The notes under the pieces are model-generated. The model did not search any database and was not told where the DNA came from. It saw only the letters and a list, made by a program, of their open reading frames with translations. Of a stretch of 24,000 nt of DNA, positions 1 to 24,000 are shown one piece after another. The DNA is from Methanobacterium sp. (lineage in GTDB: Archaea; Methanobacteriota; Methanobacteria; Methanobacteriales; Methanobacteriaceae). Both the position numbers and the translations under genes were made by a program. How positions within the stretch are numbered: position 1 is the stretch's first letter; every line of letters starts with the position of its first letter. The DNA lies in contig JASEIM010000005.1 of assembly GCA_030017655.1 (NCBI GenBank), positions 32,063-56,062 on the forward strand. The letters run 5' to 3'.

Positions 1-677
1 AAATTGCACAGATGGAATCTGCAACTGGTAAAAAGCCAATGGTTAAATACTGGATGCATACAGGCTTCCTGAATGTTAGCGGAGAGAAAATGTCCAAATC
101 TCTTGGAAATTTTATCACAATCGAAGAACTGCTTAAAGAATATGACCCTCAGGTCTTCAGATTTTTTGTTCTTTCCACTCATTACAGAAGTCCAATTGAT
201 TTTAGCGATAATGCCCTACATCAATCAGAAAATAGTATTAAAAGAATCTATAAATTGATAGAAACCATAGATGAACTTTTAGATATGGACCTAACTGAAA
301 AAAATGAAAATGATAAAAATTACCTTAAATTATTAGAAAAAACAAAAAATGAATTTTTAGATGCAATGGATAATGATTTTAACACCCCTATTGCGATTTC
401 GGTTCTCTTTAATTTAATTAGAGAGATAAATAAAGGAATAAATGAAGAAAATATCTCCAAAAATATACTTAAAGAAATAAAATTACTATTTAATGAATTT
501 GGAGATATCTTGGGACTTATTTTTTCAGTTGAATCCTGCAAAGGAGACTCAAATAGCCAATTACTGGACACTTTAATTGATGTAAGGGAAAAACTCCGTG
601 CAGATAAGAATTATGAGCTTGCAGACGAAATACGGAGTCGATTAAGGGACTTTGGCATCAACTTAGAAGATAAATAA
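1..677 (+). CDS. cysS: Cysteinyl-tRNA synthetase, C-terminal part (5' end lies upstream of the window)
   Basis: The frame is open from the window edge (codons from nt 3). The class-I aaRS KMSKS loop is present as 'GEKMSKSLGN', preceded by 'WMHTGFLNV' and followed by a helical anticodon-binding-type region. Stop TAA at 675-677. Confidence 0.9.
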   Translation, partial: IAQMESATGKKPMVKYWMHTGFLNVSGEKMSKSLGNFITIEELLKEYDPQVFRFFVLSTHYRSPIDFSDNALHQSENSIKRIYKLIETIDELLDMDLTEKNENDKNYLKLLEKTKNEFLDAMDNDFNTPIAISVLFNLIREINKGINEENISKNILKEIKLLFNEFGDILGLIFSVESCKGDSNSQLLDTLIDVREKLRADKNYELADEIRSRLRDFGINLEDK

Positions 678-680
678 AAA

Positions 681-1079
681 TTAAATGCAATAATCCATAA
701 ATTCTTCATTTCTTTTAGAACCCATGCATGCATTGCAGCCTGTAGGAACATTATCTTTTTCTTTATGCAATTGACAGATGATTTCTTCTGCTTTTATATT
801 TTTACATATGTCGCATACTTTTCGAATAATATCTCCTTGACCTAAGTCCTGCTCAATTAAATCTCTTGCAAGCAACCGGATCATACTTTGCGTATGAGCA
901 TCAAATTTAATTCCATGACCCCTCTTATCGCTTATATACTGTGATACTGCTGGTTGAGTGATATCTAGTAACTTTGAGATTTCTTTTTGTTTCATACCTA
1001 AATTAAGAAGTTCTTTTGCTAATTCTGATCTGATGGTTGGGATTACATACCATACAACTATTTCACATGGTGGTCTCAT
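681..1079 (-). CDS. Small HTH transcriptional regulator with a Cys-rich C-terminal (putative metal/Fe-S or redox-sensing) domain
   Basis: ATG at 1079. The helix-turn-helix segment 'QKEISKLLDITQPAVSQYISDKRG' is XRE/COG2522-like. The C-terminal half carries C89-x2-C92, C102 and C115-x2-C118, plus C5 and C131. It is convergent with cysS (3-nt gap) and lies downstream of cysK-cysE. A palindromic operator-like site sits in its own upstream region. Confidence 0.7.
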   Translation of the reverse strand: MRPPCEIVVWYVIPTIRSELAKELLNLGMKQKEISKLLDITQPAVSQYISDKRGHGIKFDAHTQSMIRLLARDLIEQDLGQGDIIRKVCDICKNIKAEEIICQLHKEKDNVPTGCNACMGSKRNEEFMDYCI

Positions 1080-1143
1080 TCTATCACACTTGATGATTCA
1101 TAATATTTAATTGTAAAAATTTACTGAAATTTATGAATTTGTA

Positions 1144-1161
1144 ATATAACTTATGTTATAT
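1144..1161. promoter_or_regulatory. Operator-like palindrome ATATAAC-TTAT-GTTATAT upstream of the regulator gene
   Basis: Perfect 7-bp inverted arms with a 4-bp spacer, read directly. Its centre is about 73 nt upstream of the ATG at 1079. The same 14 specified bases recur at 3068 and 8646. Confidence 0.5.
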
Positions 1162-1289
1162 AACTTTATATTATTTTGCTCAAATATCCATTGATTAAAT
1201 CAATTATATATAATTTATTTCATTAAAAAAATCTTTAAATAAACTTAATTAACAATTTAACACTTTTAAACCTCTAAAATTAATATCAA

Positions 1290-2003
1290 TTAAATGCCTG
1301 ATCCTTCTGAAAATATCTCTTCGATTTCTGATTTTTTTTCAAATAGTTCATTCATTTCAATTACTGATGTTGATACTCCTAAAGCTTGAATCTTTCTTTC
1401 CATTTCATCCTGGCGCTCTAAAATAATTTTAATAATTTCTGCAACAGGATCCGGTAACTCCCCATGATCTAAATCTATAGCGCATTTACGTTCCTCTTTC
1501 ACGTTTCTTCCAGGTATTCCAACAACTGTAGACCCCATTGGCGCTGATTTTAAGACTACTGAGCCTGCACCTATTTTTGAACAGTCCCCTATTGTAATAT
1601 TTCCTATTATTTTAGCTCCTGCACCAATTACAATACCATTACCAATAGTAGGGTGCCTTTTTTTCTTTTCTAAGCTTGTTCCACCCAAAACGACACCCTG
1701 ATAAATTAAAACATCGTTTCCAATTTCTGCAGTTTCTCCAATAACTACTCCCATTCCATGATCAATGAAAACTCTTCTCCCAATTTTTGCACCGGGATGT
1801 ATTTCTATTCCTGTAAAGAAGCGAGCTAGAGCCGAAATTAATCCTGCTGAAAGCCCATGATTACGAATCCATAAGCAGTGCGCTATTCTATAAAGCCAGA
1901 TAGCATGAAGTCCAGGATATGTTAGAAATATTTCTAATTTACTTCTTGCTGCTGGATCTCTTAGCATTACCATTTGTATGTCTTCTCTAACTCGATCAAA
2001 CAT
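1290..2003 (-). CDS. cysE: Serine O-acetyltransferase
   Basis: N-terminal SATase helical motif '[27 protein letters not shown]'. Left-handed beta-helix hexapeptide repeats ('[41 protein letters not shown]'). C-terminus ends in ...GSGI, and a terminal Ile is typical of SATs that dock into CysK. Lies 28 nt downstream of cysK on the same strand. Confidence 0.9.
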
Positions 2004-2031
2004 TTGCTCGCCCCAATTTACTATTTTTTAA

Positions 2032-3018
2032 TTAATTTGTAAACTCTTCGGTTGCATATTCGTTGAATGCCTTTTCAAATACCCATTCCATACTTAGGTA
2101 GCGCTCGCCTGTATCTGGAAGAATAACAACAATTCTTTTAACCTTATTTTCTTCTCTTTTCGCCACTTCAAGGGCTGCATAAACTGCAGCGCCTGATGAG
2201 ATACCTGCAAGAATTCCTTCTTCCCTTGCCAGTCTAACCATTGTATCTGCTGCATTTTCATCTTTTACCTTGATAATTTCATCTATTAAATCTATTTCCA
2301 GTACATCAGGTATAAATCCTGCACCTATTCCCTGTATTTTATGGGATCCTGGCTGTCCTCCAGACAGTACGGGTGATGCTTCTGGTTCTACAGCTATTGC
2401 CTTAAAATCAGGATTTTTTTCCTTCAGAACCTGTGCAACACCAGTTAAAGTCCCTCCGGTACCAATACCTGCAACCAAAATATCTACTTTACCGTCTGTA
2501 TCTCTCCATATCTCATTTGCAGTTGTTTGTCTATGTATTTTGGGGTTTGCCTTGTTTTTAAATTGCTGAGGCATTACTGCATTTGGTAATTTTTCCACAA
2601 GCTCTTCGGCCTTTGCAACTGCACCTTTCATTCCATTTGCACCAGGAGTTAAGACAATTTCTGCACCTAAAAGCGCGAGCAATTTTCTTCGTTCCATGGA
2701 CATCGTGTCAGGCATGGTGAGAACTAATCTGTAATCTTTAGCCGCTGCGACAAAAGCAAGAGCTATACCTGTATTTCCGCTTGTTGGCTCCACTAAAACT
2801 GTTTCTTTATTTATAAATCCTTCCTTTTCGCCTTGTTCAATCATCGCCACTCCAATTCTATCCTTTACACTGCTTAAAGGGTTGAATGATTCTAATTTTG
2901 CCAGAACTTCTGCCTGTGCACCTTCTGTAATTCTATTCAACCTTACCAGAGGAGTATTTCCTATAAGTTCTGTAGCATCGTTTGCTATTCCTCTTTTTAA
3001 TTCTGGTATTTTAACCAT
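2032..3018 (-). CDS. cysK: Cysteine synthase A / O-acetylserine sulfhydrylase (PLP-dependent)
   Basis: '[12 protein letters not shown]' and '[11 protein letters not shown]' (PLP-lysine motif SxKDR), '[12 protein letters not shown]', and the glycine loop '[10 protein letters not shown]'. RBS AAGGTGA lies 5-6 nt upstream of the ATG at 3018. Confidence 0.92.
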
Positions 3019-3067
3019 CTATTTCACCTTGTAATACTATATGTATTTTTAATATTGTTTTTATTGT

Positions 3068-3085
3068 ATATAACTATAGTTATAT
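3068..3085. promoter_or_regulatory. Operator-like palindrome ATATAAC-TATA-GTTATAT in the cysK promoter region
   Basis: Perfect copy. Its centre is about 58 nt upstream of the cysK ATG, where an archaeal TATA/BRE would be expected for a short leader. Confidence 0.5.
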
Positions 3086-3124
3086 AACATTGTTATAAGA
3101 CAAATTTTCTGAGAATGCTCAAAG

Positions 3125-3142
3125 ATATAACTATAGTTATGT
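3125..3142. promoter_or_regulatory. Second, one-mismatch copy of the palindrome (ATATAAC-TATA-GTTATGT)
   Basis: Read directly. Lies 57 bp from the first cysK site. Confidence 0.4.
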
Positions 3143-3167
3143 TTCTTTAATTTAATTTGGTATATAA

Positions 3168-3185
3168 AATTAACGATCGTTATAT
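3168..3185. promoter_or_regulatory. Third, degenerate copy (AATTAAC-GATC-GTTATAT)
   Basis: The right arm is perfect and the left arm has 2 mismatches. The core TAAC-GATC-GTTA is itself a perfect palindrome. Confidence 0.25.
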
Positions 3186-3195
3186 TAAATTAAAA

Positions 3196-3546
3196 TTAGA
3201 AAATATATTCTTTTTCTTTTTGAATTAATTCATATACCTTCTTTAAGGCGTCTTCTATTAACATTGGTATAATTACAGGCTGAATTCCGTGAGAAATAAG
3301 CATATCCGCAGCCCCCCGACCTATATCGCTCACCAGAACCCCATCACAATCTGAAATGAGATTTACAGCATCTTCCAGTAAAGAATCATGACTATCAATG
3401 GCACATGCTGGCTTGTTCTGTCGAGTTTCCAAATATTCGTAGCTCCCATCATCTTTAAGTTCAACTATCAAAAATTGCTGTGCCCTGCCAAAATGCTGAT
3501 TTACGAATTTTCCATCACTACTGGCTATTGCTATTTTATATGACAT
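3196..3546 (-). CDS. NifX/NifB-C-terminal-like protein (dinitrogenase FeMo-cofactor biosynthesis domain family, function unknown in methanogens)
   Basis: 'MSYKIAIASSDGKFVNQHFGRAQQFLIVEL...CDGVLVSDIGRGAADMLISHGIQPV' matches the characteristic pattern of this domain family ('KIAvaSsdG..vsqHFGra..F.iyd'). I prefer the ATG at 3546 because family members start at 'M.(K)IA'. The tracked ORF extends to 3591 with an uncharacteristic 15-aa leader. Confidence 0.75.
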   Translation of the reverse strand: MSYKIAIASSDGKFVNQHFGRAQQFLIVELKDDGSYEYLETRQNKPACAIDSHDSLLEDAVNLISDCDGVLVSDIGRGAADMLISHGIQPVIIPMLIEDALKKVYELIQKEKEYIF

Positions 3547-3607
3547 TTTAAGAATTCCCTTATTACAATAATATCTCCTGATCAATAACATATTTATTTA
3601 TTGGGCA

Positions 3608-4306
3608 TTAATCCCTAGTACTAAGCTCACCTCTATTATATAAACGCTGGAGTTCCGATGCATGTTTTAATTCATATTTCCATGTTGGAAGATTAAAAAA
3701 AGGGAATAAAGCCCCTTGCATAAAGTAATAATATGCTGCTATTCTACCATATTTTTTCCATGTTATATAATAATAAAGAGGAAAACCGCATCCCTGATTC
3801 ACTAGGGGACTTCCAGAACGTACTGTTCCATGATAAACCATTGGAATAGAGTTATTTTGCCCATTTTCCTTTGCAATGCCATAAACATAATTTAAAGCTT
3901 CATCGAGAGTATCAAACTCAATTCCGTCAGCCCTAAATCTCATTTTATCATCTGGAAGTCCAAATATAAACGCATTTATAACTTCTCTCCAATCTATAGG
4001 TACATCCGAGCCTTTTTTATCAATAAAGCCCAGTTGTATTATTGTTACATTTCCTTCCATATAATGGCTGTATTTCGAACTTCCCGCATAATGAAGCACT
4101 AATATACATTTAGACCCTCTTTCTTCCGCATATTGGGCTAAAAGTCTGGAATGCAGATGTCCCGGATACATATCAGGATCCTGAAACTTAACAAATGATA
4201 ATCTTCCAAAAGGTTCAATATCCCCTTCTGTGGCCAATGTATGTCCATATCCTCCAAAAAATAGAAATATTATTATTAATCCTGATAAAAGTTTCAAATG
4301 CTTCAT
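3608..4306 (-). CDS. Exported or membrane-anchored protein of unknown function (aromatic-rich)
   Basis: N-terminal hydrophobic signal/anchor 'LKLLSGLIIIFLFFGGYG'. The remainder is soluble and Tyr/Phe/Trp-rich ('FPLYYYITWKKYGRIAAYYYFMQGALFPFFNLPTWKY'). I recognise no family. Confidence 0.6.
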   Translation of the reverse strand: MKHLKLLSGLIIIFLFFGGYGHTLATEGDIEPFGRLSFVKFQDPDMYPGHLHSRLLAQYAEERGSKCILVLHYAGSSKYSHYMEGNVTIIQLGFIDKKGSDVPIDWREVINAFIFGLPDDKMRFRADGIEFDTLDEALNYVYGIAKENGQNNSIPMVYHGTVRSGSPLVNQGCGFPLYYYITWKKYGRIAAYYYFMQGALFPFFNLPTWKYELKHASELQRLYNRGELSTRD

Positions 4307-4574
4307 GGTTTTCCCTTTAAGAAATTATTTTAAATTCTTAAATATATTACTTATAACTAATTTATTATTACTATTCAATTGTTAATCCGAGTATTTAAAA
4401 GTGAAGATTTTACCAGAAAATATATTTAAAACCCATTTAAAAATTCATTAATATCTCCAACAAACTCTAAACTTGCATTTCTACTATTATCAGAGAAAAT
4501 CAACTTATTTCTATCTTTATAAAATTTTAAATAAAAAATAAATATTTTAAAAAGTATTTTTTTGATTTTAAAGA

Positions 4575-6950
4575 CTAAATGTCCTTAGAAGAAGCCTTAT
4601 ATAAAACAGGTTCAAGTTTATCAAGAGCCTTACTTACCTGCTTGTCGAATTCTACAAGTTTAGATGCCAATCCCCTAAAGTATGGGGCATAAACCTTATA
4701 ATACATTAATCTATCCGGATCTATACTATTTTTTAGAATTTCAGACCTGATTTCTCCCACTTTTTCTTGTATAGCAGGATACATTATATCATCAGGATAT
4801 TCACCTAAAAATATACCATCTGCACCATTTTCAAATGCATACAAAATATGTTTTGGCATTAAACGATTTATCGATGGTATTCTAATGATTCTAACTGATT
4901 CTGGATAGGATATTCTATTTATTCCAATATTATCGGCGGCCACATAACCAATATAATCTACAAAAGCAAGAATTCTTCTTTCACCATCTTTTTTGTCCTT
5001 TAGCATGCCTGAAATCATTGCAAATATTTGACTATCTGTTTGGCCCATTACTTCAACTGCTTCATTCTTACATTTTGAAATACATATTCCACAACCAGTG
5101 CAGGCAATAGGATCAACGGATATACGTTCATCATGCATATAAATAGCCTTATATTTACATGCTTTCACGCATTCGCCGCACATTTCACATTTATAATGAT
5201 CAACTACGGCGATTGTAGGTTCTATCTCTAATCCGCCATTCATTATCTCCGAAACTTTAGATGCAGCTGCATTTGCCTGAGACACACTATCTGTAATATC
5301 TTTTGGGCCCTGTGCAGTTCCACAAACATAAATTCCTTCAACATCAGTGGTTACCGGTTTTATCTTTGGATGTTTCTCTTTTACGAACAAATCTTCAGTA
5401 AGACCCACATTTAATTTCTCTGCAACTTTTAATGTTCCTTCCGATGGTTCCATTGCCTCTGATAAAACAACCATATCAGTTTCAATCTCTACTTGTTCAC
5501 CGCGAAGAGTGTCTTCAACTCTTACAACTAGATTATCACCGATCTTTGCTATATCTCCAGGACGCCCTCTTATCAGTTTAATTTCCTTAGATTGTACATG
5601 TCTGAAGTAATTTTCGTACATTCCAGGGGTTCTCATGTCTGTATAACAGATGATTATTTCAGTATCAGGATAATAGCGCCGGATAAAGTTTGCATGCTTT
5701 AACGCAACCATGCAGCAGACTTTTGAACAATATCTTTTTCCTTCAGGTTTTTCATCCCTGGAACCAGCACATTGAACCATTACCACTCTTCTTGGAATTT
5801 TACCATCTGATGGTTTGAGCAGTTTACCATTAGTAGGCCCATTAACGCCCATTATCCTTGCAAGCTCCATTTGAGTTATAACATCTTCATACCTTTCATA
5901 TCCATATTCTGGACGTTTTTTAAGGTCAAATCCTTTATGTCCTGTTGCTATAACTACTGATCCTACATTAAGAGGTATGATTTCACCTTTCATTTTAAGA
6001 TTAATAGCTCTCATTGTACAGACTTTCTGACATTTTCCACATTTAATACAATGTTTTTCATCAATCGTATAAACATCTGGAACTGATTGAGGAAATGGCT
6101 TATAAATCGCCTTTCTTAACATCAATTTTTCATTCCATTCATTAGGAACATCGACAGGACAAACTTCAGCACAGTTACCGCATGCTATACATTTATCTTC
6201 ATCAACAAAACTTGGTTTTCTTTCAACAAGCAAACTGAAGTTTCCAGCTTTTCTTTGGGAGGATTTAAGCTCTGCATTAGTGATTATAGTGATATTTTTA
6301 TGCTGGACGGCTTCATTTATCAGCGGATTAAAAAGACATAATGCACATTCTTCTGCAAGCTTTTCTGGGGAAAAAACCTTACCGATTTTTATCATGTTTC
6401 CCCCAACAGTTGGCTTTTCTTCAATTATGTGGACTTTAATACCCTGTTTTGCCAGTGAAAGCGCTGCAGTTATTCCAGATATTCCTCCACCAATTACAGC
6501 TGCGCTTTTTTTTGTTTTTCTAACTATTGCATCCAGAGGTCTGGCATACTGGACCCTTTCAATGGCCGCATTTGTAAGGGATATTGCCTTTTCTGTTGCC
6601 TTATCCACGTCTGAATGCACCCATGAACACTGTTCCCTTATATTTGCCATCTCAAGCAGATATGGATTTAAGGGGGCAACATGATTTCTAAAGGTTTTTT
6701 CGTGGGTAATTGGTGAACATGCTGCAATTACCACCCTATCTAATTCTTCCTCAAGTATAATGTCCCTTATATTCTTCTGACACTTTATAGAGCAAAGATT
6801 TTCAAATTCTTTCACCACTTTAGCATCTATTGAGGATTTAAGCCTCCCAATATCTACAGTGTCAGAAATGTTTCCCCCACATTTACATAGAAAAACTCCT
6901 ATATCAATGCTGCTTTTTGGAGCGTATCTTGAAAAATGACCGTTATTCAA
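4575..6950 (-). CDS. hdrA: Heterodisulfide reductase subunit A-like flavo-iron-sulfur protein fused to a C-terminal MvhD-like domain (HdrA2-type architecture)
   Basis: N-terminal HdrA cluster motif 'IGVFLCKCGGNIS...VVIAACSP...NIREQCSWVH'. FAD fold 'AAVIGGGISGITAALSLAKQG'. Inserted 2x[4Fe-4S] ferredoxin 'CIACGNCAEVCPV...CIKCGKCQKVC'. 'VQCAGSRD...YCSKVCCMVALKHA'. C-terminal ferredoxin 'CEMCGECVKAC...CTGCGICISKC'. Then the MvhD/FlpD-like 'ILAFVDYIGYVAADNIGINRISYPESVRIIRIPS...FENGADGIFLGEYPDD'. Start is TTG at 6950 with a GAGGT RBS 6 nt upstream. Confidence 0.85.
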   Translation of the reverse strand: MNNGHFSRYAPKSSIDIGVFLCKCGGNISDTVDIGRLKSSIDAKVVKEFENLCSIKCQKNIRDIILEEELDRVVIAACSPITHEKTFRNHVAPLNPYLLEMANIREQCSWVHSDVDKATEKAISLTNAAIERVQYARPLDAIVRKTKKSAAVIGGGISGITAALSLAKQGIKVHIIEEKPTVGGNMIKIGKVFSPEKLAEECALCLFNPLINEAVQHKNITIITNAELKSSQRKAGNFSLLVERKPSFVDEDKCIACGNCAEVCPVDVPNEWNEKLMLRKAIYKPFPQSVPDVYTIDEKHCIKCGKCQKVCTMRAINLKMKGEIIPLNVGSVVIATGHKGFDLKKRPEYGYERYEDVITQMELARIMGVNGPTNGKLLKPSDGKIPRRVVMVQCAGSRDEKPEGKRYCSKVCCMVALKHANFIRRYYPDTEIIICYTDMRTPGMYENYFRHVQSKEIKLIRGRPGDIAKIGDNLVVRVEDTLRGEQVEIETDMVVLSEAMEPSEGTLKVAEKLNVGLTEDLFVKEKHPKIKPVTTDVEGIYVCGTAQGPKDITDSVSQANAAASKVSEIMNGGLEIEPTIAVVDHYKCEMCGECVKACKYKAIYMHDERISVDPIACTGCGICISKCKNEAVEVMGQTDSQIFAMISGMLKDKKDGERRILAFVDYIGYVAADNIGINRISYPESVRIIRIPSINRLMPKHILYAFENGADGIFLGEYPDDIMYPAIQEKVGEIRSEILKNSIDPDRLMYYKVYAPYFRGLASKLVEFDKQVSKALDKLEPVLYKASSKDI

Positions 6951-6959
6951 TTTTATACC

Positions 6960-7907
6960 TCATAAACATGGATTAATCTGCTTTATTTCCTTTAAAATTC
7001 GTTCTACAGGAACTGTATGTGTTTGAACTCCTACAACAGTGTAAGGGTCAGCTCCAAGTGCAAGAGCCAAAAATTGAGAAATATTAAGGCATATAATATT
7101 AAATTCTACACCTAATGATTTTCCAATTACTTTTTGATTTCTGTCAAACTGCAGCTGGCAGTTAGGACACATTAGAAGAAGAATATCAACCTCATTCTCC
7201 TTTAAACTTAAAAGTTTTTCGGCAGTTATAGAAAATGATAACTCTTTATTCATATAACGCTGCCTGAAACCGTTACCACACGTACTGGTTTTACGATCAT
7301 ACCAGTCTACGGTTTCCACGCCACATGCTTTAGCAAGAGTTTCTAAAACCATTGGATCTCTTTCATTTCCAATTGTATCTTTTTGATGAACTTTACAGTA
7401 GTGACATGCATGATGTGCAGCCACTTTAAAGCTAGATAAATCTACTTCCACAAGATCCTGAATTTCATCTACCTTTTTATAAAGAATTTCAGTTGTATGG
7501 AATATATTATCCCTTGAATCTATATTTTCCAAATTATATTTTAAATCAGAAAGCCCTGAATCTTCAAATATTTTGTTTACGCTATTTCTAATATGATCCT
7601 TTTTATTGAGGATATTTGCTGATTTTTTTAGTATTGCATAACAGGTAGCGCACAATGTAGCAATATTTTCATGTCCTTCTTCTCTTGCAATTCCAAAATT
7701 TCTTGCTGATAGTGCAGTGGTTGAAAATTGGTCAAAAAGATCGGCATAATGCCCTAAACCAGTACAGCATGATTGTCTTTCGCTTATACTATATTCAATT
7801 CCCAGTTTATCAAATAGAAACTTTGTTGAGGATTCTACACCCGGATACTCAACATTTACAAGACAGCTTTTGAAGAGTAAAATCTTTTTATCTGGTATTT
7901 TCTTCAT
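6960..7907 (-). CDS. hdrB: Heterodisulfide reductase subunit B-like protein (two CCG domains, the second non-canonical)
   Basis: The N-terminal CCG motif is complete: C15-x31-C47C48-x37-C86-x2-C89. The C-terminal motif reads C171-x37-T209-C210-x36-C247-x2-C250, with an extra C168. It overlaps the hdrC stop by 20 nt and ends 9 nt before the hdrA start. Confidence 0.8.
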   Translation of the reverse strand: MKKIPDKKILLFKSCLVNVEYPGVESSTKFLFDKLGIEYSISERQSCCTGLGHYADLFDQFSTTALSARNFGIAREEGHENIATLCATCYAILKKSANILNKKDHIRNSVNKIFEDSGLSDLKYNLENIDSRDNIFHTTEILYKKVDEIQDLVEVDLSSFKVAAHHACHYCKVHQKDTIGNERDPMVLETLAKACGVETVDWYDRKTSTCGNGFRQRYMNKELSFSITAEKLLSLKENEVDILLLMCPNCQLQFDRNQKVIGKSLGVEFNIICLNISQFLALALGADPYTVVGVQTHTVPVERILKEIKQINPCL

Positions 7908-8511
7908 TTTTACATCGCCTTACCCTTTCTAGTCTTTTAGTAAACCCTGTCTTCTCCAAAATTTTGTTGATGTCACTTACATCTTTTTCTGCTAATAACA
8001 GGGATCCAAGACCCAGTTTTTCCCTTATATTATCCAGGTTAACCTTTAATTCAAGCCATTCCTTTCCATAATCCTTCAATAGATCCTCAGAAAAGTCATC
8101 AGGAATTGTTCCAAGTCCAAATTCAAGGAAATAATCACCATATGCCGAAAAAGGGGCTATTTTAGGTTTTCCTCTTCCATGGTCAATTGCTTTTTGTCTT
8201 AAAATTTGATTTAATTCACATGGACTGTTATTTACCGGGCATACGCTGTGACAGGTGTAACAGTAAAAACAATTCCAGATTATATCATCTGTAATTAAAT
8301 TTTCATCTTTATCCAGTACTCTTTTAACTATTTCTCTTGGATCGTAGTCTGTGTGTCTTGCTGCTGGACATACTGATGTACACATTCCACACTGAATACA
8401 TTTAAGAAGTCCGAGATTTTCTGACGCTTTTAAGTCTTTAATAATGCTTTCTACAAGTTCAAAGGTATTTTCACCTATTTTAAGAGTATTCATCTCTATT
8501 TTACCTCGCAT
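7888..8511 (-). CDS. hdrC: Heterodisulfide reductase subunit C-like 2x[4Fe-4S] ferredoxin
   Basis: 'CIQCGMCTSVCPAA' and 'CFYCYTCHSVCPV' cluster motifs in an HdrC-sized protein directly upstream of hdrB. An alternative start at the second ATG (8493, 'MNTLKIG') has a GAGGT RBS 9 nt upstream and may be the true start. Confidence 0.8.
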   Translation of the reverse strand: MRGKIEMNTLKIGENTFELVESIIKDLKASENLGLLKCIQCGMCTSVCPAARHTDYDPREIVKRVLDKDENLITDDIIWNCFYCYTCHSVCPVNNSPCELNQILRQKAIDHGRGKPKIAPFSAYGDYFLEFGLGTIPDDFSEDLLKDYGKEWLELKVNLDNIREKLGLGSLLLAEKDVSDINKILEKTGFTKRLERVRRCKNEENTR

Positions 8512-8567
8512 GTAACTGTGACATTATAAAATTGAAAATTTGATCTTATTATAATAGCCCCTTTAAG

Positions 8568-8575
8568 TATATAAA
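8568..8575 (-). promoter_or_regulatory. Candidate TATA box (TTTATATA on the minus strand) for the hdrCBA operon
   Basis: Matches the archaeal TATA consensus and lies 57 nt upstream of the ATG at 8511. AT-rich context, so specificity is low. Confidence 0.3.
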
Positions 8576-8645
8576 TTAAAAACAAAAATCCAAATAAGGG
8601 TCTGTTTAGCCTTTAACATATCATATATCTATAATTACAATTGTT

Positions 8646-8663
8646 ATATAACAATAGTTATAT
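8646..8663. promoter_or_regulatory. Operator-like palindrome ATATAAC-AATA-GTTATAT upstream of hdrC, overlapping a 16-bp perfect palindrome ATTGTTATATAACAAT (8640-8655)
   Basis: Perfect copy of the motif seen at 1144 and 3068. Located in the 222-bp intergenic region upstream of hdrC, about 143 nt from the ATG at 8511. Confidence 0.45.
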
Positions 8664-8733
8664 ATACTTTGCCTTTAAAAGTTTTTCATTAACTTAAATC
8701 TAACAATTTAAAAAATAATAGAAATCCTAAGTA

Positions 8734-9546
8734 TCATTTGCTTTTTTTAATTATCTCTTTTAATTCATTAATTTCTGTCAGCATTTCCTGGCGCATATTT
8801 TCCATTTGAGATTTCATTTCTTCCAATGTTTTGTCAGATTCCTCTTTAGTTTCTTTTTCAATCATAATAGAAGCCAATGAAGCCGTTAATAAACTCATAA
8901 AAAATACACCTGCAATCATTATAATTGCTCCAGTAATTCTACCTCCAACTGAATCTGGACTAATATCCCCATAACCTACAGTGGTAATTGTAACTATAAC
9001 ATACCATAAAGCATCATCAAAGCTGTCAACACTGCCATTTGAGCCATGTTCAAGTAAAAAGAATGATACTGTTCCTGCTGCAAAAATAAATAAAAATATG
9101 ACTGCACCATGAACAATTTGTGTTTTTCGAAGGAAATCCAGAATGTTTTTTTGACCTTTTCTAATAAGTACAAAAACCCTTGCAAGTCTTGCTAATCTCA
9201 TGATCCTTATAAATCTAATAAGGCCTATATAATCAGAAGCAATTACAGCAAGGAAATCTACAGGTACCATAGCAACCATATCAACCCAATTTTTGCGTAT
9301 ATACTTTAATTTACTCTTTTCATTTCGTATTTTAATCATGAACTCAAAAAATAATATAATACAAACAAAAAGGTCAAATTCTATTATTAGATTGCGTATA
9401 GACTGAGGCATGTCAATAAATGTCATTAAAATAATTAAAAACAGATCAGTTATAATCAGGACGATTATAATTGCCTCTATACTCTGCTTAACTTTGTCAT
9501 CAACAGTATCTATGAACTTTAAATGATGCTTAATTTTTTGATTCAT
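8734..9546 (-). CDS. Voltage-gated (6-TM, Kv/KvAP-like) potassium channel
   Basis: S4-like helix with Arg/Lys at every third position ('RFIRIMRLARLARVFVLIRK'). K+ selectivity filter 'TTVGYGD'. Multiple hydrophobic helices and a C-terminal charged coiled-coil-like tail. Confidence 0.85.
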   Translation of the reverse strand: MNQKIKHHLKFIDTVDDKVKQSIEAIIIVLIITDLFLIILMTFIDMPQSIRNLIIEFDLFVCIILFFEFMIKIRNEKSKLKYIRKNWVDMVAMVPVDFLAVIASDYIGLIRFIRIMRLARLARVFVLIRKGQKNILDFLRKTQIVHGAVIFLFIFAAGTVSFFLLEHGSNGSVDSFDDALWYVIVTITTVGYGDISPDSVGGRITGAIIMIAGVFFMSLLTASLASIMIEKETKEESDKTLEEMKSQMENMRQEMLTEINELKEIIKKSK

Positions 9547-9581
9547 ATAATCAGTATATTTTTATTAATTAAAAAATAACA

Positions 9582-10784
9582 TTATTTACTTTTTTCTCTT
9601 GCAAAAAGGCACTCTGCAGTTTCAATCAATTTTTTATCATCATTTTCCGCTGCATTTTTAATATTTCTTATAACATCAGAGAATATTTTATCAACAACTA
9701 CATTTGTAAGGTCATCAATGATTTTCTCTTTACCGTTCATGTCTCCAAGCATTCTAACTGCCTTTTCAGTTTCCTGTACCCTTATTTTCTCAGCATTTTG
9801 CCTTATATCAGAAATAAGAGATTCGACTTCAAGATGCTTCAATGATTTTTTTAAAAGTAACAATTCTTCCTCAATGATTTTTTCAGCTTCTTTAGCTTCA
9901 GATTCTCTCATTTTCCTATTTTTATCGGCTATACCCCTTAAATCATCTATATTAAATAATTTAATTCCTAATTCCTTAACATTTTCCTCAATATCCCTTG
10001 GATTTGCAATATCCACCATCACCATCTTATTACATTTTTGGGGGGAAACTGACTTCTTCACTTTTTCATAGGTTAAAATGTGGTGAGGCGCACCTGTAGC
10101 ACTTATTATGACGTCTGCATCAGCCATAGCTTCATCGAGCCTGTCAAAATGTATTGCAGACCCTCCAAGTTCTCTTGCAAGACATGTTGCCCTATCATAT
10201 GTTCTGTTCGCTACAACTATTGCTTTAAGGTGTTTTTCAACCAGTGCTTTTGCAACGAGAGTTCCCATTTTTCCCGCACCTATCACAAGGACTTTTTTGC
10301 ATTTTAAATCCCCATGTACTGATTCTGCAAGTTCAACAGCAGCAGAACCTATAGAAATAGATCCTTTATTAATATTTGTCCTTTTTCTTACAGATTGACC
10401 AACATGAATGGCTTTTGTAAAAACGGTTTTTAAAATATCCCCAGCATATCCTTCAGATAAACTTTTTTTCCGAGCATCCTTTATCTGCCCCAATATTTGA
10501 TCTTCACCTATTATCATGGATTCTAATCCGCAAGAAAGCCTTAAAAGATGTCTAAGTGCATCGTCGTCAGTTTCTACTATAAAATTCTCAATATTAAAAT
10601 CATCAAGATTACAATCATTCAAAATTAGATATAATTCAGACCGATTACATGTCTTTATCTCCAGATATTCCTGAATATGGTGATTATTAGAAATATCTTC
10701 AAATAATTTGTCCATTTCATGAGTGGACTTTTCTATTTTGCTGATATCGGCCGTAGTATGATCGATTCTGATATTTAGAATCAC
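9582..10784 (-). CDS. hemA: Glutamyl-tRNA reductase
   Basis: '[10 protein letters not shown]' (catalytic Cys motif TCNR), '[15 protein letters not shown]', and the NADPH fold '[18 protein letters not shown]'. The start is GTG at 10784 (the sequence reads GTGATTCTAAAT) with a GGGG RBS upstream. Confidence 0.92.
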
Positions 10785-10842
10785 ATTATCCCCTCAAATA
10801 TTATATAGAGACTCCAAAAACCAGGAATTTACAGCGAAAAAT

Positions 10843-11457
10843 CTAAAGATCTAATTTTTGTCTGACATGCTTTTTGGCATCCTCAATGTTTCCCGCTTTT
10901 ATATATTCCCCTATGATTTCATCATTTAGAACTTCATATAGATAAGTTCTACGTTTTTTTTGATCTTCAATTTTTTCTTTTAAAATATTCCTCGTAAAAT
11001 CCTGAATTTCCAGCTGCATGATATCTTCAAGAGTTATTATCTTTTGTATCCTTTTCCGTAACTCTTTTGCCATAAGAGGGCTCTTTCCACCTGTAAAAAT
11101 GGATATTTGGACATCCCCTATAGAAAATGACGATGGAACAATCAGATTACCATTATCAGGAAAATCTGCCCGATTCAGAAGTTTATCTTTAGCAAGCTCA
11201 GCAACATGATCATTCAATTCCTGGTTATTTGTAGCCACTATCACAATATCTGACCAATCTACCCATTTTTTAACTTCCTCTTGAGGCTTAGAAATTACTC
11301 CAAGCTCAATAAGATCTTTTGAAATATTTCTTCCAATTATTACAACATTTGCTCCGGCTTCTGCAAATCTTCTGGCCCTTCTATCTCCAACTTCCCCTGC
11401 ACCCACAATTAAAACATTCTTATTATTCATTTGCAGGATTAGAAGTGTCCAGCCCAT
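10843..11457 (-). CDS. sirC: Precorrin-2 dehydrogenase / sirohydrochlorin-forming siroheme synthase N-terminal-domain homologue
   Basis: '[30 protein letters not shown]' Rossmann fold and '[20 protein letters not shown]' (the family motif 'istgGkSP.la..lr'). Adjacent to hemA. GGAG RBS 7 nt upstream of the ATG at 11457. Confidence 0.8.
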
Positions 11458-11566
11458 TTTAAAGCTCCATTGTTTATAAATTATTGAAATACTTGTTATT
11501 AAAAATATAATGATTTTAAAATATAAAAATAAAGCTAATAATAGCTTTTATATTGATTTATGAAAT

Positions 11567-12046
<480 letters not shown>

Positions 12047-12050
12047 TTTA

Positions 12051-12289
12051 TTCCTCCAAAAAATCTTTGATTTTTTGTGGTCCCAAAACCTTTGGTTTTG
12101 AAGACCTCCAAATTTTTCAAAATTGAAAATTTTGAACCGACAAAAACTTCGTTTTTGTCAGTTCGATTTGGGTTTCGAAAAAATCTGTCAAAATTCAGAG
12201 AATTTTGACGCACGAGAAACTGATTTTCTCTGCCCCAAACATGAAATGTTCGAAGGCAACAAAAATCAAAGATTTTTTTTATGCTTCGA
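12051..12289. other. TA-dinucleotide-free, palindrome-dense element (candidate structured leader, intercistronic RNA or ncRNA)
   Basis: I found no TA between 12051 and 12279 by base-by-base reading. Perfect hairpins/palindromes: 12058-12076 (8 bp, loop TTT), 12084-12100 (7 bp, TTT), 12134-12164 (13 bp with one mismatch, loop TTC), 12187-12209 (10 bp, AGA), 12214-12230 (6 bp), 12238-12250 (5 bp, GAA), and 12250-12289 (outer 6 bp enclosing 12261-12277, 7 bp, loop AAA). Confidence 0.5.
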
Positions 12290-12341
12290 TTTTTCTCAAC
12301 TCCGAATTACTTAAATAACTGTAAATGACTGAAGATGAGTC

Positions 12342-13937
12342 TTATTCTTCAGTAAGCATCTTTTTTTTCTCTGTAGGTGTGAGATCTTCTACTATAGACT
12401 CTGGATCTCCTTCTTTTAAGATTTTCCCCCCTCTCATAAGGGCTGCCCTATCACAAACATCAAGTACAAAATCCATGTCATGTGATATTATAAGGAAAGT
12501 CTGGTTTAATTCGTCTCTCGCCTTTCTTATGGAATCTGTGACCTGGACTCTTGTTATTGGGTCCATTGTTCCTGTAGGTTCATCAAGAATTACTATATTT
12601 GGCTCTTTAATTAGAACCTGAGCTAAAGCTACTCTATGACGTTCTCCACCACTTAGTTCATCAGGATATTTAGTTAAAAGACTTTCAGCATATTCTTCAT
12701 CAAAACCAACCGCTCTAAGTACGTATATTGCTTTCATTTTTGCAAATTCTGCAGGCAATTCTAAACTTATTGCCTCAGTTAAATTTCCCAGAACAGTTCT
12801 ATGAGGATAAAGACTGTATTCTTGATGAAGAATGCCTAAATAAGGCTTAATTCTTCCTCTTCCAAACGGACCGGATTCTGTCATATCCACCCAATCATCC
12901 CCAAGTTTTACAACTATATCACCAGTACTTGGTTCTGTTAATCCATAAAGAATTCTTGAAAGAGTTGTTTTACCAGCTCCACTTAAACCAACAATACCAA
13001 AAATCTCTCCTTCATCAACTAAAAGGTCTATGCCATCCACAGCTTTCACTACACCCCGTTCTATGGAGTAATAATGCTTTTTGACATTGTTCATCTTGAT
13101 CATTGGCCCTCCTGTCTGATAATCATTTCTTTTTTCAGGAAGAGGTACCTGATCTAAGAATCTTTTTACAACAGATTCTGGATCTCCTTCATCAATAACT
13201 TCGCCTTTTTCTAACCAAATTACATAATCTGAAAGTTTTCTCATAACTTCTGGCCAGTGAGAAGTAATGATCATTGTTGTGCCTTTTTCTTTTACACCTT
13301 CTAGCAGTGCCTGATGTATAAGCTCTGCAGTTTTAGGATCAAGAGTACCCGTAGGTTCATCTGCTAAAAAAATCATAGGTTCTTTTGCTATTTGTCTTGC
13401 TAGAACCACCCTTTGCTTTTCCCCACCACTCAAATCTCTTGCAATGTGAGTTATCCTATGGGTCATCTGGGTCATTTCAAGAAGATCTATAGCCATATAC
13501 ATACTTTCTTCTTCATCATGATGGTCAATTGACTTTAAAACGTTGTCAATTACGCTGTCATCTTCATAGAGGGCAAATGTCCGTTGAAGCATGATAGAAA
13601 TCCTTCTTCTAATTGCAGCAAATGTTTTTCTATCTGTATTCCAGAGATCAACACGTTTTGCTTCGAATTCCCCCCCACATGCACATTTCTGTCCTACTTT
13701 TGATGGGGCGTCAACTAAAACACATTCTGGACATATTGCAATATTATAAATTACTTTACCATTATCTGGCTTGTATTCCTTCATTCCACGGAGCATATTT
13801 ATTAGTACGGATTTCCCAGCGCCGCTTCTACCTAAAATACCAAGTACACTGCCTTCATTTATGGTTATATTCAAATTTTTTAAAACAGCTACGTCATTAA
13901 ATGTTTTAGTGACATTTTCTAATTCTATAAAAGACAT
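12342..13937 (-). CDS. atwA: Methyl-coenzyme M reductase system component A2 (tandem ABC ATPase)
   Basis: Two ABC nucleotide-binding domains with Walker A 'GRSGAGKS' and 'GLSGAGKT', signatures 'LSGGEKQRV' and 'LSGGERHRV', and Walker B 'IFLADEPTG' and 'IVILDEPTG'. A Cys-rich insert '[24 protein letters not shown]' in NBD1 is typical of A2. RBS GGGTGA lies upstream of the ATG at 13937. Confidence 0.88.
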
Positions 13938-14023
13938 TAAATCACCCTTGGAATTATTTTGAAATAAATATATTATAATTATATATGTTCGTGACCTTTA
14001 TATTAAAAATTTTTATAAATAAT

Positions 14024-14734
14024 TTACACCAAGGATAGGTCAAATGAAAGACGACCATTCATTGCAGCCCGGGCTAATGATATCCCATCTGCGCCTGCAT
14101 AAATCATATCCTGCGCCGATTTAAGATCACGGATAGAATTGTTGCCTATTAAAAATATTTCCGTGTTTTCTTTAATCTTTTTGATAATATTAAGATCTGC
14201 ATGGTTAAATCCTGGCTTCATGGCATCTACATGCAAATAATCTGCTCCAGCTTCTTCAATAACCTTTGAAATTTCAATATCGTCCACATTTTCTATATTT
14301 GCTCTTATCTTAACAGATACTTTGCTTTGAGCTCTTTTAACCACATTTCTTGTAAAATCATGTAATTTTTCAATGTCATGTAAAAGAGCCTGTCCACAGC
14401 CTATATCTGTTATTTCCGGCTGCCTACAATGGGCATTTATTTCAACCACATCAATTTCATTAATTTTTGATATTTCAATGACCTGATCTGGGGATGTTGA
14501 ACGCAGATTTACTGAAACTTTCCCTTCCCATTCATCTTTAATAATAGTCGATTCTCTTTTTATTGTAGAAATGATATTTTCCTCTTTTATATCAAATTCC
14601 GGCCTGCCCCGTCGAATAATACTTTGACCAGCATTTATAGTTTCCTTATCTACGTTATAGCCCCCAATGGTCACCATATCAAACCCGTATTTGCTCATTT
14701 TTTTGCAAAAAGTTCCGTCTGTTATTCCCGCCAT
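14024..14734 (-). CDS. Dus/NifR3-related FMN-type TIM-barrel protein (short archaeal family, function unknown)
   Basis: Starts with the Dus signature '(LAP)MAGITDGTFC'. The upstream in-frame codons read F-I-E-V-L-A-P, so an unusual upstream start cannot be excluded. Alternating beta/alpha pattern with 'VEINAHCRQPE', 'YLHVDAM' and 'GADGISLARAA', which are typical of Dus-like barrels. Confidence 0.7.
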   Translation of the reverse strand: MAGITDGTFCKKMSKYGFDMVTIGGYNVDKETINAGQSIIRRGRPEFDIKEENIISTIKRESTIIKDEWEGKVSVNLRSTSPDQVIEISKINEIDVVEINAHCRQPEITDIGCGQALLHDIEKLHDFTRNVVKRAQSKVSVKIRANIENVDDIEISKVIEEAGADYLHVDAMKPGFNHADLNIIKKIKENTEIFLIGNNSIRDLKSAQDMIYAGADGISLARAAMNGRLSFDLSLV

Positions 14735-14839
14735 TGGCGCTAAAACTTCAATAAATCAACCCCATGATCTTAAAATATTTAATAATGGTAATAATTCAAA
14801 TCAGTGTTTATGAAATTATATATAAATAAAGTAAAATAT

Positions 14840-15595
14840 TTATTCTTTCATAACATGGACAAGATCGTAAGTAAACCCGCCCCTTATCTCTTCAAGAGCC
14901 AGATCTGCCAGATTAGCAGCTTTTTCGGCTGTTGGAGCTTTTCCAACCCCTGCTTTGAGTGCTATGTTTGTTTCATCCTCAATTTCTTCAATTATTTTTA
15001 AAAGTCCTTCAGGCTTAAGTCCGTTGCATGGGGACATGAAATTATCTCCACCTATAAAGAAGAGAAGTGATCCTTTTTCTATTAATTTTTTCATTAAAAA
15101 GTGCTGGACTCTATTTACAATAAAAGAAGTATCATAAGCAGGAATAATGTCAGTTAAAGAATCAGTAATTCCATTTATATCAATGTGTGCAATTTGAACA
15201 AAGCTATCTTCTTTGTTTACAAGACCCTCTATAGCCAGAACCTCGCTACGTTCTTCGGATTGTGCACCACCATAATTTTGAAGTGCTGCTGTAGCATCTC
15301 TTTGGGCTTCATAGGGTGTTTCAGCAGCCCCTACACCCATACTTACTGTAATTGGATATCTATTACCTATTGAACGCTGTATTCTCATGTGATCTTCCAT
15401 TTCGACATTATTAGTTATTGCAAGCATGTTATCAAAGCGGGTGAAAAAAACTAGTCCTCCTTTGGCTGCAAATTGTCTCTGAAGATCTGCATAAAGTTCT
15501 GCCTGTAAAATCTGTAAATCTGCTTCGGCCCTTGGTGTTGGAGTAACGGTCCAGGGCCCATAATTATCAATCTGAATTAAAGTCATCTGTATCAT
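14840..15595 (-). CDS. gch3: GTP cyclohydrolase III (archaeal riboflavin/F420 precursor pathway)
   Basis: '[26 protein letters not shown]...F....GL.F.TRFDN.LAITN' and '[13 protein letters not shown]' closely follow the MJ0145-type enzyme as I recall it. There is a 4-nt ATGA overlap with cofD. Confidence 0.88.
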
Positions 15596-16497
15596 AAAAT
15601 TTCACCCAAAACAATTCTGGCTAACATCACTTTATCATCCATAGTCTTCATGTTTGTGTTTGTTGTCATAACATCAGATATTAGTTTTTCTATTTTTTTC
15701 TTGGATCCTTCATCTTCATTATCTATAATAAACCTGTCCATAAATTCCTGATAAATATTTGCAATTCCAGTGCAGGATACTTCAAAACCCTTAGCATTCA
15801 TAAATTTTGCAGCAGGACCGCTTACGGGATTCTTCCCAATAATAGGAGATACCGCCACAACATATACTTTTTTAAGGACTTCTTTAACTCCTTCCATTGA
15901 AATTATTGGCCCTATAGATGTAATTGGATTAGAAGGCCCTATAATAACCATATCTGACGATTCAATTGTTCTAATTAAATTAGTTGATGGTTCAACTTCA
16001 TTATATATAATATCTTCTACTTCAGGATTTCCTTTTTCTTCAACCAAAAATTTATGAAAACTCATCTCGCCCTTATCTGTAATGATCTTTATATTTGATT
16101 GCTCATCACTCATGGGAATAATTTTCGATTTAATACCTAAATTCTTTCTCTGGATATCTACAACCTTAGAAAGAGGATATTTATCCATTAATAAAGTTTT
16201 TTGGATTTTAAAGGCCCTATCTTTATCTCCAATCCTTAAGATTTCATTATATCCAATTTTTTTTAATGTTTCATGTGTTATGAATGTATCATCATGGATG
16301 CCATACCATGTTTCTTCATTTATCATTCCTGCAAGGGTATACATCACAGTATCTATATCCGGTGCTATGTAATTTCCAGATATATATGTATTTTCAACAG
16401 TATTTACAATTACATTAATATCTTCAGGATCAATGATCTTAATTATTCCCTGAATTAATTTTGGAGTACCTGTTCCACCAGAAAGTATGGATATCAT
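15592..16497 (-). CDS. cofD: 2-phospho-L-lactate transferase (LPPG:FO transferase, F420 biosynthesis)
   Basis: '[16 protein letters not shown]' N-terminal motif, '[13 protein letters not shown]', CofD size (301 aa), and a position adjacent to cofE. Confidence 0.88.
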
Positions 16498-16528
16498 ATA
16501 ATCCCTTAAATATATTAATTAAATTAAG

Positions 16529-17290
16529 CTATCTAAACACGTCGTGTTTTTTAGATCTTACCAAATCCTTTGAAGTGGCTTCATTATTTTTTAATCTTTT
16601 GGTGTATTCAACACCCTTTATTAAAACAACAGGTATTCCCTCATCAGCCTGACCCATTAAAATCGATGCTGCTCCCGCTAATTCATCTGCAACTGCTATA
16701 CTTGTTGTTTGAAGTTCTCTTCCATAAAGATCTTTTTCTCCTTTCCTATCCCATAACGGATTCATGCCCGATATTCCAACTGCAGTTCCAATAGCTCCTT
16801 CTCTAAAGGCTCTTCCCTGAGTATCAGATATTATAACAACAATCTCTTTACTGGTCGCTTTTTCTATACTTTCCCTAGTTAAAGCAGCACTCCTATCAGG
16901 ATCGGCAGGAATTGGAGTTGCAAGCCCATCATCAACATTTGATTCATCTATACCTGCATTAGCACATACAAATCCATGTTTTGTTTCTGAAATTATAAAA
17001 TCAGGCCCAACTTTTATTATTTCGTTTGATTCCTGAATTATAGCCTCAACAAGGCGTGGATCTTTTCCTGTTTTATCTGCAAGTTCCTTAGCTTTGAGAC
17101 TGGGTTTAATGGAATCCAGATCAACTATATTCCCTTCTGCTTTTGCAATTATAGTTTCAGCTATTACAAAAACATCGCCGTCTTCAATCTCAATATTCTC
17201 TTTATCTATTGCATTTAATATTAAATCTGCAATATCATCCCCTTCGTTTATTAAAGGGATACTTCTAATTCCAATAAGTCTAATTTCCAT
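16529..17290 (-). CDS. cofE: Coenzyme F420-0:L-glutamate ligase
   Basis: '[13 protein letters not shown]', '[16 protein letters not shown]', '[17 protein letters not shown]' and '[15 protein letters not shown]' are CofE signature segments. RBS GGTGA. Confidence 0.88.
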
Positions 17291-17317
17291 TAATTCACCT
17301 AAAAAGATAAGATAAAG

Positions 17318-17920
17318 TTATAGGGAAGCAATCTTCCATTCTTTATCTGCAAATGCCGCCACTGAATCAACGGGGTTGGTGAATTTTTCAAATTCTCCAC
17401 CATCAAATATGAATTGAGCAGCCTCATCTGCATTGCTACAAATAAATTCAACATAATTGGGCTTTATATGTTCATATGTGGAGATATATGAGCATTCACC
17501 AGTATTAACCTTCTCAACAATGACACTTTCCTTAGTAACTATTCCTATATATGACTCCCCTTCCAAAGTTGTTGCTCCGGCAATACGAGGAGTATTAAAA
17601 TCATCTTTCTCATAATCCATAGTAAGTAATGTTAATGCAATTGAATCCCTAATATCCATTCCAGAAGCAATTTTTTCTGCAATTATATCCGTATGAGCCC
17701 CATTTGAGACCACTGCAACATCATCAACTATCCTTATACAGTTATAAGCAATATAAGGGTTTTTAAAGACATCAGTCTCATGCCCTTCTTTAGGTACAAT
17801 TGCTGCCCTATCTTCAAAAGTTTTCACCATCCTATTTGGGAAAGATCGGCTTGAAACCCTGTATGCAACGAAATTTCCCTTTTCTGTACATCCTACCGCT
17901 AATATTCTTCCAAGATACAT
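17318..17920 (-). CDS. purO: Archaeal IMP cyclohydrolase
   Basis: '[10 protein letters not shown]....G...[12 protein letters not shown]' N-terminus and ~200-aa size are characteristic of PurO. RBS GAGGTGA. Confidence 0.85.
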
Positions 17921-18004
17921 TTTTTCACCTCTGAATATAATATTAATTAAAGTGATTCAAAACATTGTATGACCTAAGAGCTAAACTAACTTTATTTTAA
18001 ATTT

Positions 18005-18403
18005 TTAGTCACCAGGAGTTTTTACAGCTTTATCTGGGGAAAATCCGAGTGGTGTGGTTATAATTATCTCTCCATTTTTTGGTCTGATAATCATTTCGCC
18101 CCCATCAATTACATCTGTATGAACTGCAATTGCCCCGTCCTTTATGTAGCCTGACATATCCTGTCCATTAACCGTGACCTTTTTAAGCCCTGCTACAGGG
18201 ATTAAATAGTATTCAGTCGGCCCATTGCTTTCGGTTATTTGGGGCTTTCCATAATCTGATTGGGATGAATCAGTCGCAGAAAAACTGCTTGTAACCATTA
18301 GAAATATTAAAATAGTAAAAACAACATCAATAAATGGAACCATGTTGAACCGGGGATTATTTTCGCGTAATTTGCTCCTATATTTATTTACATTAAGAGT
18401 CAT
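18005..18403 (-). CDS. ExbD/TolR-family biopolymer transport protein
   Basis: 'FNMVPFIDVVFTILIFLMV' single N-terminal TM with the conserved Asp, followed by a ~80-aa extracytoplasmic domain. Lies 12 nt downstream of the ExbB-like gene. Confidence 0.8.
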   Translation of the reverse strand: MTLNVNKYRSKLRENNPRFNMVPFIDVVFTILIFLMVTSSFSATDSSQSDYGKPQITESNGPTEYYLIPVAGLKKVTVNGQDMSGYIKDGAIAVHTDVIDGGEMIIRPKNGEIIITTPLGFSPDKAVKTPGD

Positions 18404-18415
18404 AGAATCACTTCT

Positions 18416-19255
18416 TTACTGCATCAATTTACTTTCAATAATTTCCGCCCGGGTATTGCATTTTTCCATAATAATATTGGAGATACTTTTTTCAAGCATG
18501 CTGGGTTTAAAAGCTACCCATATATTTGCATCAGGATCATCAATTTCTTTAACCTTTACAATTCCTTCAGATTCCCTTAATGCATCAATTGCTCCTTCAG
18601 GTTCAATTTCAACTTTTATCCTCATTACTGCAGTTCTCCAGTTGGTCATTTTTTTGGCAATCTCTATTTTATCCATCTCATTTTCTATTCTGCTTGTTAT
18701 ATTAGAATAAAGAGGAAGTAAAATTATTGCCACAGTAAGTCCTGCTATGGTGGTAATTAATGAAATATAAATCCCTCCCGCCATTGCAGTGGGACTTGCA
18801 TCCACACCAAGCGCTTTAAATGTGTACCACATACCGAGAACTGTTCCTATAAGTCCTAAAAGCGGGGCTATTTCAATTATCATCTTTATGGTGCCCAAAC
18901 CCTTGGTCATGCTTCCTATTTCAACAATGAAAACACGTTCCATAGCATCTTCAACTTCAATCTTGTTTCTGTAACCGATTTTTAAGGCTTCTGAAATTAT
19001 TTTAGAAATAGGATTATGATATTTACCAATGGATCGTAAGGCTTCAAGAGATCCTCCTTTTTCCATTGCATCATTTACTGTTCCCATAATAAGAGGAGGG
19101 GAAATTTTGGATATTTTTCGTAAATAAAATATCTTCTCAATTGAAGTTATGAAACCATATATGCCTATAATAGCTATAATATAAGTTATGACTCCTCCGC
19201 TTTTAAACATCTCCAGTATAGTGCCCAAAGTACTGCTTAGAAACTCATATATCAT
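18416..19255 (-). CDS. MotA/TolQ/ExbB-family proton-channel protein with an extra ~80-aa C-terminal soluble domain
   Basis: Three TM helices. Family core 'IAPLLGLIGTVLGMWYTF...GGIYISLITTIAGLTVAI'. After the last TM comes 'MRIKVEIEPEGAIDALRESEGIVKVKEIDDPDANIWVAFKP...', which is not part of the canonical family. Confidence 0.8.
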   Translation of the reverse strand: MIYEFLSSTLGTILEMFKSGGVITYIIAIIGIYGFITSIEKIFYLRKISKISPPLIMGTVNDAMEKGGSLEALRSIGKYHNPISKIISEALKIGYRNKIEVEDAMERVFIVEIGSMTKGLGTIKMIIEIAPLLGLIGTVLGMWYTFKALGVDASPTAMAGGIYISLITTIAGLTVAIILLPLYSNITSRIENEMDKIEIAKKMTNWRTAVMRIKVEIEPEGAIDALRESEGIVKVKEIDDPDANIWVAFKPSMLEKSISNIIMEKCNTRAEIIESKLMQ

Positions 19256-19379
19256 TGTGCATCAGTCCTCGCGGTTATAATGTTCATGGTACCTCAATAA
19301 GTATCTGATATTTTTACTGTTTTAACTGCTTTAAATAATATTTATCTGAATATATATTGATTACAGTTTAATTATTAAA

Positions 19380-19991
19380 TTATTTTTGATTCTTTTTTAC
19401 AGTTGCCCATGATTTTCTAACGAAGTATGGCAAATTTTCATAAGAGAAACGTTTTAAAAATGCTATAGTTTTAGGATCACTAGGATAACCAGAACCTACA
19501 TCTCTGTATTCCTTTCTTATTTTTTCAATTTCCATATCCCGCTCAACTTTAGCAACTATAGAGGCTGCGGCTACAATTGGATATTTATCCTCAGCTTTAT
19601 GTTCTGCTATAACCTTAAGACCGTTTCTGAAATTCTCCATTTCATCACAAAATCTCTGAGGCTTAACATCAAGACAATCTATATATGCAGTATCTGGATT
19701 GGACATGCCAATTACTTTTTTAATGGCTATTTTTTCAATTTCATTTAGATTAATATCTTTAGCCCTTAAATTATCTATGTCGATGGCTTGAATATGAACT
19801 GTATGACATTCAGCAATCTTATTTATTCTTCTTGCCATTACTTTTCTTCTTCCGGGAGTCAAACGTTTAGAATCTTTTAATTGAAGCTTTTCAAGTTTTT
19901 CAAGTCTTTCTTCTTCAATTGCAACTCCGCATACAACAAGAGGTCCAATTACCGGCCCTCTCCCTGCCTCATCTATGCCTATAATTTTCAT
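19380..19991 (-). CDS. rnhB: Ribonuclease HII
   Basis: 'IIGIDEAGRGPVIGPLVV' (DEAGRG catalytic motif), 'DSKRLTP', 'AASIVAKVERD', 'GSGYPSD'. Confidence 0.92.
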   Translation of the reverse strand: MKIIGIDEAGRGPVIGPLVVCGVAIEEERLEKLEKLQLKDSKRLTPGRRKVMARRINKIAECHTVHIQAIDIDNLRAKDINLNEIEKIAIKKVIGMSNPDTAYIDCLDVKPQRFCDEMENFRNGLKVIAEHKAEDKYPIVAAASIVAKVERDMEIEKIRKEYRDVGSGYPSDPKTIAFLKRFSYENLPYFVRKSWATVKKNQK

Positions 19992-20059
19992 TGTTTCAAA
20001 AAAAAGATTTATATAATAAAAAAGAATTTGGTTTACTTATTTTAAAAAATAAGTAGATT

Positions 20060-21133
20060 TTATTTCATTGCTTTTAAACGGACTTCTGGTTCAAGTGCTC
20101 TTGGCTCTGCAGCAACAATTGCAGCTCCCTTTGCAACAACAGTCATGGGATCATCTGAAATTTCAACAGGGATCCCTACTTCATCGAATATTCTTTCTTT
20201 AAGGCCTTTTAGCTGTGAAGTTCCACCCACAACTACAGTTTCCTTATAAACACCAGAAATAAGTTCTGGTGACATTCTTTCAAGTATAGCTGCCAGTGCT
20301 TCAATAAGTTTTGCTACCACTGGTTCAGCAGCTTCTGCAACCAGATTTGAATCAATCTCTACTTCTTTTGGTTTGTTGGTTTCCATATCTTTCCCAATTA
20401 CTGTGGTTTTTGTAATCTCGATATCTGAACCTGAATTAACCATCCCAATTTCTATTTTAGCTTTTTCAGCCTCATGAATTCCTATTTCAACACTGTACAT
20501 TTCTTTAACTTTATCTACAATGTTATCATCAATATTATCCCCGCCGAGTCTTACCGTCTCAATATCTGTGATTCCACCGAGAGATATAACCACAATATCA
20601 CTTGATCCAGCGCCAATATCGATTACCATTGTACCTGATGCCTCTGCAATTGGTAATCCTGCACCTATTGCTGCTGCAAGTCCTTCACTTATAACTAAAA
20701 CATAGCTTGCACCTGCTTTTCTACCTATTTCTTCAACAGCATTCTTTTCAACTTCTGATGCATCTCCAGGAATACCAATAACTATTCTATCAATAGTATC
20801 CATTGAATCTCCTGAACCTCTATCCATTGCATATATTAGAAGCGCTTCTGCCTGTGCAACACTTTCAATAACTCCCTTTCTTAGCGGCCTTACTGCTACA
20901 ATATCTTCTGGAGTTCTTCCAAGCATTGATTTTGCATCATCACCAACTGCGAGCACATAAGATGGATCTTCTTTTTTTACAGCCACTACAGATGGAATTT
21001 TGTATAGATCAAATTTATCTCCGGATGGTTTTGCTACAACAGTGTTAAGCGTTCCTAAATCAATTCCTAAAGTATTTGCAATTCCTTCCTTCCTAATTTC
21101 CTCTTCTTCTTCTTTTTTTCTAAAAAGACGCAT
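20060..21133 (-). CDS. mreB: MreB-like actin-family (ASHA) filament protein
   Basis: Phosphate-1 'LGIDLGTLNTVVA', 'VAVRPLRKGVI', phosphate-2 'MVIDIGAGSSDIVVISLGG', adenosine motif 'VVVGGTSQLKGL'. MreB size, with a charged N-terminal extension 'MRLFRKKEEEEEIRKEG'. GGAGG RBS 6 nt upstream, inside the end of the preceding gene. Confidence 0.8.
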   Translation of the reverse strand: MRLFRKKEEEEEIRKEGIANTLGIDLGTLNTVVAKPSGDKFDLYKIPSVVAVKKEDPSYVLAVGDDAKSMLGRTPEDIVAVRPLRKGVIESVAQAEALLIYAMDRGSGDSMDTIDRIVIGIPGDASEVEKNAVEEIGRKAGASYVLVISEGLAAAIGAGLPIAEASGTMVIDIGAGSSDIVVISLGGITDIETVRLGGDNIDDNIVDKVKEMYSVEIGIHEAEKAKIEIGMVNSGSDIEITKTTVIGKDMETNKPKEVEIDSNLVAEAAEPVVAKLIEALAAILERMSPELISGVYKETVVVGGTSQLKGLKERIFDEVGIPVEISDDPMTVVAKGAAIVAAEPRALEPEVRLKAMK

Positions 21134-21134
21134 T

Positions 21135-21773
<639 letters not shown>

Positions 21774-22168
21774 GTCTTCATTTCATGATACATTTAAGGA
21801 TTACCTTTTTTCAAATTATTCTAATATTGATCTCAAGTCTTATACAATATATTATAATATAATTTTGTACAAAGACATCGAAATAAATCTATACATTTAT
21901 GACAATTATTTAACATAGATAGTTATATAAACTTTTATAAATTGCTAATATGGAATTCAAAATATGTATCTCATTATGAATCAAAAATAAATATTATATA
22001 GATTAATTTAACAAAAAAATATGTTTAAATGGTTTATTTTCTTAATGAAATCTTTAATGTATAATAAAATATTTAAAATTAATTAAAATCCATAATATTG
22101 AGTAAATATATTATATAAACTATTAAAACAGAATCAAGCTATTTATTAAAATTTAAAATTGTGATTGG

Positions 22169-22834
22169 ATGTTCGTTAAAGGAACTTTAAAAAAAGCAGG
22201 GATATTATTAACCTTATCAGTTTTACCATTCCTATTTGGATATGCTCTAGTTAGCTTCATAATATTTTCAGCTATTGCTTTTATTATGCAGTTTTTTAGA
22301 GACCCCAATAGAAAAGTACCTCAAGATAAGGGAGTAATAGTTGCTCCAGCAGATGGAAGAATATTGAAAGGAAAAATTGACAAAATAGAGATTGTTGAAC
22401 ATGATGATCCTTTAATGGAACATTTACTTGAAAAAGGTGAGAAAGGGATTCGTGTAAGTACCTTCATGTCTCCATTTGATGTCCATGTCAACAGAGTTCC
22501 TGTTTCTGGAAAAGTTATAAAAACAAAATATTGTCCTGGAAAATTTAAAATGGCTCTTGGAGACATAGAAACCGTGAATGAAAAGAATTTGATTGTTATA
22601 GATTCAGAGTATGGGAAAATTGGAGTTATTCAAATTGCAGGTTTTGTGGCAAGACGTATAGTGCAATATGTTAAAGTAGGCGATGAAGTCCAGATAGGAG
22701 ATAGAATAGGGATGATAAGATTTGGATCTCGCGTAGACCTGATATTACCCCATAAAAATTGTAAATTATTGGTTAAAGAAGGAGATAAACCAAAAGCTGC
22801 AGAAACTATAATTGCTGTGATGAAAAATGAATAA
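22169..22834 (+). CDS. psd: Phosphatidylserine (archaetidylserine) decarboxylase proenzyme
   Basis: N-terminal TM region, 'FFRDPNR..P......V.PADG', 'TFMSPFDVHVNR.PVSG', and the self-cleavage/pyruvoyl motif 'FGSRVD' near the C-terminus. Confidence 0.85.
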   Translation: MFVKGTLKKAGILLTLSVLPFLFGYALVSFIIFSAIAFIMQFFRDPNRKVPQDKGVIVAPADGRILKGKIDKIEIVEHDDPLMEHLLEKGEKGIRVSTFMSPFDVHVNRVPVSGKVIKTKYCPGKFKMALGDIETVNEKNLIVIDSEYGKIGVIQIAGFVARRIVQYVKVGDEVQIGDRIGMIRFGSRVDLILPHKNCKLLVKEGDKPKAAETIIAVMKNE

Positions 22835-22926
22835 AGAACGCAGCACCATAATATGCAATTAATTAAGCTATTTTTACTAAAAGTATATTTAATACTTAGT
22901 ATCCATTAGATAATTGGAGTTATAAC

Positions 22927-23637
22927 ATGAATATCAGATCTTATACCTCAATTGCAGATTTATTTTCTATTGCAAATGCATCTTCCGGTTTTTTATCTAT
23001 TATTATGGCTTCAATGGGTGATCTTGTTTTAGCTGCTAAATTCATGTTAATTGCAGTCATTTTTGATTCTATTGATGGATGGGTAGCAAGGAAAATAAAA
23101 AGAGAAGATGAATCTGGATTTGGAAGAAATATGGATTCTTTATCCGATATTGTGTCATTTGGAGTCGCTCCCGGAATGCTGCTTTACATATCATGTATGC
23201 AATACGGAATAACCTATGTTAACATGGCTATAGCTCTTTTAGTAGTAATATGCGGGATATTGAGACTATCTAGATTCAATGTAACAGCTGATTTATATAC
23301 AGATAAATTTATCGGTTTACCTATTCCTACAGCTGCATTAATACTTGGAACTTTCTATCTTTCAGGTTTTTTCAGAGAATACTTGGCACTGCTCATAATG
23401 ATACTTGTATCTTTACTAATGATAAGCACATTCGAATATCCAAAAATTAGAGATATGAGAATACTTTTAGTGGGTAGTATATTACTCATTGCAACACTTT
23501 TACCTCAAAAAATTATATCCTATGTTGCAAGTTTTCCCGTAAAGCTTTTATTTGTTATCGTGCTACTATACTTATTGGCTGTACCAATTATAGAATTATA
23601 TAACAGATTCTTTAGAAGTGGTCCAAATGTTAGATAA
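22927..23637 (+). CDS. pssA: CDP-alcohol phosphatidyltransferase, archaetidylserine synthase type
   Basis: Signature D-G-x2-A-R-x8-G-x3-D-x3-D present as 'DSIDGWVARKIKREDESGFGRNMDSLSDIVSF'. Polytopic membrane protein. GGAG RBS upstream. Immediately downstream of psd. Confidence 0.85.
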   Translation: MNIRSYTSIADLFSIANASSGFLSIIMASMGDLVLAAKFMLIAVIFDSIDGWVARKIKREDESGFGRNMDSLSDIVSFGVAPGMLLYISCMQYGITYVNMAIALLVVICGILRLSRFNVTADLYTDKFIGLPIPTAALILGTFYLSGFFREYLALLIMILVSLLMISTFEYPKIRDMRILLVGSILLIATLLPQKIISYVASFPVKLLFVIVLLYLLAVPIIELYNRFFRSGPNVR

Positions 23638-24000
23638 AATACGTGGAAAAAAGAAAAATGATAAAGATACTCCTGACCTCAGGGGTAAAAATAATAAAAA
23701 GGACGATTCTGAAGTTAAAGGTCGTCTTAAAGGCATGGTAAGTAGAGTAAGAAAAGATAAAGATACGGAAAAGGAAGATAAGAAAGCTCCCCCTGAAAGA
23801 AAAATGCCTCGACCAATGCCTAAGCCCACACCTAAAGTTGAGGGTAAACCAAGGCTAAGACCTCCTGAAAAGAAACCTGAACGTAAAAGGCCAGGAATGG
23901 GTGCCGCGGTAGGCGGCTTTGGAAGAAGAATTCCTGATGATGATCAAAGAACACTTATAGGTGCAGCTGTTTTTGGACTTATACTTATAATAATTGTTGC
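23627..24000 (+). CDS. Hypothetical membrane protein with a Lys/Pro-rich disordered N-terminus (partial, continues beyond the window)
   Basis: Not in the supplied ORF track because no stop is reached. ATG at 23627 overlaps the end of pssA by 11 nt. Own translation: MLDKIRGKKKNDKDTPDLRGKNNKKDDSEVKGRLKGMVSRVRKDKDTEKEDKKAPPERKMPRPMPKPTPKVEGKPRLRPPEKKPERKRPGMGAAVGGFGRRIPDDDQRTLIGAAVFGLILIIIV.., ending in a TM helix. Confidence 0.55.
   Translation, partial: MLDKIRGKKKNDKDTPDLRGKNNKKDDSEVKGRLKGMVSRVRKDKDTEKEDKKAPPERKMPRPMPKPTPKVEGKPRLRPPEKKPERKRPGMGAAVGGFGRRIPDDDQRTLIGAAVFGLILIIIV

Follow-up and report, generated by a model that had tools for sequence, protein, structure and literature searches.

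Beside the genes for cysteine synthesis of a Methanobacterium sp. stands a recurrent 18-bp palindrome, ATATAAC-N4-GTTATAT, found upstream of cysK-cysE and again upstream of a neighbouring gene for a small cysteine-rich helix-turn-helix (HTH) protein. What is this palindrome, which protein would bind it, and which genes would it control? The window, i.e., the whole stretch of DNA analysed (24,000 nt), contains three perfect copies (O-reg, O1 and O-hdr), one copy with a single mismatch (O2) and one with two mismatches (O3); their coordinates and spacers are collected in Table 1. An earlier note on this DNA had listed the same five copies, and all were found again, in every case between genes. 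Its claim that they are too many for chance agrees with dinucleotide shuffles of the window, in which 0.00 perfect copies are expected compared with three observed, and 0.34 copies with up to two mismatches compared with six observed, no shuffle having reached six. The sixth of these copies, a two-mismatch match at 5137 inside hdrA, scores less than 10 bits on the 22-bp site matrix (maximum 30.8 bits) and is probably due to chance. The motif was not found at any other promoter in the window, those checked including the promoters of hemA, a sirohaem-synthase-like gene, an atwA-like ABC gene, cofD, cofE, purO and exbD, as the note had said of the other promoters. Profile searches confirmed the gene calls for cysK, cysE, hdrC, hdrB, hdrA, a NifX-like gene, the 3′ end of cysS and the HTH_3 regulator.

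The palindrome is likely to be the operator of a sulfur regulon of the Methanobacteriaceae, bound by the adjacent 132-aa regulator; this assignment was reached by comparing sequences. Such a regulon would serve cysteine, homocysteine and sulfur relay, and possibly iron-sulfur (Fe-S) clusters.

Table 1. Sites, promoter elements and genes of the proposed circuit (positions are those of the window; site scores are from the site matrix).
Feature	Position	Strand	Description
O-reg, putative operator	1144..1161	.	ATATAAC-TTAT-GTTATAT; upstream of the regulator gene, putative autoregulatory site; centre 73.5 nt from the regulator ATG (1079); 22.1 bits
BRE/TATA-like block AGCAAAATAATATAAA	1165..1180	-	predicted regulator promoter; 3 nt upstream of the operator; fits the conserved consensus GCAAAAnAATATAAAT
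Regulator gene	681..1079	-	132 aa; XRE-type HTH and helical C-terminal domain; candidate binder
O1, putative operator of cysK-cysE	3068..3085	.	ATATAAC-TATA-GTTATAT; centre 58.5 nt upstream of the cysK ATG (3018); 27.6 bits
TATA-like box CTTATAAC	3092..3099	-	predicted cysK promoter; 6 nt upstream of O1
O2, putative operator	3125..3142	.	one mismatch; centre 115 nt upstream of cysK; 19.2 bits
O3, putative operator	3168..3185	.	AATTAAC-GATC-GTTATAT; two mismatches; centre 158 nt upstream of cysK; 10.4 bits
cysK	2032..3018	-	O-acetylserine sulfhydrylase, first gene of the operon; NCBIfam TIGR01139, 464.5 bits (cutoff 351)
cysE	1290..2003	-	serine O-acetyltransferase; NCBIfam TIGR01172, 240 bits (cutoff 210.65)
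O-hdr, putative operator	8646..8663	.	ATATAAC-AATA-GTTATAT; 143 nt upstream of the hdrC ATG (8511); 29.7 bits
Weak second site at hdr	8632..8649	.	TAATTAC-AATT-GTTATAT; overlaps O-hdr at the usual 14-bp offset; 11.9 bits
TATA-like box CTTTTAAAGG	8672..8681	-	on the hdr strand; 8 nt upstream of O-hdr
hdrCBA	4575..8511	-	hdrC 7888-8511, hdrB 6960-7907, hdrA 4575-6950; NCBIfam hdrC_Methbact, hetero_SS_HdrB and hdrA_Methbact, above cutoffs

The comparison covered 79 related Methanobacteriaceae loci. The sampled loci are centred either on the regulator (with 6 kb flanks, which end short of the hdrC upstream regions) or on hdrC, and specificity across whole genomes is extrapolated from them. In the relatives, 154 kb of intergenic DNA contains 71 perfect copies and 66 copies with one mismatch, where 0 and 0.45 would be expected. 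Of 52 related loci, 46 have a site equivalent to O1 before cysK (49 when up to two mismatches are allowed). The motif also occurs upstream of a ThiS-like sulfur-carrier gene (12/20), of metY or cysS (6/14, or 12/14 with up to two mismatches), of a gene for an NMT1-like binding protein (4/7) and of the regulator gene itself (20/75 with up to one mismatch, 32/75 with up to two), and further strong sites stand beside genes for TusA, ThiF, PNPOx and cysS. Neighbouring housekeeping promoters in these relatives do not have it (0/45, 0/38, 0/37, 0/26, 0/17 and 0/15, about 180 promoters), and the apparent matches in coding sequence came solely from open reading frames called too far upstream of cysK. 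The possibility raised in the note, that the motif might be just as dense at unrelated promoters or inside genes, is thus not borne out in the sampled loci. Enrichment of the site at sulfur genes supports a predicted regulon that extends beyond cysteine synthesis, the genes concerned in the relatives being metY-metX, ThiS-, TusA- and ThiF-like sulfur-relay genes, and PNPOx- and NifX-like genes.

The full form of the motif is the palindrome TATAAC-wATw-GTTATA, and two copies of it often stand 14 bp from each other. Its arms are 98-100% conserved as sequence and the centre of its spacer is also conserved (A 89%, T 90%), so the motif is the whole palindrome rather than two arms alone. The 14-bp period of TATATAAC that had been read from the window is real and reflects the overlap of operators in tandem, which relatives show 25 times. 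The alternative reading of the basic unit as a 10-bp palindrome, GTTATATAAC, repeated every 14 bp was rejected, because a site that stands alone is already a full 18-bp palindrome, its AT centre being conserved, and lacks the outer AAC/GTT. As to the flanks, the AAC described on the 3′ side is present at two of the three perfect sites, and the TTGT described on the 5′ side is approximate (TTGTA, ATTGT, ATTGTT). An origin from a mobile element or repeat was likewise rejected, because the copies share only about 20 bp and their flanks differ.

The position of the sites within promoters suggests how they would work. Among the cysK promoters with a callable TATA-like octamer, 24 of 32 have it 6-11 nt upstream of the distal operator, and at the regulator promoter the TATA-like box lies 3-4 nt upstream of the operator. 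The earlier note had placed the cysK site where the TATA box and BRE should be; instead, the site lies 6-11 nt downstream of the TATA-like box and would cover the expected transcription start, which would be the geometry of a repressor site. The distances to the start codons that it had given were reproduced. Twelve orthologous regulator upstream regions could be aligned, and in all 12 TATAAC..GTTATAT is invariant, mean identity elsewhere being 53%; the invariant parts of the region are the operator and the adjacent TATA-like block, a predicted promoter element by the archaeal promoter consensus. The footprint that the note had proposed to look for is found upstream of the regulator gene, and the cysK site recurs in the relatives. 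Upstream of cysK, a site at -107 to -119 (compare O2) is conserved in six loci of the window's sub-clade, and two-mismatch sites at -152 to -162 occur in four loci. O3 is the weakest member of the set and lies just downstream of the stop codon of the NifX-like gene. The box at 3092-3099, taken together with positions 3082-3088, also forms a degenerate, N3-spaced pseudo-operator.

The same geometry bears on the possibility that the regulator acts mainly as an activator or as a dual regulator, for example with an apo or holo form that recruits TBP/TFB. Some archaeal factors regulate in both directions, the activation of suf by apo-IscR offers a parallel, and the start codons are a long way downstream of O2, O3 and O-hdr (115, 158 and 143 nt, respectively). 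However, most cysK and regulator sites lie downstream of the TATA-like box, whereas archaeal activators usually bind upstream of the BRE. Furthermore, in three apparently leaderless distant loci the site ends 1-2 nt before the ATG, filling the gap between the TATA-like box and the start codon. A mainly activating or dual role is therefore unlikely.

The circuit would also be autoregulated. The cysE gene lies 28 nt downstream of cysK and is presumably co-transcribed with it, and about 58-65 of 80 loci retain the gene order cysK-cysE-regulator. In over half of the Methanobacterium loci, the regulator gene is not preceded by a site of its own; where that site is missing, the regulator gene follows an operator-bearing cysK-cysE. 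Since the regulator gene either has its own site or would be co-transcribed behind cysK-cysE, the position of the sites, at its own promoter or at the promoter of its own operon, points to an autoregulated operator-regulator pair.

The regulator has an N-terminal HTH that matches Pfam HTH_3 (PF01381) marginally (23.9 bits, cutoff 23; residues 21-53), and PF01381 matches are precomputed for many of its orthologues. The AF2 model is all-helical (pLDDT 75.6), with the helix-turn-helix at residues 31-49. Six cysteines are conserved, C5, C89, C92, C102, C115 and C118, in the pattern CxxC-x9-C-x12-CxxC with an N-terminal PCE; across the family, C115 and C118 never vary, conservation of C92 and C102 is 90% or more, and C5 and C89 are kept in most cases. 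These cysteines would fit zinc binding just as well and could hold a structural zinc rather than a sensing cluster. The protein has no match in NCBIfam, none in Pfam beyond HTH_3, and none in the PDB by sequence or by fold. It is not an Rrf2 protein, having no match to PF02082 (Pfam and NCBIfam, E<=0.001) and a cysteine spacing different from C-x5-6-C-x5-C, nor is it a SufR, as it has no match to that family and its neighbours are cysKE or iscSU, not sufBCD. About 476 sequence clusters at 50% identity match the protein at E<=1e-10. A second profile search of the protein database returned only Methanobacterium sequences with generic names, which did not extend the taxonomic range, and a full-text literature search found no description of the motif or of the regulator.

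Distant members of the family connect the protein to the motif. Nine homologues from other archaeal lineages (31-44% identity; host GC 34-61%) adjoin iscS-iscU, iscS, cysE-cysK or SAMP2, in operons of the types regulator-iscS-iscU and cysE-cysK-regulator. In eight of these nine loci, an AAC-N4-GTT core, mostly as TTAAC-AATT-GTTAA, lies no more than 70 nt before the regulator gene or the operon that contains it, and the core persists in genomes of 48-61% GC. Thus, operator and regulator family travel together. Together with promoter specificity and the footprint, this supports the proposal of the earlier note that the adjacent HTH protein is the candidate binder and would control its own gene and cysteine synthesis.

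Perhaps, though, the palindrome is a genuine sulfur-regulon operator that is read by a different transcription factor encoded elsewhere, the cysteine-rich HTH protein having another target. The regulator is indeed found without a nearby motif in L036, L065, L067, L073 and the Methanosphaera loci L071-L079; the Methanosphaera orthologues (60-65% identity) have a different conserved repeat upstream instead. Against this, the regulator gene stands directly behind cysK-cysE in most loci, and the neighbourhood contains no second DNA-binding gene that is conserved. The recurrence of the core before distant members, in unrelated contexts and base compositions, is difficult to account for if the family does not read the core itself. 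A binder encoded elsewhere is accordingly quite improbable, and the adjacent regulator is kept as the candidate binder in what follows.

Two further explanations have very little left to recommend them. The idea that the motif is an unspecific AT-rich word of promoters, for instance a symmetrical TATA box, with no specific regulator, would fit the TATATA-like sequence inside it, the host GC of about 33% and the constant location in promoter regions, but is largely refuted by the absence of the motif from the ~180 unrelated neighbouring promoters and all other window promoters, by nearly invariant G/C positions and spacer centre, by separate canonical TATA-like boxes upstream of it, and by the retention of the core at 48-61% GC. 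An RNA hairpin (leader, terminator or attenuator) of 7-8 bp could form, at -4.9 to -5.4 kcal/mol, and O3 follows the NifX-like gene, but this explanation is rejected, as the hairpin is weak (all A-U but one G-C pair), covariation between the arms is absent, tandem copies that overlap could not fold at the same time, the palindrome is not followed by a T-run, and the sites lie at or upstream of expected transcription starts; Rfam gave no match in the window (gathering thresholds) or in a conserved ORF-free region of L064 (E<=1).

The third perfect copy, O-hdr, is the best-scoring site in the window. The TATA-like box upstream of it would mark a possible second, regulated hdr promoter, and a separate conserved TATA-like box lies nearer to hdrC, at 8568-8576; both L081 and L082 keep this proximal promoter block. 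HdrA (791 aa) has a C-terminal MvhD/FlpD domain (Pfam FlpD, residues 660-774). Upstream of hdrC in relatives, the site is conserved in part: sites are strong in L080, L081, L082 and L093 and weak in L087, another occurs in L134, and none is present in six of the eleven closer relatives. The distance from the site to hdrC ranges from 143 to 490 nt across loci. In three loci, a divergent gene that encodes a secreted Zn-phospholipase-C-like protein lies closer to the site than hdrC does. The hdrCBA genes are a possible third target operon, through the possible upstream promoter.

Motif statistics, promoter specificity, conservation and co-occurrence with the regulator were observed directly; from here on we infer binding, repression and the sensed signal. 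A dimer of the regulator would recognise TATAAC-wATw-GTTATA, the half-site cores of which are 10 bp apart, i.e., one helical turn, and at strong promoters two overlapping copies 14 bp apart would recruit two dimers. As the site would cover the expected transcription start, the bound regulator should block recruitment of RNA polymerase and hence repress. The cysteines C92, C102, C115 and C118, with C5 and C89, would probably carry an Fe-S cluster or some other metal or thiol sensor. DNA binding would then report sufficiency of sulfide, cysteine or Fe-S, and a shortage of sulfur would lift the repression of the genes. The targets within the window would be cysK-cysE, the regulator gene and probably an upstream promoter of hdrCBA.

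Several known systems resemble this one in part. SurR of the Thermococcales is a winged-helix protein of ~230 aa with a CxxC redox switch, which binds GTTn3AAC and governs hydrogenase versus S0-reduction genes. It is likewise archaeal and sulfur-responsive through cysteines, with a short palindrome of GTT and AAC; however, order and spacing of the half-sites are opposite (GTT-N3-AAC in SurR, AAC-N4-GTT here), there is no homology, and neither Pfam nor NCBIfam gave a SurR-type match for the regulator.

IscR (Rrf2, [2Fe-2S]; iscRSUA of Proteobacteria) is likewise a short HTH protein in which cysteines are conserved. It shares an operon with iscS-iscU, as do distant members of the present family, and controls its own gene from a palindrome in the promoter, as is proposed here; it further regulates other genes for Fe-S-rich enzymes, and a similar reach of the present regulator may account for the hdr site. 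In contrast to the Rrf2 winged helix, the present regulator has an XRE-type HTH_3 with a helical, cysteine-rich C-terminal domain, and cysteine pattern, operator, and archaeal host and promoter differ, the cluster being putative here. CymR, an Rrf2 protein and the master repressor of cysteine metabolism in Bacillus and Staphylococcus, also has a palindromic operator at cysK and sulfur-assimilation genes. It belongs to an unrelated protein family, has no cysteines that act as sensors and detects O-acetylserine by way of a CymR-CysK complex; here, moreover, the regulator gene is linked to cysK-cysE.

SufR, the [4Fe-4S] repressor of sufBCDS in cyanobacteria and actinobacteria, is autoregulated, and four cysteines hold its Fe-S-reporting cluster, but it is of another HTH class and size, has SUF targets, and no sequence similarity to the regulator was detected. 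Archaeal repressors of the NrpR and MDR1 type have one or two palindromic operators directly downstream of BRE/TATA and over the start site, an architecture that the present promoters would share, although the proteins and motifs are unrelated and the signals are nitrogen or metal. The regulator seems to do the work of IscR, CymR or SufR with another fold. The recent reviews consulted name bacterial sensors only, with no archaeal counterpart of SufR (PMC13066941).

Methanogens have a very large demand for sulfur and Fe-S clusters, and the searchable literature names no transcriptional regulator for cysteine synthesis, sulfur relay or the archaeal iscS-iscU (MIS) genes. The palindrome is very probably the regulator's binding site in a sulfur or iron-sulfur control circuit of methanogens, of which no earlier description was found in the literature. 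The finding yields a concrete candidate regulator, a defined operator sequence and a predicted list of targets, and for the hundreds of proteins that are so far called just 'helix-turn-helix domain-containing protein' it offers a prediction of function at the level of the family. If the cysteines hold a cluster, the regulator would represent a new structural class of Fe-S sensor, and if the hdr site is functional, sulfur status would be linked to a core complex of energy metabolism. More tentatively, and with greater doubt than confidence on our part, the 132-aa protein may be the founder of a widespread archaeal family of Fe-S- or thiol-sensing regulators that read AAC-wATw-GTT and control iscS-iscU (MIS) in some lineages, cysteine and homocysteine synthesis and sulfur relay in Methanobacteria, and HdrCBA here. 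If so, this family would be the archaeal counterpart of IscR, CymR and SufR that has been missing so far, and expression of the Fe-S-rich HdrCBA, with its HdrA-MvhD fusion, would in this organism be tied to sulfur status.

All five copies of the 18-bp palindrome ATATAAC-N4-GTTATAT reported in the earlier note were recovered in the window (see the table). Its statements that the perfect copies are intergenic and lie at given distances from start codons agreed with our positions, and every good copy is intergenic. Shuffles of this AT-rich Methanobacterium sequence (30–36% GC) put the expected count at 0.00 for perfect copies and at 0.34 for those with at most two mismatches, in keeping with a chance frequency far below one per window. 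Other window promoters had also been described as lacking the motif, and none outside the copies above has a site of 10 bits or more (site-matrix score); those examined include the promoters of hemA, a sirohaem-synthase-like gene, an atwA-like ABC gene, cofD, cofE, purO and exbD. The minus strand carries, in this order, a K+ channel-like gene, hdrC, hdrB, hdrA, a gene for a 232-aa protein, NifX-like gene, cysK, cysE and the gene for the 132-aa helix-turn-helix (HTH) protein (the regulator), with cysS convergent on the plus strand. The best regulator orthologues (92% identity) are from Methanobacterium sp. MBAC-AD1 and ACI-7; HdrC, HdrB and HdrA are 99–100% identical to those on an activated-sludge metagenome contig.

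Coordinates of the motif copies and associated features (L numbers are related loci)
Feature	Locus	Position	Remark
Motif, perfect	window	1144; 3068; 8646	window motif search
Motif, one mismatch	window	3125	window motif search
Motif, two mismatches	window	3168	window motif search
Two-mismatch match within hdrA	window	5137	poor score; rejected as operator, taken as chance
BRE/TATA-like block GCAAAAnAATATAAAT	window	1165-1180	regulator promoter
TATA-like CTTATAAC	window	3092-3099	cysK promoter
Short block gagcattctcag	window	3109-3120	cysK strand
TATA-like TTTTATATA	window	3161-3169	between the copies at 3125 and 3168
232-aa protein	window	3608-4306	minus strand
TATA-like box	window	8568-8576	conserved, nearer hdrC
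Regulator paralogues	L017	4604-6393	
Regulator paralogues	L066	5612-6375	
Regulator paralogues	L070 and L073		both on contig DATN01000002.1
Zn-dependent phospholipase-C-like gene	L080	2963-3631	Pfam Zn_dep_PLPC; divergent from hdrC
Zn-dependent phospholipase-C-like gene	L081	16-675	as for L080
Zn-dependent phospholipase-C-like gene	L093	2705-3403	as for L080
ORF-free stretch	L064	830-1480	between NifX-like and Mrp genes
ORF-free stretch	L037	990-1650	as for L064
ORF-free stretch	L053	860-1530	as for L064
ORF-free stretch	L068	1880-2540	as for L064
IscU (NifU_N) gene with intein	L160	2455-3972	downstream of regulator homologue

The 79 loci around regulator orthologues (one genome per species) span 0.82 Mb and hold 152 copies that differ from the motif at one position at most, or 156 in 0.84 Mb once the window's own four are added, and nearly every copy in the related loci is intergenic. 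Eight apparently coding matches arose where the ORF caller extended upstream of cysK. In the relatives' 154 kb of intergenic DNA, perfect copies number 71 (0 in shuffles) and copies with one mismatch 66 (0.45 in shuffles). The two central spacer positions are A in 89% and T in 90% of copies, which makes the whole element palindromic, TATAAC-wATw-GTTATA, with half-site cores 10 bp apart, a spacing that would fit a dimeric HTH protein. The 14-bp period proposed as an alternative reading is explained by overlapping pairs of copies at a 14-bp offset (25 cases), but the repeat unit itself is the 18-bp palindrome and not the 10-bp GTTATATAAC, which was ruled out since single sites lack the outer AAC/GTT.

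The strongest evidence for a pairing of operator and regulator comes from nine distant regulator homologues (31–44% identity) examined in their contigs. Four (P0132, P0130, P0134, P0141) are immediately followed by iscS-iscU or iscS, P0147 and P0217 have a cysteine desulfurase N-terminus downstream, P0265 is divergent from iscU...iscS, P0172 is ahead of a SAMP2 gene, and P0224 is behind cysE-cysK, exactly as in Methanobacterium. In eight of the nine, an AAC-N4-GTT core, usually (A/C)TTAAC-AATT-GTTAA(T/G), precedes the regulator or its operon by at most 70 nt, in hosts of 34–61% GC, where such words are expected by chance 0.14–2.6 times per whole locus. That the core follows the regulator gene across distance, genome composition and gene context would be very hard to explain other than by recognition by the family, which raises our confidence that the 132-aa protein is the binder to likely. 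The rival explanation, that another transcription factor binds the motif, has to be weighed against this co-occurrence. In one distant locus, L160, the IscU gene is split by an intein that includes a LAGLIDADG endonuclease domain.

In the best-supported model, the 132-aa protein would be an autoregulated repressor, whose cysteine-rich domain would report sulfur or Fe-S sufficiency. Besides the biased sampling of loci (below), two observations count against it. Orthologous regulator upstream regions carry a site in 20 of 75 cases (32 with at most two mismatches), as the earlier note's autoregulation would have it, but over half of the loci have no separate site near the regulator; and the motif is absent at the Methanosphaera regulator orthologues (L071–L079, 60–65% identity), which do not adjoin cysKE. 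The latter share another element about 60–110 nt upstream of the regulator, TTATAACATTGTGAAAT-ATATATAT-T(A/C)CATTTCACA, which keeps one TATAAC half-site and in which the inverted repeat TGTGAAAT-N11-ATTTCACA flanks a TATA-like run.

Promoter geometry bears on the direction of control. Across 12 orthologous regulator upstream regions, mean identity is 53% and the operator is invariant, with the BRE/TATA-like block conserved 3–4 nt upstream of it. Of the 32 cysK promoters with a callable TATA-like octamer, 24 have it 6–11 nt ahead of the distal operator, typically after an A-run (aaaagTTTATAAA); in the window's sub-clade, the TATA-like CTTATAAC is 6 nt from the copy at 3068, and two more sites, at -115 and -158, are conserved. 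The centre of an archaeal TATA box lies about 26 nt before the start site, so the operators would span about -15 to +20, and an operator over the start region is the arrangement of archaeal repressors that block polymerase recruitment. In L160, L162 and L168, the palindrome ends 1–2 nt before the ATG and about 5 nt after a TATA-like box, which would fit leaderless genes repressed at the start site. Activation is the rival reading; repression is reasonably likely. A short block conserved in the window's sub-clade (as GGCATCCTCAGC in L010, L011 and L013) lies in the interval from the -115 operator to the cysK promoter, and TTTTATATA could mark a second upstream promoter.

When ORFs were called in the 79 loci, proteins clustered and upstream regions checked, sites with at most one mismatch (at most two in brackets) preceded 46 of 52 cysK genes (49), as expected if cysteine synthesis is controlled, 12 of 20 genes for a 91-aa ThiS-family protein ending in GG (17), 6 of 14 metY genes (12), which are divergent from cysS and followed by metX, 4 of 7 genes for an NMT1-like binding protein and 5 of 18 NifX-like genes. 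None was found upstream of conserved downstream neighbours: AsnB-like (0/45), apgM (0/38), gatC-like (0/37), homoserine dehydrogenase (0/26), MurT-like (0/17) and pyrG (0/15). In metagenome hdrC loci, strong sites also lie ahead of TusA, PNPOx-like flavoprotein, metY/cysS and ThiF-type E1 enzyme genes. Cysteine synthesis, the target first proposed, is therefore too narrow: because the ThiS, metY, TusA, PNPOx-like and ThiF promoters carry sites, the predicted regulon is sulfur assimilation and sulfur relay. The sampled loci are biased, lying around the regulator or hdrC, and promoter specificity holds within these loci; the motif is very likely an operator that specifically serves a sulfur regulon. 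The readings as a generic promoter word or as an RNA hairpin are effectively excluded, jointly by promoter specificity, separate TATA-like boxes and a core kept in GC-rich genomes, and also by the lack of covariation and the weak folding energy.

Several features accompany these clusters. An ORF-free stretch, about 650 nt long and conserved in four loci, contains a conserved hairpin (ctctataaccgaagataaa...tttatcttcggaatagag), has no Rfam match and ends with two operators 28 bp apart. Since a TTATATAT box precedes these operators on the minus strand, the stretch may represent a long leader or a non-coding RNA controlled by the regulator. The 232-aa protein has a hydrophobic N-terminus, falls into no Pfam or NCBIfam family and is kept between PNPOx-like and NifX-like genes in the sulfur cluster of 11 related loci. 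In one sub-clade (L004, L005, L015, L017), a nitrogenase-like NifD/K-type gene pair and an unnamed 290-aa gene lie directly upstream of operator-controlled cysK, recalling the nitrogenase-like sulfur-acquisition systems reviewed in PMC13474568.

The site at 8646, 143 nt from the hdrC ATG, has the top score in the window (29.7 of 30.8 bits); its weak partner is, as is typical, offset by 14 bp, and a TATA-like CTTTTAAAGG precedes the site by 8 nt. Orthologous hdr regions, whose comparison had been suggested, carry the site in part: among the eleven closer hdrC relatives whose upstream sequence is long enough, a strong site is present in four (L080, L081, L082, L093; -162 to -490 of hdrC) and a weak one in L087, and six have none. 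The more distant L134 (HdrC identity 52%) carries a strong one, at -225. The site in L080, L081 and L093 is separated by only 87–108 nt from the start of the secreted phospholipase-C-like gene, and so may control that gene instead of or besides hdrC. The window HdrA (791 aa) has a C-terminal MvhD/FlpD domain. The recurrence of hdrCBA beside the cys cluster or regulator (in the window, L016, L065, L067, L070, L082 and L107), and a ThiF-like E1 gene directly upstream of hdrC in metagenome loci (L083, L089–L092, L100–L105, L108, L135), suggest that an Hdr with such a fused HdrA is linked to sulfur relay. Control of a second, upstream hdr promoter by the site at 8646 is plausible, at about even chances; IscR likewise controls Fe-S-rich respiratory enzymes.

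The regulator has a marginal and reproducible HTH_3 match (precomputed orthologue matches), no NCBIfam family, no PDB homologue by sequence or profile and no informative name in any database source; its AlphaFold model is all helical (pLDDT 75.6), with no fold match found. At E<=0.001 the family comprises 1410 representative clusters, a number that falls to 476 at E<=1e-10. Among its cysteines, C115 and C118 do not vary, C92 and C102 reach a conservation of at least 90%, and C5 and C89 are usually present; that the sensor is an Fe-S cluster is a tentative suggestion. Some Methanobacteriaceae genomes have two paralogues, in tandem or at two loci, one adjoining cysKE and hdrCBA, the other a conserved AsnB-like gene.

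The system is functionally like IscR-iscSUA, CymR-cysK and SufR-suf, and its architecture is like that of archaeal repressors such as NrpR. The regulator belongs to neither the Rrf2 nor the SufR family (no profile match, different cysteine pattern) and shares with known proteins only the broad XRE-type HTH. Neither motif nor regulator is described in the full-text literature searched, although subscription journals may hold prior work, and recent reviews of Fe-S biogenesis (PMC13066941) and nitrogenase-like sulfur enzymes (PMC13474568) name no archaeal regulator. A familiar regulatory logic would be carried in archaea by an uncharacterised protein family. This is not conceptually surprising, yet it provides a specific, testable handle on the question of how methanogens regulate their sulfur and Fe-S supply.

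Follow-up and report, generated by a model that had tools for sequence, protein, structure and literature searches.

[quoted passage not shown] Between the MvhD cluster and the flavin sits a conserved Cys pair of HdrA, and His68 and Asp71 of MvhD lie near a ligand shared with this pair (PMC13580544). At the flavin itself, Glu356 of M. thermolithotrophicus HdrA positions Lys409 at FAD N5 (PMC12054007). The characterised HdrA-MvhD fusion is M. acetivorans HdrA2, a "type Ia" HdrA (PMC12054007), and Fe2S2 was counted in the purified protein (PMC5296606).

For the Methanobacteriaceae, NCBI already has an equivalog model, NF041891, named "ferredoxin:CoB-CoM heterodisulfide reductase HdrA". The activity in this name is attached to the Methanobacteriaceae enzyme by analogy only and is a predicted function. 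A second soluble heterodisulfide reductase (Hdr) is also annotated in M. stadtmanae (HdrA2B2C2, Msp_0125-0127; PMC7374477), and the literature that we found on it mentions neither its function nor a Cys-less domain. Hdr detail is absent from the main text of the M. ruminantium genome paper, and nowhere in the open literature searched did we see a Cys-less MvhD domain described. Here, we analyse a 24,000-nucleotide stretch of DNA (the window) that carries an hdrC-hdrB-hdrA operon in which HdrA ends in such a domain.

A probable second heterodisulfide reductase operon

The window comes from a Methanobacterium, and its fused HdrA is ~92% identical to the M. oryzae protein. The operon comprises the following features, in window coordinates:

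7888..8511, minus strand: hdrC paralogue, 207 aa, first gene of hdrC-hdrB-hdrA (Pfam Fer4_8; both 4Fe-4S motifs present)
6960..7907, minus strand: hdrB paralogue, 315 aa, with two CCG domains (Pfam CCG); 20-nt overlap with hdrC
4575..6950, minus strand: hdrA paralogue with fused MvhD-like domain, 791 aa (open reading frame with TTG start; stop at 4575-4577)
4995..6902, minus strand: HdrA core, aa 17-652 (alignment to 5odc_A, E=2.7e-166)

All three products passed an NCBIfam cutoff. HdrC scored 306 bits against NF041890 hdrC_Methbact (cutoff 270) and aligns to HdrC 5odc_C, HdrB scored 525.8 bits against NF041780 (cutoff 450) and aligns to HdrB 8rvu_b (E=8e-49), and HdrA scored 1436.1 bits against NF041891 hdrA_Methbact (cutoff 1300) over aa 16-774. 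The window hdrA itself is an ordinary member of the NCBI-named family, with a function that is predicted only. [quoted passage not shown]

A comparison of relatives' loci found the operon kept in 7 loci. Methanobacterium and Methanobrevibacter also have canonical HdrA of ~658 aa that lacks an FlpD domain; one example is M. filiformis, in which the fusion is found as well. Both canonical HdrA and stand-alone mvhD coexist with the fusion in the same genera and genomes. As part of the best explanation set out below, the operon probably encodes a second, paralogous soluble heterodisulfide reductase.

An MvhD fold without cysteines

The last 136 aa of the 791-aa open reading frame (4578-4985, minus strand) read GERRILAFVDYIGYV...SSKDI in translation. 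Within this segment, we distinguish the following:

4629..4973, minus strand: Cys-less FlpD/MvhD-fold domain, aa 660-774 (Pfam PF02662, PDB alignments, AF2 and Foldseek)
4944..4964, minus strand: FVDYIGY, aa 663-669, replacing FCCNWC(S/T)Y
4863..4874, minus strand: SINR, aa 693-696, replacing CSGR
4779..4805, minus strand: GEYPDDIMY, aa 716-724, replacing GCHxGDCHY; D721, the Asp71 equivalent, is retained
4578..4628, minus strand: C-terminal tail, aa 775-791 (lower-confidence end of the last helix in the AF2 model)

A first-pass annotation, made from the sequence by eye, had proposed that this segment is homologous to MvhD and has lost every conserved cysteine. Both proposals held. Residues 660-774 score 81.8 bits against PF02662 (FlpD), whose cutoff is 22.3 (E=5.4e-23; profile positions 1-121 of 123). 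In a phmmer search of PDB sequences, the domain aligned to MvhD 5odc_D (1.9e-10), VhuD 9sfi_K, and ElpC 8rvu_F, as well as to MvhD 9sw2_D and 7bkb_F. An AF2 model of the domain reached a mean pLDDT of 91.7. When it was compared with the PDB by Foldseek (E<1e-3), only MvhD/ElpC chains were returned, with target-normalised TM scores of 0.79-0.83 and an rmsd of ~2 Å.

HdrA residues 656-791 contain 0 Cys, compared with 30 in residues 1-655; if Cys were as frequent as in the core, a stretch of 136 aa would lack it with a probability of 0.0017. Aligned to 9sw2_D and in M. marburgensis MvhD numbering, the ligand columns change as C12 to F663, C13 to V664, C16 to I667, C42 to S693, C67 to E717, and C72 to I722. 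Among the neighbouring non-Cys columns, H68 is replaced by Y718 and D71 is kept as D721. The [2Fe-2S] cysteines of a functional MvhD (CCxxC, the C in CSG, GC, and DC) are accordingly F/V, I, S, E, and I here, whereas the three core columns hold Cys in 87/87, 83/87, and 87/87 canonical representatives. The by-eye mapping was right for CSGR to SINR and GCHxGDCHY to GEYPDDIMY but shifted by ~1 residue at CNWC, where HMMER and MAFFT place (C)CNWC over (V)-DYI or VD-YI; the conclusion is unchanged. Misalignment masking the cysteines is impossible, because the domain contains none.

Conservation and distribution of the Cys-less domain

The first-pass annotation had also called the domain a relic and the fusion unusual for this lineage, and neither description survived comparison with relatives. 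All 120 of the closest homologues, from Methanobacterium and Methanobrevibacter, are the same fusion and are Cys-less at the ligand columns, and the dedicated model NF041891 covers this type. The domain is present at full length in every full-length homologue among these 120. Across 46 sequences, 17 domain positions are invariant, including D665, S693, and P719; thus Asp665 and Ser693, both at replaced sites, never vary in the window family, and Glu717 is conserved in at least 90%. Compared with M. oryzae, the domain has a dN/dS of 0.081 and the HdrA core one of 0.047, estimates restricted to this pair because synonymous sites are saturated beyond it. The domain is under purifying selection, and recent pseudogenisation is ruled out by dN/dS and by conservation across genera.

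Cys-less variants are also widespread beyond the two genera, accounting for 41 of the 150 best representatives drawn from 1.84 billion proteins. In this wider subfamily, the ligand positions hold D/E in 31/41, S/T in 41/41, and E/D in 38/41. A neighbour-joining tree with the ligand columns masked placed 32 of 35 Cys-less domains in one bipartition. Judged by these sequences, the Cys-less FlpD domains are an old, roughly monophyletic subfamily. Their architecture is almost only a C-terminal fusion to HdrA-like proteins, and their hosts span several archaeal phyla and bacteria (Baldrarchaeia, Methanoperedenaceae, Syntrophoarchaeum, Caldisericota, and Methanosarcina). One protein from Syntrophoarchaeum (P0154, 685 aa) carries a truncated version of the domain, and a domain-only search of a 5.8-billion-protein index returned only 15 fragments. 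We considered whether the Cys-less relatives are QmoB-type proteins, and rejected this because NCBIfam scans identified them as HdrA-like fusions or fragments thereof. In a tree of HdrA cores, the window protein falls with the Cys-less class, including the Methanosarcina A-C-B type (NF041778), and away from both HdrA2 and canonical HdrA.

Co-varying changes in HdrA and HdrB

Two further changes co-vary with the Cys-less domain, one at the flavin site of HdrA (Glu356 to Ala/Gly) and one in HdrB (TCG). The relevant positions are as follows:

6336..6347, minus strand: HdrA Cys202-Ala-Leu-Cys205, the conserved Cys pair (Cys197/CxxC), retained
5859..5861, minus strand: HdrA Ala364, at the position of M. 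thermolithotrophicus HdrA Glu356
5697-5699, minus strand: HdrA K418, the Lys409 equivalent, retained
7278..7283, minus strand: HdrB Thr209-Cys210, with TC in place of the CC pair of the second CCG motif
7395..7406, minus strand: HdrB Cys168-His-Tyr-Cys171, with an extra C171 where canonical HdrB has CHFL

Among the features of a bifurcating HdrA, the window protein has the FAD domain, the [4Fe-4S] motifs, the Cys pair, and the Lys409 equivalent but lacks Glu356. At this position, 119/119 fusion paralogues carry A, G, or S, and 120/120 canonical HdrA carry E.

In HdrB, the first CCG motif is complete (C15, C47, C48, C86, and C89) and the second reads T209-C210, which leaves one intact CX(n)CCX(n)CXXC motif instead of two. 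All 7 partner HdrBs examined have TCG, including the one from the Methanosarcina-type locus L006, compared with CCG in canonical M. marburgensis HdrB. CHYC is found in six Methanobacteriaceae copies, whereas the Methanosarcina-type copy has CHYY. C171 is a possible substitute ligand. The altered motif leaves the assignment of heterodisulfide as the substrate uncertain.

Genomic neighbourhood

Sulfur-related genes recur around the operon. In the window, cysK, cysE, cysS, and a gene for a Cys-rich HTH regulator lie downstream. Elsewhere, cysS adjoins hdrC in loci L001, L003, L005, and L008; ThiF-like and GMC-like genes are near the operon in L003 and L008, with a ThiS/Urm1-like gene in L008; NifS and NifU are nearby in L001; and ComA, HcyBio, and ComDE flank the operon in L002. 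This neighbourhood is absent in L004 and, downstream of hdrA, in the closest relative (L007). Hydrogenase genes adjoin the operon in 1 of 8 loci, that of M. cuticularis, where a stand-alone mvhDGAB cluster is divergent from the hdrB-hdrA genes. Such proximity may be a sign that some functional connection with the hydrogenase persists.

How electrons may enter the complex

A domain without any cluster ligand cannot relay electrons via a [2Fe-2S] cluster, so the usual relay from the donor through MvhD [2Fe-2S] to FAD is absent. The fused domain presumably occupies the MvhD docking site, given its attachment after the C-terminal ferredoxin domain and the identity of its fold. With the relay absent and that site filled in cis, the enzyme would be uncoupled from Mvh, Fdh, and Elp. 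Our best explanation, to which we assign a probability of roughly 60%, is that the Cys-less domain is a built-in structural replacement for MvhD and that electrons enter by another way. A structural or docking role with a different route of electron input had also been suggested in the first-pass annotation and, on the sequence data, appears the most reasonable reading. Electrons would most likely enter from reduced ferredoxin via the clusters of the ferredoxin domains, or as hydride directly to FAD. They would then leave via HdrC and HdrB to CoM-S-S-CoB or a related disulfide. Such a path, possibly without classical bifurcation, would match the role implied by the NCBI name and suggested for M. 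acetivorans HdrA1B1C1.

Other explanations for the missing cluster have to be weighed against this. That the domain is a non-functional leftover, drifting since the fusion and heading for loss, would fit the disappearance of all cofactor ligands and the truncation in Syntrophoarchaeum P0154, yet a drifting domain is hard to reconcile with the low dN/dS (0.08), 17 invariant positions, a confident fold, retention at full length in two genera, and a subfamily spread across several archaeal phyla and bacteria; we consider it to have next to no chance of being correct. The domain might instead be a cluster-less docking adaptor that still recruits MvhAG, FdhAB, or ElpAB, with electrons skipping the missing [2Fe-2S] and travelling to the flavin directly from the distal cluster of the donor or from the N-terminal clusters of HdrA. 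The mvhDGAB cluster of M. cuticularis, the retained N-terminal cluster domain of HdrA, and the many surface motifs shared with MvhD along with its fold (GADG, RxxYP, and IIR/K) would be explained in this way. However, the [2Fe-2S] cluster is already 22-25 Å from FAD in solved complexes, and its removal should break the chain (PMC12350162, PMC13580544). Moreover, the M. cuticularis arrangement is the only one of its kind among the 8 loci, and the co-varying change of the flavin-site Glu suggests a different flavin chemistry, which together make an adaptor distinctly unlikely.

The conserved D/E, S/T, and E/D set, together with the Asp71 equivalent, means that the former ligand site could still bind something. 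One could imagine it rebuilt as another cofactor or metal site from Asp665, Ser693, and Glu717 plus Asp721, holding, for instance, a mononuclear metal or else the ligand that is observed between MvhD and the Cys pair of HdrA. The domain would then keep a part in the transfer of electrons or protons, or in gating at the flavin. Invariance of the first two residues, near-invariance of the third, and persistence of the pattern in the wider subfamily all favour such a site, as does retention of both the Asp71 equivalent and the HdrA CxxC pair, the latter binding a ligand jointly with Asp71 of MvhD (PMC13580544). Still, polar residues filling an emptied cluster cavity are expected for structural reasons alone, His68 is replaced by Tyr, and such a set of ligands in an MvhD fold is not known for any redox cofactor; we regard a rebuilt site as very unlikely. 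A different possibility is that HdrC'B'A' is not primarily a CoM-S-S-CoB reductase but targets some other disulfide or persulfide in the metabolism of sulfur, cysteine, or coenzyme M, the cluster-less domain and altered HdrB site reflecting a changed substrate and donor. The recurrent neighbours described above and TCG in all HdrB partners point this way. By contrast, the neighbourhood may be inherited synteny, with gaps in L004 and L007, HdrB passes the NCBI equivalog model for heterodisulfide reductase B, and the M. acetivorans counterpart affects methanogenic growth (PMC6019823). We view another substrate as unlikely. Several of these ideas could also be combined, in a speculative reading that we hold to be rather improbable. 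The Cys-less MvhD domain, Glu356 to Ala/Gly, and HdrB TCG would together mark an ancient, mechanistically distinct Hdr class comprising the Methanobacteriaceae "Hdr2", the Methanosarcina A-C-B type, Methanoperedenaceae, Syntrophoarchaeum, and others. Its [2Fe-2S] site would have turned into a carboxylate/hydroxyl ligand site, and its flavin would be reached by direct hydride or ferredoxin only, without bifurcation and unlike any solved Hdr complex. As hinted by the neighbouring genes, in Methanobacteriaceae such an enzyme might serve sulfur, cysteine, or CoM metabolism over the methanogenic heterodisulfide cycle.

A structural replacement for MvhD, which remains our preferred reading, is of interest beyond this operon. 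A large, conserved HdrA class with a cluster-less MvhD fold is a natural experiment in relay-free Hdr. The finding also corrects two statements in the literature that we read, namely, that the fused MvhD domains of "type Ia" HdrA carry a [2Fe-2S] cluster and that the Methanosarcina HdrA1 type is without an MvhD-like extension. Three sequence markers set this class apart from bifurcating Hdr dependent on Mvh, Fdh, or Elp, both when genomes are annotated and when the metabolism of Methanobrevibacter and Methanobacterium from rumen and gut is modelled.

Comparison with known systems

Compared with MvhD, VhuD, and ElpC (PF02662; 5ODC, 7BKB, 8RVU, and 9SW2), the window domain has the same fold and family HMM and keeps the GADG, RxxYP, and RIIR motifs as well as the Asp71 equivalent. 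It is joined to the C-terminal ferredoxin domain of HdrA, the part that MvhD accompanies in the mobile arm. The domain differs in having no Cys and no [2Fe-2S] cluster, in the change of His68 to Tyr, and in its covalent fusion to HdrA, whereas MvhD is a separate subunit from the mvh, fdh, or elp operon.

M. acetivorans HdrA2 (MA2868; NF040770) shares the domain order and a similar length of ~790 aa, and the first-pass annotation had accordingly described the window architecture as HdrA2-type. This did not hold up, as HdrA2 keeps the Cys motif and the window protein scored 776.2 against NF040770, below the cutoff of 1100. A Cys-bearing representative (P0192) reached 157 bits against PF02662, compared with 82 for the window domain. 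Furthermore, the core of HdrA2 clusters with that of canonical HdrA and retains Glu356, while the window HdrA groups elsewhere and has Ala at this position.

The closer match is the Methanosarcina hdrA-hdrC-hdrB type (NF041778/NF041780), which we infer from its name and operon order to be HdrA1C1B1 of Buan and Metcalf. Both have a Cys-less FlpD C-terminus (50.7 bits against PF02662 in the Methanosarcina-type P0262, whose relatives in Methanosarcina genomes are 82-88% identical), Ala at Glu356, and TCG in HdrB, and the window HdrB passes NF041780, the HdrB model common to the Methanosarcina A-C-B type. Still, with 851.7 against NF041778 (cutoff 1400) and ~46% core identity, the window HdrA belongs to a different equivalog. 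Gene order is A-C-B in the Methanosarcina type and C-B-A in the window. The Methanosarcina domain is also more degenerate, with GASS for GADG and Thr for Ser; its HdrB does not have the extra Cys (CHYC) of the Methanobacteriaceae copies; and the window host, unlike the Methanosarcina type, is a hydrogenotroph without cytochromes. Within the Methanobacteriaceae, a long-standing annotation gives M. stadtmanae a contiguous three-gene hdr operon beside canonical split hdrA / hdrBC and mvhDGA, and, judging from this annotation, Msp_0125-0127 is most likely the orthologue of the window operon.

The hdr operon and its gene neighborhood

The domain studied here is encoded by positions 4578-4985, exactly the final 136 codons of hdrA, and starts immediately past the C-terminal ferredoxin domain of HdrA. 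The gene belongs to a single operon of three adjacent or overlapping minus-strand ORFs, which we assigned by Pfam, NCBIfam, and PDB sequence searches:

7888-8511, minus strand, hdrC
6960-7907, minus strand, hdrB
4575-6950, minus strand, hdrA-like gene (791 aa)

All three products pass NCBIfam equivalog models named ferredoxin:CoB-CoM heterodisulfide reductase, a family already known and named: HdrA passes NF041891 (hdrA_Methbact; 1436 vs. a cutoff of 1300), HdrB passes NF041780 (525.8 vs. 450), and HdrC passes NF041890 (306 vs. 270). The nearest homologs of the window HdrA are Methanobacterium proteins, with 92% identity in M. oryzae. The order hdrC-hdrB-hdrA is kept in 7/7 loci from relatives; hdrC was not called in the M. 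cuticularis locus (L004).

Around the operon lie hemA, methanogenesis marker 9, the MCR A2 component, cofD/cofE, cysK/cysE, and cysS, which fit a Methanobacterium chromosome. The following features occupy the flank downstream of hdrA:

12-677, cysS
681-1079, Cys-rich HTH regulator
1290-2003, cysE
2032-3018, cysK
3196-3591, NifX/NifB-C-like protein
3608-4306, minus strand, 232-aa ORF with an N-terminal hydrophobic segment, immediately downstream of hdrA

The 232-aa ORF had no Pfam or NCBIfam match. Sulfur and cysteine genes recur about the hdr operon, both in the window (12-4306) and in loci L001, L002, L003, L005, and L008 of relatives. In four relatives, cysS is immediately upstream of hdrC. 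L003 and L008 carry ThiF-like, GMC-like, and ThiS/Urm1-like genes, L001 carries NifS and NifU, and L002 carries ComA, HcyBio, and ComDE. On the upstream side, the window remains syntenic with the M. oryzae locus (L007, 92% identical) across a K+ channel, hemA, a sirohaem synthase-like gene, marker 9, atwA, and cofD. Downstream of hdrA, window 681-4306 is non-syntenic with L007 11377-13650, where hdrA is followed by two small ORFs and sensor kinases, not by the 232-aa ORF, the NifX-like gene, cysK, and cysE.

An MvhD fold without cluster ligands

The C-terminal segment matched nearly the entire PF02662 (FlpD/MvhD) profile (E = 5.4e-23; 81.8 bits vs. a cutoff of 22.3) and was alignable to every solved MvhD, VhuD, and ElpC chain in PDB sequence searches. 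We modeled the last 156 residues of HdrA with AlphaFold2, using 46 homologs as input, and obtained a mean pLDDT of 91.7. In the PDB, Foldseek matched this model significantly only to MvhD of 5ODH, 5ODC, and 7BKB and ElpC of 8RVU (target-normalized TM 0.79-0.83, rmsd ~2 Å). The fold is preserved, and the ligands have all been lost: the final 136 aa contain no Cys, vs. 30 in the preceding 655 residues, and the ligand columns are substituted. Mapped from M. marburgensis MvhD (9sw2_D), the conserved cysteines C12, C13, C16, C42, C67, and C72 correspond to F663, V664, I667, S693, E717, and I722, respectively. By the same mapping, His68 is replaced by Tyr718 and Asp71 is retained as Asp721; in MvhD, Asp71 and the HdrA Cys pair contact an unidentified ligand (PMC13580544). 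Together, these results bear out the first-pass annotation in describing an MvhD-homologous domain without any ligand Cys. Its by-eye alignment was correct overall and misplaced the first motif by one residue.

Conservation of the Cys-less domain

All of the best 120 homologs were HdrA+FlpD fusions of 767-801 aa or fragments thereof, from Methanobacterium, Methanobrevibacter, and unclassified Methanobacteriaceae, with identity down to 58%. The pattern FLDxxGY ... SxNR ... GEYPxD, free of ligand Cys, was present in 120/120. Across a 46-sequence alignment, 17 domain positions were invariant, including Asp665, Ser693, and Pro719, which replace or flank ligands, and Glu717 was conserved in at least 90%. 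In comparison with the M. oryzae ortholog, the domain had a dN/dS of 0.081 and the HdrA core, which is intact, one of 0.047; we used this pair, more distant ones being saturated. The Cys-less domain is under purifying selection. The domain had been called a relic, and a dead remnant is the one alternative that is clearly contradicted, by the uniform pattern, the invariant positions, and the low dN/dS alike.

The Cys-less state is also widespread. An exhaustive HMMER search with the domain against 1.84 billion representatives gave 517 matches at E < 1e-3, and among the best 150 of these, 41 had no Cys at any ligand column and 87 were canonical. At or beside the old ligand positions, the Cys-less domains carried D/E (31/41), S/T (41/41), and E/D (38/41). 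Of the 35 Cys-less domains of full length, 32 shared a single bipartition in a neighbor-joining tree built with the ligand columns masked, and the only other members of that bipartition were three near-Cys-less sequences. These domains are nearly always C-terminal on HdrA-like proteins, including an HdrA/GltD-type protein of 1229 aa, and those with a named source are from Baldrarchaeia/Odinarchaeota, Methanoperedenaceae, Syntrophoarchaeum, and Caldisericota.

Intermediate forms were seen as well. One FlpD class (FADDxCTY ... PS ... E/D) retains only the Cys16-equivalent, and another (ACEWSAY) has a CxxS motif; representative proteins are P0145, P0150, P0166, P0189, P0191, and P0210. Ligand loss within the family is therefore graded.

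A paralog common in its lineage

Using an M. marburgensis HdrA sequence rebuilt from the PDB alignment as a query, we found canonical HdrA (~658 aa, no PF02662, 83-86% identity to the query) in Methanobacterium (M. subterraneum and M. petrolearium) and Methanobrevibacter (M. arboriphilus, M. filiformis, and M. curvatus). M. filiformis has both forms (P0117 and P0372). Compared with the canonical HdrA proteins of the same family, the window HdrA core is only 41-44% identical. Canonical HdrA and MvhD coexist with the fusion: Methanobrevibacter cuticularis has a complete, divergent mvhDGAB (L004 616-4664) that adjoins its hdrB-hdrA fusion genes and includes a stand-alone 142-aa FlpD protein. This species encodes a cluster-bearing stand-alone MvhD beside a cluster-less fused copy.

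Methanosphaera stadtmanae is credited in a review (PMC7374477) with a second hdr operon of contiguous genes, HdrA2B2C2 (Msp_0125-7). Because the fusion occurs in the best 120 relatives and 7 loci, has dedicated NCBIfam models, and has a probable counterpart in this second operon, the claim that it is unusual for the lineage was wrong. Judged by these sequence comparisons, the window hdrA is a paralog usual for its lineage.

Co-varying changes at the flavin site and in HdrB

Three sites in the window differ from canonical Hdr proteins:

5859-5861, minus strand, HdrA Ala364 at the Glu356 position (core alignment)
7278-7283, minus strand, HdrB Thr209-Cys210, second CCG motif reading TCG (alignment)
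7395-7406, minus strand, HdrB CHYC with extra Cys171, canonically CHFL (alignment)

In M. thermolithotrophicus HdrA, Glu356 has been described (PMC12054007) as the residue that places Lys409 at the N5 atom of the bifurcating FAD. Fusion paralogs have A, G, or S here (119/119), and canonical HdrA has E (120/120). Within a 17-sequence core panel, Ala or Gly was present in 10/10 proteins of the window's core clade, and Glu was kept in two HdrA2-type proteins and in a Cys-less Baldrarchaeota protein that lies on the canonical side of the HdrA core tree. The change co-varies with the Cys-less domain in most of the wider clade. The Lys409 equivalent and the CxxC pair are retained in the window HdrA, and the Glu356 change suggests a flavin chemistry unlike classical bifurcation.

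HdrB co-varies too, with TCG replacing the second CCG in 7/7 partner HdrBs, the Methanosarcina type included. The Methanobacteriaceae copies have the extra Cys three residues past the first ligand, and Cys171 may stand in as a ligand of the second non-cubane cluster.

Proposed role and alternatives

In solved Mvh-, Fdh-, and Elp-Hdr complexes (PMC12350162, PMC13580544), the MvhD/ElpC [2Fe-2S] cluster is the final center before the partner protomer's bifurcating FAD and belongs to a mobile arm, in which it travels with the HdrA N- and C-terminal domains. The fused domain probably replaces MvhD in this arm as a structural element and excludes free MvhD. Being unable to pass electrons, it would probably leave this Hdr unfed by Mvh, Fdh, or Elp. 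Electrons would most likely enter from reduced ferredoxin via the clusters of the ferredoxin domains, or from a hydride donor directly at the FAD, and would serve to reduce the heterodisulfide at HdrB, on the model of the Methanosarcina counterpart, for which this role is itself a proposal (PMC6019823).

We give this reading as a whole a probability of roughly 60%. It agrees with the earlier suggestion of a structural or docking module with a different electron input. Its competitors are that the old cluster pocket was rebuilt as a ligand site, that the domain is a cluster-less docking adaptor for a hydrogenase, or that the enzyme acts on another substrate, tied to sulfur metabolism. The structural stand-in for MvhD remains our preferred reading.

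Comparison with Methanosarcina HdrA types

We found no description of the Cys-less state of the fused MvhD domain in the searchable open-access literature. The finding is not startling, yet the three markers (Cys-less FlpD, the Glu356 change, and HdrB TCG) form a coherent signature for an Hdr class.

A Cys-less protein of 805 aa (P0262) passes NF041778 (1492 vs. a cutoff of 1400) and is encoded in an hdrA-hdrC-hdrB operon (L006 5001-9023), with relatives at 82-88% identity along the whole protein in Methanosarcina and Methanosarcinaceae genomes (L009-L013). Its terminal FlpD domain is still more degenerate (50.7 bits on PF02662). Going by operon order and NCBI name, P0262 probably represents the HdrA1C1B1 type known from M. 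acetivorans. HdrA1B1C1 is described in a review from 2018 as lacking the MvhD extension (PMC6019823), in contrast to the Cys-less FlpD seen on this Methanosarcina-type HdrA.

M. acetivorans HdrA2, by contrast, retains the Cys motif that the window domain lacks, and Fe2S2 was counted in the purified protein (PMC5296606); a Cys-bearing representative of 794 aa scored 157 bits on PF02662. A neighbor-joining tree built on 629 core columns clustered the window protein with Methanoperedenaceae, Syntrophoarchaeum, and NF041778-type proteins, separate from both canonical HdrA and HdrA2-type proteins. The first-pass label of an HdrA2-type fusion therefore holds for the architecture and fails for class membership: without Cys and with this position in the core tree, the window protein resembles HdrA2 in layout and belongs to a different class.

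Follow-up and report, generated by a model that had tools for sequence, protein, structure and literature searches.

Gene content of the locus

The window analysed here, a 24,000-nt stretch of Methanobacterium DNA, carries on its minus strand a cysteine locus and a heterodisulfide reductase (Hdr) operon. The cysteine locus consists of cysK (O-acetylserine sulfhydrylase, 2032-3018; TIGR01139, 464 bits), cysE (serine O-acetyltransferase, 1290-2003; TIGR01172, 240 bits) and the gene of a candidate regulator of 132 amino acids (681-1079). The Hdr operon is made up of hdrC (7888-8493), hdrB with two CCG domains (6960-7907) and hdrA (4575-6950), the last encoding a 791-residue protein with a C-terminal MvhD/FlpD fusion (PF02662 FlpD at residues 660-774). 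The mechanically called hdrC frame starts at 8511; homologues and the ribosome-binding site GAGGT favour the ATG at 8493, which is the probable start.

All three Hdr subunits score above the cut-offs of the HdrA2B2C2-type NCBIfam equivalogs, the 'ferredoxin:CoB-CoM heterodisulfide reductase' models: NF041890 for HdrC (306 bits, cut-off 270), NF041780 for HdrB (525.8, cut-off 450) and NF041891 for HdrA (1436, cut-off 1300). They differ from the canonical Mvh-associated HdrABC: HdrB and HdrC fall below the cut-offs of TIGR03288 (193.9 against 345) and TIGR03290 (65 against 160), the three genes form one contiguous block and HdrA carries the fused domain. Canonical hdrA and hdrBC form separate units (Kaster 2011). 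The operon is thus atypical, as the original prediction had it. No second hdr set was found in any of the 159 loci of ±10 kb described below.

Across the family, HdrA2-type hdrCBA genes are neighboured by cysS, thiF, the CoM synthase gene MMP16/comF, comA, cysKE and the regulator gene; GMC and thiF are not found in the window. These conserved neighbours back the role in sulfur or thiol metabolism that had been suggested for hdrCBA.

A shared palindrome upstream of hdrC and cysK

The intergenic region upstream of hdrC spans 222 bp (8512-8733) and contains ATATAACAATAGTTATAT at 8646-8663, a perfect match to the 18-bp palindrome ATATAAC-WATW-GTTATAT. Its half-sites ATATAAC and GTTATAT form an inverted repeat with 11 bp from centre to centre, about one helical turn. 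The site lies 70-88 nt past the stop codon of the upstream ion-channel gene, and no plausible small ORF was found between it and hdrC. A weak second site, TAATTACAATTGTTATAT at 8632-8649 (10.3 bits), overlaps it in a 14-bp register, and the junction of the two forms a perfect 16-bp palindrome, ATTGTTATATAACAAT at 8640-8655. The same overlapping double-site layout is seen at most cysK promoters. The original prediction had described a perfect copy of the cys-locus motif, the 16-bp palindrome, an upstream region of 222 bp and a distance of about 80 nt to a TATA candidate at 8568-8575; coordinates and letters are as it gave them, and the distance measures 71 nt from edge to edge and 83 nt from centre to centre.

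The consensus was trained on 49 cysK-proximal sites and scored as a position weight matrix (PWM). The two central spacer bases are A-T in 96% of these sites although they were not selected for, so the spacer is not free and the true consensus reads ATATAAC-W-A-T-W-GTTATAT. The window holds exactly two perfect copies, at 3068 (cysK) and 8646 (hdrC), where 5.4e-5 are expected from base composition. Allowing up to three mismatches gives 7 strand-matches at 4 places (1144, 3068, 3125 and 8646); shuffled sequences are expected to give 0.13, and none of 100 shuffles reaches 7. By PWM the hdrC site scores 25.8 bits, on par with the best cysK site (25.4 bits), and every window site scoring 8 bits or more, six in all, lies in one of three intergenic regions, those before the regulator gene, cysK and hdrC. 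That hdrC and the cys locus share one cis-element, as had been claimed, is therefore far above chance by shuffling, PWM score and base composition alike. Judged from its sequence and conservation, the palindrome at 8646-8663 is a real, conserved and predicted protein-binding DNA site.

Conservation and the predicted regulon

We extended the comparison to 159 related ±10-kb loci. As these loci were gathered around regulator and hdrC genes, they give a local rather than a genome-wide census of the regulon; they are also phylogenetically related, so the counts that follow are not independent. Over these loci the motif is almost entirely intergenic: of the sites scoring 12 bits or more, 240 fall outside long ORFs and 6 within them, although long ORFs make up 67% of the bases. 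In Methanobacterium, 55 of 56 loci (98%) carry a site scoring 15 bits or more no further than 250 nt upstream of cysK. Other genes preceded by the motif encode an O-acetylhomoserine sulfhydrylase (metY-like), Thi4, ThiS-like, NifX-like and nitrogenase-like proteins and the regulator. Together, the genes preceded by the motif constitute a predicted sulfur-assimilation regulon. Control genes have no site (cysS 0/43, hdrB 0/79, thiF 0/17).

Only 6% of all loci have a site of at least 10 bits no more than 250 nt away from hdrC itself. Most hdr operons begin further upstream, with GMC, comA or comF, and sites were therefore re-tested at the operon starts. There, 12 of 73 hdr operons reach 9 bits or more, compared to 1 of 215 controls (Fisher p = 3.5e-7). 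In the conservation census, a site of at least 10 bits stands before GMC, with which GMC-thiF-hdrCBA operons begin, in 37% of loci. Strong sites are found in operons of the types channel→hdrC, GMC-thiF-hdrCBA and comA-comF-hdrCBA; most cysS→hdrC operons have none, and neither do L081 and L126. Conservation upstream of orthologous hdr operons, which the original prediction had made a test of its claim, is borne out only in part: operon starts exceed the controls, yet a minority of them has a site, and the cysS→hdrC arrangement mostly goes without. A loose pattern, TAAC-N4-GT[TG]A, searched over 3.3 kb, matched 31 of 70 loci; it was discarded, as about 0.3 matches per region are expected by chance.

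Position of the sites relative to promoter elements

Upstream of cysK the TATA box lies at 3160-3169 on the minus strand. A strong candidate operator, ATATAACTATAGTTATAT (25.4 bits), occupies 3068-3085 and a second (19.2 bits) occupies 3125-3142, some 20-35 nt downstream of the TATA box. A third, weak and distal site at 3168-3185 (9.9 bits) abuts the TATA sequence TTTTATATAC and is conserved as ATATAACGATCGTTAATT in five loci (L001, L002, L007, L010 and L012). In many loci AAAGTTTATAAAT is found 8-12 nt upstream of the double site at cysK. The position of the cysK operators, on or just after BRE/TATA, suggests a repressor.

The hdrC upstream region has two candidate promoters. The proximal TATA candidate (8568-8575, minus strand; TATATAAA, read on the minus strand as TTTATATA) lies 71 nt downstream of the operator. 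The block TTTTTAATTTATATAC around it is kept in the window, L016 and L080 and not in L084, and given this conservation it is probably a real promoter. The putative distal BRE/TATA, GCAAAG-TATATATA read on the minus strand at 8659-8672, overlaps the promoter-distal half-site of the palindrome, and CAAAG-N(1-3)-TATATA precedes the site in the window as well as in L016, L084, L080 and L011. The palindrome at 8646-8663 is itself the best-conserved distal block among the window, L016 and L084, and the operator is kept in the syntenic loci L016 (exactly), L084 and L080.

The distal element has close counterparts in GMC-thiF-hdrCBA operons. The GMC promoter of L011, ccaaagatttATATAACTATTGTTATATaacaattgtaat, is nearly identical to the hdrC upstream region of the window. 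The homologous operators of such operons (L011, L091, L092, L106 and L137) are found only 30-90 nt away from the first ATG and either coincide with BRE/TATA or follow it closely; in L091, L106 and L137 the sites directly adjoin it. The original prediction had read the hdrC palindrome as an activator or upstream site; this is not borne out, as the palindrome overlaps the conserved CAAAG-TATATA element, which is TATA-like and has its homologue in the promoter of GMC-thiF-hdrCBA. With this geometry, a repressor acting on a distal promoter is likelier than an activator. If the TATA at 8568-8575 were the sole promoter, a repressor bound 71 nt upstream could not occlude it.

A candidate regulator

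The 132-residue protein encoded at 681-1079 combines an N-terminal helix-turn-helix (HTH) with a C-terminal Cys-rich helical domain; its cysteine and histidine residues are C5, C89xxC92, C102, H105 and C115xxC118. The HTH match is marginal, Pfam HTH_3 being passed with 23.9 bits against a cut-off of 23 and over residues 21-53 only. No family was matched by the C-terminal domain, no Rrf2 domain (PF02082) was detected even at E up to 0.1, and there was no LysR or TetR match in Pfam. Neither PDB sequences (no match with E below 0.1) nor a Foldseek comparison of the AlphaFold2 model (pLDDT 79.6) with PDB structures (no match with E below 0.3) gave a relative. Both CxxC motifs, C89xxC92 and C115xxC118, are invariant in Methanobacterium orthologues; family-wide, invariance extends to C115 and C118, and C102 is nearly so.

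The order cysK-cysE-regulator recurs in more than 60 loci and this is the only regulator gene that is consistently linked; in L065, L067 and L071 it stands directly beside hdrCBA. A candidate autoregulatory operator, ATATAACTTATGTTATAT at 1144-1161 (10.6 bits), lies 65 nt upstream of the gene in the window and has an off-consensus spacer. A site of at least 10 bits precedes the regulator gene in 31% of loci and a recognisable site or half-site in about 45%, so that more than half of the loci are without one, and the sites have off-consensus spacers. In Methanosphaera the orthologues (60-65% identical) stand beside glutamate-cysteine ligase with a conserved TATAAC-ATT-GTGAAA element upstream, and no full consensus site was found nearby. 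Synteny and putative autoregulation together point to the 681-1079 protein as the probable binder of the motif.

Proposed mechanism and alternatives

Taken as a whole, the observations are best explained if 8646-8663 is a transcription-factor operator of a Methanobacteriaceae sulfur-assimilation regulon, a reading to which we give a probability of roughly two in three. The binder would be a homodimer of the small HTH/Cys-rich protein, whose gene is linked to cysK-cysE and has a putative site of its own; with half-sites 11 bp apart, each would contact one HTH. At cysK, binding would block TBP/TFB or RNA polymerase and thus repress. At hdrC, CAAAG-TATATATA would be what is left of a promoter from which sister lineages transcribe GMC-thiF-hdrCBA, and since the operator overlaps it, hdrCBA would be repressed and released together with cysKE. 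The conserved cysteines might bind a metal or an Fe-S cluster, or form a redox-active thiol pair, and so sense whether sulfide or thiols are sufficient; the regulon might then open under sulfur limitation. Because the same palindrome fronts cysteine and sulfur-assimilation genes, the unusual hdrCBA enzyme is probably part of a sulfur-supply programme rather than only of core methane formation.

The hdrC site could instead be an upstream activating sequence for the proximal promoter, with one factor repressing cysK and activating hdrCBA. Conservation of the proximal block TTTTTAATTTATATAC in the window, L016 and L080 fits this, as does a distance to the proximal TATA that is too long for occlusion. 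We nevertheless hold it unlikely: the five GMC-thiF-hdrCBA operators show repressor geometry, the window site overlaps the conserved CAAAG-TATATATA, opposite regulation of hdrCBA and cysKE would ill suit their shared neighbours, and the characterised archaeal activators bind near the BRE, none to our knowledge some 70 nt away. A genuine regulon operator might also be bound by another transcription factor, the 681-1079 protein regulating something else. The link between protein and motif consists of synteny and weak off-consensus sites, and the Methanosphaera orthologues have no full consensus site nearby; against this stand the consistent linkage of this regulator gene alone (more than 60 loci, and beside hdrCBA in three), the site or half-site before it in about 45% of loci and, in Methanosphaera, the position beside glutamate-cysteine ligase with a conserved TATAAC-ATT-GTGAAA, which make another binder distinctly unlikely.

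The site might also have belonged to a GMC-thiF-hdrCBA promoter and have lost its function when GMC-thiF disappeared from this lineage: its flank shows homology to the GMC promoter of L011, the window is without GMC and thiF, and about 150 nt now separate site and hdrC. Such a relic would hardly still be a perfect consensus of 25.8 bits, nor would three or four diverged loci, with HdrC 78-80% identical, have retained it while the intergenic DNA around it diverged, and we regard this reading as highly improbable. Scarcely credible is the notion that no protein binds here at all and that the palindrome arose by chance in AT-rich DNA, is a generic TATA-like promoter sequence, or acts as a hairpin in RNA or as the channel gene's terminator, even though the genome has a low GC content (33.6%), the half-site TTATAT looks like a TATA box and the site follows the channel stop codon by 70-88 nt. 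The expected number of perfect copies (5e-5) and the shuffle test argue against chance, conservation extends to the G and C positions and to the central AT, and the targets are functionally coherent. Half-site changes over the motif copies are one-sided in 152 cases and complementary double changes in 12, so that the half-sites vary independently and it is the sequence that is conserved and not an RNA helix. With a weak predicted hairpin (-5.6 to -6.5 kcal/mol, z about -1.3), no compensatory covariation and no Rfam match, a hairpin, terminator or riboswitch was rejected.

Going beyond the operator itself, we consider it possible, though doubtful, that HdrA2-type HdrCBA is an electron-delivering or disulfide/persulfide-reducing module for sulfide-dependent thiol biosynthesis and not (only) a CoM-S-S-CoB reductase, co-switched with its candidate partners by a sulfide-, thiol- or Fe-S-sensing regulator family. 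The partners may include ComF/MMP16, L-ASST-like enzymes, ThiF-ThiS thiocarboxylation and CysK, and the regulator family, which combines an HTH with a CxxC...C...CxxC domain and numbers more than 800 clusters at 50% identity, may be a previously uncharacterised archaeal one.

Comparison with known systems

SurR, the sulfur-response regulator of Pyrococcus and Thermococcus, is a winged-helix protein of the ArsR type of about 230 amino acids that controls sulfur-related redox genes, has a CxxC redox switch and represses where its site overlaps the promoter. Both systems are archaeal and use short GTT/AAC-based promoter palindromes, and the regulator described here also has CxxC motifs as a putative switch. 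However, the SurR motif is GTT-N3-AAC while ours is AAC-N4-GTT, with GTT-N4-AAC at the junctions; the protein here (132 aa, an XRE-like HTH and a Cys-rich helical domain) has no detectable similarity to solved structures; and SurR targets hydrogenase and S0-reduction genes, whereas the targets here are assimilatory Cys, Hcy, ThiS and Thi4 genes.

Bacterial cysteine regulons are governed by CymR (Rrf2 family), CysB (LysR family) and McbR (TetR family). The arrangement proposed here is alike in having one autoregulating regulator and a shared operator at cysK/cysE, methionine and sulfur-acquisition genes. It differs in that the regulator is unrelated by family, the promoter context is archaeal BRE/TATA, and the regulon includes a heterodisulfide-reductase paralogue, Thi4, ThiS/ThiF and nitrogenase-like genes. 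NrpR, the nitrogen repressor of methanogens, binds palindromic operators at or just downstream of TATA or the transcription start, often in tandem, and tandem operators allow graded repression by this metabolite-sensing repressor. Palindromes near TATA at methanogen promoters, in tandem, are common to both systems, but consensus (GGAA-N6-TTCC), protein family, effector (2-oxoglutarate) and regulon (nif/glnA) of NrpR are different.

Full-text literature searches did not find the motif, the regulator or the regulon described, nor any described transcriptional regulator of sulfur assimilation in methanogens. The locus thus supplies a concrete candidate operator, candidate regulator and regulon for this process. 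The shared operator, together with the recurrent linkage to cysS, thiF, comF, comA and cysKE, amounts to a specific and falsifiable hypothesis for one non-core Hdr paralogue.

The HdrA-MvhD fusion of HdrA2B2C2 from Methanosarcina acetivorans is shared by the window HdrA, and the window proteins pass the corresponding NCBIfam models. Methanobacteriaceae HdrA nevertheless forms a separate equivalog (NF041891) from M. acetivorans HdrA2, and here the genes form a single hdrC-hdrB-hdrA operon among cysS, thiF, comF and cysKE. Homologues of HdrA2 above 46% identity were not found in obligate CO2 reducers (Yan et al. 2017, PMC5296606). A sulfur phenotype of ΔhdrABC (PMC9963511) has a tangential link only.

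The COG1900 enzymes L-ASST (MA1821/1822) and ComF/MMP16 carry out sulfide-dependent, ferredoxin-domain-assisted thiol formation in methanogens, yielding homocysteine and CoM (PMC12068725). They are not homologous to Hdr, and neighbourhood and shared motif are what connects them to hdrCBA. The comA-comF-hdrCBA operons point to a candidate electron donor for these enzymes, which form homocysteine and CoM from aldehydes and sulfide. Methanobacterium and Methanobrevibacter dominate digesters and the rumen, so that control of sulfur and CoM supply bears on methane mitigation; in rumen-type loci, MMP16 lies directly upstream of hdrCBA.

A shared palindrome upstream of hdrC and cysK

Apart from the 3' end of cysS (12-677, plus), the locus genes lie on the minus strand: a gene for a 132-aa HTH/Cys-rich protein (681-1079), cysE (1290-2003), cysK (2032-3018), a NifX-like gene (3196-3591), a gene for a 232-aa protein (3608-4306), hdrA (4575-6950), hdrB (6960-7907), hdrC (7888-8511 as a mechanical ORF) and an ion-channel gene (8734-9546), beyond which are hemA and then a sirohaem-synthesis gene. 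The real hdrC start is probably the ATG at 8493 and not the mechanical start at 8511, because homologues begin with MNT or MKT and a GAGGT ribosome-binding site precedes that ATG.

The original prediction placed a copy of the cys-locus motif in a 222-bp gap upstream of the hdrC ORF, overlapping a perfect 16-bp palindrome. Both elements and the length of the gap were recovered: the 18-bp motif at 8646-8663 reads ATATAACAATAGTTATAT and the 16-bp palindrome at 8640-8655 reads ATTGTTATATAACAAT. Searching the window for the 18-mer with up to three mismatches returned four places (1144, 3068, 3125 and 8646) and 7 strand-matches versus 0.13 expected, a number reached in none of 100 shuffles. We scored sites with a position weight matrix (PWM) derived from 49 cysK-proximal sites of related genomes. 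The central two bases, which played no part in site choice, are A-T in 96 % of these 49 sites; the real consensus is therefore an 18-bp palindrome, ATATAAC-W-A-T-W-GTTATAT, whose 'spacer' is not free. Exactly two perfect consensus copies occur in the window where base composition predicts 5e-5, one at 3068 (cysK, 25.4 bits) and one at 8646 (hdrC, 25.8 bits). The 18-mer search with its shuffles, the PWM scores and the perfect-copy count all identify the hdrC site as the cys-locus motif.

The window has six sites scoring 8 bits or more, and every one is in one of three intergenic regions, upstream of the small regulator gene, cysK (three sites) and hdrC (two sites). The 16-bp palindrome is the junction between the strong 8646 site and a weak neighbour (8632-8649) 14 bp out of register. 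Elsewhere, cysK promoters as a rule have the same overlapping pair of sites, e.g. ATATAACAATTGTTATATAACTATAGTTATAT.

The motif in related loci

The motif census is local: it covers 79 loci centred on small-regulator orthologues and another 80 centred on relatives of HdrC (handles with the prefix L). Over 60 Methanobacterium loci share the gene order cysK-cysE-regulator. At a threshold of 12 bits, 240 sites are outside long ORFs and 6 inside, even though such ORFs make up two thirds of the DNA. Of 56 cysK genes, 98 % have a site scoring 15 bits or more in the 250 nt upstream; over the same distance, the control genes have none for cysS (0/43), hdrB (0/79) and thiF (0/17), and 2 % for hdrA.

We took sites with no more than one mismatch, clustered the ORFs that follow them and annotated these with Pfam and NCBIfam. 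The resulting target set is functionally coherent: cysK (53 loci), the regulator itself (20), a ThiS-like sulfur carrier (14), an NMT1/SsuA-like binding protein and the NifX-like protein (9 each), a nitrogenase-like D/K/H trio (8), Thi4 and O-acetylhomoserine sulfhydrylase (6 each) and an EamA exporter (4), together with cysE, a GMC oxidoreductase and hdrC.

A structure in the RNA is rejected as the basis of the motif. Half-sites vary independently (152 one-sided versus 12 complementary double changes), the hairpin is weak (-6.5 kcal/mol, z = -1.3) and an Rfam search of the motif gave no match; we therefore read the motif as DNA bound by a protein.

Two further regions with sites lie outside the window. 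L001-L016 share a recurrent pair, AATTAACAATTGTTATAT and ATATAACAATTGTTATAA, beyond cysS and ahead of an O-acetylhomoserine-sulfhydrylase-like gene, downstream of the regulator gene by about 2.0-2.4 kb (at about 12000-12450 in locus coordinates; L006 3246/3404; L010 7960/8105), and an additional site ahead of thi4 at about 18300-18800. The nitrogenase-like trio adjoins cysK with the motif ahead (L004 3676-7713; also L005, L014 and L015). Its D, K and NifH-like proteins have 509, 447 and 292 aa; the NifH-like protein scores 394.2 bits versus a nifH cut-off of 394.35, and D and K are far under the nifD/K/E/N cut-offs. The trio may be a sulfur-salvage enzyme resembling methylthio-alkane reductase. 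Neither Pfam nor NCBIfam matches the 232-aa protein, whose N-terminus is hydrophobic and whose gene separates hdrA from the NifX-like gene; elsewhere the motif is upstream of its homologues in about 29 % of cases.

A candidate regulator

The likely binder of the motif is the protein encoded at 681-1079. Its N-terminal part is an XRE-like HTH (a marginal HTH_3 match of 23.9 bits). The helical domain behind it has C89xxC92, C102, H105 and C115xxC118 as invariant residues, and C5 is a further cysteine. The AlphaFold2 model has a pLDDT of 79.6, and PDB sequence and Foldseek PDB searches found no solved structural relative. This large, uncharacterised family comprises 834 clusters (50 % identity, E ≤ 1e-10) of proteins some 120 aa long, in which C102, C115 and C118 are nearly invariant. 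We speculate that sulfur status is reported through the cysteines, by way of a bound Fe-S cluster or metal or of a redox switch.

One window site (1144-1161) lies 65 nt upstream of the regulator ATG, and about 45 % of loci have similar sites with off-consensus spacers ahead of this gene, suggesting that the regulator is weakly autoregulated. In the window and in L001-L016 the half-sites here are perfect and the spacers are TTAT, ATAG, CCAT etc. rather than WATW; the operator may be autoregulatory and weak by design.

In Methanosphaera (L072, L073, L076, L078) the regulator orthologue, 60-65 % identical, adjoins a glutamate-cysteine ligase gene (PF04262) and not cysKE. A conserved TATAAC-ATT-GTGAAA is found roughly 80-125 nt upstream of its ATG.

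Promoter geometry

Many cysK promoters have a clear BRE/TATA (AAAGTTTATAAAT) 8-12 nt upstream of the double operator, so that the expected transcription start lies under the operator. The TATA of the window's subgroup (3160-3169, minus) abuts one weak site, and the 3125 site follows ~20 nt on, then the 3068 site. From this placement we infer a repressor geometry, as for other archaeal repressors.

For hdrC, the original prediction proposed an activator or upstream site, with 8568-8575 as TATA candidate. This element reads TTTATATA on the minus strand and is 71 nt from the site. A conserved CAAAG-TATATATA element and the promoter-distal half-site overlap, and for this reason a regulated distal promoter probably lies here, with a start near 8630-8645. 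The conserved proximal promoter at 8568-8575 would then be a second one, possibly for basal hdrC expression. Given this overlap and the repressor geometry at cysK, an activator is unlikely and that detail is probably wrong; co-regulation of hdrCBA with the cys genes is well supported in silico.

The Hdr paralogue and its probable operator

The operon is indeed atypical, as had been proposed: HdrA has a fused MvhD/FlpD domain, and the scores of HdrB and HdrC are far under the cut-offs of the canonical models TIGR03288 and TIGR03290. Each of the three proteins passes an NCBIfam 'ferredoxin:CoB-CoM heterodisulfide reductase' model, two of these models being Methanobacteria-specific. Domain architecture and curated model scores place the complex in the HdrA2-type class. 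At their threshold, Yan et al. (PMC5296606) report HdrA2 homologues to be absent from obligate CO2 reducers. The canonical hdrA of Methanothermobacter forms a unit apart from hdrBC (Kaster 2011). Two published hints at a link between Hdr and sulfur come from Methanosarcina: a ΔhdrABC mutant suffers markedly in growth when cysteine is the only sulfur source (PMC9963511), and hdrABC is induced by CoM starvation (PMC12068725).

The prediction implied conservation of the site upstream of orthologous hdr operons. This holds in part, for several architectures, and not for the cysS→hdrC type, which mostly lacks it, or for L081 and L126. Sites of at least 9 bits precede 12 of 73 hdr operon starts versus 1 of the 215 upstream regions taken as controls (Fisher p = 3.5e-7, the loci being related and so not independent). 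Among loci with the window's channel→hdrC arrangement, L016 has an exact copy of the site and L084 a weaker one, and in the alignment of the window with these two loci the site is the best-conserved distal block. L080, with a different upstream gene, has a 22.3-bit site.

The usual operon is longer: cysS is followed by a GMC-type FAD/FeS oxidoreductase (GMC), a ThiF/MoeB-type E1 and hdrC-hdrB-hdrA. Here the palindrome is ahead of GMC (L137, 24.5 bits; L088, 15.8; L092, 15.5; L095, 13.9; L106, 13.6; L091, 9.5), with weaker cores in L089, L098 and L102. Strong sites also precede GMC-thiF in L011 (25.8) and L071 (18.5), where hdrC was not seen downstream within the fetched DNA. The hdrC upstream sequence of the window is almost identical to the L011 GMC promoter (ccaaagatttATATAACTATTGTTATATaacaattgtaat); the window operator is therefore homologous to that of GMC-thiF-hdrCBA, with GMC-thiF missing in the window lineage. 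GMC carries a 4Fe-4S motif, and cysS→GMC→thiF→hdrCBA is the commonest context of the paralogue (L086-L089, L069, L091, L095-L106, L137); in the window cysS is still close (12-677) and GMC and thiF are absent.

Rumen-type loci (L144, L153, L155, L157), with an HdrC of 45-48 % identity, have a comA-methanogenesis marker 16-hdrCBA operon, and a consensus or variant site (TAAC-N4-GTGATAT) is ahead of comA or comF, about 1.3-2.1 kb upstream of hdrC. Marker 16 (TIGR03287, 534 bits) is ComF, CoM synthase (PMC12068725). The regulator gene directly adjoins hdrCBA in L065, L067 and L071.

Comparison with known systems

The system appears to be an operator-repressor regulon, a known kind. It resembles the bacterial cysteine regulons of CymR and CysB in function but not in protein family, as neither matches the window regulator, and the NrpR-type operators of methanogens in operator positioning. 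The likeness to SurR of Thermococcales, a CxxC-switch sulfur-response regulator, is conceptual. The SurR motif is GTT-N3-AAC, and the present system does not fit SurR in motif spacing or in fold. A literature search found no description of the motif, regulator or regulon. What makes it unusual, and can be tested, is a pair of features: the uncharacterised, Cys-rich regulator family, and an HdrA2-type complex tied to Cys, Hcy, CoM and ThiS sulfur-incorporation genes.

The best matches of the regulator, 92 % identical, are from Methanobacterium sp. MBAC-AD1 and ACI-7. L085, an activated-sludge metagenome locus (ENA UOYA01010297), matches window HdrC with 100 % identity over residues 56-207, so the window organism or a very close strain occurs in activated sludge/digester samples. 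Unrelated to the operator finding are the window genes at 14840-17920 and 18005-21133: an F420/purine-related cluster (GTP cyclohydrolase III, CofD, F420 gamma-glutamyl ligase and IMP cyclohydrolase) and, after it, genes for ExbB/ExbD-like proteins, RNase HII and a homologue of MreB.

Follow-up and report, generated by a model that had tools for sequence, protein, structure and literature searches.

The spacer between atwA and the methanogenesis marker protein 9 gene (marker-9) in a Methanobacterium genome is most probably a mosaic array of miniature palindromic insertion units, drawn from a dispersed family of one Methanobacterium subclade and resembling bacterial REP/BIME repeats; we put the probability of this reading at roughly 0.7. 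Throughout, the window is the whole 24,000-nt stretch of DNA that was analysed. Among the roles first proposed for the spacer, a small mobile or repeated element is the one borne out: the further copies that were to be sought in relatives are present, family units occupying at least 12 further intergenic sites of related genomes in addition to a second site in the same species, the junction exists in empty and filled states, and some strains have a 52-nt unit that others lack. A regulatory leader, an RNA stability element and a protein-binding array, also proposed, fail the refutation test that was set with them, as the spacer is unconserved, its unit content differs between close relatives, its divergence is approximately neutral and its sense-strand stem mismatches show no G·U bias. 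To our knowledge, REP-like and miniature elements, the subject of much work in bacteria, are essentially uncharacterised in methanogens. A review reports no apparent MITEs in Methanobacterium thermoautotrophicum (PMC10969869), the sole archaeal REP survey that we found is a generic hairpin count (PMC12306157), and full-text literature searches returned no description of this hairpin family. The family targets a ribosome-binding site that is repaired on insertion, is polymorphic and sits inside the methyl-coenzyme M reductase activation operon, and therefore offers a workable case for studying the spread of archaeal elements and their effects on methanogenesis gene expression.

Composition and folding of the atwA/marker-9 spacer

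The 295-nt spacer does lie between atwA (methyl-coenzyme M reductase system component A2, 531 aa) and marker-9 (159 aa), as originally described, and only the direction needs amending: atwA and marker-9 are minus-strand genes, and transcription therefore passes from right to left through atwA, the spacer and marker-9 (Table 1). Marker-9 comes after atwA in all 80 Methanobacteriaceae loci examined. Because the two genes abut in most species, read-through of marker-9 from atwA is plausible, and the array, which cannot contain a TATA box, is most likely co-transcribed in the atwA/marker-9 mRNA. The nearest species representatives are UBA44 (marker-9 identity 96%) and M. oryzae (90%), and a sister strain with 99.5% nucleotide identity is available as a 209-kb metagenome contig (JGI 3300002733 codie8draft_1000348). 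Window positions 6944–11857 are just 94.2% identical to the sister-strain contig, against 99.5% over the remaining window, which suggests a recombination tract; the L215 contig ends near window position 11857.

TA dinucleotides occur at position 12049, next at 12280 after a gap of 231 nt, and then at 12308, in agreement with the initial count of none from 12051 to 12279 and just one up to 12307. Within the window the runner-up TA-free gap measures 102 nt; among 80 related Methanobacteriaceae genomes (1.30 Mb examined) no TA-free run exceeds 146 nt. The window averages 0.090 TA per nt and its remaining intergenic spacers, correctly called TA-rich, 0.166 per nt at a GC content of 0.18; from the window's own TA rate, about 7e-7 gaps of 231 nt are expected per window. 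None of 200,000 mononucleotide shuffles of positions 12051–12289 had one TA or fewer, the minimum being 12. The enrichment noted for CG and TCGA also holds, with CG observed/expected at 1.19 in the spacer versus 0.54 in the window, four TCGA, two TTCGAA and, as counted before, five copies of TTTTGA and TCAAAA together. Two long ORFs in the spacer had been dismissed as products of the missing TAA and TAG; both exist, and the explanation is correct. Coding potential was rejected for the spacer, neither ORF matching a protein family in profile searches and the minus-strand frame being broken by a 52-nt strain indel. Avoidance of stop codons as the reason for TA loss is weakened because TGA is enriched in the array, with seven copies on the plus strand and five on the minus strand.

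The description of the spacer as consecutive short palindromes is likewise accurate: a hairpin scan finds about six perfect hairpins with stems of at least 7 bp, accompanied by weaker ones (Table 1), and the window's other 23.7 kb holds only about a dozen comparable perfect hairpins. The first and last units, reported earlier as mutual reverse complements, form an 18-nt perfect inverted repeat in which the outermost unit at 12250–12289 is the partner of 12058–12075. Sense and antisense folds of the spacer region score z = −7.4 and −6.4 against shuffles. The array carries T5, T6, T5 and T6 tracts on its sense strand, and its A/T runs recur every 12–13 and about 25 nt.

Table 1. Coordinates of features in the window and of family members elsewhere (SD, Shine–Dalgarno sequence; L numbers are our handles for the loci and contigs compared)
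Feature	Position	Strand	Details
atwA, upstream operon gene	12342–13937	−	TIGR03269, 894 bits, full length
Remnant of original short spacer	12300–12341	−	sense ...ACAGTTATTTAAGTAATTCGGAG; aligns with L016 empty site ACAGTTATTTAAGTTAATTTGGAGGAATAAAatg
Element/array 1	12105–12299	−	TTGAGAAAAATC ... AAAAATTTGGAGG (sense); left-end module, nested hairpins, terminal TTTGGAGG at 12112–12105
Element 2, 52-nt basic unit	12053–12104	−	hairpin A, hairpin B and TTTGGAGG
Methanogenesis marker protein 9 gene	11567–12046	−	TIGR03277, 187 bits
TA-free stretch	12051–12279	.	from TA positions
Perfect stems, at least 7 bp, loops 3–5 nt	12057–12077, 12084–12100, 12116–12136, 12139–12159 (extended 12134–12164), 12187–12209, 12261–12277		hairpin scan
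Weaker hairpins	12214–12230, 12238–12250
Longest hairpin	12134–12164	.	GAACyGACAAAAAC-GAA-GTTTTTGTCrGTTC; sense C-GAA-G triloop
Hairpin with inverted loop	12187–12209	.	GTCAAAATTC-NNN-GAATTTTGAC; 3-nt loop 12197–12199 inverted among strains
Outer imperfect stem	12250–12289	.	TCGAAG...CTTCGA around AAAAATC-AAA-GATTTTT (12261–12277)
Family sites	L013:166–237, L013:2082–2128
Family site	marker-9/cysG spacer		L015, L022, L018, L013
Family site	L017:7052–7166		not present in L019, L012, L014
Family sites	L010:15185, L011:18581; L015:16131, L020:14939
Family sites	L020:2294, L012:19776, L019:19202, L027:19417
Opposite-polarity module	L013:10482–10520, L015:10658–10692, L022:2239–2273, L010:15230–15262, L011:18625–18660, L165 ~6715–6750
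High-GC contigs with CAAAAATCNNNGATTTTTG, among the matches listed	L113, L181, L102, L205, L176; L202		GC 0.55–0.65; GC 0.49 (L202)

Filled and empty junctions

Comparison across species shows that the reconstructed ancestral atwA/marker-9 junction was tight, with a gap of 1–5 nt in 47 of 77 measurable related species. Long spacers packed with hairpins (GC 0.26–0.36) occur only in the window's subclade (L009, L010 from M. oryzae DSM 11106, L014, L017, L018 and L020, with a 59-nt mini version in L019), where the array is kept at the junction in 7 of 15 species and empty sites have spacers of 13–114 nt. The long spacers of more distant species are plain, hairpin-free AT-rich DNA (GC 0.11–0.16). 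Filled and empty states are found at the identical position in four sublineages, with left and right ends in common. At all filled sites the insert follows directly on the marker-9 Shine–Dalgarno sequence (SD), GGAG(G), starts with TTGArGAAAAT and finishes with (A/T)TTTGGAGG. Ending in TTTGGAGG, the insert doubles the SD, and marker-9 retains a ribosome-binding site at the proper distance. The L016 empty site reads ...ACAGTTATTTAAGTTAATTTGGAGGAATAAAatg, and the filled site of the window reads ...ACAGTTATTTAAGTAATTCGGAG / TTGAGAAAAATC ... GATTTTTTGGAGG / AATAAAatg. What remains of the original short spacer ends with TTCGGAG (12306–12300; TTTGGAG in the sister strain), the left copy of the SD and target, which is predicted to be no longer functional. 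The complete left end GGAG(G)TTGArGAAAAT is also present in L009, L010, L014, L017, L018, L019, L020, L027 and L214. Junctions of TTTGGAGG with TTGAG lie inside the arrays of L009, L010 and L017 and indicate serial insertion at a regenerated target.

The window array is composed of one compound element followed by one basic unit (elements 1 and 2 in Table 1). In the sense orientation the basic unit consists of hairpin A (CAAAACC-AAA-GGTTTTG), hairpin B (CAAAAAATC-AAA-GATTTTTTG), which touches the marker-9 SD, and a terminal TTTGGAGG that holds the predicted working SD, GGAGG (12057–12053). Aligned with basic units of four other species (L009, L017, L019 and L027) from three different genomic sites, it has 73% mean column identity, and hairpin A shows compensatory changes at six stem pairs; MAFFT misaligned hairpin B. 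The longest hairpin of the array has a homologue in L009, ACGAAAAAC-GAA-GTTTTTCGT.

The same junction varies among strains. The 52-nt unit is missing in L001, L002, L003, L005 and L007 and present in the window, L004 and L209, the indel being flanked by TTTGGAGG repeats (window 12104–12053), and metagenome contigs with identical marker-9 and atwA proteins differ in their spacer allele. Digester metagenomes, JGI 3300009716 and 3300013755 among them, contain both alleles. The sense-strand loop of the hairpin at 12187–12209 is TCT in the window and L001-type contigs and AGA in L004, L209 and L213. Between the window and the sister strain, 7 of 296 spacer positions differ (2.4%), compared with 7 of 1,596 in atwA (0.44%), all synonymous, and 3 of 480 in marker-9; set against the all-synonymous atwA changes, the spacer's divergence is roughly neutral. 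Judged from these alleles, the array is recently changing and polymorphic in natural populations.

A dispersed family and its TA depletion

Copies number two arrays in 42 kb of the window's species and at least 13 sites in about 290 kb of the subclade. The second array of the window's species, at L214:13833–13990, is 14.7 kb distant and separates a sortase gene from a DHNA gene; it begins with TTTGGAGGTTGAGAAAAATC, a left end shared with the window array, and ends with TTTGAAGG. At L214:13830–13841 the sortase stop TGA (13839–13841) arises where TTTGGAGGT joins the left end of the hairpin element, TGAGAAAAATC, and the element therefore supplies or overlaps the gene end. Non-ORF DNA of the subclade contains 1.9 family-type hairpins per kb, versus 0.19 in other species. 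All arrays are intergenic and contain 6–8 units each, with stems of 7–11 bp and loops of 3–5 nt. An A-run occupies the 5′ arm in 61 hairpins and the reverse polarity is seen in 8 (p = 3e-11); triloops account for 59 of 76 loops, most commonly GAA and its complement TTC, and the closing pair is 5′C–G3′ in 46 of 76. Units recurring among sites include CAAAAATC-NNN-GATTTTTG, CAAACAC-NNN-GTGTTTG and CAAAATTC-NNN-GAATTTTG, whose loops vary freely. A module whose arms have the opposite polarity, CCTTTTTTC-NNN-GAAAAAAGG and then (n)TTGATCAAAAAA, is conserved at several unrelated sites (Table 1) and constitutes a second sequence-conserved component of the family.

Duplications flanking the inserts measure 8 nt at the window junction, where TTTGGAGG borders both the 52-nt unit and the arrays, about 25–30 nt at the L010/L011 and L015/L020 sites and about 65 nt at marker-9/cysG. 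They always take in the SD, and the long direct duplications at these three other sites extend over the ribosome-binding site, start codon and first codons. ORFs beginning at the duplicated upstream ATG span several arrays (L015:10576–10806, L022:2206–2436, L020:14909–15026 and L015:16103–16233). Those of L015 and L022 at the first site run for 75 codons to a TAA 2 nt ahead of the true ATG, with 230 nt from ATG to ATG in both despite different unit content; the L020 ORF and the second-site L015 ORF have 30 and 40 codons and stop 24 and 7 nt ahead of the true ATG. Such array-crossing ORFs could arise incidentally where stop codons are scarce, or they could point to selection for termination–reinitiation coupling.

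The family is also depleted in TA at other loci, where its arrays (2.9 kb) have a TA observed/expected ratio of 0.34 and include further long TA-free runs (L022:2228–2363, 135 nt; L020:9873–9977, 104 nt). TA rates are 0.014 per nt in stems, 0.046 in linkers and 0.10 in loops, the last equal to the genomic rate. The unit design of G/C clamp, A-run, triloop, T-run and G/C clamp would nearly bar TpA from stems and unit junctions, and we attribute the family's three-fold TA depletion to this design; in the window allele, loops and linkers would also happen to be without TA. At the family TA rate, the chance of 231 nt free of TA is only about 2e-4, which counts against unit architecture alone explaining the extreme: the architecture accounts for the direction of the anomaly and leaves part of its size over. 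That part could stem from a young and homogeneous allele, or from selection within an operon against UA or TATA-like sites. Repeat architecture largely produces the striking TA-free signal, an illustration that an extreme compositional anomaly can come from such architecture instead of function.

A metagenome scan with CAAAAATCNNNGATTTTTG listed a mixture of matches, from Methanobacterium-like arrays (L144, L165, L196 and L090) and from unrelated organisms, and is no guide to copy number. Among the matches listed, the same AT hairpin also sits among perfect GC-rich hairpins, arranged as mosaics, in unrelated contigs of high GC content (Table 1); L202 carries a tandemly repeated unit about 140 nt long that forms four hairpins (51 hairpins over 3.4 kb), and these six contigs had no Rfam match. 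Carriage by viruses was rejected, as a scan with the left-end motif gave seven matches, all chance occurrences in coding DNA.

Alternative readings, known repeat families and mechanism

The conspicuous folding of the spacer invites a reading as a selected, UA-free multi-hairpin intercistronic RNA element that would shield the atwA/marker-9 mRNA, take part in its processing or control marker-9 translation, with the SD partly sequestered by the last hairpin and UA avoidance guarding against endonucleolytic cleavage. The sense-strand z-score agrees with such a role, as do the excess of the TA-free run over the family-rate prediction, persistence of the array at the junction in the subclade, pairing of the last hairpin, CCTCAAATAT-GAA-ATATTTGGAGG, with the SD in L010, L014, L017 and L020, and a sense strand that folds 1–15 kcal/mol better than the antisense strand at this junction in all eight species or alleles. 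We nevertheless consider an RNA element unlikely: the spacer is missing in most species, its unit content is not alignable across species, strains differ by the 52-nt indel and a loop inversion at near-neutral divergence, and other sites have the same units in 3′ regions and in promoter-side spacers. Stems are nearly all perfectly Watson–Crick, and the few sense-strand mismatches (4 G·U versus 6 A·C) are uninformative to negative for RNA-level selection. Rfam searches at gathering and permissive thresholds found no family in the window and nothing of substance in 12 metagenome loci that carry similar arrays, and the window has no tRNA or tmRNA gene. A cis-regulatory leader or riboswitch would be conserved with covariation, and here most species have a gap of a few nucleotides and arrays that cannot be aligned. 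The predicted folding advantage of the sense strand keeps an RNA-level role possible, and together with persistence in 7 of the 15 species it may leave room for a selected function.

Oligo-T tracts are termination signals for archaeal RNA polymerase, and those of the array, some placed after hairpins, could instead form a stack of terminators or attenuators that uncouples marker-9 from atwA. Two terminator-like calls (12209–12187 on the minus strand and 12139–12159 on the plus strand) fit this idea, which we judge very improbable; a terminator and promoter scan of the spacer was not above shuffles (3 versus 1.6 ± 1.3) and, being of bacterial type, is weakly relevant, and the palindromic units give the antisense strand as many T5–T6 tracts. 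Marker-9 also appears to depend on read-through, having no evident promoter of its own given a TA-free array and empty-site spacers of only 13–50 nt, and the family lies upstream of start codons at other sites. Hardly any credence attaches to an array acting at the DNA level, as operators of a dimeric regulator, curved A-tract DNA or a histone-positioning signal. Palindromes and recurring TTTTGA/TCAAAA words are what such an array would offer, and A-tracts without TpA steps are a rigid or bent form of AT-rich DNA; yet the stems differ among units and species and therefore share no common recognition word, the array is dispensable in most species, and the 12–13- and ~25-nt periods in place of 10.5 nt led us to reject curved or phased A-tract DNA.

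A mosaic array of insertion units has its closest known counterparts in bacterial REP/BIME mosaics and miniature IS-derived elements, from which this SD-targeting, SD-regenerating, polymorphic archaeal family can nonetheless be told apart. With the REP/BIME sequences of enterobacteria and pseudomonads, including RAYT-mobilised REPIN doublets, it has in common short palindromic units of about 20–25 nt arranged in mosaic arrays that are clustered, extragenic yet (for this family, probably) transcribed, often within operons, dispersed over many sites and turned over quickly between relatives. REP copies typically exceed 100 per genome. REP stems are GC-rich and imperfect, whereas the stems here are AT-rich with A-run to T-run polarity and triloops; in addition, the SD-like octamer TTTGGAGG bounds the elements and the host is an archaeon. 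REP palindromes carry a conserved GTAG or CGTC tag at one end (PMC3733652). The window array lacks this tag, GTAG and CTAC being excluded by the absence of TA, and relatives have GTAG only inside loops, for example C-GTA-G. No RAYT gene appears among the called genes of L214 and L215, and no transposase or other mobilising function turned up in the sequences analysed.

The family resembles MITEs and the palindrome-associated elements derived from IS200/IS605 (PATEs) in being non-coding and small, from about 52 nt upward here, in having hairpins close to both ends and a favoured target, and in varying between occupied and precisely empty sites; its borders also carry what look like direct repeats. 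The family shares with IS200/IS605 elements hairpin A near the left end, hairpin B at the right end, insertion after GGAG(G) and exact empty sites. IS200/IS605 elements produce no target duplication, however, and the flanking duplications here range from 8 to about 65 nt, with long ones at three other sites. Candidate terminal inverted repeats are the 18-nt repeat at the window array ends and CCTCAAA...TTTGAGG at L017:7035–7185, with none clear in the basic unit. Rickettsia palindromic elements (RPEs) are also palindromic repeats that tolerate ribosome read-through, as with the ORFs spanning arrays elsewhere in the family, but RPEs are 100–150 nt long and lie in frame inside genes, whereas the present units occupy translation-initiation regions, where duplication rescues the host gene. 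The palindromic repeats of Volvox mitochondria and plastids (PMC2670323) and the repetitive hairpin-forming elements of sponge mitochondria (PMC2800124) similarly fill intergenic DNA with many different near-perfect short hairpins, probably by replication-based spread, and small loop inversions of plastid spacers resemble those seen here, in which loop flips mark hairpin-mediated template switching. These organellar repeats and inversions are good analogies for the dynamics of the family, which differs in occupying a free-living archaeal chromosome, in its defined SD-like target and in its restriction to one lineage.

Perfect stems, minimal 3-nt loops, loop flips and repeat-bounded indels point to template switching or slippage as the probable DNA-level process. 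Template switching during hairpin-prone replication, using TTTGGAGG microhomology, would let units spread and turn over as DNA; a single-strand HUH transposase (RAYT or IS200-type) could be an alternative mover. The variable flanking duplications fit no classical transposition mechanism cleanly, and because their length varies, a fixed-stagger transposase and a pure IS200-type route are disfavoured; we infer that copy-paste through template switching at SD microhomology is favoured over transposase routes. Once co-transcribed, the array would fold into stable stem-loops that may be neutral or mildly modulatory, and its T5–T6 tracts could attenuate read-through. A more ambitious proposal, which we entertain only tentatively and regard as doubtful, is that the units are archaeal miniature mobile DNA homing to the SD-like TTTGGAGG and regenerating the ribosome-binding site, with TA loss selected in elements that dwell in operons and are often translated. 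If so, array-spanning ORFs would provide termination–reinitiation coupling with ribosomes melting the hairpins, and the near-absence of TA would mean no TATA box and no TAA or TAG on either strand.

A separate palindrome, TATATAAC-N4-GTTATATA, occurs in promoter-side spacers of the window at 1144–1161, 3067–3086 and 8645–8664, and the sister contig has two more immediately beyond the left edge of the window (L215 ~13110 and ~19990). Adjacent genes include a PALP (cysteine-synthase-like) enzyme, an Hdr-like Fe–S cluster, a Cys/Met PLP enzyme and Thi4, and the palindrome may be an operator or TATA palindrome of a sulfur-related regulon.
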